Assembly: GCA_965199715.1 (NCBI GenBank)
Contig: OZ241322.1
Span: forward strand, 736,001-800,000
Source: Vicinamibacteria bacterium
Lineage (GTDB): Bacteria; Acidobacteriota; Vicinamibacteria; Marinacidobacterales; Marinacidobacteraceae
DNA length: 64,000 bases
Reading direction: 5' to 3'
The translations under genes were made by a program, and so were the position numbers. Under the pieces are notes generated by a model that saw only the letters and a program-made list of their open reading frames with translations, was not told the origin of the DNA and ran no database searches. Position 1 is the stretch's first letter, and each line of letters opens with the position of its first letter. Positions 1 to 64,000 of the stretch are shown here, one piece after another.

Positions 1-818
1 AGCAGCTCCTCGCCGGCGCCGGGATCGTCCATGCGCACGTCCAGGTCGGCGGCCGCCCGCGCCGGCACCACGTTGGTCCGGCTCCCGCCGCGCACCAGTC
101 CCACGTTCACGGTCACGCCGCTCGGCGGATCCGAGAGCGCGGCCGCCCGCCCCAGCAGCGGCGCCAGCTCGCAGATCGCGTTGATCCCGTTCTCGGGATC
201 GAGTCCGGCGTGCGCGGCGCGGCCCTCCACCTCGACGCGCATCATGCCGACGCCGCGCCGGAAGGTCTTCGCGCCCCCGCCGGGCAGCGACGGCTCCATC
301 ACCAGACACACGCCCGACGCTTGCGCTTCGCGTTCGATGAGGCTGCGGCTGGACACGCTCCCGACCTCTTCGTCCGCGTTCCACACGATCGTGATCGGAC
401 GCCGCGGCGAAACCCCGAGCGCCTCGAGCGCGCGCAGCGCCCAGATCGTCTGGACGAGCCCCGCCTTCATGTCGAAGACGCCGGGCCCCCGCGCGACCCC
501 CTCCCCGTCCACGCTCCACGGGATGCGCTCGAGCGTCCCGATCGGCCAGACCGTGTCCAGATGGCCGAGCAGGAGCGCCGGCTTCTCGTCGGAGTCCGCG
601 CCGGGAAGCCGGGCCACGAGATGGTCGCCCCGGGGAACGTCTCCTTCGGGCGCGACGAACGCGACCGTGCCCTCGGGAAGCTCCCCGGCGGCCATCCGGC
701 CCATGGCCCGCATGGCCGCCGGATCGTCGCTCGGCGACTCCAGCCGGACGAACCGCTCGAGCGTATCGACGAGCGCCGACCGGCGCGCGGTCAGCCAGTC
801 GAGGATCGGGGCGGCGCT
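1..818 (-). CDS. M20 family metallopeptidase (carboxypeptidase G2-like), 3' end runs off the window; start codon uncertain
   Basis: Minus-strand translation reads ...LERFVRLESPSDDP...LLGHLDTVWP...GPGVFDMKAG...GVTVNVGLVRGGSRTNVVP. Not in the ORF track because there is no stop in the window. Confidence 0.85.
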
Positions 819-2559
819 ACTCGACGAGCTGATTCCTTACCTCCCGGAGCACCTCGAGCCGCTGGGCCAGCGCCGGATCCTGGGCTCCGAGCTCGACGGC
901 CTTCTGGTACTGGGTCCACGCCTCGTCCACGCGGGCGTAGTCGGCCTCGGAGGCCGGGCAGCCGACCTGCGCCGCCTGGAGCCGCTCGCCGAACGCCGCG
1001 TCCTTCAGCCGGCAGGTTCCGTACTGGACCTGCGCGGCGTGGGACCACGCGAGGCCGCGGAACGGCTCGCCCCACGTATCGATCCGTTGAGTGGCCTCCA
1101 TGAAGTGGGTCTCGGCGCCGGGGAAGTTGTTCGACGCGAGATACGCCTGCCCGAGCGCCCAGTGGCCCATGCCGAGGTCCGTCGGATCGCCGTCGGCCGG
1201 ATACGCCGGAAGCGCCGACTCGAGCATCGCGGTCGCCTCCGCGAGATTCTGGTTGACCGCGAGCGCGATGCCGTACTCCACCCGGTACACCGGGTTCTCC
1301 GAGTCGCCGTTCACCGCCTCCTGCGCCGCCATGAGCGCGCCCGCGAGATCCTGCGCCTGCCGTTTCGCCTTGGCGCTCGAGTAGTTCGCGAGCGCGAGGC
1401 CGGCCGTCGCCGACTCCGAGCCCGGGGCGGCGGCGAGCGCCATGTTCATGTGCTCGATCGCCTGGTCGTAGGCCAGCTCGGTAATTGCGAACCGCCCGAG
1501 CGCCTCGTGCGCCATCGCCCGCGACATCGGCGGCGAGTTCGGCAGCGACGCGACCTTCTGGTAGTAGGTCTTGGCCTGCGAGACGTTCTCCTGCGCCTCG
1601 TACACCTGCGCGAAGGCGAGGTTGGCGGCCGGATCGTCCGCGTTCACGGTGATCGCCATGGCGAGGTCGCCGTAGGCCTCCTGCTGGTTGCCCAGCGCGT
1701 TGTTCGCGAGGCCCCGGATTCCATAGGCCGCGGTGAGCTGGTCGTTCCGGCTGAGCGCCTCGGTCGCGGACGCGACGGCGTTCTCGAAGTCGTCGCGGGC
1801 GAAGAAGATCTCGGCGAGGCCCGCGTGCGCCCGGGCGATCTCCGGATCCAGCTCGACGGCGCGGCGGTACGAGGCCTCGGCGGTGTCCCAATCCTCGGCG
1901 GCGGCGGCCGCCTGGCCGAGCGTGGAGTGCGCGAGCGCGCTGTCCGGCGCCATCGAAAGCGCCTGCTCGGCCATCCGCGAGGCGTCCTCGAACCGGCCCT
2001 GCCGCGCCATGCTGGACCCGAGCCCGAGGTAGATCTCGACCGGCGGGTTCGGGTTCAGCTCCAGGACCTTCTCGCCCGCAATGATCGACTTGAGGTCGTT
2101 CTCGAGGCTCGAATACGCGGTCGTGAGCGTGGTCCACGCCTCGAGGATCTCAGCGTCGTCCTCGACGTTCTCGATCGCCCAGCCGTCCACGTCCTCTTCC
2201 TCGGAAGGCGCGTCGGTCATCAGCGCCGCCTCGTAGGCCCCGGCCGCGTTCTCCCACTCCTCGAACCCGGCGTAGATGCGGGCGAGGCGCAGCCGGAGGT
2301 CGCGGCGGTACGGGTGGTCGGTGAGGATGCGCAAGTACCAGCCGCCCGCCTCGCTCCACGCGGCGTTCGCGGCCTCGGCCTCGCCGTCCCGCTCGGCGCG
2401 CTCCGCCTCCTCCTCCTTCTCCTCGGCGAGATCGATCGCCCGATCCACCTCGCGGCGGTTCAGCGGATCCTCGTCCTGCGCGACCGCGAGCGACGCGCCG
2501 AAGCCGAGAACGAGCGCGGCCGCGAGCCAGCGGGCCGCCCGAGAATGCTTCAAAGTCAT
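817..2559 (-). CDS. Secreted tetratricopeptide-repeat (TPR) protein
   Basis: Signal peptide MTLKHSRAARWLAAALVLGFGASLAVA; many TPR motifs (A..ALELDP...AHAGLA); GGAGG SD before ATG 2559. Confidence 0.85.
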   Translation of the reverse strand: MTLKHSRAARWLAAALVLGFGASLAVAQDEDPLNRREVDRAIDLAEEKEEEAERAERDGEAEAANAAWSEAGGWYLRILTDHPYRRDLRLRLARIYAGFEEWENAAGAYEAALMTDAPSEEEDVDGWAIENVEDDAEILEAWTTLTTAYSSLENDLKSIIAGEKVLELNPNPPVEIYLGLGSSMARQGRFEDASRMAEQALSMAPDSALAHSTLGQAAAAAEDWDTAEASYRRAVELDPEIARAHAGLAEIFFARDDFENAVASATEALSRNDQLTAAYGIRGLANNALGNQQEAYGDLAMAITVNADDPAANLAFAQVYEAQENVSQAKTYYQKVASLPNSPPMSRAMAHEALGRFAITELAYDQAIEHMNMALAAAPGSESATAGLALANYSSAKAKRQAQDLAGALMAAQEAVNGDSENPVYRVEYGIALAVNQNLAEATAMLESALPAYPADGDPTDLGMGHWALGQAYLASNNFPGAETHFMEATQRIDTWGEPFRGLAWSHAAQVQYGTCRLKDAAFGERLQAAQVGCPASEADYARVDEAWTQYQKAVELGAQDPALAQRLEVLREVRNQLVE

Positions 2560-2660
2560 GGGAGTCCTCCACCGCGCGCCTCCTCGCGGAAGCGGACGCG
2601 CCCCCAAAGGATACAGAACCCCGGAGGCGCCCTCCCAACCGCCTAGAATCGCCGCGCCCG

Positions 2661-4148
2661 ATGGACCGCTTCTACCTCACGACCGCCATCGACTACGTGA
2701 ACTCGAGGCCCCACCTCGGCACCGCCTACGAAAAAATCACCGCCGACGTGATCGCCCGCCACAAGCGGAGCCGGGGCGTCGAGACCCGTTTCCTCATGGG
2801 GAACGACGAGCATTCGGCGAACGTCAGGCGGAAGGCGGCGGAACTGGGGCTCGATCCGCTCGCCTACTGCGACCGGATGGAGGACGCCTTCCGCGAGGTC
2901 TGGAGCGGCCTCCAGATCTCGTTCGACGACTTCATCCGGACCACCGAGCCGCGCCACCACGCGGCGGTCCGGAAGCTGCTGACGCGCATCCGCGACGCGG
3001 GGGACATCTTCGAGGGGGTGTACGAGGGCTGGTACTGCGTCTCCTGCGAGTCCTTCAAGCAGGAGAAGGACCTCGTCGAGGGCGAGTGCCCGGTGCACCG
3101 CTCGAAGCCGGACTGGATCCGCGAGAAGAACCACTTCTTCCGGCTCTCGGCCTTCCGCGACCGCCTGATGCGGCTCTACGGGGAGCAGCCCCGCTTCCTC
3201 TCGCCCGAAATCCGGCGCAACGAGATGTGGAACGTGCTCGAGGGCGGCCTCGCCGACCTGTCGGTGAGCCGGCCCGGCTCGGGCTGGGGGATCCCGGTTC
3301 CCTTCGACGCCGACAGCGTCGTCTATGTCTGGTTCGACGCGCTCACGAACTACCTCGCGGCGACCGGCTACGGGACGGACGAGCCGGGCTGGGACGAGCA
3401 CTGGCCGGCGGACGTCCACATCGTCGGCAAGGACATCACCCGGTTCCACGCGGTGATCTGGCCGGCGATGCTCATGTCGGCGGGGCTGGCGCTTCCGCGG
3501 ATGGTCTTCGGCCACGGCTTCGTGAACTTCGAGGGCGAGCGGATGAGCAAGTCGCTCGGGAAGGTCGTGGATCCGCTCGAGGCGGCGGAGCATTTCGGGC
3601 CGGACGCGCTGCGCCTCTTCCTCGTCCGCGAAATCCACTACGGACAGGACGGCGATTTCTCGTGGGACCGCTTCGAGGCGCGCTACGACGCCGACCTCGC
3701 GAACTCGCTCGGCAACCTCGTGAGCCGGATCACGACCATGGCGAAACGGTATCGCGGCGGGCGCCTCGAGCCGTCCGGAAGGTCGGCCCTGCCCGGCCTC
3801 GTCGAGGAAGCGGTCCGCAATCACCTCGCCGCGATGGACGAATTCGCGCTCCACCGGGGGGCCGACGAGGCCTTCCGGATCGTGTCCGCGGTGAACGAGT
3901 TCCTGACCCAGCGCGCCCCGTGGAGGCTGGCGAAGGATCCGGAGGCCGCCGAGGCGCTCGACGAGGCGCTCTACGAGGCCGCCGAGGCGACCCGGGTGGC
4001 CGCGGCGCTGCTCGCCCCGGTCATGCCGGGATCCGCCGCGCGCATCCTCGAGCGGTTCGGGGGCGGCGCGACGACCGGCTTCCGGACCGACCGCGCGCTC
4101 GCGACCTCGGTGGGCGAGCCGCTCTGGCCCCGGCTGAAGTCCCGTTAG
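2661..4148 (+). CDS. metG: Methionine--tRNA ligase (short form, no C-terminal tRNA-binding domain)
   Basis: FYLTTAIDYVNSRPHLG (HIGH-like), YCVSCE knuckle, YVWFDAL, GKDITRFH, RMSKS (KMSKS-like). Confidence 0.95.
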   Translation: MDRFYLTTAIDYVNSRPHLGTAYEKITADVIARHKRSRGVETRFLMGNDEHSANVRRKAAELGLDPLAYCDRMEDAFREVWSGLQISFDDFIRTTEPRHHAAVRKLLTRIRDAGDIFEGVYEGWYCVSCESFKQEKDLVEGECPVHRSKPDWIREKNHFFRLSAFRDRLMRLYGEQPRFLSPEIRRNEMWNVLEGGLADLSVSRPGSGWGIPVPFDADSVVYVWFDALTNYLAATGYGTDEPGWDEHWPADVHIVGKDITRFHAVIWPAMLMSAGLALPRMVFGHGFVNFEGERMSKSLGKVVDPLEAAEHFGPDALRLFLVREIHYGQDGDFSWDRFEARYDADLANSLGNLVSRITTMAKRYRGGRLEPSGRSALPGLVEEAVRNHLAAMDEFALHRGADEAFRIVSAVNEFLTQRAPWRLAKDPEAAEALDEALYEAAEATRVAAALLAPVMPGSAARILERFGGGATTGFRTDRALATSVGEPLWPRLKSR

Positions 4149-5002
4149 CGGGACGTGGCCAGCGACTTCTCGAACGCGGCGATCGTGATCGCCGCCCGCC
4201 GGGCCACCAGCGCGTGGCCGTTGGCGACCGTCTCCTCGAGCGGGTCCAGCGGAACCCCGTTGATCGCAAAGAGTCCGGCGTCGCGCCGCTCGCGGGTCCG
4301 GATCGAGCCGGGATCGACCGTGGCCATGATCGCGTCGTAGTGGTAGTCGTCGTGGATCCCCGCCCGCGAGGCCGACTGGACGTCGGGCTCCTGGCGCACG
4401 CCGAGCTCCTTGAGCTGCTCGAAGCTCCACAGGTCTTCCGCGTAGTACTCGGGGACGTGGTGCAGCCGCGTTCCCGGATGCGGCGGATCGGCGTTCCACC
4501 GCTCGGCCACCGCGGCCATGCCCCGCTGGTTGCCGCCGCTGTCCCCGATCAGGAGCACGTCGGCGAAGCCGCTGACCGCGAGGCTGCGGCTCACGTCGTG
4601 GACGACCATCTCGAAGGTCTCGCGGCTCAGGCCGATCGTGCCCGGAAACCGCATGTGGCCCGACGGCGGATCGTGGTCGCCTTCGGGAACCAGCTTGACG
4701 ATCGGCGCGACGAGCGCGTTCCCGAGCCGGCGGGCGATGGCCTCGGTGGTGGCCCGCAGGACGACGTTGTGCTTCCCGGTGACCACGAACGGCCCGTTCT
4801 GCTCGATCCCGCCGGTGGCCACGATCGCGGTCGTGGCGCCGCCGGCGATCCGGTCGCGCACCTCCATCCACGTCAATTCCTCGAGGAACACGCTGTCGTG
4901 GGCCTCGATCGGCCGCTCGGCGTCGAGCGCGTTCCACGGGTGGTCGCCGCCGCCTCCGCAGGCGAGCGGCGCGGCGAGGAGAAGCGGCAGGAACCGGTTC
5001 AT
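4145..5002 (-). CDS. Creatininase family protein, probable lipoprotein
   Basis: MNRFLPLLLAAPLAC lipobox; LEELTWMEV, TGGIEQNGP, GDSGGNQ motifs. Confidence 0.85.
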   Translation of the reverse strand: MNRFLPLLLAAPLACGGGGDHPWNALDAERPIEAHDSVFLEELTWMEVRDRIAGGATTAIVATGGIEQNGPFVVTGKHNVVLRATTEAIARRLGNALVAPIVKLVPEGDHDPPSGHMRFPGTIGLSRETFEMVVHDVSRSLAVSGFADVLLIGDSGGNQRGMAAVAERWNADPPHPGTRLHHVPEYYAEDLWSFEQLKELGVRQEPDVQSASRAGIHDDYHYDAIMATVDPGSIRTRERRDAGLFAINGVPLDPLEETVANGHALVARRAAITIAAFEKSLATSR

Positions 5003-5040
5003 CCGACCAGTGTCCCGGACGGCGCCCGCCGCCGCAACCG

Positions 5041-6108
5041 TCAATCGGGCGGGAAGGCCGCGACCGGCCCGCGGACGGCGAGGCCGACCCGCTGGCCGGC
5101 CCGGAGCAGGCCCTGCCACGTCTCGGTCGCGGGAACCCGTATCGTCACCTCGGCGCCCGACGGCAGCCGCGCCCCGAGCAACTGGAACGCCCCGTGGAAG
5201 CTCGCCCGGGTCAGGACCGCGACCACCCGGCCCGGGCCCGCGGCGCCCATGAACGGCTCGATCTCGAAGCGGTCCAGCGGGAGCAGCACCCGGACCGGGC
5301 CGGCGGGCGCGGGCGAGGCGAGCTCGATGCGGCCGAACTCGCATGCGGCGGACGCGCCGTCGCTCGTCGCCGGAATCAGGTTCGTCTCGCCGAGAAACCG
5401 CGCCGCCTCGGGGCTGCCCGGGTTGCGGGCCAGCTCCTCGGGCTTCCCCTCCCCGCGCACCCGGCCGTCCAGCAGCAGCGCGACGCGGTCGGCCAGCGAG
5501 AAGGCTTCCTCCCGGTCGTGCGTCACGAGGACCGCCGTGGTTCCGAGCTGGCGCAGCAGCGCGGCCACCTCCTCCCGCACCCCGGCGCGGAGCGCGGCGT
5601 CCAGATTCGAGAACGGCTCGTCGAGAAGGAGGAGCGACGGCCGGGGAGCGAGCGCCCGCGCCAGCGCGACCCGCTGCTGCTCCCCGCCCGAAAGCCGGTC
5701 GGGCCGCCGGTAGGCGACCTCGGAAAGGCCGAGCGACTGGAGCGCGCCCCACGCGCGGGTGAGGCCCGCCGGCCCGGGCACGCCGAACGCGACGTTCCGC
5801 AGCGCGCTCAGGTGCGGGAAGAGCGCGTAGTCCTGGAAGACGATCCCCACGCGGCGCCGCTCCGGCGGAACGAAGACCGTCGGCCCGGTCACCTCCCGCC
5901 CGAACAGCCGGATGGTCCCCGCGTCCGCGGTCTCGAGACCGCAGATCATCCGCAGCAGGGTCGTCTTGCCGCCGCCGCTCGGTCCGAGGAGCGCGGTCAC
6001 GCCCCCCGGCGCGATCGTGAGGTCCAGGTCCGCGACGACGTTCCGGCCGCCGTCCGACGCGAAATTGCGCGAGAGCCGCCGAATCTCGAGGGCGGGAACC
6101 GAGGCCAT
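5041..6108 (-). CDS. Fe3+ ABC transporter ATP-binding subunit (FbpC-like)
   Basis: GPSGGGKTT, LSGGEQQRVALARAL, LLLDEPFSNLD; operon with permease and SBP. Confidence 0.9.
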   Translation of the reverse strand: MASVPALEIRRLSRNFASDGGRNVVADLDLTIAPGGVTALLGPSGGGKTTLLRMICGLETADAGTIRLFGREVTGPTVFVPPERRRVGIVFQDYALFPHLSALRNVAFGVPGPAGLTRAWGALQSLGLSEVAYRRPDRLSGGEQQRVALARALAPRPSLLLLDEPFSNLDAALRAGVREEVAALLRQLGTTAVLVTHDREEAFSLADRVALLLDGRVRGEGKPEELARNPGSPEAARFLGETNLIPATSDGASAACEFGRIELASPAPAGPVRVLLPLDRFEIEPFMGAAGPGRVVAVLTRASFHGAFQLLGARLPSGAEVTIRVPATETWQGLLRAGQRVGLAVRGPVAAFPPD

Positions 6109-6111
6109 GCC

Positions 6112-7692
6112 TCAGCCCACCCCCGGGCGCATCGGGCGGCCGGGACGGACGACGAACAGCAGCACGCTCGACGCGAGAAGCAGGAGGAGCAGCGAGGCGG
6201 CCGCCGCCCGCGCGAGCTCGACGTTCTCGGCGGCGCTCCACACCGTCGTTGCCAGCGTGCGGAATCCGGTCGGGGCGAGCATCAGGGTCGCGGGAAGCTC
6301 CTTGACGGTGGTCAGGAAGACGAGCGCGAGCGCCGCGAGGAAACCGGGTCGCAGAAGCGGCAGCGTGACCCGCAGGTGGCGGCGGAACCAGCCCGCCCCG
6401 AGCGCCCGCGCGGCGTCGTCGAGGCGCGGGCTGAGCGGAGCCAGCGTGGCCTCCAGCGGCGCGCACGCCTGCGGCAGCGAGTGGATGGCGTACGCGAAGA
6501 CGAGCAGACCGACCGTCTGGTACAGAAACGGGGCGAGCTGCACCGAAAAGTGCACGAGCGCGAGTCCGAGCACGAGACCGGGCAGGCCGAACCCGACGTG
6601 CGCGAGGCCGCGCAGGAGCGAGGACCGGCGGGACGGATATCGCGCCGCGAGGAACGCGACCGGAATCGCGAGCGCCGCGGTCACGACCGCGGCCAGCGCG
6701 GACGCGAGCCCGGTGCGTCCAAGCGCCGGAAGGAGCCCGGCCCCCGCCCCCGAAGGCGCCTGCCGCAGCCAGTAGAGACACACGCCGACCGGCAGCGCGA
6801 GCGCCGGAAGCAGCACCGAGGTCGCGAGCGCGAACGCCGGCCAGCGGAGCCGGCCGAGGCGCGTCGGGCGAGGCCGGCGCGCCCGCGCCGACGCGGTCGC
6901 TGGCGGCCCCGAGCGGAACCGCTCGACCCCGAACAGCAGGAGGAGCGCGACGAGCACCAGCAGGAGCGCGAGCCCCGCGGCGGTGTGGCGGTCGAGCGAG
7001 CCGCGGTACTGGTTGTAGATGGCCCAGGTGAACGTCTCGTACCGCAGCAGCGAGACCGCGCCGAAGTCGCTCAGGGTGTAGAGCGCGGCGAGCAGTCCGC
7101 CCGACCACAGGGGCCCCGCGATGAGCGGCAGCGTGATCTCGCGGAAACGCCGGAGCGCGCCCGCCCCGAGAACCCGCCCGGCGTCGTCCACCGCCTCGTC
7201 CATCACGGCGAGGCGCGCCCGCACCGCGAGAAACGCGTACGGGTAGTTGAGGACGCTCAGCACGAGGAGCGCGCCCGGGAATCCGTAGATCTCGGGAAGC
7301 CGCTCCCAGCCGGTCCACGGCTCGAGCAGCCGCTGGAGCAGGCCCCGCGGCCCGAGCGCGGTCGCGACCGCGAAGGCGGCCACGTAGGACGGCATCGCGA
7401 GCGGCGCCGCGAGCAGCCCGGTGAGCCACCGTCGCCCCGGCAGGTCGGTGCGCTCGGTGAGCCAAGCGAGCGCGAGCCCGAGGCCCGCCGAGGTCGTCGC
7501 CACCGAGGCCGCGAGCAGCGCGGTCCGCCCGGCGACGGCGAGGCTGCGAGGCCGCAGCAGGACCTCGGCGAGCCCGCCGCCGGAGAGCGCCCGCCATGCG
7601 AGGTAGAGCAGCGGCAGCAGGCACGCCGCCGCGACGACGATTCCCGACGCCCGGAGCAGTCGGGACGGCGTCCTCCGCCCCGCCTCGGCCAC
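6112..7692 (-). CDS. Fe3+ ABC transporter permease (FbpB-like, two EAA loops)
   Basis: PSYVAAF, YPYAFL, SDFGAVSLL, KELPATL motifs. Confidence 0.9.
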   Translation of the reverse strand: MAEAGRRTPSRLLRASGIVVAAACLLPLLYLAWRALSGGGLAEVLLRPRSLAVAGRTALLAASVATTSAGLGLALAWLTERTDLPGRRWLTGLLAAPLAMPSYVAAFAVATALGPRGLLQRLLEPWTGWERLPEIYGFPGALLVLSVLNYPYAFLAVRARLAVMDEAVDDAGRVLGAGALRRFREITLPLIAGPLWSGGLLAALYTLSDFGAVSLLRYETFTWAIYNQYRGSLDRHTAAGLALLLVLVALLLLFGVERFRSGPPATASARARRPRPTRLGRLRWPAFALATSVLLPALALPVGVCLYWLRQAPSGAGAGLLPALGRTGLASALAAVVTAALAIPVAFLAARYPSRRSSLLRGLAHVGFGLPGLVLGLALVHFSVQLAPFLYQTVGLLVFAYAIHSLPQACAPLEATLAPLSPRLDDAARALGAGWFRRHLRVTLPLLRPGFLAALALVFLTTVKELPATLMLAPTGFRTLATTVWSAAENVELARAAAASLLLLLLASSVLLFVVRPGRPMRPGVG

Positions 7693-7700
7693 TCAGCCGG

Positions 7701-8711
7701 TCAGATCGCCCCGACGTCGCGAAGCAGGTCGAGCGTGCCGCGCAGGTCGGCGATGTCGCCGAGCGGAAGGTCCGGCGGATCCAGCGTGGTCAACGGGGTG
7801 ACTCTCGGGTCCGTCGCGATCCCCGGGACGAGCGGATACTCGAACGTCTCGGCGGCGAACCGCGCCTGCGTCTCGTTCGAGAGCAGGAACGCGAGGAACC
7901 GCTCGGCCGCCGCCTGATCGGTCGTAGTGTCCACGACCCCGCCGCCCGAGATGTTGATGAGGCCTCCGGCGCCGCCGCCGCGGGGGGGAACGGTGCGGGC
8001 GGCGAAGGCGTCGCCCTGCTGGACGAGGAAGCGGAACAGGTAGTAGTGGTTCGACAGCGCGAGCTCGACCTCGCCGTCCGCGACCGCCTGGTAGATGGAG
8101 CTGTTGTTCGGGTAGGCGATCGGCTCGTTGGCGAGCATCCCCTCGAGCCACGCCCGGGCCGCGTCCTCGCCCTCGAGCACCCGAAGCGCGGTCACGAACG
8201 CCTGGAAGGAACCGTTCGTGGGCGCCCAGCCGATCCTCCCCTTCCACTTGGGGTCGGTGAGGCCCTCGACCGTCTCCGGCAAGTCCTCCGGAGCGAGCAA
8301 CTCGGTGTTGTACACGAAGACCCGGGCGCGACCGGTGGTGCCCACCCAGCGCCCGCCGGCGTCCTGGAACCGGGCCGGCACCCGTTCCCGAATGGAGGGC
8401 GGGAGCGGCAGCAGTCGCCCCTCTTCGGCGAGTTGACCGAGCGCCCCGGCATCCTGCCCATAATAGATGTCCGCGGGACTCTGGTCGCCTTCCTCCAGAA
8501 TCTGGGCGGCGAGGTCCGCGGTGCCGCCGTAGCGGACCTCGAGCCGGATCCCCGTCTCCTGCTCGAAGGCGACCACGACCGGCCCCACGAGCGACTCGCC
8601 GCGGCCCGAATACACCGTGAGCGTCCGCTCGTCTTCCGGAGCCGCGCACCCGCCGAGGAACGCAAGGGACAGAATCCCCGTCAGAAGGATGCGCGAGGGC
8701 AACTTGAACAT
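7701..8711 (-). CDS. Fe3+ ABC transporter substrate-binding lipoprotein (FbpA-like)
   Basis: Lipobox LGGC; LTVYSGR, WAPTNGSFQAF, NHYYL iron-binding motif. Confidence 0.9.
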   Translation of the reverse strand: MFKLPSRILLTGILSLAFLGGCAAPEDERTLTVYSGRGESLVGPVVVAFEQETGIRLEVRYGGTADLAAQILEEGDQSPADIYYGQDAGALGQLAEEGRLLPLPPSIRERVPARFQDAGGRWVGTTGRARVFVYNTELLAPEDLPETVEGLTDPKWKGRIGWAPTNGSFQAFVTALRVLEGEDAARAWLEGMLANEPIAYPNNSSIYQAVADGEVELALSNHYYLFRFLVQQGDAFAARTVPPRGGGAGGLINISGGGVVDTTTDQAAAERFLAFLLSNETQARFAAETFEYPLVPGIATDPRVTPLTTLDPPDLPLGDIADLRGTLDLLRDVGAI

Positions 8712-8741
8712 GGATCCGGAACCTCCTCGGAACGCCTTGTT

Positions 8742-8758
8742 TTGAAAACGGATTTCAA
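8742..8758. promoter_or_regulatory. Fur-like operator palindrome TTGAAA-N5-TTTCAA
   Basis: AT-rich inverted repeat about 30 bp upstream of the iron SBP start in a GC-rich genome. Confidence 0.6.
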
Positions 8759-8800
8759 TATCATACTATGGAACGCGGCTTGCGTTCGGGACGACGGACC

Positions 8801-9877
8801 ATGACCAACGCCGCGCTGCTTCTCCTCGCGACCCTCGCCCCGCAGATCGAACTCGAGCGGCGCGTCGGCGCCGTCTTCCGGATCGCGAACCCGTCGGTCG
8901 TGAACATCACCGCCCGCAGCCAGGGGTTCAACTGGTTCCAGGGACCGGTCACCCAGGAGGGAACCGGCAGCGGGTTCGTGTTCGACCGCTCGGGACACGT
9001 GGTCACGAACTATCACGTCATCGGCGGCGCCGAGGAGCTGGACGTCTCGTTCGCCGACGGCGAGATCCGCAGCGCGACGCTCGTGGGGGCCGACGCCTCG
9101 AACGACCTCGCGGTGATCCGGGTCGAGGGCGACCCGACCGGCCTCGTCCCGCTCGAGATGGGCGATTCCGAGAGCCTCGAGGTGGGACGGTTCGTCGTGG
9201 CCGTCGGGCATCCCTTCGGGCTGGAGCAGACGCTCACGACCGGCGTGGTGAGCGGCCTCGGGCGGGTCATGGAGAGCCCGGACCAACGCTTCATCGGCGA
9301 GATCATCCAGACCGACGCGGCCATCAACCAGGGGAACTCCGGGGGCCCGCTCCTCGACCTCGACGGGAAGGTGGTCGGCGTGAACAGCGCGATCATCAGC
9401 CCGAGCGGCGCGTCCGCCGGGGTCGGCTTCGCGATCCCCGCCTCCACGGTGAACCGGGTCGTCCCCGAGCTCGTCCGCAACGGGCGCTACTCCCATCCCC
9501 ACCTCGGGGTCTCGTTCGCGGCGATCCGGCCGGCGCTCGCCCGCAGCCTGAATCGGGCCGGCGTGGACGCTCCCGACGACGGCGGCCTGATGATTCGCAG
9601 TCTGGTGCGCGGCGGCCCGGCCGAGGAGGCGGGGCTGCGCGGCGCGGACCGGGTCGGACGGATCGGCCGGTCGCGGTTCCCCTACGGCGGGGACTACGTG
9701 GTCTCGATCGACGGCGTGGAGGTCGCGAGCGAACGCGACCTGATGGTCCTCCTCGAGACCCGCTACCGCGTGGACGACGAGGTGGAGCTCGGCTACTGGC
9801 GGGACGGCGGGGTGCGCACGGCGCGGGTCCGGCTCATGGACCGGGAGGCGATCCGGCGGCGCCCCCGGCGGCGGTAG
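8801..9877 (+). CDS. HtrA/DegP-like S1C serine protease with PDZ domain
   Basis: GTGSGF, VTNYHV, DLAVIR, QTDAAINQGNSGGPL; C-terminal PDZ. Confidence 0.92.
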   Translation: MTNAALLLLATLAPQIELERRVGAVFRIANPSVVNITARSQGFNWFQGPVTQEGTGSGFVFDRSGHVVTNYHVIGGAEELDVSFADGEIRSATLVGADASNDLAVIRVEGDPTGLVPLEMGDSESLEVGRFVVAVGHPFGLEQTLTTGVVSGLGRVMESPDQRFIGEIIQTDAAINQGNSGGPLLDLDGKVVGVNSAIISPSGASAGVGFAIPASTVNRVVPELVRNGRYSHPHLGVSFAAIRPALARSLNRAGVDAPDDGGLMIRSLVRGGPAEEAGLRGADRVGRIGRSRFPYGGDYVVSIDGVEVASERDLMVLLETRYRVDDEVELGYWRDGGVRTARVRLMDREAIRRRPRRR

Positions 9878-11597
9878 CGGCGGGCCGGAGGAGCAGCGCG
9901 ACCGCGAGACCCGATCCGGCGGCGACGGCCGCGCAGCCGGCGATCCACGGCGCTCCCCAGCCGAACAGCACCGCCGCGGTGCCGAAGAGCGCCGCATAGA
10001 CCATCGCGCAGGCGAGCGGCCAAGCGGCGAAGGCCCGCGCCCAGGCGTCCTTCGCTGGGTAGGCGTGGGGCCACAGCGCCTTCGGCGGGCGGATGCGGCG
10101 GGCGAAGGCGTCGAGCGTCGTCCGGGGTTCGGGCCGGGTGAGCCAGGTGGCCGCGAGCCAGATCGCGGTCGTGGTCGCCACGCCGGCGATCAGGCCGACC
10201 TCGGAGCCGGGAGCGAACCCGAACAGCGGCAGCGCGGCCGCGACGACGAGCGAACCGATCATCGCGGCGACCTCGCTCCAGGCGTTCACGCGCCACCACA
10301 TCCAGCGCAGCAGGAAGAGCGGCCCCGTCCCCGCCCCGATCTGGAGCAGCAGGCCGAAGCCGCCCCGCGCCGTATCCACGGTGAGGGTGAGGATTCCGGC
10401 GGCCGCCATGAGCCCGACGGTCACGACGCGCGCCGCGAGCACCAGCTCGCGCCGCCCGGCGCGCGGGCGCAGGAAGCGCCGGTACACGTCCTCGACGACG
10501 TACGACGCGCCCCAGTTCAGGTGGGTATCCACGGTGGACATGTAGGCCCCGACGAGCGAGGCCGCGGCGAACCCGAGCAGGCCCGGCGGGAGCAGCCGCA
10601 GCATCAGCGGATAGGCGAGGTCGTCGCCGACGAGCTCCGGGTCGAGGCCGGGCAGCGCCGCCTGCAGCGACTCGGCGGTCGGATACACCGCGAGCGACGC
10701 CAGCGCGACGAGCACCCACGGCCACGGCCGCAGCGCGTAGTGGGCCACGGTGAACCAGAGCGTTCCGGCGACCGCGTCGCGCTCGCTGCGCGCCGCCAGC
10801 ATCCGCTGGGCGACGTAGCCGCCGCCTCCTGGCTCCGCGCCCGGGTACCAGACGCTCCACCACTGGAGCGCGACCGGGATGAGGAACAGGACGAGGAACG
10901 CCGACGTGCCCGGCGTCGGCACAAGGTCGAGCCGATCCCCGTAGATCGCCGTGATCCCGGCGAGCCCGCCGACGGCCGGATGGTCGAGGGCCCAGACCGC
11001 GGCGAGGATCGCACCGGCGAGGGACACGAAGAACTGGAGGAGGTCGGTGAGCACGACTCCCCAGAACCCGGAGACGACCGCGTAGGCGGCGGCGAGCGCT
11101 CCCGCGATCAGGACTCCGGTGACCTTCTCCAGCCCGAACAGGACCCCGGCGATCTTGGCCCCCGCGAGCGTCACGGTGGCGATCACTACGCAGTTGAAGA
11201 AGACCCCCAGATACACGGCCCGGAACGCCCGGAGGAACGCCGCCGGCCGCCCCGAGTACCGAATCTCGTAGAAGCCGAGATCGGTCACGAGCCCGCTGCG
11301 GCGCCACAGCGGGGCGAAGACGAAGACAGTGAGCATCCCGGTGATGCAAAACGCCCACCAGGTCCAGTTGGCGGAGACCCCGTTCTGGCGCACCAGCTCG
11401 GCGACGAGGTTCGGCGTGTCGGTGGAGAACGTGGTCGCCACCATCGACGTGCCGAGCGCCCACCACGGGAGCCGCCTTCCGGCGAGGAAGAAGGATTCGC
11501 TGTCCGAGCCCGCCGTCCGGGCCACCGCGAGGCCGATCGCGAGCGCGACGAGGAGATACCCGACGAAGAGGACCCAGTCGATCGGGGCGAACGCCAT
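9834..11597 (-). CDS. Sodium:solute symporter (SSS) family
   Basis: FFLAGRRLPWW, SMVATTFSTDTP, YVAQRML, AYMSTVDTHLNWG. Confidence 0.92.
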   Translation of the reverse strand: MAFAPIDWVLFVGYLLVALAIGLAVARTAGSDSESFFLAGRRLPWWALGTSMVATTFSTDTPNLVAELVRQNGVSANWTWWAFCITGMLTVFVFAPLWRRSGLVTDLGFYEIRYSGRPAAFLRAFRAVYLGVFFNCVVIATVTLAGAKIAGVLFGLEKVTGVLIAGALAAAYAVVSGFWGVVLTDLLQFFVSLAGAILAAVWALDHPAVGGLAGITAIYGDRLDLVPTPGTSAFLVLFLIPVALQWWSVWYPGAEPGGGGYVAQRMLAARSERDAVAGTLWFTVAHYALRPWPWVLVALASLAVYPTAESLQAALPGLDPELVGDDLAYPLMLRLLPPGLLGFAAASLVGAYMSTVDTHLNWGASYVVEDVYRRFLRPRAGRRELVLAARVVTVGLMAAAGILTLTVDTARGGFGLLLQIGAGTGPLFLLRWMWWRVNAWSEVAAMIGSLVVAAALPLFGFAPGSEVGLIAGVATTTAIWLAATWLTRPEPRTTLDAFARRIRPPKALWPHAYPAKDAWARAFAAWPLACAMVYAALFGTAAVLFGWGAPWIAGCAAVAAGSGLAVALLLRPAATAAGGAAGSPPGP

Positions 11598-11642
11598 GGT
11601 CCGGGGTTATAGCCGACGCCGCTCGCTCCTAGACTTCCTGAC

Positions 11643-12497
11643 GTGCGCGTCCTGCTCGTCGCGGCGGTCCTCGCCGCCCCGCCCGCCGAGGAGGGGCTCG
11701 TGCGGATCGGCGGCCAGGCGGCGGCGGAGTCGCTTCTGGAGCAGGTGCTGGAGCGGCGCGCCGTCGTGCGCGAGGCCGAGGGCGGGCTGACGTTCCGCCA
11801 GCTCATCACCACCGAGCGCCTGAACGACGAGGAAGAGGTCACGGCGACCGTGAATCGGCTCTACCGCTACGACCCGGTGGCGGGCCGGCATCTCTGGAAG
11901 CTGCTCGAGCACGACGGCGAACCCATCGCCGGACGCCGGCTGCGGCGGGAGGAGCGCCGCTACCGCAAGGCCGTGACCGCCGCGTTCCGGGAGGCCGAGG
12001 AGGATCGCCGGGCGATCGAGGAGGGCGACCCGGACTACGAGGTCGCTCCCAAGAATGGCATGGACCTCTTCTACAAGATCATCCGCGACGCGATCGAGGA
12101 GCGCATGTTCCTCGGGGATCTCTACTCGGGCGCTACGTTCGAGGGGCACGAGGTCCAGATCGTGCGTTTCCGTCCCGATCCGGCCTACGGAAGGGCGCCG
12201 AACCGCATGATGGGGGTCGTGTCCGGCTGCGAGGGCGAGCTCTGGGTGGACGTCGAGAACCTCCAGGTCGCCCGGCTGGAAGCGGCGCTGACCCGGAACG
12301 TGAACTTCATCGCCGGGCTCTTCGGCCGGCTCCACAAGGGCACGAGCGCGAGCGTCCAGAGCGGATTCACCGGGTCGATGTGGCTTCCGACCCGGGTCAC
12401 GATGACGGTGAACGCGCGGATGTACTTCTTCCGCCGGATCCACCAGCGGGTGCACTACGACTTCCTCGAATTCGCCGAGGCCGAGTCGCCGCAGTGA
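11643..12497 (+). CDS. Secreted hypothetical protein (MucB/LolA-like beta-rich fold possible)
   Basis: Signal peptide; GELWVD...QVARLEA...WLPT pattern; GTGA overlap with cofE. Confidence 0.6.
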   Translation: MRVLLVAAVLAAPPAEEGLVRIGGQAAAESLLEQVLERRAVVREAEGGLTFRQLITTERLNDEEEVTATVNRLYRYDPVAGRHLWKLLEHDGEPIAGRRLRREERRYRKAVTAAFREAEEDRRAIEEGDPDYEVAPKNGMDLFYKIIRDAIEERMFLGDLYSGATFEGHEVQIVRFRPDPAYGRAPNRMMGVVSGCEGELWVDVENLQVARLEAALTRNVNFIAGLFGRLHKGTSASVQSGFTGSMWLPTRVTMTVNARMYFFRRIHQRVHYDFLEFAEAESPQ

Positions 12498-13225
12498 TCC
12501 TCGAGGGCGTCGAGGGCCTCCCCGAAGTCGAGCCCGGATGCGACCTTCCGGGCCTCGTCCTGGGGACGCTGGACCGCCGCCTCGAGCCCGGCGACGTCGT
12601 CGTGATCTGCCAGAAGGCGGTCTCCAAGGCGGAGGGCCGAATCGTGCGGCTGGACGACGTGAGGCCGGGGGACGAGGCGCGGGATCTCGCCCGGAGGTCC
12701 GGGGCGGACCCCCGCGAGATCGAGGTCGTCTTCGGGGAATCCGCCCGGATGGTCCGGGCGCGCGGCGACGTCCTGATCGCGGAGACGGCCCACGGGTTCG
12801 TCTGCGCGAACGCCGGCGTGGATCGGTCGAACGCGCCCCCGGGAACGCTGTGCCTGCTGCCGCTCGACCCGGACGCCTCGGCGCGCCGGATCGCGGCCCG
12901 GTTCCGGGCGGCCGGCCAGCCCGTCGGAGTCGTCGTCACCGACACCTGGGGCCGGCCGTTTCGCCTCGGCGCGGTGGACGTGGCGATCGGGGTGGCCGGC
13001 CTGCCCGCGCTCCTCGACTACCGGGGCCGGCGCGACGCCGCCGGGCGCGAGCTGCGCTCCACTGCGGTCGCGGTCGCCGACGCGATCGCGGCCGCCGCCG
13101 GACTGCTCATGGGGAAGCTGCGGCGCGTTCCGGTCGTGGTCGCGCGCGGCTGCCCGCTTCCCGACACGCCAGCCGGAAGCGCTCGGGACCTGCTGCGGGA
13201 CCGCCGCAAGGATCTCTTTCGGTGA
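12494..13225 (+). CDS. cofE: Coenzyme F420-0:L-glutamate ligase
   Basis: GLPEVEPG, QKAVSKAEGR, GFVCANAGVDRSN, DPDASA, TDTWGRPFR. Confidence 0.9.
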   Translation: MILEGVEGLPEVEPGCDLPGLVLGTLDRRLEPGDVVVICQKAVSKAEGRIVRLDDVRPGDEARDLARRSGADPREIEVVFGESARMVRARGDVLIAETAHGFVCANAGVDRSNAPPGTLCLLPLDPDASARRIAARFRAAGQPVGVVVTDTWGRPFRLGAVDVAIGVAGLPALLDYRGRRDAAGRELRSTAVAVADAIAAAAGLLMGKLRRVPVVVARGCPLPDTPAGSARDLLRDRRKDLFR

Positions 13226-13815
13226 TCGCGATCCTCGGAGGGACCGGCCCCTTCGGCCGGGCGCTCGCGAAGCGGTTCGTCGCCGCCGGGATCGGGACGG
13301 CCGTCGGATCCCGCAGCGCCGAGCGCGCCCGCGCCGTCGGCTTCGGAGCCCGGGGCATGACGAACGCGGACGCCGCGCGGGCGGGAGACCCGGTCTTCCT
13401 CGCCGTGCCGTTCTCGGCGCAGGACGCGCTTCTCGCCGAAGTCGGGCCGCTTCTCGAAGGCAAGCTCGTGATCGCCTGCGGCGTGATCTGGCCGCCCGGC
13501 TCCCGCCCGGAGACGTCCGCCGCCGAGGAGGCCGCCCGGCTGCTCCCGGAGTCCCGCGTCGCCGCCGCGTTCCAGACGGTCGCCGCGGCGGAACTGGCCG
13601 AGGGCGGGGCCGAGGCCGACGCGCTCGTCTTCGCCGATCGCGAGGCCGACCGCGTCGAGGCGGCGCGGATCGCCGCCGCCGCCGGCCTCCGCGCCCTCCC
13701 GGTCGGGCCGCTGCGGCTCGTGCGGGCGGCCGAGGCCTCGCTCGGAATCCTGCTGCGGCTGAACCGATCCGGGATCGCCCGGCGCGCCGGCCTCCGGATC
13801 ACCGGACTGAAATGA
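13222..13815 (+). CDS. NADPH-dependent F420 reductase (Fno/NpdG-like)
   Basis: IAILGGTGPFG, GSRSAERA, LAVPF, SAAEE, AAFQTV; adjacent to cofE. Confidence 0.75.
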   Translation: MIAILGGTGPFGRALAKRFVAAGIGTAVGSRSAERARAVGFGARGMTNADAARAGDPVFLAVPFSAQDALLAEVGPLLEGKLVIACGVIWPPGSRPETSAAEEAARLLPESRVAAAFQTVAAAELAEGGAEADALVFADREADRVEAARIAAAAGLRALPVGPLRLVRAAEASLGILLRLNRSGIARRAGLRITGLK

Positions 13816-14813
13816 CGCGCCGCTTCTGGTTGCGGGCGCTCCCGTGCGCCGGCACGGCCGGGGTCCTGTTCCTCGTCTTCCGCCGGGTCCCGCCGGAACG
13901 GCTGCTCGCGGCCTTCGGCGAGGCCGACCCGGTCCGCTTCCTCGTCGGCCTCGTTCCGGTCTCGATCGCCTACGTCGCCCTCGACTCGGGACTGATGGCG
14001 CAGGTGACGCGCCGCTTCCACCCGCCCGGCCTCGACTGGCGCGACGCCCTGCGGATGCGGGCGGTGGACTACCTGGTGACGCTGTGGAACGGACGCGCGT
14101 CGCAGGCGGCGATCGCGGCGTGGCTCGGCCGCCGCCTCCGAATCGCCCCCGAGCCCGACGGCTCGTGGCTCGAGGCCGCGGGCACGATCCTGTTCCTCGA
14201 CGTCTGCCAGCGCAGCCACCTGCTGCTGTGGGGCCTCGTCGGTTCGCTCGCGCTGTGGGGCGCGGCCCCCCGGCAGGTTCCGGTCGCCGCCGCGATCTCG
14301 CTCGCGGGCGTGGGACTCCTGATCGCGTTCCTGCGCGGACGGCTGCGGCGGGTCCGGCTCGGACCGCCGCGCTGGCGGCTGCTGCGCACGCTGCGCTCGG
14401 CCCGGCTCGCCGACTACGGGCGGGCGCTCCTGTGGAAGGCGCCGCTCATCCTGATCGCGGCGACCGGACACCAGATCGCGCTCGAGGCGTTCTCGGTTTC
14501 GATCCCGTGGACCGGCCTGCTCGCCACGCTTCCGATCATCTTCCTCGCCGGCGCGCTGCCGATCACGGTGGCGCGGATCGGCACCGCCCAGGCGGCGTGG
14601 CTCTACTTCCACGGGGAGGCGGCGGCCGCTTCGGCGGGAGGCGAAGCGGGGCTTCTCGGCTACAGCCTCGCCGCCCACCTCACCTTTCTGCTGCTGAACG
14701 CCGCGATCACCGCGCCCGCCCTGCCGGGCGCTTGGTCCTCGCTGCGCCTTGGCGCTGTTGACGGAGCTTCCGGGAGGTCCGTATCATCATCGACGGGATC
14801 CGTGTCGCCGTGA
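13812..14813 (+). CDS. Lysylphosphatidylglycerol synthase TM-region (flippase-like) membrane protein
   Basis: Multiple TM helices; LPITVARIG motif. Confidence 0.65.
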   Translation: MTRRFWLRALPCAGTAGVLFLVFRRVPPERLLAAFGEADPVRFLVGLVPVSIAYVALDSGLMAQVTRRFHPPGLDWRDALRMRAVDYLVTLWNGRASQAAIAAWLGRRLRIAPEPDGSWLEAAGTILFLDVCQRSHLLLWGLVGSLALWGAAPRQVPVAAAISLAGVGLLIAFLRGRLRRVRLGPPRWRLLRTLRSARLADYGRALLWKAPLILIAATGHQIALEAFSVSIPWTGLLATLPIIFLAGALPITVARIGTAQAAWLYFHGEAAAASAGGEAGLLGYSLAAHLTFLLLNAAITAPALPGAWSSLRLGAVDGASGRSVSSSTGSVSP

Positions 14814-16702
14814 GTAAGAGCCTCCTGTTCCTTGCGTGCGCGCTGGGCGCCGCGACGGCGGCGGCGCAGCCGCAGGATCCGCACGACGAGCGCGATCGTC
14901 GGGCGGACGCCGCGCACCGGGACGCGGCCGCCGGGCTGACCGCCGCCGAGAAGGCCCGCGAGGCCATCCGCGCCGCCGAACGGCTTCCGGAGGGCGCGGC
15001 CGCGAGCTCCGCGCCGTTCGTCGCGCGGACCGTCGTGGACGAGATCCTCGCCGCCCAGTGGGACGAGCGGGGGATCCCGCGCGCGCCCCGGTCCGCCGAC
15101 GAGGTCTTCCTCCGCCGCGCCACGCTCGACGCCACCGGCCTCGTGCCGACCGCCGACGACATCCGCCGGTTCCTCGACGACCCGTCCCCGGACAAGCGGG
15201 AGCGGCTCATCGACGAGCTCGTCGGCACCGAGGAGTTCGCCGAGCAGTGGGCGTGGTTCTTCGGCGACCTGTTCCGGCTGGCGAGCCAGGTGGGGCCGGT
15301 CCAGCACCCGTTCCAGAGCTGGATCAAGGAGTGGCTGGTCACCGACCGCCCCTACGACGAGTTCGTCCAGGACATGCTGACCGGAGTCGCGAAGGCGCAC
15401 GGCAGCGTGCCGTCGCTGACGCTGCTGGCCCGGTCGCACCAGGCCAAGAGCCGGATCGTGATGAGCCCCGACGACTACTCGATCCACAACCGGCTGGACG
15501 CGCTCGACCAGTTCAACGTGGACGTGTCGCGGGCCTTCCTCGGGATCAACACCTCGTGCGTGTCCTGCCACGACGGCGCGGACCACCTCGAGCCGCTGAA
15601 CCAGTGGCTCTCGGAACGCACCCGCGAGGAGTTCTACCGCCAGTCGGCGTTCCTCGGGAACGCCCGGCTCATCACGACGTGGGACGACCGCAGCAAGAAC
15701 GTCGTGGTCGATCTGCTCGTGGACGACCTCGCGAAGGGTTACGACACCGGGGACGACGCGCCGTACCACACTCTCTCCGAGGGGCGCTTCCCCCGGCTCG
15801 AGGGGCTCGCGTGGGAGCCGGCGTTCATGCTCACCGGCGAAACGCCAAGGCCCGGCGAGAATCCCCGCGACGCGTTCGCGCGGATGCTCACGAGCCACCG
15901 CCAGTTCGCCCGCGCCACGGTGAACCTCGTCTGGGGCAAGCTGATGACGGTCGCGTTCGTCGAGCCGTACAACGCCTTCGACCTCGCCCGGATGGACCGC
16001 CTCCCCGAGGGAGAGGAGGACCCGCTTCCGCCGCGCCCGACGAATCCCGAGCTGCTCGAGGCCCTCGCCGAGGAGTTCGAGGCGAGCGGCTACAGCTTCT
16101 GGAGTCTCGTCAAGACCGTCATGAAATCCGAGGCGTACGGTCTTTCGGCCCGCTTCCCCGGCGAGTGGGACGACGACTGGACCGGCTTCTACCCGAGGCG
16201 CTTCGTCCGAGTGCTGACCGGGCCGGAGCTCGTGGACTCGCTCACCCGCGCCACCGGCGCTCCCGCCGAGTTCAACTTCCGCGGGATCAAGGTCAGCCGG
16301 GTCAAGGAGCTCACCACGCCCCGCGATCTCGGCGGGCGGCGGGGAACCGGCGAGGGCGCGGAGATCGACGCGCTGCTCCAGAGCTTCTTCCAGAGCAACC
16401 GGATGACCCCGGCGCCGGTCGGCAACCGCGGGTCCATCCTGCAGGCGCTCCTGATGATGCAGTCGGGCGTGGTCAACCGGCGCGTGACGAGCGAGTCCGG
16501 CACCCGGGTCGCCGAACTCGTGGAAGCCGATATCGACCACGCCGAAGTCGTCGAGGAGCTCTTTCTTGCGACGCTCGGCCGATTTCCCACGGCGGCCGAA
16601 CTGGACCTGGCCCGGGAGACGCTCGGGGCCGAAGTCGCCGAGGGCGCCGAAAACCTCCAGTGGGCGCTTCTCAACTCGCCCGAGTTCCTCCTGAACCACT
16701 GA
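14810..16702 (+). CDS. DUF1549/DUF1553 domain protein with CxxCH heme motif
   Basis: DEVFLRRATLD, RPYDEFV, FLGINTSCVSCHD, PTNPELL, WALLNSPEFLLNH. Confidence 0.9.
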   Translation: MSKSLLFLACALGAATAAAQPQDPHDERDRRADAAHRDAAAGLTAAEKAREAIRAAERLPEGAAASSAPFVARTVVDEILAAQWDERGIPRAPRSADEVFLRRATLDATGLVPTADDIRRFLDDPSPDKRERLIDELVGTEEFAEQWAWFFGDLFRLASQVGPVQHPFQSWIKEWLVTDRPYDEFVQDMLTGVAKAHGSVPSLTLLARSHQAKSRIVMSPDDYSIHNRLDALDQFNVDVSRAFLGINTSCVSCHDGADHLEPLNQWLSERTREEFYRQSAFLGNARLITTWDDRSKNVVVDLLVDDLAKGYDTGDDAPYHTLSEGRFPRLEGLAWEPAFMLTGETPRPGENPRDAFARMLTSHRQFARATVNLVWGKLMTVAFVEPYNAFDLARMDRLPEGEEDPLPPRPTNPELLEALAEEFEASGYSFWSLVKTVMKSEAYGLSARFPGEWDDDWTGFYPRRFVRVLTGPELVDSLTRATGAPAEFNFRGIKVSRVKELTTPRDLGGRRGTGEGAEIDALLQSFFQSNRMTPAPVGNRGSILQALLMMQSGVVNRRVTSESGTRVAELVEADIDHAEVVEELFLATLGRFPTAAELDLARETLGAEVAEGAENLQWALLNSPEFLLNH

Positions 16703-16703
16703 C

Positions 16704-18110
16704 ATGAAGAAACCCCGGATCGCCGACGCGCTTCCGGCGCGACGCGACGTCCTCCGCTACGGCGGCCTCGCGCTCGCCGGGACGGTCGCGGGCCAGGCGG
16801 TCTGGCCGCTGCGCGCCTACGCGAACGGGGCCGCGACCCCGAGGCGGACGGCGCGGTACTGCATCTTCGTCGAGATGGGCGGCGCGATCAGCCCGATGGA
16901 CACCTGGGACTTCAAGCAGACCCGCTGGACCCCGCCGGATCTGGACATGGTCCAACTGAGCGACGAGGTCTCGCTCTCCCGGACGCTGTTTCCCCAGCTC
17001 GTCCATCGCATGGACGAGGTCGCGCTCGTGCGCTCGATGCGCGCTCCGGAGCTGATCCACTTCAACGGGCAGTACCACACGCAGACCGGGCGAGTGCTGA
17101 ACGTGGCCCTCGCCCGCGAGATCCCGGCGTTCGGGAGCGTGATCGCCGCCGAGCTGGACCGGGAGCGGCGCGAGCGCGACACCTTCCCGACCTACGTCAG
17201 CACCTACCTGACGCGGGCGCGCGCCGGCTCGATCGGCGCCGGGTTCCTGCCGACGCGCTTTTCCGGGCTCGACCTCGACCCGACCACGGTGTTCGACGCG
17301 TTCGGCGGGAACGTGGACGGAAGCCTCAAGGTGCTCGAAGAGCGCTTCCGGCTGCTCGGCCAGCTCGCCGAGATCTCGGCGCCCGAGCGCGCGTCGCTGG
17401 GCCGCCGGGCGTCCGACTACCGCGACTACTACCGGTCGGCCTACGCGCTGCTCACCGACCCCCGCTGGCCGCAGTTGTTCCGGGCGACCGGCGACGACCG
17501 GGAGCGCTACGGCGCGGACGAATTCGGGCTCGGTTGCATCCTCGCCCGCAACCTCATCGAGGCCGACGCCGGCACGCGGTTCATCTACATCTACGACGGC
17601 GACAAGTGGGACCACCACGCCGGCATCTTCGACCGCTCGCGCAAGTGGAACCACTACACGACCTGCCCGAGGCTCGACAAGGGATTCGTGGCGCTGCTCG
17701 ACGACCTCGGCGCGATGCCGGGGACCGAGCCCGGAACCACGGCCCTCGACGAGACGCTGATCGTGGTCACGAGCGAGTTCGGGCGCACGCCCGACATGAA
17801 CCCCGTGCTCGGCCGGGACCACTATCGCGAGGCCTACACGACCATGTACGCCGGCGGCGGGGTCCAAGGAGGGCGGGTGCTCGGCAAGACCAACGAGGAC
17901 GGATCCGAGGTCATCGACCCGGGGTGGAGCCATGACGGCCAGCCGTTCATGGACAACACCGTCGCGACGATCTACTCGGCGCTGGGGATCGACTGGCGCA
18001 AGTCGGTCACCAACACCCCCTCGGGGCGGGAGTACCTGTACGTGGACTCCATCGCGCTGGGCGCCTCCGAGATGATGTTCGACGACGAGATCGCCGGAAT
18101 CTTCAAGTAG
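16704..18110 (+). CDS. DUF1501 domain protein (Tat signal)
   Basis: RRDVLR Tat motif; GAISPMDTWDFK, WDHH, SEFGRTP, GRDH. Confidence 0.9.
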   Translation: MKKPRIADALPARRDVLRYGGLALAGTVAGQAVWPLRAYANGAATPRRTARYCIFVEMGGAISPMDTWDFKQTRWTPPDLDMVQLSDEVSLSRTLFPQLVHRMDEVALVRSMRAPELIHFNGQYHTQTGRVLNVALAREIPAFGSVIAAELDRERRERDTFPTYVSTYLTRARAGSIGAGFLPTRFSGLDLDPTTVFDAFGGNVDGSLKVLEERFRLLGQLAEISAPERASLGRRASDYRDYYRSAYALLTDPRWPQLFRATGDDRERYGADEFGLGCILARNLIEADAGTRFIYIYDGDKWDHHAGIFDRSRKWNHYTTCPRLDKGFVALLDDLGAMPGTEPGTTALDETLIVVTSEFGRTPDMNPVLGRDHYREAYTTMYAGGGVQGGRVLGKTNEDGSEVIDPGWSHDGQPFMDNTVATIYSALGIDWRKSVTNTPSGREYLYVDSIALGASEMMFDDEIAGIFK

Positions 18111-18116
18111 CGGTCC

Positions 18117-18920
18117 TTGCTGCTCGCGCTCCTGCTGTTCGGGGCGGGAAGCGCCGCGGAACCGCACTGCACCGACGATCGGACCGAGGACATCTGCTGG
18201 ATCGCGGGCGGCGAGTTCTGGATGGGGCGCACGCACCTGTGGCTCATCGACGAGATCGGCTGGCAGACCCGCGACCGGGTGGACGACCGGCCCGTCCACC
18301 GCGTCCACGTGCCCGGTTTCTGGATGGACCGCGCCGAGGTCACCCAGGAGGCGTACCGCCGGTTCGCGCAGGCCACGGGGCGCGCCGAGCCGTTCCACTG
18401 GCGGCAGGGGTTCCCCGAGGAGGCCGCCCGCCGCCCGGCGTACAACGTGACGTGGGAGGACGCGGCGGCGTACTGCGCGTTCCGCGGCAAGCGCCTTCCC
18501 ACCGAGGCCGAGTGGGAGAAGGCCGCCCGGGGCCAGGTTGACGGGGCGCCGTACCCGTGGGGCCTCGAGTTCGCGCCGGACGACGGGGACGGCCCCCCGG
18601 CGCGAGTGGGTCATCCGCACGGCCCGGCCGACGTCGGCTCGTACCCGGCGAACGGATACGGCCTGTTCGACATGATCGGGAACATCGCCGAGTGGGTGGC
18701 CGACAGATACGATCTCGGCTATTACGCGGTGAGTCCGGTCGAGAGTCCCAAGGGGCCGGCCGAGGCTCCCTACCGGGTGTTCCGCGGCGGAAGCTGGGCG
18801 GACGCCGACGAACGCATCACGTCCGTGTTCTATCGGAACTTCACGAGGCCGGACACGACCATCCACAGCATCGGGTTCCGGTGCGCCATGGACCATCCCG
18901 AAGGGGAGACGACACGATGA
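18117..18920 (+). CDS. Formylglycine-generating enzyme (FGE/SUMF1) family protein
   Basis: KRLPTEAEWEKAAR, NGYGLFDMIGNIAEW, RGGSW, IGFRCA. Confidence 0.9.
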   Translation: MLLALLLFGAGSAAEPHCTDDRTEDICWIAGGEFWMGRTHLWLIDEIGWQTRDRVDDRPVHRVHVPGFWMDRAEVTQEAYRRFAQATGRAEPFHWRQGFPEEAARRPAYNVTWEDAAAYCAFRGKRLPTEAEWEKAARGQVDGAPYPWGLEFAPDDGDGPPARVGHPHGPADVGSYPANGYGLFDMIGNIAEWVADRYDLGYYAVSPVESPKGPAEAPYRVFRGGSWADADERITSVFYRNFTRPDTTIHSIGFRCAMDHPEGETTR

Positions 18921-19882
18921 GCGAGAACCGCATCGGCCGGCGCCGAGCGATCCAGGGCCTCGCGGCGGGAAGCGCCGCGATCGCCGGCGGCGTCCGCGCC
19001 GCGCAGTCCGCATCGGGCGACATGGGAACCCGCTTCCAGGAGATGCTCGCCGGGCCGGATCCCGTCATCTGTCCGGGGGCCTTCGACGCCATCTCGGCGC
19101 GGCTGATCGTCGAGAACGGCTTCGACGCCGTGCTCATCGGCGGCAGCGCCGGCTCGGCCGCGAACCTCGGCGTGCCCGACTACGGGCTCGCGTCGATCAC
19201 CGAGCTCATCGAGGTCTCGGCGCGGATCGCCGACTCGGTGCCGGTTCCGGTCTTCGCCGACGCGGACGACGGCGGCGGCAGTCCGCTCGCGGTGGCGCGG
19301 GCGACGCGCGGCTTCGAGCGCGCCGGCCTCGCCGCGATGATGATCGAGGATCACGTGCAGGCGAAGCACCTCGGCGAGGGCGGCGTCCTCGTGGACGCTC
19401 CCGGCATGCAGGACCGCGTCCGCGCCGCCGCCGACGCGCGATCCGGCGGCATGATGCTGGTCGCCCGCTGCGACGCGGTCTCCATCGGCCTGAGCGAGGC
19501 GGAAGCCATCGACCGGGGCGCGGCCTACGTGGAAGCCGGCGCGGACCTCCTCTTCTTCGCCGGACTCGCGCCCGAACGCCTCGGCCCGGTCTCGCAGGCG
19601 TGCGGACGCCCCGCCATCGCGAGCGTCCACGACACGCCCATGGAGACGCTGCGGGAGAACGGCGTGCCGCTGGTCCTCTACGCCGGGCAACTGCTGCGGC
19701 TCGCGCTCGGCGCGATGCAGCGCGGGCTCGACGACATCAAGAACGGGGCGACGTGGCCCGGCTACGCCGAGCGGGCCCTTCCCGGCGACGCCTACCAGCG
19801 CCTCATCCGCTCGGGCGAGTGGCGAGACCGCGCCCGCCGCTACAACCTCGTGAACGCCTCGGGCCGCCAGACTAGGGGCTGA
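18917..19882 (+). CDS. Isocitrate lyase/PEP mutase (PrpB-like) family protein with N-terminal Tat-like leader
   Basis: PGAFDAISAR, GVPDYGL, ADADDG, IED, VARCDA, YVEAGAD; leader GRRRAIQGLAAG. Confidence 0.8.
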   Translation: MSENRIGRRRAIQGLAAGSAAIAGGVRAAQSASGDMGTRFQEMLAGPDPVICPGAFDAISARLIVENGFDAVLIGGSAGSAANLGVPDYGLASITELIEVSARIADSVPVPVFADADDGGGSPLAVARATRGFERAGLAAMMIEDHVQAKHLGEGGVLVDAPGMQDRVRAAADARSGGMMLVARCDAVSIGLSEAEAIDRGAAYVEAGADLLFFAGLAPERLGPVSQACGRPAIASVHDTPMETLRENGVPLVLYAGQLLRLALGAMQRGLDDIKNGATWPGYAERALPGDAYQRLIRSGEWRDRARRYNLVNASGRQTRG

Positions 19883-20065
19883 GTCCGTGGCGACCGCCAC
19901 CCCGCCGGACCAAACTAGTCGCCCCGTGTTCATCCCCGTTCGTCAAAAGGAGAGTTCACGCCCCCAAACACGGAATTCCTGACACGGCCGACAAGCGGGC
20001 GCCGGGAGCCGGAGACTGCTTGGCTCGCCGCCTGGAACCCCCGCTTCCGGCGCGTCGCGGCCTCG

Positions 20066-20127
20066 GAAAAGCGTGACTTTTTCGACGCCCGAAACTGTGA
20101 GCTTGCCCCGCTTTCGTGGACAGTTGA
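20066..20127. mobile_element. Probable nested IS terminal remnants: IS21-like end repeats cut by an IS3-like terminal inverted repeat (TGAGCTTGCCCC...TGGACAGTTGA)
   Basis: GTGACTTTTTCGACGCCCGAAACTGTGA followed directly by TGAgcttgCCCC...gTGGACAgtt resembles IS end consensus recalled from memory; no transposase present. Confidence 0.3.
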
Positions 20128-20225
20128 CTATTTTGGATCCGCGGCGTGACGCGAGCTTCGTTCCCGCCGCCGGGCCGTGTTCCCGAGAGCCGGCCCCGCT
20201 GACGCGGACCGCTTCGAGAGCGAGG

Positions 20226-23117
20226 TCACACTCGGCGACGCGGGCGGCCCCGAGACCGGAACCGACCGCCCGGATCGGCGAGGTTGCGTCTCCGCGCCTC
20301 GGCCCGAAGCGCCGCGCCCGCACCCCGCCAGGGGTGCGGCGCGCAGGGCCGAGGCCCGTCGCCCGCTCGTCCCGCGGCTGCGCTCCCGACCCGCTCATGC
20401 CAGACGGTCAGGCGGCCATCGGTCTCGGGGTCCCATGACTCGTCCAAGTCTTCCGGCCGCAGGAGCCACACTTCGCCGCCCTTGGACTTGAGGACGCCAG
20501 CCTCGTCAAGCCCGTCCACGCTCGTGTTCTTCGCCTTGGTGAGAGTCTCGGCGATGCCGTAGTCCCCCCGGTCGAACCCGAACTGCTCGAACCACGCGAG
20601 CGCCCAGCGGGTGTCCGCGTCGAAGTCGCCCTCCTGCTCGGCGAGCACCTCGTCGAGCGTGCGGTTGATCGCGGCGAGCGCCTCCCGAACGGACATGGCG
20701 TTCCCCTCGGCGTCGAGCACCTTCCCGTAACGCGTGTACACGGCCATGCCCGGACCGATGGCCGCCTGCGCCAGATCCACCGGGGCGACGTTGCCCGACT
20801 GGAGCAGCCGAAGGGCCTGCGGAAGCTCGGAACGAAGCTCGGTCAGGAACTCCCGCCGGGTGGCGGCCGGGGCGTCGTCAGGGCGGCGCCGGCAGACCAG
20901 CACGATGGAGGAGGCGAGGGCGGCAATGTTCTTCTTGAGATTACCCGTCAGTTCGGTGCGCATCGGCCACGTACCGGTGATGGCGAATCCAGAGTGGATC
21001 GCAGCATCAAGGAAAATGTCCCAAGCCGTACTGGCCACTCCACCCTCTGCATTCCGCTCAGCTTGTTTGAAAGCGTAGTAAATCGTCACGGGGAAGTCTG
21101 GGTGTGTACGTGCTGAGATCTGTCGGAGTGCCTTCTTCATGCCTGCAAGAAAAAAGGCTTCGGCGGCCTCCCGGCTCCCATGCCGGTATGGAGTCGCCAC
21201 CAACTCCCTAGCTTTCGGCACTGCGAGCGTCGCCATTAGCTCTCCAAATCCCGATTTCAGGGAGCGCCGCAGCCAGACATAGAAGAAATCGGAGAGATCG
21301 GCGTATCCGATGTTGTCGTAATACGGCGGGTCGGTCGAGATCACAACCGTGTCAAGGTCCGGAGTTCCTGCAGCGGCGTCAAACTGACCTGCGAAACCGG
21401 GACGACAGGCGAGCACGGCCACATCCACGACTTTGGTCAGATAATCGACTTGACCTCTGAAGTTCCCGCTGGACGTGCTGAACGGATTGGCCTCGCAATA
21501 GGACCACACCATGGGGAGGGCTTGGCGAGCGAACACCTGTTGCACGTTGCCGGCGCCAGAGTCCCAGAACGTCAGCGTGGAGCTACGGTTGGCTTGGCGG
21601 CCAACTGATAGTCCAAGATACAGGGACGCCGCCTCGGCGTAGGCCGTCGCGCCGAGGCCGCCGTCGCGCAGAGGGCGGTCGTCGTCGGGGAGGCCGGCCG
21701 AGGCGGCGTCATCCCGGATTCGCGCGCGGGCCTCGCCGACGAGGTCCGAGAACGTCGTCAGGGCCACGAGCTGGCGATCAGTGAAGAGGTCGCGCCACTG
21801 AAGCATCCCGTATTCCTGAACCCGAAAACCGAGAGCTCTCTGGGGGAGATCGGTGTCCGGCTCCCACGCCGGCGCCGCGTTGCGGGCTGCCCGTTCCTGC
21901 GCCGTGGTCGGAGTCAAGTACACGCGGCCGCGGTCGCCCTCCGCGACGACCGCGAGGAGGCGCGAACCGAGACGGCCCGCCTTGCCTTCCCCCCGCAGGT
22001 AGTCGAACGGCATCGGCGAACCGGAGATGAGGCATTTGAACGGACTCCCGCTTCCCCCTACCTTGGTCCCGCGCTTGATCCCCCCGTCCGTCGGGGGGCC
22101 GACGCGCACGCGGAACCGATAGTCCCGGCCCTCGACCGCCGGCTCCACCCACGCCTCCTTCCCCTTCTTCGTCGACAGCATGAACGTCGACGCCAGCGGA
22201 ACCTCCACGTCACCGAACGCCGGGTTCGGGCTCCTTACCGTCCGCGCCCACAGCCACGCGATCACCGTCAGCTCCCGCCCCTCGTACGCCTTCAGGTCCG
22301 GACGCTCCCGAACCATCTCCGCCGTGACCTCCACCTTCGGGTACAGACGGCCGATCCGCTTCTCCGCCTCGTCCCGCATCCACTTCCCGTAGTACCGGAC
22401 GTCCTCGGCGAGGCCGGTCGCTCCCGGCCACGCCTTCGCAACCACCGTCTGCTTCGCCCGGGAGTCCGGGTTCACCGGCGGCCTCCCCGCGAACTTCGGC
22501 GGGATCTCGATCATCGCCTTGTTGATGAGCACCGCCACCGGGTTCAGGTCGGAGGCGTGCGCCTCGAGGCCGAGCCGCTGCGCCTCCAGCGGCAGCGCCC
22601 CGCCCCCGGCGAACGGATCGTGGAAGGCCGGGAGCCGGTTGCGGTCGAAGAGCTCGTCCGCCCGGGGGTGGTCCGCGTTCTCGGCGCAGGCCCTTCGCCA
22701 GCTCTCCCGGATCTCCGCCCGCGCCGCCTCCAGCACCGTCTCGTTGGCCGTGTTCTCCCACTTGACCAGGTCCTCGACGATGCGGAACAGCCGCCGGCGC
22801 TCCCGCTCGGCGGCGGCCTCGGCCAGCGCCGTCGGCGTCGCCTCCCGCCCCCGCTTCTTCAACTCCCGCCTCGCGGCCGCCCGCGTGGGGCCGTCCGACA
22901 GCAGCGCGTCCGCGTACTCCGACGGGTCGTCCACCATCTGCGCGAAAATCACCGCGCGGGCCACCGCCAGCGGCTTGCGCGACCACCACAGGTGCAGCGT
23001 CGAGGGGTGGCCGTGGCGGATCGACTTCTCGCGGGCGCCGGCGGCGTTGATCTCGTCGAGCGGCAACGCCACCTCGATCAGCTTGCGGCGATGACGGGGG
23101 GAGTCCGAGGCGGCCAT
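20226..23117 (-). CDS. DUF1156-domain adenine DNA methyltransferase, copy A (homology ends at 20400; lacks the last ~84 aa)
   Basis: [26 protein letters not shown] (DUF1156), DPFAGGG SAM motif, TDPPYYDN catalytic motif; after RLTVW the reading frame turns into unrelated sequence. Confidence 0.9.
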   Translation of the reverse strand: MAASDSPRHRRKLIEVALPLDEINAAGAREKSIRHGHPSTLHLWWSRKPLAVARAVIFAQMVDDPSEYADALLSDGPTRAAARRELKKRGREATPTALAEAAAERERRRLFRIVEDLVKWENTANETVLEAARAEIRESWRRACAENADHPRADELFDRNRLPAFHDPFAGGGALPLEAQRLGLEAHASDLNPVAVLINKAMIEIPPKFAGRPPVNPDSRAKQTVVAKAWPGATGLAEDVRYYGKWMRDEAEKRIGRLYPKVEVTAEMVRERPDLKAYEGRELTVIAWLWARTVRSPNPAFGDVEVPLASTFMLSTKKGKEAWVEPAVEGRDYRFRVRVGPPTDGGIKRGTKVGGSGSPFKCLISGSPMPFDYLRGEGKAGRLGSRLLAVVAEGDRGRVYLTPTTAQERAARNAAPAWEPDTDLPQRALGFRVQEYGMLQWRDLFTDRQLVALTTFSDLVGEARARIRDDAASAGLPDDDRPLRDGGLGATAYAEAASLYLGLSVGRQANRSSTLTFWDSGAGNVQQVFARQALPMVWSYCEANPFSTSSGNFRGQVDYLTKVVDVAVLACRPGFAGQFDAAAGTPDLDTVVISTDPPYYDNIGYADLSDFFYVWLRRSLKSGFGELMATLAVPKARELVATPYRHGSREAAEAFFLAGMKKALRQISARTHPDFPVTIYYAFKQAERNAEGGVASTAWDIFLDAAIHSGFAITGTWPMRTELTGNLKKNIAALASSIVLVCRRRPDDAPAATRREFLTELRSELPQALRLLQSGNVAPVDLAQAAIGPGMAVYTRYGKVLDAEGNAMSVREALAAINRTLDEVLAEQEGDFDADTRWALAWFEQFGFDRGDYGIAETLTKAKNTSVDGLDEAGVLKSKGGEVWLLRPEDLDESWDPETDGRLTVWHERVGSAAAGRAGDGPRPCAPHPWRGAGAALRAEARRRNLADPGGRFRSRGRPRRRV
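20400..20918. repeat. Inverted repeat block 3 (519 bp, roughly 85-90% identical to 28583-29101)
   Basis: Manual reverse-complement comparison; same length; mostly synonymous differences; the terminal 15 bp are identical. Confidence 0.85.
21616..21791. repeat. Inverted repeat block 2 (176 bp, about 3 mismatches to 27713-27888)
   Basis: Manual reverse-complement comparison (DLFTDRQLVAL...AASLYL). Confidence 0.9.
22081..22946. repeat. Inverted repeat block 1 (866 bp, near-identical to 26571-27436)
   Basis: Manual reverse-complement comparison; includes an apparently perfect run of about 425 bp (26780-27204). Confidence 0.9.
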
Positions 23118-23127
23118 CGCGGCTGGA

Positions 23128-24204
23128 CTACCGGCGGGCCGCCGCGGTCAGGAACACGCGCGCGCCGTCAACCGCCGCGACGAGGCGATCCCCGGGCGCG
23201 AGGCCCGCCGCCGCCACGACGCTCGCGGGCAAGGTCACCTGGTTTCCGGCGCGAAGCCTCGTGACGCGCATCGCCGCCGCCTTTCGCCGATCAAGCGGTC
23301 GGATTGTACGGCCCGCGGTCCGCGAGGGAGCGGTTCCGGCGAGAAGCGCGGACACCGCGCTTCCCACGCGCTCCGCCGCCGCCTCGACCTCCTTGTCGCT
23401 CACGTGCGCGTAGCGCATGGTCATCCGGGGCTGGGCGTGCCCGAGCAGGCGCGAGACGACCGGCAGCGGCACGTCGTTCATGACCGCGTGGCTCGCGAAC
23501 GTGTGGCGGAGGTCGTGGAGGCGAACGTCCGGGATTCCCGCCGTTCGCCTCACCTTCCGCCACAGCGAGAGTTCGGCGGCGCGGGGACGGGTGGGGTCCG
23601 AGAGCGACGGGAACGCGAACTCGCTTCCGGTCCGCGGCTGCCGCGCGAGGATCGACCGCGCCCGGGCGTTCAGGACGACCGTGCGCGGGCCGGTCTTGGC
23701 GTCGGCGAGGCGGAGGGAGTCCTCCCCGACCTCGGACCAGCGCAACCCGACGATCTCGCCCTTCCGGCAGCCGGTCAGCAGGAGCAACCGGATGATCTCG
23801 GCCTGCTGCCGCCCCGAGCCGCGTCCCCGGTGCGCGTCCAGCGCGGCGAAGAGACGCCGGATCTCGTCCCGCGACAGGAAGCGGGTGAGCCTCGGGCGCG
23901 GGTTGGGCCGCACGCCCCGGGTCGGGTTCTTCCCGACGTGGCCGCAGGCGACGGCGTGGTTGAAGATCTGGCGCAGCACGTCGAGCGTCCGGTTCGCGCC
24001 CGCCGGGGCGGTCGCCCCGTAGCGGTCGAACCACCGCAGGACGTCGCGGCGGCGGACGCGGTCCAGCCGCCGCTTCCCGAACGCCGGCAGCAGCTGGGTC
24101 CGCAGCGCGCTGTCCATCCGGACGCGAGTGGAGGGCTTGCAGCGCTCGTAGCACGCCGCTCTCCATTCCGTCTCCACGAAGCGTCCGAACGCGGGCGCGG
24201 TCAA
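23128..24204 (-). CDS. Tyrosine recombinase/integrase with C-terminal AbrB/MazE-like domain
   Basis: TGCRKGEI, DAKTG, RLHDLRHTFA, LLGH...TMRYAH; tail MRVTRLRAGNQVTLPASVVAAAGLAPGDRL. Confidence 0.9.
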   Translation of the reverse strand: MTAPAFGRFVETEWRAACYERCKPSTRVRMDSALRTQLLPAFGKRRLDRVRRRDVLRWFDRYGATAPAGANRTLDVLRQIFNHAVACGHVGKNPTRGVRPNPRPRLTRFLSRDEIRRLFAALDAHRGRGSGRQQAEIIRLLLLTGCRKGEIVGLRWSEVGEDSLRLADAKTGPRTVVLNARARSILARQPRTGSEFAFPSLSDPTRPRAAELSLWRKVRRTAGIPDVRLHDLRHTFASHAVMNDVPLPVVSRLLGHAQPRMTMRYAHVSDKEVEAAAERVGSAVSALLAGTAPSRTAGRTIRPLDRRKAAAMRVTRLRAGNQVTLPASVVAAAGLAPGDRLVAAVDGARVFLTAAARR

Positions 24205-25082
24205 GACCGCGGGTCGAGCGCGGCTCCGACGGCCTCGGCCGCGTCGCGGATCATCGGGTCGGCGACGTGGGCGTAGCGGAGCGTCGTCGAGGGCTCGAGG
24301 TGCCCCAGCAGCCGCCCGATGGTCAGCAGCGTCTCGCCCCGGCGCAGCGCGAGGCTCGCGAAGCTGTGGCGCAGGTCATGGAGGCGGAGGTCGGGAAGGC
24401 CCGCCTCGTCCCGGACTGCCCGCCAGCAGCGGTAGAGGGTCTCGTCGGCCATCGCGCCGGCGCCGCCCGGAGCGGGGAACGCCCAGTCCGCGGTTCGCGG
24501 CACGGCCTCCAGCAGCGACCGCGCCTCGGAACAAAGCCAGACGGCGCGCGGCCCGACCTTGCCGTCGCGAAGATGCAAGTGCCCTTCCCGGAGCTCCGAC
24601 CAGCGCAGGGTTCGGATCTCGCCCTGCCGGCAGCCGGTCAGCGCCAGCAGGCGAATGACCGCGACCGGAAGCGGCGCGACGTCCCGTGAGCGGTCGAGCG
24701 CCATCCCGAGCCGCCGGAACTCCGCGTCGGTCAGGAACCGGGACCGCCCGCGCTCGCGGAACCGCTTCAGCCCGACGCAGGGGTTGCTGTCCTCCGCGCG
24801 GTGGCCGTAGAGCTCCGCCTGCCGGAGGATCACCGACAGGATGGGAAGCGACCGATTCGCCGCCGCCGGCGTGTCCCGAAGTCCCGCGAACCAGCGCTCG
24901 ACCTCGCCGCGGTCGATGTCGGCGACGGGGCGATCCCGGAACCACGGCAGGATCCGGCAGCGCAGGTACGCCCGGTTCACCTTGGCGGTGCGGGGCTTCC
25001 AGCGGGAGCCGTATCGACGGAAGACCTCCTCGGCGACGGCCTCGAAGAGGGGGCTGCGGGGTCTGGTACGGTTCGCCGGCAT
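24201..25082 (-). CDS. Tyrosine recombinase/integrase
   Basis: TGCRQGEI, DGKVG, RLHDLRHSFA, LLGH...TLRYAH; TTGA overlap with the downstream recombinase; start uncertain (25082 or 25172). Confidence 0.9.
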   Translation of the reverse strand: MPANRTRPRSPLFEAVAEEVFRRYGSRWKPRTAKVNRAYLRCRILPWFRDRPVADIDRGEVERWFAGLRDTPAAANRSLPILSVILRQAELYGHRAEDSNPCVGLKRFRERGRSRFLTDAEFRRLGMALDRSRDVAPLPVAVIRLLALTGCRQGEIRTLRWSELREGHLHLRDGKVGPRAVWLCSEARSLLEAVPRTADWAFPAPGGAGAMADETLYRCWRAVRDEAGLPDLRLHDLRHSFASLALRRGETLLTIGRLLGHLEPSTTLRYAHVADPMIRDAAEAVGAALDPRS

Positions 25083-25251
25083 GAGAGCGGGAGCGATCTT
25101 GCGCCGCACTCCGATGCGGGTTCGGGGGCGCCGCCGTCGGGGCGGACGTCCAAACCGCCGGTGTTGATGCAAGGCGAGGGCGCGGCGGCTCGAAATTCGC
25201 TCACGGGGACACCCCCTGCCGAAGCGGAGTCCAGCCGGGGGACGTCCGCTC

Positions 25252-26394
25252 GTGTCTGAGCTTCGAGCACTTCTCGAACAGATTCGGCGTGGTATTGCGG
25301 ACGACGCCTAACCCAACGAGAGCGCGGTTGGCCACCAAGTCGTAGTTCCGGTGCTGCGCACGCTCGGATGGAACGTGGAGAGCCCGTCCTTCGTGCGCCA
25401 TGAGTTTCTGCTGAGGCTAAAGGACACGACGCGAAGAGTGGATTTGGCGCTTTGCGTATCCGGCGATAACCCACGTTGCATCATAGAGTTGAAAGCAACC
25501 GGGAAAGCGCTGAACGCCGCCCGCGGTCCAAGCGCGGAACATCAAGTGTTCGAGTACGCGTTCTTCGCAGGTGCGCAATTGGCGGTCTTGACGAACGGAG
25601 CCGAATGGCGCCTCTACTCTGCGCAGAGCTTCGGCCGTATTGAGGAGCGGCTCGTATGGGCGGTCAACGTCTCCAATGACTCGCCGGACGTCGTCGCGAG
25701 CGGCTTCGAGCGCTACCTCTCCTTCGCCAATGTCGCGTCTGGAGACGCCGCGGATTTCGCCAGAAGGGATCTGCGGGTGCGGCGTGACCAACAGGAGGCG
25801 AGACAGTCGATTCCGGACGCTTGGGATCAGCTCTGCCACGGCGACGCAAGCGATGTCTTGGTGGATCTCGTGAGGGAGGCGACGTCCGCGCTCGCCCAAG
25901 GCGAGCCCCGACGGGAGGACGTCGTCGCCTTTCTGCACGGGTTGACGCAACGCCCGGCGCGTCGCAAGGTTCGGAAGCCGAAGCCCGAGCCGGGCGCGCC
26001 GCGAGAGCCGCGACCCGAATGCGAGGAGAGGCGTCTCGGAGGCGGTTCAGGTTCGGTCCGTTACTCGCTCTTGGGCGAGGAACGCCGGGCCAAGAACTTC
26101 ACCGATGCGTACGTTGACGCGTTCCGAGCCTTCGCCGGTCGCGATCCGAGTTTCGTGGATCGAGCGGACCCGAGGCTTCGCGGTCGGAAGAACCGCGTCG
26201 TCGCTCGAACGAAGGAGGAGCTGGCGGAGAATTCTCAAATGAGGTCCACGGCCAGGGAGTTGCCCGGAGGTTGGTGGCTGCTGACCAAGATGAGTAGCAA
26301 GCAGAAACAGCGAGTCCTTCGAACGGCGTGCGGGACAGCCGGCATCCCGTTCGACGATCCGGCCGGGTTGAAGATCGGCGACCCGAGCGCTTGA
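25252..26394 (+). pseudogene. PD-(D/E)xK restriction endonuclease (HsdR_N-like) with SeqA-like C-terminal domain; in-frame TAA at 25309-25311 (re-initiation at GTG 25351 possible)
   Basis: SELRALLEQIRRGIADDA*PNESAVGHQVVVPVLRTLGW; RVDLAL...IIELKA; QVFEYAF; LTNGAEWRLY; GGGG SD-like before GTG 25252. Confidence 0.75.
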
Positions 26395-26570
26395 AGGGGC
26401 GCTTCAAGGGCCGCGCCAGAATCATGGGAAGGAAGCTGATCGAGGTCGCCCTCCCGCTCAAGGCGATCAACGAGGCCTCGGCTCGCGAGAAGTCGATCCG
26501 CCACGGCCACCCGTCCACCCTGCATCTCTGGTGGGCGCGGCGGCCGCTCGCCGCCGCGAGGGCGGTGATC

Positions 26571-27436
26571 TTCGCGCAGATGGTGGACGACCCGTCGGAG
26601 TACGCGGACGCGCTGCTGTCGGACGGCCCCACGCGGGCGGCCGCGAGGCGGGAGTTGAAGAAGCGGGGGCGGGAGGCGACGCCGACGGCCCTCGCCGAGG
26701 TCGCGGCGGAGCGGGAGCGCCAGCGGCTCTTCCGCATCGTCGAGGACCTGGTGAAGTGGGAGAACACGGCCAACGAGAAGGTGCTGGAGGCGGCGCGGGC
26801 GGAGATCCGGGAGAGCTGGCGAAGGGCCTGCGCCGAGAACGCGGACCACCCCCGGGCGGACGAGCTCTTCGACCGCAACCGGCTCCCGGCCTTCCACGAT
26901 CCGTTCGCCGGGGGCGGGGCGCTGCCGCTGGAGGCGCAGCGGCTCGGCCTCGAGGCGCACGCCTCCGACCTGAACCCGGTGGCGGTGCTCATCAACAAGG
27001 CGATGATCGAGATCCCGCCGAAGTTCGCGGGGAGGCCGCCGGTGAACCCGGACTCCCGGGCGAAGCAGACGGTGGTTGCGAAGGCGTGGCCGGGAGCGAC
27101 CGGCCTCGCCGAGGACGTCCGGTACTACGGGAAGTGGATGCGGGACGAGGCGGAGAAGCGGATCGGCCGTCTGTACCCGAAGGTGGAGGTCACGGCGGAG
27201 ATGGCGCGGGAGCGTCCGGACCTGAAGGCGTACGAGGGGCGGGAGCTGACGGTGATCGCGTGGCTGTGGGCGCGGACGGTAAGGAGCCCGAACCCGGCGT
27301 TCGGAGACGTGGAGGTTCCGCTGGCGTCGACGTTCATGCTGTCGACGAAGAAGGGGAAGGAGGCGTGGGTGGAGCCGGCGGTCGAGGGCCGGGGCTACCG
27401 GTTCCGCGTGCGCGTCGGCCCCCCGACGGACGGGGG
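26571..27436. repeat. Inverted repeat block 1 partner
   Basis: Reverse complement of 22081-22946. Confidence 0.9.
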
Positions 27437-27712
27437 CACGAAGACAGGGACAAAGGTCGCCCGAGGCAGCTTCCGGTGTCTGATGTCGGGAGTTCCCATC
27501 CGGTACGAGTACGTCCGGCACGAGGGCAAGGTCGGGCGGATGGGATCGCGGATGCTCGCGATCGTGGCCGCCGGAGATCGCGAGCGCGTGTACTTCGCCC
27601 GACGCACATACGCGGCCGGCGGAAAGCAGTGCGACCCCGTGGAAGCCTGACTGTGAGATGGGGACATGAAGCATCGGAACTTTGGGTCCCGTCTATGGAC
27701 TGGACGTTCGGG

Positions 27713-27888
27713 GACCTCTTCACTGATCGCCAGCTCGTGGCCCTGACGACGTTCTCGGACCTCGTCGGCGAGGCCCGCGAGCGAATCCGGGATGACGCCG
27801 CCTCGGCCGGCCTCCCCGACGACGACCGCCCGCTGCGCGACGGCGGCCTCGGCGCGACCGCCTACGCCGAGGCGGCGTCCCTGTATCT
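27713..27888. repeat. Inverted repeat block 2 partner
   Basis: Reverse complement of 21616-21791. Confidence 0.9.
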
Positions 27889-28582
27889 CGCGTTCGTGCT
27901 CAGCAAACAGGCTGACCACGGCAATGCGCTGTGTACTTGGGGGCCTTTGGACCAGCGTCATTATCACCTGTTCGGGCGTCAGGCGATCCCCATGGTGTGG
28001 GACTTCGCCGAAACCAATTTCTTCTCCGATTCTGCGGGGAGCGTGACGAGCGGTATCCGTTGGTCGGTCGAGTGTCTCAAGCGTCTTCCCGCACATCTCC
28101 GTGGAGGCGGCGTCGGGCGCGAAGCCCAAACGCAGGGACTGAGCCAGGACAAGGTCGTATCGACCGATCCGCCGTATTACGACAACATCGGCTACGCCGA
28201 TCTCTCGGACTTCTTCTACGTCTGGCTGCGTCGCTCCCTAAAGGGAGTGTTTCCGGATCTATTCTCAACTCTAGCGGTGCCCAAAGCAGCTGAGCTGGTA
28301 GCAACCCCGTATCGCCACGGAGGTCGAGACGTGGCAGAAACATTCTTTGTTGACGGGATGTTTCGGGCGCTTTGTCGGCTAGCTGAACGTACGCACTTGG
28401 GCTTCCCAGTAACCGTCTATTATGCCTTCAAGCAATCAGAAACTAAGAGAGACGAAGGTACTACAAGCACCGGTTGGGAGACGTTCCTGGGTGCCGTCAT
28501 TCGATCTGGCTTCACGGTTACGGGAACATGGCCGATGCGCACCGAGCGGAGCGCTCGGACGACGGCCATTGGCGCCAACGCG

Positions 28583-29101
28583 CTCGCCTCGTCCATCGTG
28601 CTGGTCTGCCGGCGGCGGCCCGACGACGCTCCGGCCGCGACCCGCCGCGAGTTCCTGACCGAGCTTCGCGCCGAGCTTCCCGGCGCCCTGCGCCTGCTCC
28701 AGTCGGGCAACGTCGCCCCGGTGGACCTGGCGCAGGCCGCCATCGGTCCGGGCATGGCCGTGTACACGCGCCACGGGAAGGTGCTCGACGCGGAAGGAAA
28801 GACCATGACGGTTCGGGAGGCCCTGGCCGCGATCAACCGCACGCTCGACGAGGTGCTCGCCGAGCAGGAGGGGGACTTCGACGCGGACACTCGCTGGGCG
28901 CTCGCGTGGTTCGAGCAGTTCGGGTTCGACAAGGGCGACTTCGGCGAGGCGAACACGCTGGCCAACGCGAAGAACACCAGCGTGGACGGCTTGGACGAGG
29001 CCGGAGTCCTCAAGTCGAAGGGCGGCGAGGTGTGGCTGCTGAGGCCGGAGGATCTGGACGAGTCGTGGGATCCGGAGACGGACCGACGCCTGACCGTCTG
29101 G
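28583..29101. repeat. Inverted repeat block 3 partner
   Basis: Reverse-complement homolog of 20400-20918. Confidence 0.85.
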
Positions 29102-29923
29102 GAGGCTGTCCACCACCTCGTCCGTCGCCTCGACAAGGACGGCGAGGCGGGCGCCGCGGAGGTCGTCGCCAAGCTCGGCGGTCGTGCGGAAGCGGCCCGC
29201 GAGCTCTGTTACAGCCTCTACACGCTGTGCGAGCGGAAGCAGCGGGCCGCCGAGGCGCGCGCGTACAACCGGCTGGTCCAGAGCTGGCCCGAGATCGCGC
29301 GGCTGTCGGAGTCCGCGAGGCACCGACAGGCGTCCGTTTTCGGAAACGACTGAGCGGGGGCCGCTCAGCGCGCGGGCCGGACCCCGCCCTCCGGCGGAGC
29401 CCGTACCCCGCACGGAACACATCCGGAATGTTCACTCGTCCGGAAGCGGCGGCAGGGCTTTCCTGACTCGCTTTCGCACATCGTCGAATGCGACGAATCT
29501 CGAGGTCATCGGCTCTCATCCAACGAGATGCGCTCGTTCAAGCGGCGAACAGCCGCGTCCCGATGCGGACCGACGTCCGCTCGCCCGAGTCGCGATCGGT
29601 GCGCATGGCGGCTGTGGACGGACCCGTTCCCGAGCGGCCACAACCTGTCCACATGAACTCGGAATTTCTTCTCCTGCGGCCCGCCATCGGGTTCCGTGGG
29701 AATGCCCAGGAACACCAACGCATGCCTGAGAGCCCGCACTCCGCGCTCAGCCCGCAGAGATTGTCGGCGTTGGGCCAACGCTCGCAGTCGCGAAGCAGTT
29801 CCGCGTCCTCGAAAGTCCACTCGCAGCCCCATCGATCATCCCCCCCCCACGTCGAATCACAGCCATCCCACGGACCGCGGACGACGCGCCGGAAGCATGC
29901 CCGCCGCCGACTTTCTTCGGCCG

Positions 29924-32584
29924 CTACGTCGGGAATCCGGCGAGACCGGCGGCGGACGGCGCCGCCAGTTCGCTGCGGGCCTGATCGTTCAGCCACTCCG
30001 CGCGGCTGCCCGTGACCTCGCGGGTGACGCGCAGGACGTTCTCGATCTGCTCGGCGACCGCGGGCACGTGGGAGATCACGGCCACCATCCGGCCCGCCGC
30101 GACGCTCTGGAGCGCCTCCACCGCGACGTCCACGTTGCCGGCGTCCAGCGACCCGAATCCCTCGTCGAGGAAGAACGACTCGAGCCGGCCGCCGGTGCGC
30201 TCCATCATCTCGACCATCCCGAGCGACAGCGAGAGCGACGCGAGGAATTGCTCGCCGCCCGACAGGCTCGCCGGCGCGCGGGGCGTTCCCGAGTCGGCGT
30301 CGAGGATGCGCCAGGGATCGTCCGGTTCTTCCGGCTCCACGAAGGCGTAGCGGCCCCCGCTGACTTCCTTCAGCTTCTCGGAGGCGTGGATGAGGAGGTT
30401 CCGCGAACGCCGGAGGGTGAGCCACTTGAGGAACTGCCCGCCCTTGAGCGCGTCGGCGAGCCCGGCGAGCGCGTCCCGCTTGCGGGTCACGTCGCGGAGG
30501 AGGTCGAGCAGGCGGCGGACGGGGCCCGCGATCCTTGCGAACCGCTCCTCTTCCTTCCGGGCGGTTCGCTCCTCGTAGCCGGCTTCCCTTGCGCGGGCCT
30601 GCGCCGACGCGACGACTTCGTCTGGACCGCCGCCGCCAAGTTCCCGGAAGCGGGCGCGGGCCGCCGCCTGCTTCGCCCCGGCCCGCTCGGCCAAGCCGGC
30701 GGCGGCGGCGGCGACGGCCGCGCGACCCGACCGGAGCGCCTCGAGTTCCGGCGGTCCGACGGGCTCCAGACCGAGGCGATCGGCGGCCAGCAAGAGGATG
30801 TCCCGGTACTTGCCGCGCTGCGCGTGGATGCGCTTGAGCGGGCCTTCCAGGTCCCGCTGGCGGCGGGCGGCGAGTTCCGCGCGGGCTTCGTCGTTCCGGC
30901 GGCGCTCGCGCACAAGGCGGTCCCTGTCCCGCTGCCGGTCGGCCAGCGTCTCCTTGCGGGCCCGCGCCGCCCGCCAGGCCTCGGCGATGGGTTCGGGCTC
31001 GGGGAGGGGGCGAAACGCCGGGGGAACGCCGTTCAGCGCTCGAGTCAGTTCCGCCTGCGCCCGCGCCGCTCGGTCCCGGCCTCGCTCGGCGGCTCCGTGC
31101 GCGTCGCTGGCCTCACGCTCCAGACCCTCGGCGATGCGCTCGTGCTCGCCGACGCGCTGGCGCGCCTCGTCGAGCGGAACCGGCGCCTCCACCGGACCGA
31201 TCCCCGCAATCTGTTCCCGGTGGGATGCGACGTCCCGGTCGCACTTGGCCGCCTCCCGAACGGCCGCGCGCGCCGCTCGCTCGGCCTCGTCCAGACCGAT
31301 CGCCGGCGGAGCCTCCCAGCCCTCGGGAAGCTCGCTGGCGCAGACCGGGCAGAAATCGCCGGGATGGAGGTCCGCCGCCGCGTGCGCCGCGGACTGGGAC
31401 CGTCGCTTCGCCGCGAGCCGCGCTTCCGCCGTCGCCGCCTCCCGCCGCGCTCGCTCCGCCTCTTCGACGAGCCCCGGTTCTTGGCGCCGCAACGCTGCGA
31501 GTCGCTCGGCGGCTTCCGCCCGGCGCAGCTCATTCTCAAGCGCCGGAAGCGCGCTGACGTGCGCCTGAAGCCGCGCCTCGGCGTCGCTGGCCGCCTGGTC
31601 AAGACGGCTGGTCTCGTCGAGGCGCGCGCGAGCGACGAGGTCCTCGAGTCCTTCGAGGCGGGCGAGCGCGGCCTCGACGTCCGCCTCCCCCGGTCCGTCG
31701 TCCTCGGGAAGCGCGCGAAGCTCGTCGTCCAGGGCCTCGCGCCGGCGTTCGAGTTCTCCGGCGCGTTCGTCAAACGTGCGAGCGCGCTCCTCGAGCGGCG
31801 CGGACTCCGCCTCAAGCGCGTCAAGGTCCACCGCCTCCAGATCGCGGCGGACTGCCGCCGCCAAACCCGCGTCGACGTCCGCCGACTCGAGCGCCGCCTT
31901 CGCGCCGAGCGCCTCCTTCTCGGTCAGGGCGGCCGCCTGGACGCGCTCCGCCGCCGCGCCGAGCGCCTCCCGAAGCGCGACGAGGTGCGCCTCGGGGTTC
32001 TCCGGGTAGGAACTCGCCCGCTCCCCGAGCCGGATGGCCCCCTCCTTGAGCACGTCGAGCGCCTTCCCCGCGCGCCGCCCGGCCTCTTCCAGCTCGTCGG
32101 TCCGCCAAACCTGCCGGAGGATCGCGCTCCGGTCGGTCGGCTTGTCCTCGACCAGGAGGCGGGCGAAGCGGCCCTGCGGGAGGATCACCGTGCGCAGGAA
32201 CGCATCGCAGTCGAGACCGAGCAGCCGCTGGACGCGATCGTTGACCTGGCGAACCTGCTCCACCTGTTCGACCGGCTCGGTGAGGCGGCGGATCTGGGCG
32301 CCGCTCAGACCCTTCCGCTCGAGGCGGACGATTTCCCAGGTCGCCTCGCCCACCTGGAACTCGAAGACCACGCGCATCTTCTCGGACTGGTGGTTCCGAA
32401 GCTCCGCGTTGCGCCCCGCGAACGTCGTCCGCCCGTACAGCGCGTAGGTCATCGCCTCGAGGATCGACGACTTGCCGGCGCCGGTGTCGCCGACGATCGC
32501 GATCCGGTCCCGATCCTCGAAGTCGATCGCCACCGGGGCGCGGAAGGACCGCAGGCCCTCGATCGTCAGCTTCAACGGTCGCAC
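29924..32584 (-). CDS. sbcC: SbcC/Rad50 SMC-like ATPase
   Basis: MRPLKLTIEGLRSF, GDTGAGKSS, LPQGRF, CPVC zinc hook, coiled coil, LSGGE, FLDEGFGSLD. Confidence 0.92.
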   Translation of the reverse strand: MRPLKLTIEGLRSFRAPVAIDFEDRDRIAIVGDTGAGKSSILEAMTYALYGRTTFAGRNAELRNHQSEKMRVVFEFQVGEATWEIVRLERKGLSGAQIRRLTEPVEQVEQVRQVNDRVQRLLGLDCDAFLRTVILPQGRFARLLVEDKPTDRSAILRQVWRTDELEEAGRRAGKALDVLKEGAIRLGERASSYPENPEAHLVALREALGAAAERVQAAALTEKEALGAKAALESADVDAGLAAAVRRDLEAVDLDALEAESAPLEERARTFDERAGELERRREALDDELRALPEDDGPGEADVEAALARLEGLEDLVARARLDETSRLDQAASDAEARLQAHVSALPALENELRRAEAAERLAALRRQEPGLVEEAERARREAATAEARLAAKRRSQSAAHAAADLHPGDFCPVCASELPEGWEAPPAIGLDEAERAARAAVREAAKCDRDVASHREQIAGIGPVEAPVPLDEARQRVGEHERIAEGLEREASDAHGAAERGRDRAARAQAELTRALNGVPPAFRPLPEPEPIAEAWRAARARKETLADRQRDRDRLVRERRRNDEARAELAARRQRDLEGPLKRIHAQRGKYRDILLLAADRLGLEPVGPPELEALRSGRAAVAAAAAGLAERAGAKQAAARARFRELGGGGPDEVVASAQARAREAGYEERTARKEEERFARIAGPVRRLLDLLRDVTRKRDALAGLADALKGGQFLKWLTLRRSRNLLIHASEKLKEVSGGRYAFVEPEEPDDPWRILDADSGTPRAPASLSGGEQFLASLSLSLGMVEMMERTGGRLESFFLDEGFGSLDAGNVDVAVEALQSVAAGRMVAVISHVPAVAEQIENVLRVTREVTGSRAEWLNDQARSELAAPSAAGLAGFPT

Positions 32585-33768
32585 TTCAGCGCCTCCAACG
32601 CCTCGTCGGTGCGCGACCGCAGCGCCTCGAGATCGAAATCCGCCGCCCCGAGCGCTTCGGAGAACAGCGCGGGGACGTCCCGGTGTCCGCCCTTCGGTCG
32701 TGTCCCCCACCATTCCGCGAACAGGGCCTCCAGCGACGGCTCCGACCCCTCGCCGGCCCCTTCCACCGCCTTCGCCGTCTGGTTCTTGACCGGGTTCGCC
32801 AGGTCGAACACCGCGCAACCGGGCGACCACTCCCTGAGCCGGTCCGCCAGGTCGGGGACGGGATCGTCGGAGGCCACCCGCGCCTTCAGGATCGCCCCCT
32901 CGAACCGGCCGGTCCGGGCGCGGCGCTCGAACTCGTCCAGCCCGCCGGCGAATTCGACGAGCGGCCGCCCGCCGGGGAGATCCCGTGTCTTCACCTGGAC
33001 GTCATGGCCGATCTCGACGACCACCGCCTCCTTCGTCTGCTCGACCTCGCCGAAGTCCAGCGGGATGAGCGACCCGGCGTAGCGTCCCCGGGCGATTCCC
33101 CCGGGCAGGAGCTGCGGATCGTGGATGTGGCCGAACGCGGCGTAGAGCGCCTTGTCGAGCCCCGCCGGGTGGGTCGCGTAGTCGTCGCCCACGGTGATCC
33201 GCCGCTCCGACTTCCCCGGCCGCGCCCCGTGTACGTGGAGATGCGCCGCGTAGATGACGACGCCCCGCGAGCCCGCCGCCTTTCGCGCCCTCTTGAGCAG
33301 GTTCGCATTAAGTGACCGGATGCCGTCGGCGTAGCTGCCCGCGAACGTCGCCGGATCGTCGGTGGCGTACCGCGCCACCGCGCCCGGCGGGATGAACGGA
33401 ACGCACGCGACGTGCGCGTCGCCGAGCGACTGGACCTGCGGCTCGCTCAGAAACCACAGGCGGCGCGGCTCGCCGGCCGACGCCAGATCGTCGAGCGCCC
33501 GGAAGAGCTCCTTCGAGTCGTGGTTGCCCGCGAGCACGACGGTCGGCGCGAGCGCCGAGAGCCGCCCGAGCGCCCGGATTCCCATGCGGAGCGCGTCGTA
33601 GGGCGGCCGCGCCGCGTCGAAGAGATCCCCCGTGTGGAGGATGAGGTCGGGCCGCTCGCTCTCGGCGACGGCCAACAACCCCTCAAGCGCCGCCTCGTGA
33701 TCGGGGGCCCGGTCCAACCGGCCGAGCCGCGCCCCGAGGTGCCAGTCGGATGTGTGGAGCAGCTTCAC
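32572..33768 (-). CDS. sbcD: SbcD/Mre11 nuclease
   Basis: LLHTSDWHLG, TGDLFD, AGNHDS, FGHIH, YAGS..DFGE. Confidence 0.92.
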   Translation of the reverse strand: MKLLHTSDWHLGARLGRLDRAPDHEAALEGLLAVAESERPDLILHTGDLFDAARPPYDALRMGIRALGRLSALAPTVVLAGNHDSKELFRALDDLASAGEPRRLWFLSEPQVQSLGDAHVACVPFIPPGAVARYATDDPATFAGSYADGIRSLNANLLKRARKAAGSRGVVIYAAHLHVHGARPGKSERRITVGDDYATHPAGLDKALYAAFGHIHDPQLLPGGIARGRYAGSLIPLDFGEVEQTKEAVVVEIGHDVQVKTRDLPGGRPLVEFAGGLDEFERRARTGRFEGAILKARVASDDPVPDLADRLREWSPGCAVFDLANPVKNQTAKAVEGAGEGSEPSLEALFAEWWGTRPKGGHRDVPALFSEALGAADFDLEALRSRTDEALEALKCDR

Positions 33769-35537
33769 GAGGTCGCCGCCAGGTTGTTCAGGATGCGGTC
33801 GGTCTCGGCCTCGTCCGCGTCCTCGTCGCGCTCCGCCTCGTCGGGGTTCGTCGCGAACGGCGGGAACGGAAACCGCACCGGAATCGGCTCGGGCACGATC
33901 GGCTGCGAGACGACCATCGTCCCGGGCATGAACCGGGTGGCCCGCTCCCGGAGCGCCGGGGTCAGGAACCGGTAGGCGTCGGACTCGCTCGCGTCGAGCC
34001 GGCCGGCGACCTTGAGGGCGGCGTTGCGGGGAAGCGCCGGCGCGACCGCGGAAGCCGCCTGCTGCGCCCCGATCAGAAGCACGCCGAGCGATCTCCCGCG
34101 TTCGGCGATGTCCACGAGCAGCTCCTTCAGCGGCGAGAAGCCCTTGGCCGGCGCGTACTTGTTCAGCTCGTCCAGCACGACGAAGCGCAAGGGCACCCGC
34201 CCCGTCCCCTGTTTCTCGCGCCAGACCCGGTCGAGAAGCGCCCCGACCACGAACCGCTGGGCGTCGTCGTGGAGCGTCGAGATGTCCACCACGTGGAGCC
34301 GGGCGTTCTCCGCCGAGACCGGGGTCAGCCCGCAGCCGATGAGCCGCCCGAGGCGGTTCCGCAGCTTCCCGAGGCGGCGCAGGAATGCCTGCCGGGTGAC
34401 CGCCGCGACGCGCCCGAACCACTCGGTCTCGGCGGACTCATCCATCTCAAGCTGCTCGAGGAGGGCGACGAGTTCGCCGAAGTTACGGATGACGTGTCCC
34501 GCTCCGGCGGAAGCCTCCTCCGGCTCCCTTGCCGCCAGCCGGTCCGGGTTGTATCCGGTTCCCTCGGGCGGCTGGTTCAGGATCACGACCGCCCCGGTGG
34601 AGTCGCCGGCGAGCCGCCGCAACCGGCGAAGGAGCTGGATCCGAACCTGCTGCTCGACGATCCCTATGTGGGTGGAACGGTCGTCGTCGGCGGTGAAGCA
34701 GAACTGGAGGAGCTGCTCCCGAATGAACTGCTCGGGGGTCCAGCCGTAGGCGCGCACCTCGGCGGTCTTGCGGGAGCGGACCGACGCCACGACCGTGTCG
34801 GCGGTCGCCGGCGCGTAGAGCCGCACCGAGCGGAAGGGGCCCGGCTCCAGTACGCCGAGCGTCGTCCAGCCCTTGAGCGCCTCCGGTTTCCCCGCGAACT
34901 CGCGGTTGCCGCGGTCGATGTGCAGCAGGTCCTCGCCCTTCGTGTTGAAGACGAGCGCCCGGACGCCCTCGCGCTCGGCCCTGCCCCCGAGGAGGTCCAT
35001 CCCGCGGTCGGTCTCCAGCAACTGGTAGAGGAGGAACAGCGCGTAGGAGGTCTTGGTGGCCACTCCCGAAATGCCCGAGATCGAGACGTGGCCGCCCGAG
35101 CGCCCGTCCACGAAGCGCATGTCGGCGTGGACCGGCTCTCCGCCGAGGTCGAGCCCGACGGGCAGCATCCCCCGCGTCATCTCGTCCTCGAACAGCGCGG
35201 TGCGGCGGTGATCGCCGACCGCCCGCTCCACGCTGGCTCCGGCGTGCGGGGCCACGAAGATCTCGGGCACGACCCGCAGCACGCGGACCTCGGCCCGCCG
35301 GACGTGCTCCGCCGGCAGCGTGCGATCGGCGACCCGCTGCGTGTCCGACGGGAGGTCCGCGCCCTCGAGCCGCGATCGCAGCTCGGTGACGATGCCGTAG
35401 TGCGTCACGCTGCGCCCGCCGGGAAGCGGGGTCGTGACCGCCACCAGCTCGTCAAGCTGGACGAGCGCGTCCGGCTCCAGAACCACATGGAAGACCCGCG
35501 AATCGCTGTCCACCGACCCGTCAACGAGTCCGATCAT
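33765..35537 (-). CDS. herA: HerA-family ATPase/helicase
   Basis: HVSISGISGVATKTSY (variant Walker A), FNTKGEDLL, VVLDELNKYAP, ERGRSLG..LIGAQQ. Confidence 0.85.
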   Translation of the reverse strand: MIGLVDGSVDSDSRVFHVVLEPDALVQLDELVAVTTPLPGGRSVTHYGIVTELRSRLEGADLPSDTQRVADRTLPAEHVRRAEVRVLRVVPEIFVAPHAGASVERAVGDHRRTALFEDEMTRGMLPVGLDLGGEPVHADMRFVDGRSGGHVSISGISGVATKTSYALFLLYQLLETDRGMDLLGGRAEREGVRALVFNTKGEDLLHIDRGNREFAGKPEALKGWTTLGVLEPGPFRSVRLYAPATADTVVASVRSRKTAEVRAYGWTPEQFIREQLLQFCFTADDDRSTHIGIVEQQVRIQLLRRLRRLAGDSTGAVVILNQPPEGTGYNPDRLAAREPEEASAGAGHVIRNFGELVALLEQLEMDESAETEWFGRVAAVTRQAFLRRLGKLRNRLGRLIGCGLTPVSAENARLHVVDISTLHDDAQRFVVGALLDRVWREKQGTGRVPLRFVVLDELNKYAPAKGFSPLKELLVDIAERGRSLGVLLIGAQQAASAVAPALPRNAALKVAGRLDASESDAYRFLTPALRERATRFMPGTMVVSQPIVPEPIPVRFPFPPFATNPDEAERDEDADEAETDRILNNLAATS

Positions 35538-36487
35538 GGGGAGTTCCTCCGCATCGCCGCCTCGCGCACCGCCCGCAGCGCGAGCCGGGCGTCGCCCTGC
35601 AAGTGATGGAGATGGCGTTCCAACCCGGCGATGGGGGTCAGGTTGACGGGAGCCCGGGCGTCCCGATGGAGCGCCGAGCCGAATCCGGGAAGCCAGCCCG
35701 AGGCCCGGTCCGCGATCGCGACGGCGGCCTCAAGGCCGACGGCGGCCCCGACCTCGATGCGGGCGATCCCCGACCACGGGGCGGCCCAGAGGCCGGGGTC
35801 GCCGATCCGGAGATAGCAGGCGTAGTCGTCGCCGAGCGCGAACAGGCCCGACCGCTCCCCGACGGCGAGCTCGGGGACGCGGGCCCAGTGCTCGGGCGCG
35901 AGCGTCCGCCGGCGATGCGTCTTCACGTAACCGAGAACCGGGACCGTCCGATGCTGGCGGATGTTGTGGAGCGGGCCGTCGAGGACCGTCAGCCATCCAT
36001 CGCCCGCGAGCGACTCGGCGGTCTCGGCCTCGGCGTCGCGCATCAGCCGCTGGTGCGCTTGACGGGCGTCGGCGAAATCGCCGCCGGGCGTGGCGTGCGC
36101 CTCCCAGCTCCACGCGCCCCGATCCGGGAGGGACACCGTTGCGCCGCCGGTGAAGACGGTGACGCGCCCGACCGCGACCCGGGCGAAAGTCGCCGGCGGA
36201 TCGGGAGTCACGAGAACCGCGCCCGAGGCCCAGCTCCCCGCGACGCCGGTGCGCACGGTCCCGTCGGGCGCCGTCAGGGTGAGCCGCGCCTCGGTCCGCA
36301 TCACGCCGTCCACGAAGGCGATCCGCTCGGGCGCGTCGGCCCGCCGCGGCCGATGCGCGACGAACGCGCCGCCGTCCTCGGCCAGCTCGCACTCCACGTC
36401 CAGCTCGGGGCTTCCGCCGGCCTCGTAGGCGGCGCCGTACGCGGGATCGAAGGCGTCCACGCCGATCCGGCCCGAGGGTCGCTCCAT
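35534..36487 (-). CDS. NurA-like nuclease
   Basis: AFVDGV, VLDGPL, GYVKTH, GERS, DARAPVNL..IAGLE; first gene of the herA-sbcD-sbcC operon. Confidence 0.75.
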   Translation of the reverse strand: MERPSGRIGVDAFDPAYGAAYEAGGSPELDVECELAEDGGAFVAHRPRRADAPERIAFVDGVMRTEARLTLTAPDGTVRTGVAGSWASGAVLVTPDPPATFARVAVGRVTVFTGGATVSLPDRGAWSWEAHATPGGDFADARQAHQRLMRDAEAETAESLAGDGWLTVLDGPLHNIRQHRTVPVLGYVKTHRRRTLAPEHWARVPELAVGERSGLFALGDDYACYLRIGDPGLWAAPWSGIARIEVGAAVGLEAAVAIADRASGWLPGFGSALHRDARAPVNLTPIAGLERHLHHLQGDARLALRAVREAAMRRNSP

Positions 36488-36575
36488 CTTCGCGGGGAAC
36501 CGTAGCCGAGCGCTGCGACGCCTTCGGTCACGCCGGCCCTCCCGGATACACTCGCGCCCCGCCCGGAGGAACCCC

Positions 36576-37865
36576 ATGACCCGACTCGTCGCGATCCTGC
36601 CGCTGCTCGCCTCCCCCGCCGCCGCGCAGACGGGAGCGTGGGACGAGCGCATCCAGGCGGCGGTCGCCGAGTTCGAAGAGGAGACGGTGGCCTTCCGGCA
36701 GCACGTCCACCAGTACCCCGAGCTCGGCAACCGCGAGTTCGAGACGGCGCGGATGGTCGCCGACCACCTCATCGCGCTCGGCTTCGACGACGTCCGCACC
36801 GAGGTCGCGCACACCGGCGTGGTGGGCGTGCTGCGGGGCGGCAAGCCCGGGCCGGTCATCGCCGTCCGCGCCGACATGGACGCGCTGCCGGTGACCGAGG
36901 ACACCGACCTTCCCTTCGCCTCGAAGGTGCGGACCACCTACAACGGGCTGGAAGTCGGCGTGATGCACGCCTGCGGGCACGACGTCCACACGGCGGTCCA
37001 GTACGGAGTCGCGAGCGTCCTCACTTCCATGCGGGAGGACATCCCCGGCACGATCCTGTTCATCTTCCAGCCCGCCGAGGAGGGGCCGCCGCCGGGCGAG
37101 GAGGGCGGCGCCGAGCTGATGCTCCGGGAGGGGGCCTTCGCCGATCCGAAGCCGCAGGCGGTCTTCGGGCTGCACACGCTTTCCGGGCTGCCGCTCGGGC
37201 AAGTCGGCTACACGTCGGGTCCGGCGCTCGCCGCGGTGGATCACTTCCAGGCGACGATCACCGGCGTCCAGACCCACGGGGCCCAGCCGCAGGCCGGGAT
37301 CGATCCGGTCGTGATGGCGGCGCAGGCGATCCTCTCGCTGCAGACGATCGCCTCGCGCAACGTCCACCCGCTGAAGCCGGTCGTCGTGACCGTGGGCATG
37401 GTCCACGGCGGCGAGCGCTTCAACATCATCCCCGACGCGGTCGCGATCGAGGGCACCGTCCGCAGTTACGACCCCGACGTGCGCGATCTGGTCGAGGCCC
37501 GGATGGCCGAGGTGCTCGACGGCATCACGAGCTCGGGCGGCGGCTCGTACGAGCTCGACTACTCCCGCGGCTTCCCCGCGACGATCAACAACCCCGAGCT
37601 CACCTCCGAGAGCCTCGTGACGCTGCGGGCGGTCGTCGGCGACGACAACGCGCTGGAACTCGATCCGACCATGGGCGGCGAGGACTTCTCGTACTTCGCC
37701 AACGAGGTGCCGGGCTTCTTCTACCGGCTGGGCATCCATCGGGAAGGCACCCGAACCGGACCGCACCACTCGCCCTTCTTCCGGGCGGACGACGCCTCGG
37801 TGGGCATCGGGATGCGCGTGATGGCGAACGTGCTCATGGACTACCTGCTCCGGAACTCGGACTGA
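36576..37865 (+). CDS. Secreted M20D amidohydrolase
   Basis: HQYPELGNREF, RADMDALP, MHACGHD, FQPAEE, GEDFS. Confidence 0.92.
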   Translation: MTRLVAILPLLASPAAAQTGAWDERIQAAVAEFEEETVAFRQHVHQYPELGNREFETARMVADHLIALGFDDVRTEVAHTGVVGVLRGGKPGPVIAVRADMDALPVTEDTDLPFASKVRTTYNGLEVGVMHACGHDVHTAVQYGVASVLTSMREDIPGTILFIFQPAEEGPPPGEEGGAELMLREGAFADPKPQAVFGLHTLSGLPLGQVGYTSGPALAAVDHFQATITGVQTHGAQPQAGIDPVVMAAQAILSLQTIASRNVHPLKPVVVTVGMVHGGERFNIIPDAVAIEGTVRSYDPDVRDLVEARMAEVLDGITSSGGGSYELDYSRGFPATINNPELTSESLVTLRAVVGDDNALELDPTMGGEDFSYFANEVPGFFYRLGIHREGTRTGPHHSPFFRADDASVGIGMRVMANVLMDYLLRNSD

Positions 37866-38819
37866 GTGGCGCTCCGCGTCGCGTTCGCCGAGCGGCCGCC
37901 GGCCCTCGTGCAGGCCGTGGCCGGGGAGGCCTTTGCCGAGTTCGACCTGCGGATTCCCGAGGCCGACGGGGACGTTCCGCGAGCCGACGCGCTGATCGCC
38001 CGCAAGCGCCGGGTCGGCGCCGGGGAACTGGAAGCGGCTCGCCCCTCGCTCGTGGTCGCGCTCGGGCGGTATCCCATCGCCGTCGATGAGGACGTCGCAG
38101 TTCCCGTGCGGTGCGTGCCGCACCCGGGCGCGATGGCGGTCGCCGACCACGCGATGGCGCTCCTCATGGCGGTGGCGCGGCGGATCGTCGAGGGCGACGC
38201 CGGCGTGCGGGCCGGGGCGTACCGGGAGCTCGGGCTGGCCCCGGCGGTCACGACCGAGCGCTCGTTCGCCTTCAACTGGCTCGGGCGGAAGGACATCGTC
38301 CTCCTCGACGGGCTGCGGCTCGGCCTCGTCGGCTTCGGCTCGATCGGCCAGGAGGTGGCGCGGCGCGCCGCCGGGTTCGGGATGCGCGTCCGCTACTTCC
38401 AGCGCCGGCCCCTGCCCGACTCGTGGAACCGCCGGCTCGGGGTCGAGCCGCTGCCGTGGGACCGCCTCCTCGCCGAGTCCGACGTGCTGAGCCTCCACGC
38501 CCCGCACACCGAAGCCACCGAGAACCTGATCGACGGCGCCGCGCTCGACCGGACGCCCGCGGGCGCGATCCTCGTGAACACCGCCCGCGGCGGCCTCGTG
38601 GACGAGGCGGCGCTCGTCGAGCGGCTCCGCAGCGGACGGCTCGGCGGCGCCGGGCTGGACGTGTTCCGGGAGGAGCCGCTTCCCGCGGGCCACCCCTTCA
38701 TCGACGCGCCGCGCCTCGTGCTCGCGCCGCATGCCGGCGGCGCCGGGGCGGGCGGGCAGCGGCAACTCTTCGCCCGGGTCGCGGACGCGATCCGGAGCCA
38801 TTTCGGAGACGACGCATGA
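37866..38819 (+). CDS. D-2-hydroxyacid dehydrogenase, NAD-binding
   Basis: GLVGFGSIG, SLHAP, NTARGGLVDE, GLDVF..EP, APH. Confidence 0.88.
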   Translation: MALRVAFAERPPALVQAVAGEAFAEFDLRIPEADGDVPRADALIARKRRVGAGELEAARPSLVVALGRYPIAVDEDVAVPVRCVPHPGAMAVADHAMALLMAVARRIVEGDAGVRAGAYRELGLAPAVTTERSFAFNWLGRKDIVLLDGLRLGLVGFGSIGQEVARRAAGFGMRVRYFQRRPLPDSWNRRLGVEPLPWDRLLAESDVLSLHAPHTEATENLIDGAALDRTPAGAILVNTARGGLVDEAALVERLRSGRLGGAGLDVFREEPLPAGHPFIDAPRLVLAPHAGGAGAGGQRQLFARVADAIRSHFGDDA

Positions 38820-39820
38820 GCGAACTCGCCATCGGCCCGGTGCGCTGCGCCGCCGGGGGACGGGCCGCCGGATTCGTGCCGGCCATCGAGCGGGTGGACG
38901 GAGCGCCGCTCGGGTTCCCCGTCCTGATCGCCAACGGCGCGAGGCCCGGCCCCACGCTGCTCCTCGACGGCGGCATCCACGGCGACGAGCAGGAGGGGAC
39001 CCTCGCCGTGACCGAGTTCGTCCGGGAAGTCGATCCGACGGCGCTCGCCGGAGCGGTCGTCGCGGTTCCGGTGATGAACACCGGGGCGTTCGAGGCCATG
39101 TCCCGCGGCAACCCCCGCGACACGCACACGTTCGACATGAACCGGATCTACCCCGGACGGGCGAACGGCTACCTCACCGACCGGGTGGCCGCGGTCCACG
39201 CCGAGACCGCCGCCGCCGTCGCCGACGTCGAGATCACGATCCATTCGGGCGGGAACATCTGCTACCTCGGCGAGACGATCTTCACGACTTCGGGCGACCC
39301 GCTGGGGCTCGCGCTCGCGCAAGCCATGGGGCCCGGCTGGGAGATCGTGCTGGACACGCCGCACCCCGCCGGCTCGCCCATGGCGGCGATGACCCCGAGG
39401 GGCAAGGCCGCGATCACGGTCGAGCTCGGCGGCGGCGCGGCGACGATGCCGGGGCGGCTGCGGGAGAACGTCGACGTCCTCAAGCGCGCCGTCCTGAACG
39501 TCTGCCGCCACTACCGGATGCTCGAAGGCGACGCCGCTTACGCGCCGAAGCTCTGGCGCGGACGGCAGAGCGTGGTGATGGCGTCGCGCAGCGGGATCCT
39601 GAGTCCGGGGGCCGGGCTCGCCGGGGAGCGGCTCAAGGAGCCGATCCGCAAGGGCGAGCGGCTGCTGCAGGTCCACGACCTGCTCGGGAACCCGATCGAG
39701 GACCTGAACGCTCCCTGCGACGGGGTGCTCTTCGGCTTCCGCACCTACCCCTCGACGACCGCCGGCGACTGGACGCTGTTCTGCGGCGACGCCGAGTTCG
39801 TGGAGGTCTCGCCCCCGTGA
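38816..39820 (+). CDS. Succinylglutamate desuccinylase/aspartoacylase (M14-like) family protein
   Basis: GGIHGDE, DMNRIYPG, TIHSG, ITVELGG. Confidence 0.88.
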   Translation: MSELAIGPVRCAAGGRAAGFVPAIERVDGAPLGFPVLIANGARPGPTLLLDGGIHGDEQEGTLAVTEFVREVDPTALAGAVVAVPVMNTGAFEAMSRGNPRDTHTFDMNRIYPGRANGYLTDRVAAVHAETAAAVADVEITIHSGGNICYLGETIFTTSGDPLGLALAQAMGPGWEIVLDTPHPAGSPMAAMTPRGKAAITVELGGGAATMPGRLRENVDVLKRAVLNVCRHYRMLEGDAAYAPKLWRGRQSVVMASRSGILSPGAGLAGERLKEPIRKGERLLQVHDLLGNPIEDLNAPCDGVLFGFRTYPSTTAGDWTLFCGDAEFVEVSPP

Positions 39821-40959
39821 TCTCCACGCCCATCGTGCTGCTCGCGTTCCTGCTGCTGCTGGTGGCGGGGGCCCGCGAGTTCGAGGAGCGGTCGCCGCTC
39901 ATCCAGAAGATCAGCTCGGCGGTCGTCTGCACCCTCGTCGGCATCCTGCTCGCGAACGTCGGAATCCTCCCCCGCGGCGGCGAGTTCATGGACGATATCG
40001 CCCGCTACGCGATCCCGTACGCGATCGTGCTGTTCGTCCTCTCGACGCGCCTCGCCGACCTGAAGAAGGCGGGGCCGCGGATGGTGTTCGGCTTCCTCCT
40101 CGCGGGACTCGGAACCTTCGTCGGAGCGTTCGCCGCGAGCCTGCTCTTCGCCGGGATCCTCGGGGAGGAGACGTGGAAGCTGGGCGGCACGTTCGCCGGG
40201 GCCTTCTGGGGCGGCGGGCTCAACTTCGCAGCGGTGGGCCGGGGGCTCGAGATGACCGAGAGCCTGTTCGCCGGCGCCTTCGTCGTGGACAACCTCTCGA
40301 CCGTGCCGTGGATGCTCGCCCAGGTGGGCCTCGCCTCCGCGCTCGGAGTCACGTTCGCCCGCCGGGCGCTCGCGTCGGGGCCGAGCGAGGACGGGGACGA
40401 CGGCGACGCGCAGGAGCTGCGGAAGACGTGGACCGAAGGGGCGCTGTCGATCACGCACCTCGCGGTGCTCTCGGCGATCCCGCTGCTCGCGCTCGGGGCG
40501 GCCGGAGTCCTCGGCCAGTGGATGCCGGGCGTGCCCGAGGTCCTCTGGCTGACCACGATCGCGCTCGCGCTCGGCCAGGCGCCGGCGATCCAGCGCCTGC
40601 GCGGCGCCGGGATGCTCTCCTACTTCGCCCTCCACATCTTCTTCATCGTGATCGGGGCGGCTTCCGACGTGCGCGAGGTGCTGGCCGCCGGCCCGTGGCT
40701 CTTCCTCTACATGATCCTCATCATCGCGATCCACGCGCTGGTCGTGTACGGGATCGGCTGGCTGGCGCGCTTCGACCTCGCGACGGTGACGCTCGCGAGC
40801 CAGGCCGCGGTCGGCGGTCCGGGGTCGGCGCTCGCGCTCGGCATGGCGCTCAAGTGGAAGGAGCGCATCGCCCCGGCGGTGATCGTGGGCATCTTCGGGT
40901 ACGGGTTCGGGAATTACCTCGGCTTCTCCACGGCGTGGCTGCTGCGCAGCGTCCTCTGA
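39817..40959 (+). CDS. DUF819 family membrane transporter
   Basis: WGGGLNFAAV, ASQAAVGGP, GIFGYGFGNYLG. Confidence 0.85.
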   Translation: MISTPIVLLAFLLLLVAGAREFEERSPLIQKISSAVVCTLVGILLANVGILPRGGEFMDDIARYAIPYAIVLFVLSTRLADLKKAGPRMVFGFLLAGLGTFVGAFAASLLFAGILGEETWKLGGTFAGAFWGGGLNFAAVGRGLEMTESLFAGAFVVDNLSTVPWMLAQVGLASALGVTFARRALASGPSEDGDDGDAQELRKTWTEGALSITHLAVLSAIPLLALGAAGVLGQWMPGVPEVLWLTTIALALGQAPAIQRLRGAGMLSYFALHIFFIVIGAASDVREVLAAGPWLFLYMILIIAIHALVVYGIGWLARFDLATVTLASQAAVGGPGSALALGMALKWKERIAPAVIVGIFGYGFGNYLGFSTAWLLRSVL

Positions 40960-41651
40960 TCCTCGACGGGACGACGGCGCTCGTGACCGGGGCCGCGCGC
41001 GGGCTCGGGCGGTCCGCCGCCCAGGCGCTCGGGAACGCCGGAGCCTCGCTCACGCTGCTCGACTGCGAGGCGGAGGAACTGGCTTCGGTCGCCCCCGGCG
41101 CGACGCTCGTCGTCTGCGACCTCGCCGACCGGTCGAGCTTCCGGCGGGTCGCCGGCGAGTACGACTTCTTCCTCCACTGCGCCGGAGTCCTCACGCGGAA
41201 GCCGCTCGCCGAGACCTCCGAGGCCGAGTGGGACCGAACGCTGGCGGTGAACCTGACCGCCGCGTTCCTGCTGCTGCGGCAGGTGCAGGCGCGATCGGTG
41301 CTGCTCACCAGCTCTCGCGCCGGAGTGACGGGGTTCGCCGGGGAGACCGCCTACTGTGCCAGCAAGTTCGGCATCGAGGGCCTCGCCCGGTCGCTGGCCG
41401 CCGAACGGCCGGGAACTCCGGTCAACACGATCACTCCGGGCGCACGCATCAAGCCGACCGGCTTGCCGCAGGAGGCACGGGGCTCCTGGGGATCTTCGGA
41501 GCCGCTCGGGCCGGCATTCACCGCCTTCGCGCTGCTCGCCGGTTCGTCCGCTCCGACCGGGCGAAGGTTCCGGGCCGACCGGGTGGCCGAGCGGGTCCGG
41601 CGCGACGGACTGCCGCTTGGAGAAGCGGCTTGGGAGGAACTCGCCGAGTGA
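40956..41651 (+). CDS. SDR family oxidoreductase (start uncertain, CTG/ATC)
   Basis: VTGAARGLG, VNL, YCASKFG. Confidence 0.85.
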   Translation: MILDGTTALVTGAARGLGRSAAQALGNAGASLTLLDCEAEELASVAPGATLVVCDLADRSSFRRVAGEYDFFLHCAGVLTRKPLAETSEAEWDRTLAVNLTAAFLLLRQVQARSVLLTSSRAGVTGFAGETAYCASKFGIEGLARSLAAERPGTPVNTITPGARIKPTGLPQEARGSWGSSEPLGPAFTAFALLAGSSAPTGRRFRADRVAERVRRDGLPLGEAAWEELAE

Positions 41652-43318
41652 GTCATTTCTGTCCGATTCCGGTGGCCGACCGGGCGCAGGCGCTCCCCGA
41701 GCCGGAGCTCCTTCCCGACTCGGCCGCGGTTCTCGCTCCCGAGCACGCCCGGGCGCTGCGGAACGCGCTTCTCGGCGGCGAGACCCACTACACCCCGCGC
41801 CCCGGGCTTCCCGAACTGCGCGAGCGGATCGCCGCGCTCCTCGTCGAGGCGGGAGCTCCGCCGGGCGGGCAGGTGGTCATCACGGCGGGGCGGCAGGAGG
41901 CGCTCTTCGTCGTCCGCGGAGTCGATCCGGTCGTGGACCTCGGCGACCGGTTCCCCGAGGCGGACCTTTCCGGGGTCTCGCCGGACGCCGTGCTGGTCGG
42001 TTCGCTCGACGCCTTCCCCGAGCTGGCCCCGTTTCGGCTCGGATTCTTCCGCTCGCCCGACGCGCTGCTTGCGCGGCTCCGCGGCCTGAAGCAGGCGATC
42101 TCCATTTGCACCGCGGCCCCGTCGCAACGGGCGGCGGCGCTCGTGCTCGGGGCGGAGCGGACGGCGCGTCCGCCGGAGATACGGACGCGGAAGGACGACT
42201 CGCGCTATTCGCTGATGGAACTTGCGGCGCAGATCCCCGACGTGGTGAGCCTCGGGCGGGGCGATCCCGACGCCGACGCCTCGAGAGCCGTCATCGAAGC
42301 GGCCGCCGCGACGCTCGGCGAGACCGAGGCGCTCGATCCGAGGGGGCAGCGCTGGCTGCGGGAGGCCATCGCCGAGCGGGAGGAGGCGCGGATCGGGGTC
42401 CGGTTCGATCCCGACTCCGAGATCGTCGTGACCAACGGCGCGCAGGAGGGGATCACGGTCGCCATGCTGGCGCTGCTGGGCGAGCGCGAGGACGTGATCC
42501 TCGCCGACCCGTACTACACGTCGTACCTTCAGGCCATCGACCTCGCCGGGGGGAAGCCGGCGCTCGTGCCCGCTGCGGGCGGGTCCGATTTCGGGATGCG
42601 CGCGGACGCGGCGACCGAGGCGTTCGGCCGCGCCGAACGGCCGCGCCTGCTCGCGATCGTGAACTTTTCGAATCCGACCGGAGCCCGCACTCGGGCGGAG
42701 GAAGTGCGCGGGCTCGCGGAACTCGCCGATCGCGGGCATCTGTGGGTGCTTTCCGACGAGGTCTATGGGGACATGACGCTCGACGGCGAGGGGCCGATCC
42801 TGTCCCCGGCGACGCTGCCGGGGATGAAGGGCCGGACGCTCACGCTCGGCAGCGTCTCGAAGAGCTACGCGATGACCGGGTTCCGGATCGGCTACCTGAC
42901 CGGCCCCGCCGACGCGATCGCCGCCTGCGCCCGGGTGAAGGCGGCGCTGTCGGGTCCGTCGCCGCTCTTCTCGCAGCGGGCCGCGGCGCTCGCGCTCGGC
43001 GGCGGCGAGGAGTTCCCCGCACGGATGCGCCGCATCTACGCCCCCCGGCGGAAGTTGCTGCTCGACGGTCTCCGTGACCTCGGCATCCCGACCGCCGACC
43101 ACGGGGGCGGATTCTTCGTCTGGGCGGATATCTCCCGCTTCGGGCTTCCGGCCGGGGATTTCTGCCGGCGGCTCCTCATCGAGGCGCGGGTGCTGATGTT
43201 CCCGGGAACCGCATTCGGAGCGCGCTGGGACCGGTACGTCAGGGTCTCGATGCTCCAGACCGAGGAGCGAATCAAGGAAGCGCTGGCGCGGATGAAGACG
43301 TTCGGAGGACGAACATGA
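41648..43318 (+). CDS. PLP-dependent class I/II aminotransferase with an extra degenerate N-terminal aminotransferase-like domain
   Basis: C-terminal domain has SNPTG, SDEVY, SVSKSYAMTGFRIG; N-terminal part has HYTPRPGLPELRE..VITAGRQEAL but no catalytic Lys. Confidence 0.85.
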   Translation: MSHFCPIPVADRAQALPEPELLPDSAAVLAPEHARALRNALLGGETHYTPRPGLPELRERIAALLVEAGAPPGGQVVITAGRQEALFVVRGVDPVVDLGDRFPEADLSGVSPDAVLVGSLDAFPELAPFRLGFFRSPDALLARLRGLKQAISICTAAPSQRAAALVLGAERTARPPEIRTRKDDSRYSLMELAAQIPDVVSLGRGDPDADASRAVIEAAAATLGETEALDPRGQRWLREAIAEREEARIGVRFDPDSEIVVTNGAQEGITVAMLALLGEREDVILADPYYTSYLQAIDLAGGKPALVPAAGGSDFGMRADAATEAFGRAERPRLLAIVNFSNPTGARTRAEEVRGLAELADRGHLWVLSDEVYGDMTLDGEGPILSPATLPGMKGRTLTLGSVSKSYAMTGFRIGYLTGPADAIAACARVKAALSGPSPLFSQRAAALALGGGEEFPARMRRIYAPRRKLLLDGLRDLGIPTADHGGGFFVWADISRFGLPAGDFCRRLLIEARVLMFPGTAFGARWDRYVRVSMLQTEERIKEALARMKTFGGRT

Positions 43319-44064
43319 ATCGAATGGAAGGGCGGTGCGCCGTCGTGACCGGCGCGGCCCATGGCATCGGGCGGGCGACCGCCGAGCTGTTCGGCGAGGA
43401 GGGAGCGCGGGTCGTGCTCGCCGACATCGCCGCCGAGGTGACCGAGGTCGCGGCCGGCGTATCCGGAGCGCGGGCGGTGGTCGCCGACGTGTCCACCGAG
43501 GCCGGAGTCGAGGAGGTCGTCGCGACCGCCGAGCGCGCGTTCGGCTCGGTGGAGGCGCTCGTGAACAACGCCGGGGTCGAGCTGAAGAAGCTGGTGGAAG
43601 ACACGAGCCTCGCCGAGTGGGAGCGCGTGCTCCGCGTGAACCTGACCTCGGCGTTCCTGATGTCCCGCCGGGTCGTGCCCGGCATGAAGAAGCAGCGCCG
43701 CGGCGTGATCGTCATGAACTCGTCGGTCGGGAACTTCATCGCCGCGACGAGGAGCTCCGCCTACGGAGCCTCCAAGTCCGGGATGATGGCGCTCGCCCGA
43801 GGTCTGGCGCTCGAGGGCGCGGAGTACGGCATCCGCGTGAACGCGGTCTGCCCCGGAGTCATCGACACGCCGATGAACCAGCGCAACCTCTCCCGCGCCG
43901 ACGATCCCGAAGCGATGCACCGCTCGTGGTACGAGGTCACCCCGCTCGGACGACTCGGCACGGCCCGCGACGTGGCGCAGTCGATCCTGTTCCTTGCGTC
44001 CGACGAATCGTCCTTCGTGACCGGGCTGCCGCTCGTGATCGACGGCGGCCGGCTGATCCAGTAA
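43315..44064 (+). CDS. SDR family oxidoreductase
   Basis: TGAAHGIG, NNAG, YGASKSG, IRVNAVCPG. Confidence 0.92.
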   Translation: MNRMEGRCAVVTGAAHGIGRATAELFGEEGARVVLADIAAEVTEVAAGVSGARAVVADVSTEAGVEEVVATAERAFGSVEALVNNAGVELKKLVEDTSLAEWERVLRVNLTSAFLMSRRVVPGMKKQRRGVIVMNSSVGNFIAATRSSAYGASKSGMMALARGLALEGAEYGIRVNAVCPGVIDTPMNQRNLSRADDPEAMHRSWYEVTPLGRLGTARDVAQSILFLASDESSFVTGLPLVIDGGRLIQ

Positions 44065-44111
44065 CTGGCGAATCCGGTGCTAGGCTCCTCCCCGCTCAGG
44101 AGCGCGACCCA

Positions 44112-44600
44112 GTGACGCACATCCCCCTCTTCTTCCGATTCGAGGAGGACATTCCCGGGCCGGGTTTCGTCGCCAGAGTTCGTTTCTTGGGCCGGGTAAC
44201 CTGCACCCGCGAGTTCGGCTCGACTTGGATGTACGGCGTGAACCCGGGCGCGATCGCCGAGGAGGGAGATGGAATTCGGGCCGCGTACGTGAATTTCAGG
44301 GCGTCACTCACTGAGATCTTTCTTGACTTGGCCGAGGAGTCGTCCGACATCGGGGAGTTCCGTGCGGACGCTCGGTCCTTTTTCGACGCTACCGACGAGA
44401 CGAGCGTTCGCGAATGGGAGTCGGCTCGACAGGCGGTCCGCGCTGGCGAGGAGCCGGGCTTGGATCCCGGATTGACGCTGGATCGGGAAACGGGAGGAAC
44501 GGACGCAGATTTCCAGGTGACCACATCGAGCGGGCCCGCCACGAGTCAAGAGGTGAGATCAACTTCCGAGCGCGAGCCCCGCGCCCTGCTCGCAGCGTAG
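44112..44600 (+). CDS. HicB-like antitoxin candidate
   Basis: CAGGAG SD; WMYGVNPGAIAEEGDGIRAAYVNFRASLTE resembles the HicB partial RNase H fold; acidic; lower GC. Confidence 0.5.
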   Translation: MTHIPLFFRFEEDIPGPGFVARVRFLGRVTCTREFGSTWMYGVNPGAIAEEGDGIRAAYVNFRASLTEIFLDLAEESSDIGEFRADARSFFDATDETSVREWESARQAVRAGEEPGLDPGLTLDRETGGTDADFQVTTSSGPATSQEVRSTSEREPRALLAA

Positions 44601-44615
44601 AACTCGGCGCCCGGA

Positions 44616-44837
44616 GTGACCAATACCGGGCCCCTTCCTTGGAAAAGGGTCAAGCAGTGCTTCGACGAGCTGCTCCCGGGGTGGTCCATGCGGCGGTCCA
44701 CGCATCGCTTCCTTCTGTCCTGCAAGGCCATTCGCCCGGAGAACTTCCCCTTGAACAAGGGCAAACACGGAAGCAAGGTTCCAAGCGTGCGGCCGAGCGA
44801 ACTGCGAAGAGTGCTCAGGTTCTTTCGTAGAGAGTGA
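44616..44837 (+). CDS. HicA-like small basic toxin candidate
   Basis: 73 aa, basic; GW..RRSTH...GKH...RPSELRRVL pattern; GGAG SD. Confidence 0.45.
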   Translation: MTNTGPLPWKRVKQCFDELLPGWSMRRSTHRFLLSCKAIRPENFPLNKGKHGSKVPSVRPSELRRVLRFFRRE

Positions 44838-44892
44838 CCCAAGGATTCCGATCTCCTCCACCAGTCAAGCGGATCCCGTACCGTTTGCTCGC

Positions 44893-46401
44893 TCAGGCCG
44901 CGTCGCCGACGACGCGCACCCGGACCCGGCGCGCATCTCCCGGGAGGTAGGCGAGCGGCAGGTCCTCGCGCTCGACCATCTCCAGCCGTCCGGCGTCCGC
45001 TCCGGCGGCCGCGGCGCGTTGCTCGGCCTCCTCCGTCGCGAGCCGGAACGCCTCCTCGCGCCCCACTCCGTGAAAGATGCGATCCACCTCGCCGCCAACT
45101 CGGGCGATCGCCGCGCCCACCGCGTTCGCAACCTCGCCCCCGGGAACGCGGACCGTCTCCGACACTCCCTCGAGTTCGTCCGGGACGAGAAACGCGCCGC
45201 CGCCCACGGCGAGCAGCGGACACGCCCGGGCGTCCGGCTTCATCCGGTCCACGGCCTCGCCGATGCGCTCCCGCACGGTCGCCTCGAACCGCCGGACGGT
45301 CGAAGCCGACAATCCCCGCACGCGCTCCGGATCCCCGAGGCGGATCCAGCCGGCCGCGACGCCGAGATCGGTCGCGGTCAGGGTCTCCCCGCCGAAGGCG
45401 AGTCCGCGCTTCGGCAGCCGGAACCCGACGCTCGCAGGCCCCACCGCCGCCCCGTCCGCCGTCGCGAGGCTCCCGCCGCCGAGCGCGATCGAGAGCAGGT
45501 CGGGCATCCGGAACAAGGTCCGCACGCCGCCGACCTCGACCTCGCGCGGCGCTTCGCGGGGGAACCCGGCCCGAAGCGCTCCCACGTCGGTGGTCGTGCC
45601 GCCGACGTCCACGACGACCGCGTCGGTCGCGCCCGTGAGAAACGACGCGCCGGTCATCGAGTTCACCGGACCGGACGAGATGCTCAGCACCGGCGCCTCG
45701 GCGGCCGCCTCGACGCTCGCGATCGTCCCGTCGTTGCGGGCGAGGAAGAGCGGCGCCCCGGCGATCCCGGCGAAGGCGCCGGCGAGGCGGCGGGCGAGCG
45801 GCCGCAGCGCCGCGTTCAGGAGACCCGCGTTCTCGCGTCCAAGCAGGCCGATCCGTCCGAGTCGGCGCGACTCGGTGATCGAGGCGTCCGGGTGCTCCTC
45901 GCGCAGGATCTCGGCCGCCCGCGCCTCGCCGCCGCCGTCGAGCGGCGAGAACACCGCGCTGACCGCGATCTCCCGGATCCCGGCTTCCCGGATCGCGCGC
46001 CCGGCGCGGGCGACCGCGCGCTCGGCGAGCGGGACGATCGGGCGGCCGTCGCACTCGTGCCCGCCCTCGACCATGAACACGGGCCCCCGCACGATCTCCC
46101 GCAGGCCCTCGGGCCAGTCGCAAAACGGCGGCAGCGACGCGCTCGCCGGGAGCCCGACCCGCAGCGCCGCGACGCGCTCGAGCCCCTCGCCGGTCAGCAC
46201 CGCGTTCGTGAAGTGCGTCGTCCCGATCACGACCCGGGACGCGGGCCCCTCCCCCACTCCGGCGAGCGCCGTCCGGACGCCTTCGAGCACGTCGGGCGTG
46301 GTCTCGGTCTTGGAGCTGCGCAGCGCTTCCGCGCCGCGCATCCGGACCGCGTCGGTGTGCGTGCCGCCGACGTCCACGCCGATCCGGTCGCGGGGGCTCA
46401 T
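44893..46401 (-). CDS. Hydantoinase/oxoprolinase (HyuA-like) family protein
   Basis: IGVDVGGTHTDA, IGTTHFTNA, SGPVNSM, VDVGGTTTD, ANAVGAA. Confidence 0.9.
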   Translation of the reverse strand: MSPRDRIGVDVGGTHTDAVRMRGAEALRSSKTETTPDVLEGVRTALAGVGEGPASRVVIGTTHFTNAVLTGEGLERVAALRVGLPASASLPPFCDWPEGLREIVRGPVFMVEGGHECDGRPIVPLAERAVARAGRAIREAGIREIAVSAVFSPLDGGGEARAAEILREEHPDASITESRRLGRIGLLGRENAGLLNAALRPLARRLAGAFAGIAGAPLFLARNDGTIASVEAAAEAPVLSISSGPVNSMTGASFLTGATDAVVVDVGGTTTDVGALRAGFPREAPREVEVGGVRTLFRMPDLLSIALGGGSLATADGAAVGPASVGFRLPKRGLAFGGETLTATDLGVAAGWIRLGDPERVRGLSASTVRRFEATVRERIGEAVDRMKPDARACPLLAVGGGAFLVPDELEGVSETVRVPGGEVANAVGAAIARVGGEVDRIFHGVGREEAFRLATEEAEQRAAAAGADAGRLEMVEREDLPLAYLPGDARRVRVRVVGDAA

Positions 46402-47471
46402 GCGAACAGCGGGCGGAAATCGAGGTCGAAGCCGAACGCCCGCGGCCCGACCCGGCGGAGCGCGGCCTCGGACTTGAGGACGCTGGGAGCGTCGAGCGCG
46501 AGCACGCGGACCCGCTGGCCGTAGCCGATGACCTCGGTCCCGAGCGCCTCGCCGGTGTTCGTATCGACCACGCAGAGGATCTCGGGGGTCGTCGCGACGG
46601 GCTCGCCGTCCCGGAACGCGACCGCGAACTCGTTGCGGAAGTGGAGCTCCAGCTCGCTTCCCCGGTCGGGGCCGAGCCCGGCGATCCGGGCCGACCCCTT
46701 GAGGAACCCGCGCGTCGTGCGCCGGTCGATGTCCGCCACCTTGCCGGTGAACAGCAGCAGGCCGCGCTCGCGCCCGAGGATCGCCGCCACCGGGTCCTCG
46801 CCGGCGCGGCGCGCCGCCCGGACCGCCGCGCCGATCCCGATGGCGCGGGAGACCGATCCCAGCACCGCGTGGTCCTTGATCTCGCGCCCGGTGCGCGGCG
46901 CCTTCGCAGTGGCCGCGATCGAGCCGACCTCGGTGACCGCGACCCGGCCGAGCCGCTCCTGCCACTCCCAGCTCGCCGCCCGGTCCACGATCACCACGTT
47001 GTCGCGCACGTCCACGAGGCAAGACGGCCAGTTGCGCAGCTCGGCGATCGCGAACGTCGTCATCTGCGCTTCGGGGAACGCCCGCCCCATGCAGTCGGCG
47101 TCCACCACCGGGAGACCGGTTCGCGCCGCGACCATGAAGCTCTGGAGCGCGTTCGAGCCCCCGATCTCGAGCGACATCACCGCGGCGAAACGCTTCCCCA
47201 GGCGCTCCTCGAGCGCGCGCACCGGCTTCGCGGCGATCTCCGGGTCGGGCAGCCGCTCCTCCCCGACGAGCGGCGCGCCCATGGTCGAGACCACGGCGAC
47301 CAGGTTCTCGTCGCCGAGTTCGGACGCGGAGAGGAGGGTCGGCTCGAATCCGCGGGCGGTCTCGATCCGCAGGTTCAACAGCGAATGCGCGGGGTTGCCG
47401 CCGCCCCCGGCCCCGAGAACCCACGCGCCGACGGCGAGATCCTCGATCTCCTCGGGAGCGAGCCGGCGCAT
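46398..47471 (-). CDS. DUF917 family protein
   Basis: LGAGGGG, MGAPLV..E, EIGGSN, DADCMGRAFPE, F.NE, PEIL. Confidence 0.88.
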   Translation of the reverse strand: MRRLAPEEIEDLAVGAWVLGAGGGGNPAHSLLNLRIETARGFEPTLLSASELGDENLVAVVSTMGAPLVGEERLPDPEIAAKPVRALEERLGKRFAAVMSLEIGGSNALQSFMVAARTGLPVVDADCMGRAFPEAQMTTFAIAELRNWPSCLVDVRDNVVIVDRAASWEWQERLGRVAVTEVGSIAATAKAPRTGREIKDHAVLGSVSRAIGIGAAVRAARRAGEDPVAAILGRERGLLLFTGKVADIDRRTTRGFLKGSARIAGLGPDRGSELELHFRNEFAVAFRDGEPVATTPEILCVVDTNTGEALGTEVIGYGQRVRVLALDAPSVLKSEAALRRVGPRAFGFDLDFRPLFA

Positions 47472-47497
47472 CGGGCGGCCATGCTACCTTCCGGCGG

Positions 47498-48139
47498 GTG
47501 CTCCACTTCCTCACCATCGGACAGGCGCCGAGGCCGGACGCGACCCCCGAGATCCTCGAGTTCATGGGGATCGAAGACGGGCCGGTCGTCGAGGCGGGCG
47601 CGCTCGACGGGTTGGACCGGTCCGGGATCCCCGCGCCCGAATCCGGAGACATGCCGCTCGTCACCCGGCTCGCGAGCGGGGAGGAGGTCCTCGTCGGCGA
47701 GAGCTTCATCGAGCGGCGGATGCGGGCGCTCGTGGATCGGGTTCCGCCCGGCGACGCGGCGGCGATCCTGTGCACCGGTCCCTTTCCCGGGATCCCGGAG
47801 CGGCCCGGGCTCGTGAAGGCGGGGCCGGAGTTCGACCGCGCGCTCGCCGCCGCGTGCTCCCCCGGCATGTCGGTCTCGATCCTGATCCCCGATCCGGGGC
47901 AGGAGGAGGACGCCCGGCGCCGGGTTCCGGCGGGCTGCCGCGTCCTCGTCGGGGTGGGCTCGCCCTACTCGGACGACGCCGACTGGCTCCCCGACGGGTT
48001 CGGCGACGCGGACCTGGTCGCGCTCAACTGCCTCGGCTACGACGGCCGCATGGAGCGCGCGCTCGCCGCCGCGACCGGCAAGCGGATCCTGCTGGCCCGC
48101 CGGGTGCTCGCGGAGCGGCTCGCCGAGGCGGCGGCGTGA
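47498..48139 (+). CDS. AroM family protein
   Basis: TIGQAPRPD, EAGALDG, LVTRL, LCTG.FP, SPY, LNCLGY. Confidence 0.85.
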   Translation: MLHFLTIGQAPRPDATPEILEFMGIEDGPVVEAGALDGLDRSGIPAPESGDMPLVTRLASGEEVLVGESFIERRMRALVDRVPPGDAAAILCTGPFPGIPERPGLVKAGPEFDRALAAACSPGMSVSILIPDPGQEEDARRRVPAGCRVLVGVGSPYSDDADWLPDGFGDADLVALNCLGYDGRMERALAAATGKRILLARRVLAERLAEAAA

Positions 48140-48966
48140 GATACGCGCCGCTCGCGCTGCTTCTCGCCTGCGGCGCTCCGACGCCCGACGGACCGGCGCC
48201 GCTGGTGCTCGCCGCCGACGTGGGGTTCGCGCCGCACGCGATGATGGCGGCGAACGGCGACGTCGAGGGCTTCAACGTCGATCTCGCGAACGAGATCGCG
48301 GCGCGGATGGGCCGCCCCGGGGCGCGCATCGTGGACTCGGAGTGGTCGTCGATCTTCTCCGGCCTCTACGCCGGCAAGTTCGACTTCGTGATCGCTCCCA
48401 CGACGATCACCGAGGGGCGGGCGGCGCGGGTGCTCCTCTCCGAGGGCTACCTCGACACCGATCCGGTCTTCCTCCGGCGGAGCGACCAGCCGGTGCTCGA
48501 AGGGCTGGACGAACTGCGCGGACGGACGGTGGCCGTGAACAACGGCTCGGCCTACGACCTGTGGGCGACCGCCAACGCCCGCCCGCTCGGGTTCGAGGTG
48601 CTGCGCTACGGCAAGAACGCCGACGCGGTGCAGGCCGTGCTCTCCGGGCAGGCGTCCACGAACCTCGTCGGCGAGTCGGTGGGCCTGTGGGCGGTGGACC
48701 GGAACCCCGACCTGCGCGCCGACTACCGAATCTCGGCCGAAACCGCCTTCGCGATCGCGTTCCGCAACGAGGACCGCGAGCTGCGCAACGAGGTCGAAAC
48801 CATCCTCGAATGCCTCAAGACCGAGGGCGTGCTCGCGCGGATCCATCACGAATGGCTCGGCGTGGAGCCGACCCCCGGATCGGCGGCGGTCACGCCGTTC
48901 GAGGGGTTCGGGCCGCCCGGACTGACCGGCTTCGAGCCCACGCCGGGACGCCGGCCCTGCGGGTGA
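48136..48966 (+). CDS. Polar amino acid ABC transporter substrate-binding lipoprotein
   Basis: Lipobox LLAC; DVGFAPH, EGFNVD, TIT..RA. Confidence 0.88.
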   Translation: MRYAPLALLLACGAPTPDGPAPLVLAADVGFAPHAMMAANGDVEGFNVDLANEIAARMGRPGARIVDSEWSSIFSGLYAGKFDFVIAPTTITEGRAARVLLSEGYLDTDPVFLRRSDQPVLEGLDELRGRTVAVNNGSAYDLWATANARPLGFEVLRYGKNADAVQAVLSGQASTNLVGESVGLWAVDRNPDLRADYRISAETAFAIAFRNEDRELRNEVETILECLKTEGVLARIHHEWLGVEPTPGSAAVTPFEGFGPPGLTGFEPTPGRRPCG

Positions 48967-49694
48967 CGGCGCCGGTCCTCGAACTCCGCGGCGTCGGCAA
49001 GGACTTCGTCGGCGCGCCCGCGCTGCGGGGGGTCAGCCTCGCGGTGGGGGAGGGCGAACTCGTCGCGCTCATCGGGCCCTCGGGATCGGGCAAGAGCACG
49101 TTGATCCGCTGCTGCAACCGGCTCGCCGAACCGGACGCCGGCGAGATCTTCTTCGAGGGGCGGCCGGCCCCGACCGCGGGCGCGGATCTGGCGCTGCTGC
49201 GCCGCCGGATGGGGATGGTGTTCCAGGCGTTCAACCTGTACCCGCACCTGAGCGCGCTCGGCAACGTCGCGCTCGCGCCCCGCCACGCCGCGGGGCTTCC
49301 GGCCCGGGAGGCGGAGCGGCTCGCGCGGGAAGCGCTCGACCGAGTCGGGCTCGCGGATCGCGCCGACGCGCGGCCGGACGAGCTTTCCGGCGGGCAGCAG
49401 CAGCGGGTCGCGATCGCGCGGGCGCTCGCGCTGAAGCCGCGCCTGCTGCTGCTCGACGAGCCGACGAGCGCGCTCGACCCGGAGCTCGTGGGGAGCGTGC
49501 TCCGGGTGATCCAGTCGCTGAAGCGCGACGGCGTCGCGATGCTCATCGCCACGCACGAGATCGGGTTCGCCCGCGAGGCCGCCGACCGGATCGTCTTCCT
49601 CGAGGAAGGCCGGATCGCCGCGGAGGGGCCGCCGGAGACGATGCTGGACCGGCCCGAGAACGAGCGGCTGCGGGCGTTTCTCGGCCGGCTCTGA
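48963..49694 (+). CDS. Amino acid ABC transporter ATP-binding subunit (GlnQ-like)
   Basis: GPSGSGKST, LSGGQQQRVAIARAL, DEPTSALDPE. Confidence 0.92.
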   Translation: MTAPVLELRGVGKDFVGAPALRGVSLAVGEGELVALIGPSGSGKSTLIRCCNRLAEPDAGEIFFEGRPAPTAGADLALLRRRMGMVFQAFNLYPHLSALGNVALAPRHAAGLPAREAERLAREALDRVGLADRADARPDELSGGQQQRVAIARALALKPRLLLLDEPTSALDPELVGSVLRVIQSLKRDGVAMLIATHEIGFAREAADRIVFLEEGRIAAEGPPETMLDRPENERLRAFLGRL

Positions 49695-50347
49695 TGGGCG
49701 CATTCCTCGACCCCGAGGTCCTCCGGGCGGCGTGGCCGGGCGTGCGCTCGGGCCTCGGCGTCACCGCCGCGCTGGCGCTCGCGTCGATCGCCGGCGGAAC
49801 CGCGCTCGGCCTGCTGCTCGCCGTCGTCCGGGCGCGGCTGCCCCGGTTCGGCGGACTGATCGCCGGATACGCCGACGTGGGCCGCGCGATTCCGCCGCTC
49901 GTGCTGCTGGTCGTCCTCTACTTCGCCGCGCCCTTCGCCGGGATCGAGCTGAGCGGGTTCGCGGCCGCCTTCGCCGCGCTCGGACTGGTGCTCGGCGCGT
50001 CCAGCGAGGAGATCTTCTGGGCGGGGATCGCGTCGGTGGACCGGGGCCAGTGGGAAGCGGCGCTCGCGACCGGCCTCGGCCGGGGCCGGGCGCTGCGCCT
50101 CGTCGTGCTTCCCCAGGCGATCCGGCTGACGATCCCCCCGCTCACGAATCGGGCCATCGCGACCGGCAAGAACACGGCGCTCGCGTCGGTCGTCGCCGTT
50201 CCCGAAGTGCTGAGCCAGGCGACGAGCGTCCAGGCCCAGACCGCGAGTCCGGCCCCGCTGCTGCTGGCGGCCGCCGTGTACCTGGTCCTCTTCCTGCCGC
50301 TGGTGCGCTTCGGGCGCTGGCTCGAGACCCGGTTCCCCTCGCCGTGA
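49694..50347 (+). CDS. Amino acid ABC transporter permease
   Basis: RAIPPLV, GQWEAA, VLPQAIR, KNTAL. Confidence 0.9.
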   Translation: MGAFLDPEVLRAAWPGVRSGLGVTAALALASIAGGTALGLLLAVVRARLPRFGGLIAGYADVGRAIPPLVLLVVLYFAAPFAGIELSGFAAAFAALGLVLGASSEEIFWAGIASVDRGQWEAALATGLGRGRALRLVVLPQAIRLTIPPLTNRAIATGKNTALASVVAVPEVLSQATSVQAQTASPAPLLLAAAVYLVLFLPLVRFGRWLETRFPSP

Positions 50348-51015
50348 CCGAGTTCGTCGAGACGTTCCTGAACCCCGGGGTGATGGGGGAGAGCGCCGGG
50401 CTGCTGCTGCGGGGCCTCGTCGTGACGGTCGAGGCGTGCCTGATCGCGATCCCGGGGGGGCTTGCGTTCGGCGGCGCGCTCGCGGCGGCCGCGACGCTCG
50501 CGCCCCGGGGGCCGGGGCTCGTCCTGTCGTGGTGGGTGGACCTGGTGCGGGCGTTCCCGCCGCTCGTGCTGCTCGTGCTGATCGTCCACGGGCTGCCGTT
50601 CGTCGGGATCGAGCCGCCCCCGCTCGTAGGCGTCGGGATCGCGCTCACGATCAACACCTCGGCCTACTACGGCGAGATCCTGCGCGCCGGGATCCAGAGC
50701 GTGGGGCCGGCCCAGTGGGAGGCGGCGCGGTCCACCGGCCTCACGACGCTGCCGACGCTGCGGCGCGTCGTGCTCCCGCAGGCGGTCCGCAACGTGCTCC
50801 CCGACCTCGTCGGCAACACGCTGGAAGCGGTGAAGCTGACCTCGCTCGCGAGCGTGGTCGCGCTGCCGGACCTGTTGCGGATGGCCCGGATCGCGCAGGG
50901 AGTCCACTTCAACCCCTCGCCGCTGATTCTCGCCGCCGCGCTCTATCTCGCGCTGGCGTGGCCGCTGGTGCGGCTGATGCGCCGCCTCGGCGGGCGGGCG
51001 ACGCTGCCGGCGTAG
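50344..51015 (+). CDS. Amino acid ABC transporter permease
   Basis: RAFPPLV, EILRAGI, QWEAARS, LPQAVR. Confidence 0.9.
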   Translation: MTEFVETFLNPGVMGESAGLLLRGLVVTVEACLIAIPGGLAFGGALAAAATLAPRGPGLVLSWWVDLVRAFPPLVLLVLIVHGLPFVGIEPPPLVGVGIALTINTSAYYGEILRAGIQSVGPAQWEAARSTGLTTLPTLRRVVLPQAVRNVLPDLVGNTLEAVKLTSLASVVALPDLLRMARIAQGVHFNPSPLILAAALYLALAWPLVRLMRRLGGRATLPA

Positions 51016-51933
51016 CTACTCGGGCGGAACCGGCGCGGTTCGTTCGACGATGAGGCCGTAGTGCTCGACCCGCCGGTGGCGGGCGAAGTCGAACACGTGC
51101 TTCTTGTTGTGCGTCCCGAGGTCGAGGTCGGCGTCGGCGATCACCAGCTCGTCGGCTTCGGTACGTCCCCGGGCGACGATCTCGCCGTTCGGCGACACGA
51201 CGACGGAGCCGCCGATGAGCTGCTGGCCGTCCTCGACGCCGGCCTTCGCCGACGCGACGACCCACGTGGCGTTCTGGTAGGCGCCCGCCTGCAGCGAGAG
51301 CAGGTGGTGGAACATCCGCAGGTGCGGGGACTCCCGGTGGTGGATGTTCACCTCCGGGGTGTTGTAGCCGAGCATCGCCAGCTCGACTCCCTGCAGCCCG
51401 AGCACCCGCCAGGTCTCGGGCCAGCGACGGTCGTTGCAGATGCACATGCCGACGACCCCGCCGAACGCCCGCCAGACCGGGAACCCGAGGTCCCCCACGT
51501 CGAAGTAGCGCTTCTCGAGGTGCTGGAAGGGCACGCCGGAAAGCGGCTCGGAGTGCCCGGGAAGGTGCACCTTGCGGTACTTGCCGACGATCGCGCCCGA
51601 GGCGTCCACGAGGATCGCCGCGTTGAACCGGCGCGCCCCGTCCCGCTCGGCGTACCCGAGGTGGAACCCGACCCCGAGCCGCCGCGCCGCCTCGAAGAGC
51701 GGCCGGGTGTGGGGCCCGGGCATCGCGGCCTCGAACCAGCGGTCGCGCTCCGAGTCCGTGAGGACGTAACGGGGGAAGAAGGTCGTGAGCGCGAGCTCGG
51801 GGAAGACGACGAGGCCGCACCCGGCGGCGGCGGCGTTCTCCAGCAGGGCGAGGAGCCGTTCGACGACCTCGGCGCGTGAGTGGGTCGGCTGGATGGGACC
51901 GAGCTGGGCGGCGGCGACCCGGACGACGCGCAT
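51016..51933 (-). CDS. N-carbamoyl-D-amino-acid hydrolase (nitrilase superfamily)
   Basis: AQLGPI, FPELALTTFFPR, YRKVHLPGH, FQHLEKRYF, ICNDRRWPE, GYNTP. Confidence 0.92.
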   Translation of the reverse strand: MRVVRVAAAQLGPIQPTHSRAEVVERLLALLENAAAAGCGLVVFPELALTTFFPRYVLTDSERDRWFEAAMPGPHTRPLFEAARRLGVGFHLGYAERDGARRFNAAILVDASGAIVGKYRKVHLPGHSEPLSGVPFQHLEKRYFDVGDLGFPVWRAFGGVVGMCICNDRRWPETWRVLGLQGVELAMLGYNTPEVNIHHRESPHLRMFHHLLSLQAGAYQNATWVVASAKAGVEDGQQLIGGSVVVSPNGEIVARGRTEADELVIADADLDLGTHNKKHVFDFARHRRVEHYGLIVERTAPVPPE

Positions 51934-51961
51934 GGTCAGTTGTTCAGCATTAGCGAGAAAC

Positions 51962-51988
51962 GTTGAATAGCGCGCTACGCTATTCAAC
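51962..51988. promoter_or_regulatory. Perfect palindrome GTTGAATAGCG-N5-CGCTATTCAAC next to TTGACA (51994-51999), likely operator
   Basis: 11-bp perfect arms in the AT-rich divergent intergenic region upstream of fic. Confidence 0.6.
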
Positions 51989-52091
51989 TGAGCTTGACAA
52001 GCGGCTTCGCCAAGGACTCTTGTTCAGCGTTTCCGCGGAAGTGTTCATGACAATGACCGTCATCCACCCCATCGCATAAGGAGTTTCTCCC

Positions 52092-53327
52092 GTGGCCGAA
52101 CGCGAGACGGGACGATACCGCAGCTCAATCGCCGGCAGCGAGACCGTGCGCGCGTTCGTTCCGCATCCGCTCCCGCCGCGGCCGCCGCTGGATCTCGCGG
52201 CGCTGCAGTCCCGGCAGGAAGCCGCGCTTCTCGCTGTCGGACGTTTGGACAGCATCTCGACCTTCCTGCCGGACACGCGCCTGTTCCTCCACGCCTACAT
52301 CCGAAAGGAAGCGGTTCTTTCGTCACAGATCGAAGGGACGCAGTCCTCGCTGTCGGATCTGCTGCTCTTCGAATTGGATCACGTGCCAGCGGTTCCCGCG
52401 GGCGACGTGCAGGAGGTCTCCAACCACGTGGGGGCCCTCCAACACGGGCTGCGCCGGCTCCGCGAGGGCTTCCCGCTCTCCAACCGCCTGATCAGGGAAA
52501 TCCACGGCCTCTTGCTGCGGAGCGGCCGAGGCGCCGACAAGACCCCGGGCGAGTTTCGGCGCACCCAGAACTGGATCGGCGGCCGCAGGCCCGGAACGGC
52601 GCGATTCGTTCCGCCGCCCGCCCCCGACGTCGAAGATTGCATGTCCCACCTGGAGGGGTTCCTCCACGCAGAGGGCGCCGGCCTCCCACTGCTGCTGCGC
52701 GCCGGCCTCGTGCACGTCCAGTTCGAGACGATCCACCCCTTCCTCGACGGCAACGGTCGAGTCGGCCGCCTGCTGATCGCCCTCATGCTCCACGAGGGCA
52801 AGGCGCTGCGCGAGCCCCTGCTTCACTTGAGCCTGTGGTTCAAGCGGCATCGGGAGGAGTACTACGCACTCCTTGACCGCGTCCGGAAGACCGGGGACTG
52901 GGAGACGTGGCTGGAGTTCTTTCTTGAGGGGGTCGCCGAAACCGCCGAACGCGCCGTGGAGACCGCCCGGCGGCTACAGTCGCTGTTCCTTGATGATCGG
53001 GAGCGGCTCCGACAGGTCGGCCGAAGATCGGCGTCGGCGCTGCGGGTACACCGAATCCTCCAGGAACGCCTGATGACGTCGGCGCCGCAGGCCGCAGCGC
53101 ACACGGGACTGTCCTACCCCGCCGCCGCCGCCGGCCTGCGCGAGCTCCTGCGACTGGAGATCGTGAGCGAGTGGACCGGGCGGAAGCGGAATCGCGTATT
53201 CGGCCATGACAAGGGCCTCGAGGCGCTCATGGAAGGCGCCGACCAGACGGCCATCCCAGTCCAGGCCCGCGACTCGTCGCGCGGCCCCCGCCACTCGCCG
53301 TCGTCGGGCAAGACGACCGGGCGGTAG
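52092..53327 (+). CDS. Fic family protein with N-terminal inhibitory motif and C-terminal wHTH
   Basis: KEAVLSSQIEG, GEFRRTQNWIG, HPFLDGNGRVGR. Confidence 0.92.
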   Translation: MAERETGRYRSSIAGSETVRAFVPHPLPPRPPLDLAALQSRQEAALLAVGRLDSISTFLPDTRLFLHAYIRKEAVLSSQIEGTQSSLSDLLLFELDHVPAVPAGDVQEVSNHVGALQHGLRRLREGFPLSNRLIREIHGLLLRSGRGADKTPGEFRRTQNWIGGRRPGTARFVPPPAPDVEDCMSHLEGFLHAEGAGLPLLLRAGLVHVQFETIHPFLDGNGRVGRLLIALMLHEGKALREPLLHLSLWFKRHREEYYALLDRVRKTGDWETWLEFFLEGVAETAERAVETARRLQSLFLDDRERLRQVGRRSASALRVHRILQERLMTSAPQAAAHTGLSYPAAAAGLRELLRLEIVSEWTGRKRNRVFGHDKGLEALMEGADQTAIPVQARDSSRGPRHSPSSGKTTGR

Positions 53328-53545
53328 CGATACCGCGCCCGCGGCGGCAATTCGACGCCGTTCTCGGGTCCGAAGCGCCGCGCGAACACTTCGGACGGCA
53401 GAGGCTGGAGCTCGCTCCTCGTCCGCCGCCCCCGAATGAGTCGCAGCACCACTTCCTCGATCGGGGCGCGAGCGCGCCGCGACTCCCGCCGCAACCACCC
53501 CTGATCCTCCGCGCCGAGGTTCCGGATTCGGATCGCGCCACCCAT
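53114..53545 (-). CDS. FitA-like ribbon-helix-helix antitoxin (orphan; frame reads on into the fic 3' end)
   Basis: AIRIRNL....WLRR......IEE....LI....RFGPENGVEL resembles FitA/plasmid-stability proteins. Confidence 0.6.
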   Translation of the reverse strand: MGGAIRIRNLGAEDQGWLRRESRRARAPIEEVVLRLIRGRRTRSELQPLPSEVFARRFGPENGVELPPRARYRYRPVVLPDDGEWRGPRDESRAWTGMAVWSAPSMSASRPLSWPNTRFRFRPVHSLTISSRRSSRRPAAAAG

Positions 53546-53588
53546 CGCCGCCATGCTGCTCCTCCCCCGCCTTCGCCATAATCGCCCC

Positions 53589-55235
53589 GTGCGCCCCCTC
53601 CTCCCCCTCGCCCTGACCGCCCTCGCCGGCTGCGCCGCCCCGGCTCCCGAGCCGGCGCCGCCCAACTTCCTCGTGCTCATGGCCGACGACCTCGGCTACA
53701 CCGACATCGGGGCCTTCGGCGGGGAGATCCGCACGCCCGAGCTCGACCGGCTGGCCGCCGCCGGCACCCGGTTCACGAGCTTCTACACCGCCGCCACGTG
53801 CTCTCCGACGCGCGCGATGCTGCTGTCCGGCGTGGACCACCACCGGGCCGGCCTGGGCGGCATGGCCTCGCTGATGGGCGACGACCTCGAGGGCCGGATC
53901 GGGTACGAGGGCTATCTGAACGAACACGTCCACCACCTGCCGGCGCTGATGCGCGACGCGGGCTACCACACCTCCATCGCCGGCAAGTGGCACCTCGGCC
54001 AGGCCGACGACCAGAGCCCGCCGACCCGCGGATTCGACCGCTCGTTCGTGCTCCTCACCGGCGCCGCGAGCCACTTCGAGGACGCCGCCCCGGTGGATTC
54101 GTTCGACCCGATCCGCTACCGCCGGGACGGCGAGGTCGTCCCGCTTCCCGAGGGCTTCTACTCCACCCGCGCCTACACCGACGAGATCATCGGCTCCATC
54201 CGCGAAGCGTCCGAGGCGGGCAAGCCGTTCTTCGCGCTCGGCGCCTACACCGCCCCGCACTGGCCGCTGCAGGTTCCCGACGAGTTCCTGGACCTCTACG
54301 CCGGCGCCTACGACGACGGCTGGGAGGCGCTCGTCGAGCGGCGCGTCGCCGGGGCGCGGCGGACGGGCGTGATCCCCGAGACCGCCGTCGCTCCGCCGCT
54401 GCCCGACTACGCCCGGCGCTGGGACGACCTCGATCCCGACCAGCAGCGCGTCGAGGCCCGCAAGATGGAGCTCTACGCGGCGATGGTCGAGCGCCTCGAC
54501 CACCACGTCGGTCGGCTGATGGACGCGCTGCGGGAGATGGGGCTCTACGAGAACACCATCATCCTCTTCTTCTCGGACAACGGCGCCTCGGGCGCGAACG
54601 TGCTGGAACTCGCCGACAACGCGACCTTCGTCCCCGAGAACTTCGACCTCTCCTACGAGCGGATGGGCCGGATGAGCTCGTTCGCGTTCACCGGGCCCGA
54701 GTGGGCGCACGCCTCCACCGCCCCGTTCCGCCTCTTCAAGCAGTTCGTGTACGAGGGCGGCGTCCGGGTGCCGGCCTTCGCGGTGCTGCCCGAAGGCATG
54801 ACCGATCGCCTGCCCGGCGCGACCAGCGGGGCGTTCGTCCACGTGACCGACCTGTTCCCCACCTTCCTCGAGCTCGCCGGCGCCGCCGAACCCACCTTGG
54901 AGCGCATCGCGCCCACCGGGCGCTCGCTCGTTCCGCTCCTCGCCGGCGCGGCCGAGCGGGTCCACGACGAGATCGCCTTCGGCTGGGAGATCTTCGGACG
55001 CCGGGCGATCCGCCGGGGGCCGTGGAAGGCCAACTGGATGGCCCCGCCGATGGGCGAGGGCGCCTGGCGCCTCTACAACCTCGACGAGGACCCCGGCGAG
55101 CTCACGGACCTGGCCGCCGAGCGGCCCGAGGTCCTCGAGGAAGTCCTCGCCGAGTGGGACCGCTACGTCGAATCCGCCGGAGTCATCGTCACCGACGAGG
55201 ATCGCGGCTTCGGCCGCCCGGTCCCGATCCGCTAG
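53589..55235 (+). CDS. Arylsulfatase (lipoprotein)
   Basis: LAGC lipobox; PNFLVLMADDLG, CSPTRA.LLSG, GKWHLG, YTAPHWPLQ, SDNG. Confidence 0.92.
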   Translation: MRPLLPLALTALAGCAAPAPEPAPPNFLVLMADDLGYTDIGAFGGEIRTPELDRLAAAGTRFTSFYTAATCSPTRAMLLSGVDHHRAGLGGMASLMGDDLEGRIGYEGYLNEHVHHLPALMRDAGYHTSIAGKWHLGQADDQSPPTRGFDRSFVLLTGAASHFEDAAPVDSFDPIRYRRDGEVVPLPEGFYSTRAYTDEIIGSIREASEAGKPFFALGAYTAPHWPLQVPDEFLDLYAGAYDDGWEALVERRVAGARRTGVIPETAVAPPLPDYARRWDDLDPDQQRVEARKMELYAAMVERLDHHVGRLMDALREMGLYENTIILFFSDNGASGANVLELADNATFVPENFDLSYERMGRMSSFAFTGPEWAHASTAPFRLFKQFVYEGGVRVPAFAVLPEGMTDRLPGATSGAFVHVTDLFPTFLELAGAAEPTLERIAPTGRSLVPLLAGAAERVHDEIAFGWEIFGRRAIRRGPWKANWMAPPMGEGAWRLYNLDEDPGELTDLAAERPEVLEEVLAEWDRYVESAGVIVTDEDRGFGRPVPIR

Positions 55236-56701
55236 CGGAGGAAGTCGTCCGCGCCGAAGCGGCGGGCGAGCGCGACGGCTTCCGACGGCCGCCCGAGCGG
55301 CGCGGCGGACTCCGGCCGGCTCCGGACGAGGAACCGCCCGCCGCCGCGCTCGGCGCACGGCTCGAACGCCTCAGCGACGACCTCGCCCCGGCGCAGCACC
55401 GTCTCCGGGAACCCCTTGATCCGGCGGTCCTCGTAGGGCGAATACCCCACGTTGTCGTGGAGGTCCTCCCACCGGACCGTCACCTCGTGGTCCGGATCCC
55501 ACAGCGCGAAGTCGGCGTCGCTCCCCGGCTGGATCGCGCCCTTCGCCGGATACGCGCCGAATAGACGCGCCGGCGCCTCGCAACCGACCTCGACGAACCG
55601 CTCGAGCGAGAGCCGCCCCTTCCCCACCCCTTCGGAGAACAGCAGCGGCAGCCGCAGCTCCACCCCTGGAACCCCGTTGCAGATCTTCGTGAACGGCGGC
55701 TCGGGGCCGTGGGCGAGCTTCCCCTTGTCGTCGAAGCTGTACGGAGCGTGGTCCGAGCTGACCACGTCGAAGGTCCCGTCGGCGACCCCCTCCCACAGCG
55801 CGTCCTGGCAGGCCTCGTCCCGGGGCGCCGGGCTGCAGCAGAACTTCGCGCCCTCCATGCCCGGTCGGTCGAGGTCCTCGGCGGTCAGCAGCAGGTACTG
55901 GGGACAGGTCTCGGCGAACACCTTGAGCCCGCGCCGGCGCCCCGCCCGGATGGCCGCCGCCGCCTCCTTCGACGAGACGTGGACGACGTACACCGGGGCG
56001 TCCACGAGCTCGGCCAGATCGATGGCCCGGGCGGTCGCCTCGCTCTCGGCGAGCTGCGGATGGCCGGGGGCGTGGAACTTCGGCGCGACGTGCCCGCCTT
56101 CGACGAGCCGCCCGCTCATCCAGCCGATCATGTCGTGGTTCTCGGCGTGGACCATCGTCAGCGCCTTCAGCCGCCGCGCCGCCTCGAGCACGTCGAGGAA
56201 CTGGCGGTCGTCGAGACGCACGAGGTCATAGGTCATGTAGATCTTGAAGGACGTCACGCCCGCGGCCACGAGCTCGGGGATCTCGGTCTCGAGCGCCTCG
56301 GGAGTCGGGTCGGTGACGATCAGGTGGAACCCGTAGTCGGAGACCGCCTTCGGGCCGGCGAGCCGGTGGTAGTCGGCGACGACCTGCCGGGGCGACTCGC
56401 CCCGGCCCTGAACCGCGAACGAGATCACCGTGGTGGTGCCGCCGCACACCGCCGAGACGGTCCCCGAGTGGTAATCGTCGGCGCACATGAGTCCCATCGA
56501 GGAACGCTGCTCGATGTGGGTGTGAGCGTCCACCCCGCCGGGAAGAACAAGCCGCCCGCGGGCGGAGATCTCGCGGTCCCCGCGCCCGAGCCCGGGCCCG
56601 ACGGCCCGGATCACGCCGCCCGACACCCCGACGTCCGCGGCCCGGAGCCGCCCGCCCGAGAACACCTCGCCGCCCCTCACGACCAACTCGAACTCAGCCA
56701 T
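55232..56701 (-). CDS. hydA: Dihydropyrimidinase / D-hydantoinase
   Basis: LPGGVDAHTH, GGTTT, SFKIYMTY, VHAEN, ETCPQYL, SSDHAP, GVPGVE. Confidence 0.92.
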   Translation of the reverse strand: MAEFELVVRGGEVFSGGRLRAADVGVSGGVIRAVGPGLGRGDREISARGRLVLPGGVDAHTHIEQRSSMGLMCADDYHSGTVSAVCGGTTTVISFAVQGRGESPRQVVADYHRLAGPKAVSDYGFHLIVTDPTPEALETEIPELVAAGVTSFKIYMTYDLVRLDDRQFLDVLEAARRLKALTMVHAENHDMIGWMSGRLVEGGHVAPKFHAPGHPQLAESEATARAIDLAELVDAPVYVVHVSSKEAAAAIRAGRRRGLKVFAETCPQYLLLTAEDLDRPGMEGAKFCCSPAPRDEACQDALWEGVADGTFDVVSSDHAPYSFDDKGKLAHGPEPPFTKICNGVPGVELRLPLLFSEGVGKGRLSLERFVEVGCEAPARLFGAYPAKGAIQPGSDADFALWDPDHEVTVRWEDLHDNVGYSPYEDRRIKGFPETVLRRGEVVAEAFEPCAERGGGRFLVRSRPESAAPLGRPSEAVALARRFGADDFLR

Positions 56702-56742
56702 AGGGGCGGCGATTCTACCGGCGGCTGGCATGATGCCCGCCC

Positions 56743-58266
56743 TTGACCCGCCGCGCCCACCCCTCGATCCTCGAGCCGGGCGCGCTGCTGCTCGCGATCC
56801 CGCTCGCGCTGCTCGGCGCGGTGGTGGGGATGGAGCTGCTCACCCGCGTCGGGGTCACGCCCAACAGCTCGATCATCGGCGCGGTGCTCGCGATCGCGGT
56901 AGGGCGGATTCCGCTGGCGGCGACCCGCCGCTTCGCCTCGGTCGAGCGCCAGAACCTCCTCCAGACCGTGAGTTCGGCCGCGACGTTCGGCGGCGCCAAC
57001 GCGGTGCTCCTCCCCGCCGGGGCGGTCTGGCTCTTCGGGCGGCCCGACCTCGTCCCGGCGATGGTGCTCGGCGCGGTGCTCGGCGCGCTCCTCGACGTGA
57101 TCCTGCTGGTGCGGCTGTTCGGCACGCGGATGTTCCCCGCCGAGGGCCTCTGGCCGTCGGGCGTGGCCACCGCCGAGTGCATCCGCGCCGGCGACGAGGG
57201 CGGCGGCCGGGCGAGGCTGCTCGGGGCGGGCGCGGCCGTCGGGGCGTTCGGGCGCTGGCTCGGCGTCCCCGCCGACATCGTCGGGATCTGCTGGATCGGC
57301 AACCCGGTCGCGCTCGCGAGCTTCGCGATCGGCCTGACGCTCGCCGGCCACGCGCCGGGCTGGTTCGGCCTCGACCTCGGCGCGCTGCGCATCCCCCACG
57401 GCGTGATGATCGGGGCGGGAGCGGTCGCGCTCCTCCAGATGGGCCGGTCGCTCGCCGGGCGGAGCGGCGGCGCGAGCGCGCGGGTGTTCGTCGCCGGCTA
57501 CGTCGGGTTCGCGGCGGCCGCGGCGCTGCTCGCGGGAGTCGCCGGGATCGCGGCCGGGCTCGGTCCGCTGGGCGTGGTCGGGTTCGCCGCCTTCGGGGCG
57601 CTCGGGGCGCTCGTCTCCGAGCTGCTGGTCGGCCTCTCGGCGATGCACTGCGGCTGGGCGCCGGCGTTCACGACCGCGCTGCTGTTCCTGCTGATCGGGA
57701 TGCTGCTCGGATTTCCGCCGGTCGCGCTCGTGCTGCTGGCCGGGTTCATCTCCTCGACCGGAATCGCGTTCGCGGACACCGGCTTCGACCTCAAGGCCGG
57801 CTGGATCCTGCGCGGGAAGGGACGCGATCCCGACTACGAGACCGAGGGCCGGCTGCGCCAGCGCGCCGCCGAGATCCTCGGTCTGCTCACGGCCGCGGGG
57901 CTCGTGTTCCTGACCTACGAGCTCTACTTCGCCGCGGACCTGTTCCCGCCCTTCGACCGGGCGCTCGTGGCCACGATCGAGGCGGGCGGCGATCCGGAGC
58001 TCGCCCGCGACCTGCTGCTGTGGGCGGTTCCCGGAGCGCTCATTCAGGTCGTCGGCGGCCCTTCGCGCATGGTGGGGTTCCTGTTCGCCACCGGCCTGCT
58101 CATCAGCAGCCCCGCGGCGGGATGGACGGCGCTCGCGGCGCTCGCGCTCCGGCCGGTCGCGAGGCGGCGGCTCGGCGCCGACCTACCCGTCGTCGCCGGC
58201 GGCCTCATCGCCGGAAGCGCGGTCTTCTCGTTCTTCTCCGGCACTGCGGCGAGACTCTTCCGATGA
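56743..58266 (+). CDS. OPT/YSL-type oligopeptide transporter family protein
   Basis: GVTPNSSIIGA, QNLLQT..SAATF, WPSGVATAE, AMHCGW.PAF, FADTGFDLKAG. Confidence 0.8.
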   Translation: MTRRAHPSILEPGALLLAIPLALLGAVVGMELLTRVGVTPNSSIIGAVLAIAVGRIPLAATRRFASVERQNLLQTVSSAATFGGANAVLLPAGAVWLFGRPDLVPAMVLGAVLGALLDVILLVRLFGTRMFPAEGLWPSGVATAECIRAGDEGGGRARLLGAGAAVGAFGRWLGVPADIVGICWIGNPVALASFAIGLTLAGHAPGWFGLDLGALRIPHGVMIGAGAVALLQMGRSLAGRSGGASARVFVAGYVGFAAAAALLAGVAGIAAGLGPLGVVGFAAFGALGALVSELLVGLSAMHCGWAPAFTTALLFLLIGMLLGFPPVALVLLAGFISSTGIAFADTGFDLKAGWILRGKGRDPDYETEGRLRQRAAEILGLLTAAGLVFLTYELYFAADLFPPFDRALVATIEAGGDPELARDLLLWAVPGALIQVVGGPSRMVGFLFATGLLISSPAAGWTALAALALRPVARRRLGADLPVVAGGLIAGSAVFSFFSGTAARLFR

Positions 58267-59402
58267 CGCCCGATCCGATCGCGTACCTCAAGGCCGCCGA
58301 GGCCGAAGCCGTCGAGGTCGGCGGGCCGCCCGCGATCGAACGGATCGGGATTGTCGGGTTCGGGACGATGGGCCGGGGGATCGCGCTCGCGGCCGCCGGC
58401 GCCGACTTCCCGGTCGCGGCGCACGAACCGGACGAGGCCGCGCGGACCCGCAGCCTCGACGCGCTCGAGGGAACGCTCGACCGGGCGGTCGCCCGGGGGC
58501 GGCTGTCCCCGGACGAGGCCGAGGCCCGGCGGGACCGCATTCGCGCCGGCTCGCTCGAAGACGCGGCGGGGGCCGGGTTCGTGGTGGAGGCGGTCTTCGA
58601 GGATCTCGACCTGAAGCGCCGGGTCTTCGCCCGGCTCGACCGGCTCGCGCCGACGGCGACGATCCTCGCGACGAACACGTCGTCGCTGGACCCGGACCGG
58701 ATCGCGGCGGCGACGAGTCGCCGCGACCGGGTGATCGGGGCGCACTTCTTCTCGCCGGCGCACGTGATGCGCCTCGTCGAGGTCGTGGTCGGGCGACGCA
58801 CTTCGCCGGCCACGCTCGAAACCACCCGGCGGCTCGCCGTCGCGCTCGGCAAGGTTCCGGTCGTCGTCGGCGTCTGCCCCGGCTTCGTCGGGAACCGGAT
58901 GCTCTACGCATTCCGCCGCGCCGCCGACCGGCTGCTGCTCGAGGGCGCCTCGCCGCGGAGCGTGGACGCCGCGCTGCGGGGGTTCGGGTTCAAGATGGGG
59001 CCGTTCGCGGTGGCGGACCTCGCCGGGCTGGACATCGGCCGAGCCGCCCGGAAGCTCGCCGGGACGCCCGAGGTCGTCGCCGACCGGCTCGCCGCGGCCG
59101 GGCGGCTCGGCCAGAAGACCGGGCGCGGCTTCTACCGCTACGACGGCTCGCGGACCCCCGTCCCCGATCCCGAGGTCGCCGCCGTGATCGCCGCGGAGTC
59201 GGAGCGCGCCGGCGTCGACCGCCGAAAGGTCTCCGCCGGCGAGATCGTCGAGCGATGCGTCGGGGCGCTCGCCCGGGAGGGCCGGCGCGTCCTCGCCGAG
59301 GGAGTCGCCCGGCGCGAGGCCGACGTGGACCTGATCTGGACTCTCGGCTACGGGTTCCCGAAGGAGCGCGGCGGCCCGCTGTTCCACGCCCGCAACGGAT
59401 AG
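58263..59402 (+). CDS. 3-hydroxyacyl-CoA dehydrogenase (no hydratase domain)
   Basis: GFGTMGRGIA, EAVFE, TNTSSL, HFFSPA, GFVGNR, GYGFP. Confidence 0.9.
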   Translation: MTPDPIAYLKAAEAEAVEVGGPPAIERIGIVGFGTMGRGIALAAAGADFPVAAHEPDEAARTRSLDALEGTLDRAVARGRLSPDEAEARRDRIRAGSLEDAAGAGFVVEAVFEDLDLKRRVFARLDRLAPTATILATNTSSLDPDRIAAATSRRDRVIGAHFFSPAHVMRLVEVVVGRRTSPATLETTRRLAVALGKVPVVVGVCPGFVGNRMLYAFRRAADRLLLEGASPRSVDAALRGFGFKMGPFAVADLAGLDIGRAARKLAGTPEVVADRLAAAGRLGQKTGRGFYRYDGSRTPVPDPEVAAVIAAESERAGVDRRKVSAGEIVERCVGALAREGRRVLAEGVARREADVDLIWTLGYGFPKERGGPLFHARNG

Positions 59403-59404
59403 CT

Positions 59405-59681
59405 CGCGAGGCGAAGAAGAACGCCCACGCCCGGAGGTTCTCGAAGTCGAGGAAGCGACGCCGGACGCCGGCGGGCGCGAACAGGCAGTCCCCCGGCCCG
59501 AACGCGACGGTCTCGTCCCCGAGCTGGAAACGCCCGGAGCCCTCGGCGATCACGTAGCACTCTTCCCGGTCGCGCGGCTGCTGCGGGTCGTCTCCCTCCG
59601 GCGCGTACCGGCCTCGAGCGCGACGAGGTAGCGGTCCTCGGGCAGCCGGGCGACGCAGTCCTCAAGCGCGAACCACGTCAC
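59405..59681 (-). pseudogene. Cupin-domain protein, frameshifted
   Basis: GTG overlapping the TipAS stop; LEAGT then frame change to YAPEGDDPQQPRDREECYVIAEGSG...GPGDCLFAPAG; metal-binding His residues appear replaced. Confidence 0.6.
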
Positions 59682-59989
59682 TGGTTGGCCCGGATCGCGT
59701 CCCGGACGAACTCCGCGAGGCCGGCGACGCGGTCGTCATGGCGCTTGCGGAAGCGCGGGTAGAACCAGCGGTCGATCCAGCGCCGGCGCTCCTCGGCGAG
59801 GCCGGTCGCTTCGGGGCTTGTCGGTTCGACGCCGCGGCGCAGCGCCTCGGCCAGCCCGGCCTCGATCCGGTCCGCCTCGTCGTGGATCCGGCGCAGTTCG
59901 TCGGGGCCGTAATTTTCGGCCCGCCGCCGGAACTCCCGCCATGCGGCGGCATGGCCCCACCGCGCCTTCGCCTCGCTCTCGATGTTCAT
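59678..59989 (-). CDS. TipAS antibiotic-recognition domain protein, internally shortened
   Basis: GGAGG SD; EAKARWG...G.EPTSPEA..LAE..RRWI...FY...GLAEFVRDAI.AN. Confidence 0.7.
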   Translation of the reverse strand: MNIESEAKARWGHAAAWREFRRRAENYGPDELRRIHDEADRIEAGLAEALRRGVEPTSPEATGLAEERRRWIDRWFYPRFRKRHDDRVAGLAEFVRDAIRANQ

Positions 59990-60965
59990 GACGGCCTCCC
60001 TCGGGCCGAGCGCTCCAGCCCGCGTCAGGCGGCTGCCAATACCGAGCGCGCGCCGTATTCCCAGCACCTGGCCGGGCCACTTGGTGACGTCCGTCAGGGT
60101 CGTCGAGGCGAAAGCCTTCCCTTTCGCATCGATTCCGCCAGGAATGTTGGATTTCCAGTCCACGTCACGACGATGGGGTCCCGGATCGAATCCCTCGTCG
60201 TACCGGGGAATCGCCCTTGACGACCCCATGACCGACGACAAGCTGGTCGCCCTTCTTGACGAAGATCGCATCGCCGGGCTTCACCACTCGGGAAACCTCC
60301 CAACCGGCCAAGACGTTCTGAAAGCCCAGTCCACTACGCCTTTCCAGGTCGTCCCTCGTCTTGCACTCCGTGAGGTCGTCGTTCTGTCCGAAACCGATGC
60401 GCGCGATCCCCTCTCGGCGACACCGATCCCAGTGCTTGGCGCCCTCGCCCGGCGCCATCAGCCAAAATCGAGGCGACTCCGGTGGTTCCGGGGAACCTGG
60501 GCCCATCGCAAGCGCACTTCGCACCTGATCCAGCCGCTTGGAATCCGTCGAAATGTTCTGAAGCAAGATGGGAGAGAACATCTTCGGCGACTTCAACTCC
60601 CGCCCCTCGGGATGATTCGACTGCCACTCAGCATCCCGTACGTGCGCGAACTCGCCCCGCTCGTCCCGATAGCGGTGTCGGGACGTGACGACGCCGTGCC
60701 CCCAAACGGCCGTCAAGCCCTTCTTCATGAACGGGATGTCGCCTTCTCTCACGTGATTGCTGAAGTCAAGGCACATTTCCGCAATCCACGGTCCACGCCC
60801 GGATTCCTCCATCTCCGTCGGCTTCTCGCATTGGGACCAGTCGCCGATCTTGGTCCTTCGGGAGCTCACGGCGATGACCCCTTCTTCCTTGCGGCACGCC
60901 TCCCAGTCCCGGACGCAGCGGTTCCCGGTGAGCCAGTACCGCTTTCCGTCAGCCACGACATTCAC
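59990..60965 (-). pseudogene. Tandem EVE/PUA-like (McrB/Mrr N-terminal-like) DNA-recognition domains, frameshift near 60200
   Basis: Two repeats of (Y/F)WL......WD.C..EG.......GD..F.KKG...V.GHGVV.....Y......H.R...W; lower GC. Confidence 0.55.
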
Positions 60966-61756
60966 TCCAGTTCATTCAGAAAATCCCCGAGCGTCCACCA
61001 GTTCGAAGGACTCGCTCCGCCCCCCTCGGCGTACACCAGCACCAGGTCCCACGACAGCCCCGCGTCCCCGCCGATCTCCGCGTCCAGGAAGATCGCCTCG
61101 CGCCCGGCGTCCAGCAGCGCGCACCGGCCGAACTGCACCCCCTGGAAGAACAGCGTCTCGGCGCGGTCCGGCTCGCCCCGCAGCGCCGCCTCGACGATGG
61201 GTTCGATCGTGTCCAGGTCTTCGCAGCCGGGCGCGCCCTCGAGTTCGAGCGTGACCTCGGGGCTCTCGAACGTCGCGTCCAGCAGCACGTTCTCGCCGGG
61301 CGCGAAGCGGGCGAAGACGCGGTGGTCCGGGTTGGGCGGGATCGCCGGCAGGCTCAGGTCGATCGGCTGGGAGTCGAGCGTGATGCTCCCGCCGTCCGAG
61401 AGCGCGATCTCGCCGCCGGGCACGCTCACTCCGTCGGCGTCGTGGTCGCCCCGGCGGAGGCGGTAGGCGAACTCCAGCCGCTCGCCCTCGATGGGCCGCA
61501 GTTCCGCGACCTGCCGCGAGAGGCCCAGATCGAACTCCAGCCACGCGGAACCCGCGGCCTCCAACTCGCCGCCGCGGGCGAGCGTGACCCCGAACACGAG
61601 CTCCTCGTCCACAAGGTACGTGCTTCCCCGTTGCGGCGCGGAAAGGATCTCGATCCGGTCCACCACCGGGTCCGGCGCGAACGGATCGGGCAGCGACGGG
61701 CCGACGCCGTTCTCGCAGCCGACGAGCAGCAGGAGTCCGGCGAACAGCCTCCTCAT
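60962..61756 (-). CDS. Lipoprotein with an Ig-like surface-protein domain
   Basis: LVGC lipobox; TY...E.L.F.V....LEFAY....GD.D.DGVS......L..GGSI. Confidence 0.6.
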   Translation of the reverse strand: MRRLFAGLLLLVGCENGVGPSLPDPFAPDPVVDRIEILSAPQRGSTYLVDEELVFGVTLARGGELEAAGSAWLEFDLGLSRQVAELRPIEGERLEFAYRLRRGDHDADGVSVPGGEIALSDGGSITLDSQPIDLSLPAIPPNPDHRVFARFAPGENVLLDATFESPEVTLELEGAPGCEDLDTIEPIVEAALRGEPDRAETLFFQGVQFGRCALLDAGREAIFLDAEIGGDAGLSWDLVLVYAEGGGASPSNWWTLGDFLNELE

Positions 61757-63240
61757 CGGCGCGCCCACGCCGCCGCCCGGTCGATCTCCTCCGCGCCGCG
61801 CGCTTCCTTCGGCGTGAGCAGGCTGGCGACGACCGCCGCCGCGAACCCGGCCCCGAACCCCACGACCATCTCGTACAGCTCGAAGAACTGCGGCTTGCCG
61901 TAGAGGTACCACAGCACCGAGGTCCCGAACCCGACGATCATCCCCGCCGCCGCGCCGGCGAGCGTCATCCGCTTCCAGAACACGCCGAGGATGGCCACCG
62001 GCGCGAACGCGCAGCCAAGGCCGGACCACGAGAACAGCACGAAGAAGAACACCACGCGGACCTCGGGCAGCGCGACCGCGACGCCGACGATCCCGAGCCC
62101 GAACGTCACCCACTTGCCGACGCGGACCACCCGCGCCTCGTCGGCGACGAAGCGGGCGAGCCGGCCCCCGCCCTCGCCGACGAGCTTCTGGAGCACGTCC
62201 CGCACCGCTGCGGACGAAGCGAGCAGCAGCACCGAGTCGGCGGTGGACATGATCGCCGCCAGCACCGCGACGAGGAACAGCCCGGTCACCAACGGCGGCG
62301 TCAGCTCGGACGCGAGGAACGGCAGGATTCCCTCCGGGTCGGCGATCCCCGGATAGAGCACCCGGCCCGCCATCCCGGTCAGGACCGCGCCGAGGTCGAA
62401 CAGGATGATCACGATCGTGGCCATGAGACCGCCGTCGGAGAGCGTCCGCCGGTTCTTCGAGGCCATGAAGCGGACGAGAAGCTGCGGCGCCCCCAGAAAC
62501 GCGAGCCCGACGCCGAGATGGCTCGCCACGTTGGCGATCCCCTGCCCCGACCAGCCGTCGGACCCGAGCGGGCGCAGCAGGCCCGGATCCGCGGACGCGA
62601 GCGCCGAAGCGAGCGCGCCGAGACCGCCGATCTCGGAGATCGCGACGAGCGGCAGCGCGACGAGCGCGGCGGCCATGAGCGTGGCCTGCATCAGGTCGCT
62701 CCACGCCACCGCCTTGAGTCCGCCGAGGCTCGTGTAGAAGAGGATGACCACGGCGCCGATGAGCACGCCCGCCTCGTAGGAGATCCCGGTGAACGACTCG
62801 AAGGTCTTGCCCGAGGCCGTGAGCTGGGCGGCCATGTACGTGCCCGCCATCACGAGGATCACGACCGACCCGATCATCCGCAGGATGCGGCGGCGGTCGG
62901 CGAACCGCTCCTCCATCCAGTCGGCCACGGTGATCGCCCGGTAGCGGTCGGCGAGCGCCTTGAACCGGGGGCCGACCACCATCCACGCGATCGCGGTGGC
63001 CAGCACCTCGCCGAACACGATCCACAGCGCGTTCACCCCCAGCACGAACCCCATGCCGGTGAGCCCGAGCAGCAGCCATGCGCTCTCGCCGGTGCTGGCC
63101 GCCGAGAACCCGACGACCGCCGCCGGCAGCTTCCGTCCGGCGAGGTAGTAGCCGGCGAGGTCCCCGGTGCTGCGCGAGCTCCAGATCGCGAGGCCGAACA
63201 GGATCGCGAGATACGTCCCGAGGACGATCCAGATCTCCAC
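61753..63240 (-). CDS. putP: Sodium/proline symporter (PutP-like)
   Basis: YYLAGR, ESAWLLLGLTG, YTSLGG..AV.WSD..Q, LGAPQ...RFMA, AAIMSTADS. Confidence 0.85.
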   Translation of the reverse strand: MEIWIVLGTYLAILFGLAIWSSRSTGDLAGYYLAGRKLPAAVVGFSAASTGESAWLLLGLTGMGFVLGVNALWIVFGEVLATAIAWMVVGPRFKALADRYRAITVADWMEERFADRRRILRMIGSVVILVMAGTYMAAQLTASGKTFESFTGISYEAGVLIGAVVILFYTSLGGLKAVAWSDLMQATLMAAALVALPLVAISEIGGLGALASALASADPGLLRPLGSDGWSGQGIANVASHLGVGLAFLGAPQLLVRFMASKNRRTLSDGGLMATIVIILFDLGAVLTGMAGRVLYPGIADPEGILPFLASELTPPLVTGLFLVAVLAAIMSTADSVLLLASSAAVRDVLQKLVGEGGGRLARFVADEARVVRVGKWVTFGLGIVGVAVALPEVRVVFFFVLFSWSGLGCAFAPVAILGVFWKRMTLAGAAAGMIVGFGTSVLWYLYGKPQFFELYEMVVGFGAGFAAAVVASLLTPKEARGAEEIDRAAAWARR

Positions 63241-63241
63241 G

Positions 63242-63346
63242 TCAGCCGCCCCGGCGGACGCGCCACGCGTTCCAGGCGGCGAGCGTCAGCCCGGGGATCA
63301 CGGCGACCGCCGCGAGGATCCAGGCGCTCGCCGGGAAGCCGCTCAC
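63242..63346 (-). CDS. 34-aa single-TM small protein preceding the symporter
   Basis: GTGA overlap with the upstream stop; MSGFPASAWILAAVAVIPGLTLAAWNAWRVRRGG; stop 1 nt before the putP start. Confidence 0.55.
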   Translation of the reverse strand: MSGFPASAWILAAVAVIPGLTLAAWNAWRVRRGG

Positions 63347-64000
63347 CGACCCGGCTCGCGCCGGATCGGGCGGTCGTCGTCGCGGTACATCGTCTCGTCG
63401 AGCCACGGATGGCCGCCATAGGGACGCGCCTCCGGCCAGATCTCGTCGAGGGTGTCCCCGTCGTACACCCGCCCGTCCTTGACGACGTACCGGACGTCCG
63501 CGGTGGCGCGGATGTCCTCGAGCGGGTTCCGGTTCAGCACCACGAGATCCGCCAGCTTGCCGGCCTCGACGGTGCCCGTCTCGTCGAGCAGCCCGAGGAA
63601 CAGCGCCCCCTGCCGGGTCGCGAGGTCGAGCGCTCCCTCCGCCCCCATCGCCGCCTCGGCCATCCAGATCTCCCAGTGCGAGCCGATCCCGTGGTGCTGC
63701 CCGTGCGCTCCGATCGCGCCCGAACCGCCCTCGGCGACGACGTCCTGGAGCCCCTGCGCCAGCAACGGGAAGCTGTAGTCGGTCTCGGGACGCAGCGGAC
63801 GGCGCCGGGTGTGCGGCAGCAGCATCCGCCAAGGCAGCCAGCGCCGCTGCTTCGGGTCGCGCCAGTTCGCCGACTCCTGCCAGAAGTACTCCTCGTTCCA
63901 GACCGACGGCCCGCCCACGACGAAGGTGATCGAATAGACCGTGCTCGTCCGCCCGAAGAAACGCGCCGCGTCCGAATAGAGCGGGACGTAGCTGAGCGGG
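63343..64000 (-). CDS. Amidohydrolase family protein, C-terminal part (5' end outside window)
   Basis: IGAHGQ..GIG.HWEIW, GTVEAGKLADLVVL..NPLEDI...V.DGR.YD. Confidence 0.85.
   Translation of the reverse strand, partial: PLSYVPLYSDAARFFGRTSTVYSITFVVGGPSVWNEEYFWQESANWRDPKQRRWLPWRMLLPHTRRRPLRPETDYSFPLLAQGLQDVVAEGGSGAIGAHGQHHGIGSHWEIWMAEAAMGAEGALDLATRQGALFLGLLDETGTVEAGKLADLVVLNRNPLEDIRATADVRYVVKDGRVYDGDTLDEIWPEARPYGGHPWLDETMYRDDDRPIRREPGR

Follow-up and report, generated by a model that had tools for sequence, protein, structure and literature searches.

A candidate recombinase-associated invertible locus for HmaB, the methyltransferase of the Hma defence system, in a Vicinamibacteria bacterium

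Results

Two defective HmaB copies flank a pair of recombinase genes

Why does a single locus carry two outward-facing copies of a DNA methyltransferase gene with recombinase genes between them? In the 64,000-nt stretch of DNA from a Vicinamibacteria bacterium analysed here (the window), positions 20226 to 29353 contain two divergent copies, A and B, of an HmaB/DUF1156 N6-adenine methyltransferase gene (Pfam DUF1156, 6.5e-26 and, for the N-terminal part of copy B, 2e-27). The locus is that of the methyltransferase of Hma, a BREX-related (DUF499-centred) phage-defence system. Neither hmaA nor hmaC was present beside it, the only DUF499 gene of the genome being located at the C2-end locus, and no HsdS (Methylase_S) match was found in the window with Pfam.

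Copy A (the T site; 20226-23117, minus strand) has an intact frame from aa 1 to 906, with motifs I (DPFAGGG) and IV (DPPY) at aa 167 and 596, respectively, and was recovered by tblastn as a single segment covering reference residues 3-900. It scored 1350 bits against the PADLOC HmaB profile and matched profile positions 7-885 of 967 only, lacking the C-terminal ~80 residues of the family. Its similarity ends at RLTVW (20400), and the open frame continues for 57 codons non-homologous to HmaB, to 20226. These codons extend into a 305-nt repeat (20097-20401, strand not assigned) that abuts the point where the similarity ends; a 96% copy of it is found at C1:568412-568725 of the same genome. Partial copies of 50 nt are also present elsewhere, and positions 20231-20314 inside the repeat vary between sequencing runs.

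Copy B (the F site; plus strand) does not form a single ORF: its two parts are read in different frames, with loss of reference residues 394-416, a break that the sequence-only reading had missed. The N-terminal frame (26424-27650, 408 codons) covers reference residues 1-393 at 26424-27599 and stops inside the variable segment V1, and the C-terminal frame (27665-29353) covers reference residues 417-981 and HmaB profile positions 420-960. The latter ends in the one complete tail that the locus possesses (29102-29353). A 940-aa ORF at 26531-29353 was rejected as one gene, its first ~380 codons being an out-of-frame extension. The profile coverage of the two copies indicates that a real C-terminus exists on the right side only, as the sequence-only reading had stated. 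As assembled, both copies are defective and the locus contains no complete methyltransferase gene.

That reading had also placed two intact tyrosine recombinases and a nuclease between the copies, and this was borne out. rec1 (23128-24204, minus strand; Pfam Phage_integrase, 2.1e-22) lies 10 nt upstream of copy A in the same direction, and rec2 (24201-25172, minus strand; Phage_integrase, 1.4e-15) overlaps rec1 by 4 nt. The catalytic residues and motifs are intact in both: R147, K170, H230, R233, H256, and Y265 of rec1 are invariant in 6 of 6 orthologues, and rec2 retains TGCRQGE, HDLRH, LLGH, and RYAHV. A weak AbrB/MazE-like stretch was noticed at the C-terminus of rec1. A nuclease-like gene with an HSDR_N domain of the PD-(D/E)xK type (25351-26394, plus strand; Pfam HSDR_N, 2e-07, and HSDR_N_2, 3.1e-05) is located directly upstream of copy B; it had no match in PADLOC or NCBIfam.

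Repeat blocks alternate with unrelated variable segments

An inverted-repeat search followed by MAFFT alignment of the two copies confirmed the three inverted-repeat blocks, with copy A on the minus strand and copy B on the plus strand. Block I1 (22060-23084 in A, encoding aa 12-353, and 26433-27457 in B) is 1025 nt long and 95% identical, I4 (21616-21791 in A, aa 443-501, and 27713-27888 in B) is 176 nt long and 98% identical, and I2 (20400-20922 in A, aa 732-906, and 28579-29101 in B) is 523 nt long and 87% identical. Weaker inverted pairs of 70-72% lie between them. In the near-identical core of I1 (22081-22946, the coordinates given by the sequence-only reading), nearly all 30-nt windows of A and B matched at 26-30 of 30 positions, far above chance. 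The segments between the blocks, V1 and V2, were unrelated in A and B. V1 of copy A (21792-22059, minus strand) encodes aa 353-442 in frame, and V2 of copy A (20923-21615, minus strand) consists of hypervariable V2a (21339-21615, aa 501-593), the DPPY block (21058-21338), and V2b (20923-21057). V1 of copy B (27458-27712, plus strand) loses its frame between 27599 and 27665; a single 2-nt deletion is common to it and the C2-end copy, which has further frameshifts in the same V1 type. The first ~280 nt of V2 of copy B (27889-28578, plus strand) were 100% identical to the C2-end copy. In addition, I2 of copy A was nearer to the locus-2 copies than to copy B.

Methyltransferase motif I precedes V1 and V2a, and motif IV follows them. 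The target-recognition domain of enzymes with motifs in this order occupies the same interval. In an AlphaFold model of the full copy C2b (pLDDT 91.5), the methyltransferase core is split by an insert of ~380 residues that holds V1, I4, and V2a. The conservation of I4 as protein was nothing unusual among 56 family members. No invariant run of at least 14 nt was found across 13 paired copies as a candidate core site, so that the shufflon initially proposed was not supported in the strict R64 sense.

The layout recurs with the recombinase pair

The layout of a 3'-truncated copy, a recombinase pair, and a full copy was found at two further loci of the same genome and in four relatives. The relatives sharing it are related sponge-associated bacteria. 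The genome itself has five HmaB copies at three loci, with a recombinase pair at each. HmaB was detected in 25 of the 41 genomes searched (G000 and 40 relatives). For close comparison, seven loci were fetched from six relatives; four (G002, G003, G008, and G014) had an inverted truncated/full pair with rec2-rec1 alongside, as the sequence-only reading had suggested looking for, and the other three had a single HmaB copy and no recombinase. The G014 pair is convergent, whereas the other five complete pairs are divergent. Orthologues of rec1 (E<=1e-60) occurred at nine places in 7 of the 41 genomes, 8 of which adjoin an HmaB copy; G007 has a recombinase pair without HmaB. More distant rec1 relatives (best 61% identity) were not linked to HmaB, which was found at one locus of 80 in genomes and one of 80 in metagenomes, and inverted repeats of at least 80 nt were present at 4 of 80 such loci. 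One of the closer of these relatives borders a KAP-NTPase/HsdM island, as an island integrase would.

The truncated copies of G002, G003, and G014 and the C2-end copy all stop at reference residue ~792-800. The amino-acid match of the truncated copy of G008 extends to ~848, but its DNA likeness to the partner stops at ~800. In the five complete divergent pairs, the blocks at aa ~95-345, 445-500, and 744-800 were mostly 90-100% identical within a locus, except for some 60-nt windows of 60-88%, mostly in G003; I4 of the convergent G014 pair was 75-88% identical. Between genomes, the same blocks averaged 64-84% in nearly all windows. With two windows excepted, V1 and V2a were 26-70% identical within a locus. 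The block boundaries coincide in all loci, and those of I4 are equally sharp in all paired loci. In this window and in G008, it is the truncated copy that lies downstream of the rec operon; in G003 and G002 it is the full copy, a difference of the kind that inversion isomers would display. The paired loci of G002, G003, and G008 and the one at the C2 end have DUF499 genes at their flanks. The two flanks of the window's locus are not neighbours in G001 or G003.

Variable segments in population reads

Contigs of independent runs matched pieces of the locus (V1_A, V2_A, the whole cassette, and the B tail with the right flank) with 0-8 differences. Per-contig depths, which are not shares of cells, were 70 for V1_A and 75 for V2_A against 236-242 for the flanks in run X5, and 66 and 12.5 against 62-74 in run X1. 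The V segments were unlinked among samples: an X8 contig carried I1-V1_A-I4 joined to a V2a absent from the assembly, and X1 and X10 contained additional V2a alleles behind I4. No inversion joint was found in X5, X1, or X10, a weak test given short Logan contigs that break at repeats and raw Illumina reads of ~2-5x. Since reads and contigs of the same population showed no joint, we infer inversion rather than report it. Contig 2 starts with a perfect 7-kb foldback through a paralogous HmaB locus and ends inside a cassette 100% identical to window positions 22739-26338 (3.6 kb).

Simulated inversions

Crossovers were simulated at exact shared 25-mers. The F-site frame of the window covered reference residues 417-981 as assembled or after a crossover in I1, and 3-981 after a crossover in I4 or I2. 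The corresponding frame changed from 80-983 to 3-983 in G008 and from 4-965 to 115-965 in G002, and it was full length in all four states in G003. All of the simulated recombinants (10/10) were open through the junction to the tail.

We hold it probable, with moderate confidence, that this is a recombinase-associated invertible locus for HmaB of the Hma defence system. Two gene ends would be fixed, the T site on the left, cut before the C-terminal domain, and the F site on the right, with the only complete tail, whereas the flipping segment would comprise both promoters, both 5' heads, and the rec2-rec1 operon. The flip would occur by recombination between the matching intragenic blocks I1, I4, and I2, putatively catalysed by rec1 and rec2, and a crossover distal to a variable segment would move that segment with its head to the other end. 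The assembled state would be OFF, having no full-length gene: the good head, that of copy A downstream of the rec operon, is on the tail-less end, and the head with the frameshifted V1 is on the complete tail. A single inversion in I4 would place V1_A+V2_B on the full tail and one in I2 would place V1_A+V2_A there, both ON. On the other hand, after a crossover in I1, V1 and V2 would keep their own tails and nothing relevant would be altered. Inversion in any of the three blocks had been expected to join new variable regions to the tail; in the simulations this was so for I4 and I2 and not for I1. The earlier expectation of several specificities would likewise be reduced to no more than two full-length forms, V1_A+V2_B and V1_A+V2_A. 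Because V1 of the right-hand copy is frameshifted, the locus in this assembly would serve on/off control no less than a change of specificity. The two ON forms would probably methylate different sequences, since V1 and V2a lie at the usual site of target recognition and may thus act as specificity determinants.

Discussion

The initial proposal, in which inversion connects alternative heads with a single complete 3' end, is partly supported: the layout recurs, the repeats are homogeneous within loci, the cassette differs in orientation between genomes, and the simulated frames are open. Under this proposal, inversion would occur repeatedly in living populations. The identity of I2, at only 87%, counts against it, as do the absence of hmaA and hmaC beside the locus, the G007 recombinase pair that has no HmaB, and flanks that are not adjacent in G001 or G003. 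Gene conversion of an old inverted duplication by general, RecA-type recombination in place of a programmed switch, with homogenisation of the better-conserved parts, occasional flips and imports of V segments over evolutionary time and with the recombinases present by chance as a defence-island integrase module, would also fit the lack of a conserved short core site and of an inversion joint in the reads, the segments shared across loci (V2a of B with the C2-end copy, I2 of A with the locus-2 copies), and repeats that at 176-1025 nt are long enough for homologous recombination. Distant rec1 relatives at island-like borders, unlinked to HmaB or inverted repeats, point in the same direction. 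We nevertheless regard this explanation as unlikely. HmaB lies beside rec1 orthologues at 8 of 9 places, and recombinases accompany 4 of 4 fetched inverted pairs and 0 of 3 fetched single-copy loci. G006 and G011, with 18 and 16 HmaB matches, have no rec1 orthologue, and among the matches listed G011 shows no close inverted pair. Across genera, truncation falls at a single point and the blocks have identical limits. The ~800-codon frames of the truncated copies have also stayed in register with the full tail, suggesting that these copies are in use.

The window's locus could instead be an orphaned, decaying, functionless remnant whose repeats merely trouble assembly. The frame of B is broken in V1, A is truncated at the 305-nt repeat, no DUF499 gene or helicase is nearby, and the flanks are non-syntenic in congeners; decay would look like the defects of both window copies and the additional frameshifts of the C2-end copy. 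Moreover, the 3.6-kb identity of the cassette to the C2-end locus, which has hmaC, means that the window's locus may be a recent secondary copy. Yet the homologous frame of copy A runs uninterrupted for ~900 codons, both recombinases are intact, and a single crossover restores a full-length frame in silico. G008, beside a DUF499 gene, also has a good head on the truncated end and a bad head on the full tail, and the identity of I1 and I4 (98-100%) points to recent exchange, so that a dead locus seems distinctly improbable. As for an inverted duplication made by the assembler from mixed strains or a foldback join, the two ends of contig 2 and the depths of the variable segments, far under those of the flanks in X5 and X1, might raise this suspicion. 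It is very improbable, given that independent runs reproduce the locus pieces and that the same layout occurs in relatives whose genomes comprise one or two contigs; the copies also differ in V1 and V2 and so do not represent a duplicated assembly path.

The invertible locus proposed here has parallels among known switches. In the fim switch of E. coli, a 314-bp promoter element inverts between 9-bp repeats by the tyrosine recombinases FimB and FimE. The HmaB locus resembles it in having two paralogous tyrosine recombinases by a putative ON/OFF invertible element, with recombinase transcription dependent on orientation, but here the inversion would take in several kilobases, the recombinase genes and two heads among them, and would run between long repeats inside the genes. 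FimE is mentioned by Milman et al. (NAR 2023, PMC9881135), who described programmed inversions in pglX of BREX type 1 in Lacticaseibacillus rhamnosus and Brevibacterium casei. There, as here, a large single-chain defence N6-adenine methyltransferase gene has a partial inverted copy and a tyrosine recombinase in the locus. In pglX, inversions between repeats shared by the gene and that copy alter the enzyme, and nested repeats yield several variants, some intermediates without a C-terminus being taken as non-functional. In the pglX account the N- and C-termini are fixed and the middle is exchanged, the 'asymmetry' being a partner without its 5' end. In contrast, the HmaB partner retains its start codon and 5' end and is missing the 3' end; the part that would flip includes the two heads with their upstream regions and the recombinase gene pair, and the family is DUF1156/HmaB. 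Hma has been described as BREX-related (bioRxiv 10.1101/2025.10.09.681413). Table 3 of PMC9881135 reports inversions, by long reads, in class 1 DISARM DrmMI-like and Cj0031-like Type II methyltransferase genes, also defence-island genes with inverted partial copies but of families different from HmaB; its rows for these genes name none of DUF1156, DUF499, and Hma. Unlike those cases, the HmaB locus is known from assembled sequence and short-read contigs. In Type I hsdS invertons such as that of S. pneumoniae with its PsrA recombinase (PMC4948785, PMC7096588), target-recognition segments are shuffled by the recombinase between an expressed gene and silent partial copies, much as proposed here, which changes methylation specificity. 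As that system is described, shuffling affects a distinct specificity subunit, and the promoter and 5' end stay in place; at the HmaB locus, by contrast, the catalytic enzyme itself would be rebuilt.

Canonical Hma, also called DUF499-centred BREX-related systems, consists of the helicase HmaA, the methylase HmaB, and the ATPase HmaC (PADLOC, PMC8565338), and in it a single hmaB shares its strand with the partner genes, unlike the two copies found here without hmaA or hmaC beside them. A survey of Hma-embedded genes, as its selection is described (bioRxiv 10.1101/2024.01.29.577857), kept only systems with each hma gene once, on one strand, and without pseudogenes, and would therefore exclude loci like this one. 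The sequence-only reading knew of no such design for DUF1156 methyltransferases. Its novelty stands for the DUF1156/Hma family and not for methyltransferase genes at large, inversions in PglX, DrmMI-like, and Cj0031-like enzymes being in print (PMC9881135). What is new is DUF1156/Hma as the target family and the reversed polarity, with a fixed tail and a swapped head and promoter. If the proposed inversion is true, flipping would toggle the methyltransferase gene on and off and exchange its variable parts.

Organization of the divergent hmaB pair

Two copies of hmaB, a DUF1156 methyltransferase gene, diverge from each other: copy A (left, tail-less) at 20226-23117 on the minus strand and copy B (right, with the full tail) from an ATG at 26424 to 29353 on the plus strand. 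Between them lie two tyrosine recombinase genes on the minus strand, rec1 (23128-24204) and rec2 (24201-25172), and a nuclease-like gene with an HSDR_N domain on the plus strand (25351-26394); these three genes are called the cassette below. The left neighbor is a PEP-mutase-like gene ending at 19882, and the right neighbor is an SbcC/SMC-like gene (29924-32830, minus strand). The window has a G+C content of 71.7% and belongs to contig 1 of a two-contig genome of 2.66 Mb. A run search found this stretch in sponge metagenomes and in runs labelled with two coded organisms. No promoter and no terminator was predicted (0 and 0 sites) in a scan of 19800-29800.

A repeat search and alignment confirmed the three inverted-repeat blocks that the sequence-only reading had described between the divergent copies, namely I1 (22060-23084 and 26433-27457; 1025 nt, 95%, nearly identical over 22081-22946), I4 (21616-21791 and 27713-27888; 176 nt, 98%), and I2 (20400-20922 and 28579-29101; 523 nt, only 87%). 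The variable segments of copy A lie between I1 and I4 (V1, 21792-22059) and between I4 and I2 (V2, 20923-21615); the first part of the latter, V2a (21339-21615), is essentially unrelated between copies A and B. The same reading had placed the end of family similarity of copy A at RLTVW (20400) and had assigned the C-terminus to the right side alone. This was borne out by the PADLOC HmaB profile (PDLC00660), to which copy A aligned over positions 7-885 of 967 (1350 bits) and the C-terminal part of copy B over 420-960 (819 bits); the whole profile is covered by neither copy alone. The two recombinases had likewise been called intact, and the catalytic set of rec1 (R147, K170, H230, R233, H256, and Y265) is indeed kept, being invariant in all six orthologues compared, with the corresponding motifs legible in rec2.

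Past 20400, the frame of copy A continues for 57 codons into a 305-nt repeat (20097-20401). A 96% second copy of this repeat is present at 568412-568725 of contig 1, both copies being located in convergent intergenic gaps, and its first ~50 nt are found at four further places. A duplication or insert at 20231-20314 was seen in three sequencing runs (X1, X5, and X10).

In copy B, the N-terminal part (26424-27650) and the C-terminal part (from ~27665) are out of frame with each other, with a loss of about 23 V1 residues; as assembled, neither copy A nor copy B is a complete gene. The V1 of a truncated copy at the end of contig 2 (the C2-end copy) has even more indels than that of copy B, and one 2-nt deletion is common to both. 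Therefore, the damage in copy B is inherited sequence and not a random assembly error. We also considered that copy B is a natural split-gene form, and rejected this because the split halves in relatives are divided at profile positions ~455-462, whereas copy B breaks at ~383-420 with loss of residues. That the pair arose when a mobile element integrated into hmaB was likewise rejected, since site-specific integration gives direct repeats and the pair is inverted.

The locus has inverted repeats common to two coding sequences on opposite strands together with a recombinase gene, as in gene-altering programmed inversions in the sense of PMC9881135. The asymmetry looked for in such systems, a partner lacking the part from the start to the first repeat, is absent; what is missing from copy A is instead the 3' end, whereas the start and the 5' part are present. 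The partner copy in one relative (G002) lacks both ends.

Several genes around the pair are recorded here as observations. PSCyt2/PSD1 (DUF1549/DUF1553), DUF1501, and FGE-sulfatase genes stand in a row at 14762-18920. The SbcC/SMC-like ATPase at 29924-32830 matched PADLOC mad3 (5e-26), LmuB (2e-13), and the NCBIfam sbcC subfamily (3e-50), and upstream of it a gene at 33765-35729 (minus strand) encodes a 654-aa protein with matches to PADLOC mad8 (1e-14) and, weakly, HerA. These two genes, which converge on copy B, may form a second defense module.

Features of the methyltransferase

Copy A and the N-terminal part of copy B matched DUF1156 (Pfam PF06634) with E values of 6.5e-26 and 2e-27, respectively. 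Copy A contains N6-methyltransferase motif I of the FxGxG type (DPFAGGG, aa 167) and motif IV (DPPY, aa 596). Against NCBIfam NF042963, an equivalog of anti-phage-associated DUF1156 proteins, copy A scored 112 bits and the C-terminal part of copy B 46 bits, both below the cut-off of 1000 bits. On these profile scores, copies A and B are placed in a different DUF1156 subfamily from NF042963. No Pfam match to HsdS (Methylase_S) domains was obtained in either copy at E<=0.01. The partner genes hmaA (helicase) and hmaC (DUF499 ATPase) were not found at the window's locus; the single DUF499 match of the genome lies at 300390-301910 of contig 2, beside the C2-end copy, and partner genes exist at the paired loci of three relatives (G002, G003, and G008).

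The AlphaFold model of C2b, the intact copy at the second locus of this genome, had a pLDDT of 91.5. VIA-align detected in it a generic class I methyltransferase core (Z 15.6, rmsd 3.0, 175 aligned residues across 9-739) and nothing further; a Foldseek search with the full model gave no match at E<=0.001, and a PDB sequence search gave 0 matches at E<=1. Since the class I matches span model residues 9-739, the core is interrupted by an insert of ~380 residues comprising V1, I4, and V2a. When this insert alone (residues 205-585, pLDDT 93.9) was submitted to VIA-align, the best Z score was 7.3, which is inside the stated noise of the tool, and no convincing solved relative was found. A putative role in DNA recognition is thus inferred from the motif order (motif I, insert, motif IV), and V1 and V2a, which lie between these two motifs, are on this ground the presumed target-recognition domain.

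Distribution of the recombinases

Rec1 and Rec2 belong to the Phage_integrase family (PF00589) and scored under the NCBIfam cut-offs for XerC, XerD, and the integron integrase. Orthologs of rec1 (E<=1e-60) were found at nine places in 7 of 41 genomes (this genome and 40 relatives), and eight of the nine adjoin an HmaB copy. The exception, G007, has within 1447000-1466999 of its contig 1 (L176) adjacent rec2 and rec1 genes that share 67% and 61% identity with those of the window, HmaB and an inverted repeat being absent nearby.

Beyond this group, the best relatives of rec1 are labelled as Alphaproteobacteria MAGs and share just 46-61% identity. Among 80 loci of wider rec1 relatives on genome contigs (best identity, 61%; closer relatives may have been left out of this search), one had an HmaB-like match (25% identity), four had inverted repeats of at least 80 nt, and 14 had two recombinase genes. 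Among 80 loci on metagenome contigs, HmaB was present at one, a 1.8-kb contig (L096) ordered rec2-rec1-HmaB head, the head being the 5' part of the gene. The distant relatives, untied to HmaB or inverted repeats, look like island integrases. In one Alphaproteobacteria MAG (L019; OZ220705.1:2060840-2081706), a rec2-rec1 pair (51% and 56%) borders a KAP-family NTPase gene and a Type I hsdM gene near housekeeping genes; this locus looks like a defense island with a two-recombinase integration module.

In the C-terminus of Rec1 (23128-23270), aa 322-347 weakly resemble AbrB/MazE (Pfam E 1.3e-3), a stretch that is also present in the ortholog at locus 2. In G003, rec1 and the full HmaB copy have a PIN-domain gene between them (L009:8225-8725). 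These features hint that the cassette contains a toxin-antitoxin remnant.

In R64-type shufflons, one recombinase, Rci, acts on short conserved repeats (sfx, 19 bp) that delimit several segments. The present repeats, compared with these, are long coding blocks, and the recombinases are two. No invariant run of at least 14 nt that could represent a core site was found across 13 paired copies.

Other hmaB loci in this genome and in relatives

The genome contains five HmaB copies at three loci: the window, the start of contig 2, and the end of contig 2. At the second locus, an HmaB pair at 6648-9632 (minus strand) and 12780-15995 (plus strand) of contig 2 encloses a cassette ~81% similar to that of the window. 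At the third, the C2-end copy (302768-305220, minus strand), truncated and broken, follows the DUF499 gene, and the cassette after it, which is 100% identical to window positions 22739-26338, runs to the contig end. At the start of contig 2, a perfect foldback of 7 kb runs through locus 2, positions 1-6998 being the reverse complement of 15645-22642. Both termini of contig 2 (1-22642 and 304133-308411) are thus inside HmaB loci; the foldback and the shared-cassette end may represent coexisting isomers, or may only reflect an assembler misled by repeats.

HmaB is present in 25 of the 41 genomes, and seven loci from six relatives were compared. A search of the relatives for inverted DUF1156 pairs with recombinases detected a 3'-truncated copy diverging from a full one, with rec2-rec1 in between, in G003, G008, and G002; in G014, the pair is convergent and the recombinases lie next to it. 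The three divergent pairs (G003, G008, and G002) have DUF499 genes at their flanks. The truncation point is near reference residues 792-800 in G002, G003, G014, and the C2-end copy; in G008, the amino-acid match of the truncated copy extends to ~848 and its DNA likeness to the partner stops at ~800. At the single-copy loci of G010, G015, and G006, a recombinase is absent. G006 and G011 have 18 and 16 HmaB matches, respectively, and a rec1 ortholog in neither, and no close inverted pair was seen among the match rows of G011. These expansions include tandem full-length copies and several adjacent pairs of N-half and C-half ORFs (split at ~455-462). The flanks of the window's locus are not neighbors in congeners.

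Signs of sequence exchange within and between loci

Identity between paired copies was calculated in 60-nt windows for the five complete divergent pairs. Within a locus, it was mostly 90-100% at aa ~95-345, 445-500, and 744-800, with some of these windows, mostly of G003, dropping to 60-88%; I4 of the convergent G014 pair showed 75-88%. The mean identity between genomes was 64-84% in nearly all repeat-block windows. In V1 and V2a, the within-locus identity was 26-70%, two windows excepted, and the boundaries of I4 (DLFT ... LYL) are equally sharp in every pair. Synonymous differences in I4 are numerous when genomes are compared and nearly absent between the two copies of one pair. Protein constraint could be invoked for such identity, but the protein sequence of I4 shows no special conservation across 56 family members, and constraint therefore does not explain the identity within pairs.

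The rec operon reads toward the truncated copy in the window and G008, and toward the full copy in G003 and G002. Judged from this comparison of loci, the two cassette orientations are states that inversion should be able to interconvert. In addition, the five HmaB copies of this genome are mosaics: V2a is 100% identical between copy B and the C2-end copy, and I2 of copy A is nearer to the locus-2 copies than to copy B.

Simulated inversion

Crossovers were simulated at exact 25-mers present in both copies. In the window, the frame leading to the true stop at 29353 corresponded to reference residues 417-981 as assembled and to 3-981 after crossover in I4 or I2. The sequence-only reading had counted inversion in I1 among the productive events; this part does not hold, since the simulated frame remained 417-981. 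The full-tail copy of G008 lacks residues 1-79 as assembled and became 3-983 after either crossover, the change in G002 was the opposite (4-965 to 115-965), and G003 was full-length in all four states. All 10 simulated recombinants kept an open frame through their junctions. On paper, the locus thus acts as a head-swap switch. By simulation, one good and one defective head, an ON/OFF arrangement, exist in three of the four genomes; where both heads are good, a flip would change only V1 and V2.

The invertible switch that had been proposed from the sequence is partly supported: the recurrence of the layout and the frame compatibility of the crossovers speak in its favor. Against it speak the frameshift in copy B, which leaves no full gene as assembled, the failure to see an inversion joint in population data that could hardly show one, the missing helicase and DUF499 partners and the non-neighboring flanks of the locus, the 87% identity of I2, the lack of a short conserved core site, and the more distant recombinase relatives that are untied to HmaB or inverted repeats. 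We consider that the window probably contains a recombinase-linked invertible head-swap locus for HmaB, which is in a non-productive state in this assembly.

Segment combinations in population reads

Runs X5, X1, and X8 were used as Logan contigs and X10 as raw Illumina reads (about 2-5x). No strand-changing inversion joint was detected in X5, X1, or X10, whose short contigs or low-coverage reads could hardly show one. The sole joint of opposite strands, in one X8 contig with a depth of 2.6, was taken as a chimeric allele and not as proof of inversion. In X5, the contig depths of V1 and V2 of copy A were 70 and 75 against 236-242 for the flanks, values that represent neither copy numbers nor cell shares. 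In X1, they were uncoupled (66 and 12.5 against 62-74), which gives hints only. An X8 contig joins I1, V1 of copy A, and I4 to a V2a missing from the assembly, and at least three V2a alleles not in the assembled genome were found behind I4 (27889-28147) in X1, X8, and X10. These patterns fit a re-assortment of segments at I4. The uncoupled depths in X1 and the chimeric X8 allele, along with the cassette orientation that differs between genomes and the foldback of contig 2, are indirect signs that orientation variants may coexist. No indels were listed for V1 of copy B in X5 or X1, where no contig piece covers this segment, and the listing is thus no independent confirmation of the frameshifts.

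Discussion

Programmed inversions that rewrite defense methyltransferase genes are described in the accessible text of PMC9881135 for BREX-1 PglX, DISARM DrmMI-like, and Cj0031-like genes, with long-read proof. Compared with the cases presented there, the polarity of this locus is reversed: the partner has a start but no 3' end, and the two heads lie, together with the operon of both recombinases, in the segment expected to flip. Hma (helicase, methylase, ATPase), whose methylase is HmaB, is a candidate defense system found in 26 phyla according to the available portions of PMC8565338; a preprint, in the part consulted, renames Hma as DUF499-centered BREX-related systems (bioRxiv 10.1101/2025.10.09.681413). 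In the literature outside subscription journals, with PMC9881135 taken apart from its supplements, which may list further families, we found no report of inversion at DUF1156, DUF499, or Hma genes. Thus, the programmed inversion of defense methyltransferases is known, and what would be new here is the target family, DUF1156/HmaB, and the reversed polarity.

The head-swap locus may be extended, tentatively and with rather less than even probability, to a phase switch of the whole defense methyltransferase, in which a flip sets Hma methylation ON or OFF, the recognition segments, and the target of the rec operon, and in which the loci exchange segments. The invertible segment would carry both promoters, both 5' gene halves, and the two-recombinase operon; one head would be kept good and the other would often be dead. 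Methylation turned ON or OFF would in turn set defense or self-targeting ON or OFF, and the same flip would switch which gene the rec operon reads into. We know of no settled mechanism for self/non-self discrimination by Hma.

If this is true, segment exchange among the three loci would mean that HmaB repeats drive large genome rearrangements in these sponge-associated bacteria. Assemblies tend to break at such loci, as seen here at both ends of contig 2. One Hma survey, as its available text describes, left out duplicated, opposite-strand, or pseudogenized hma genes by design (bioRxiv 10.1101/2024.01.29.577857), and filters demanding one hma gene each, one strand, and no pseudogenes will miss such loci. 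The natural switch, if real, would provide an allelic series, with the same core and V1/V2a swapped, for mapping the determinants of the target sequence. Hma systems could then be phase-variable, which would be relevant to the dynamics between phages and their hosts where symbionts form dense communities, as in sponges.
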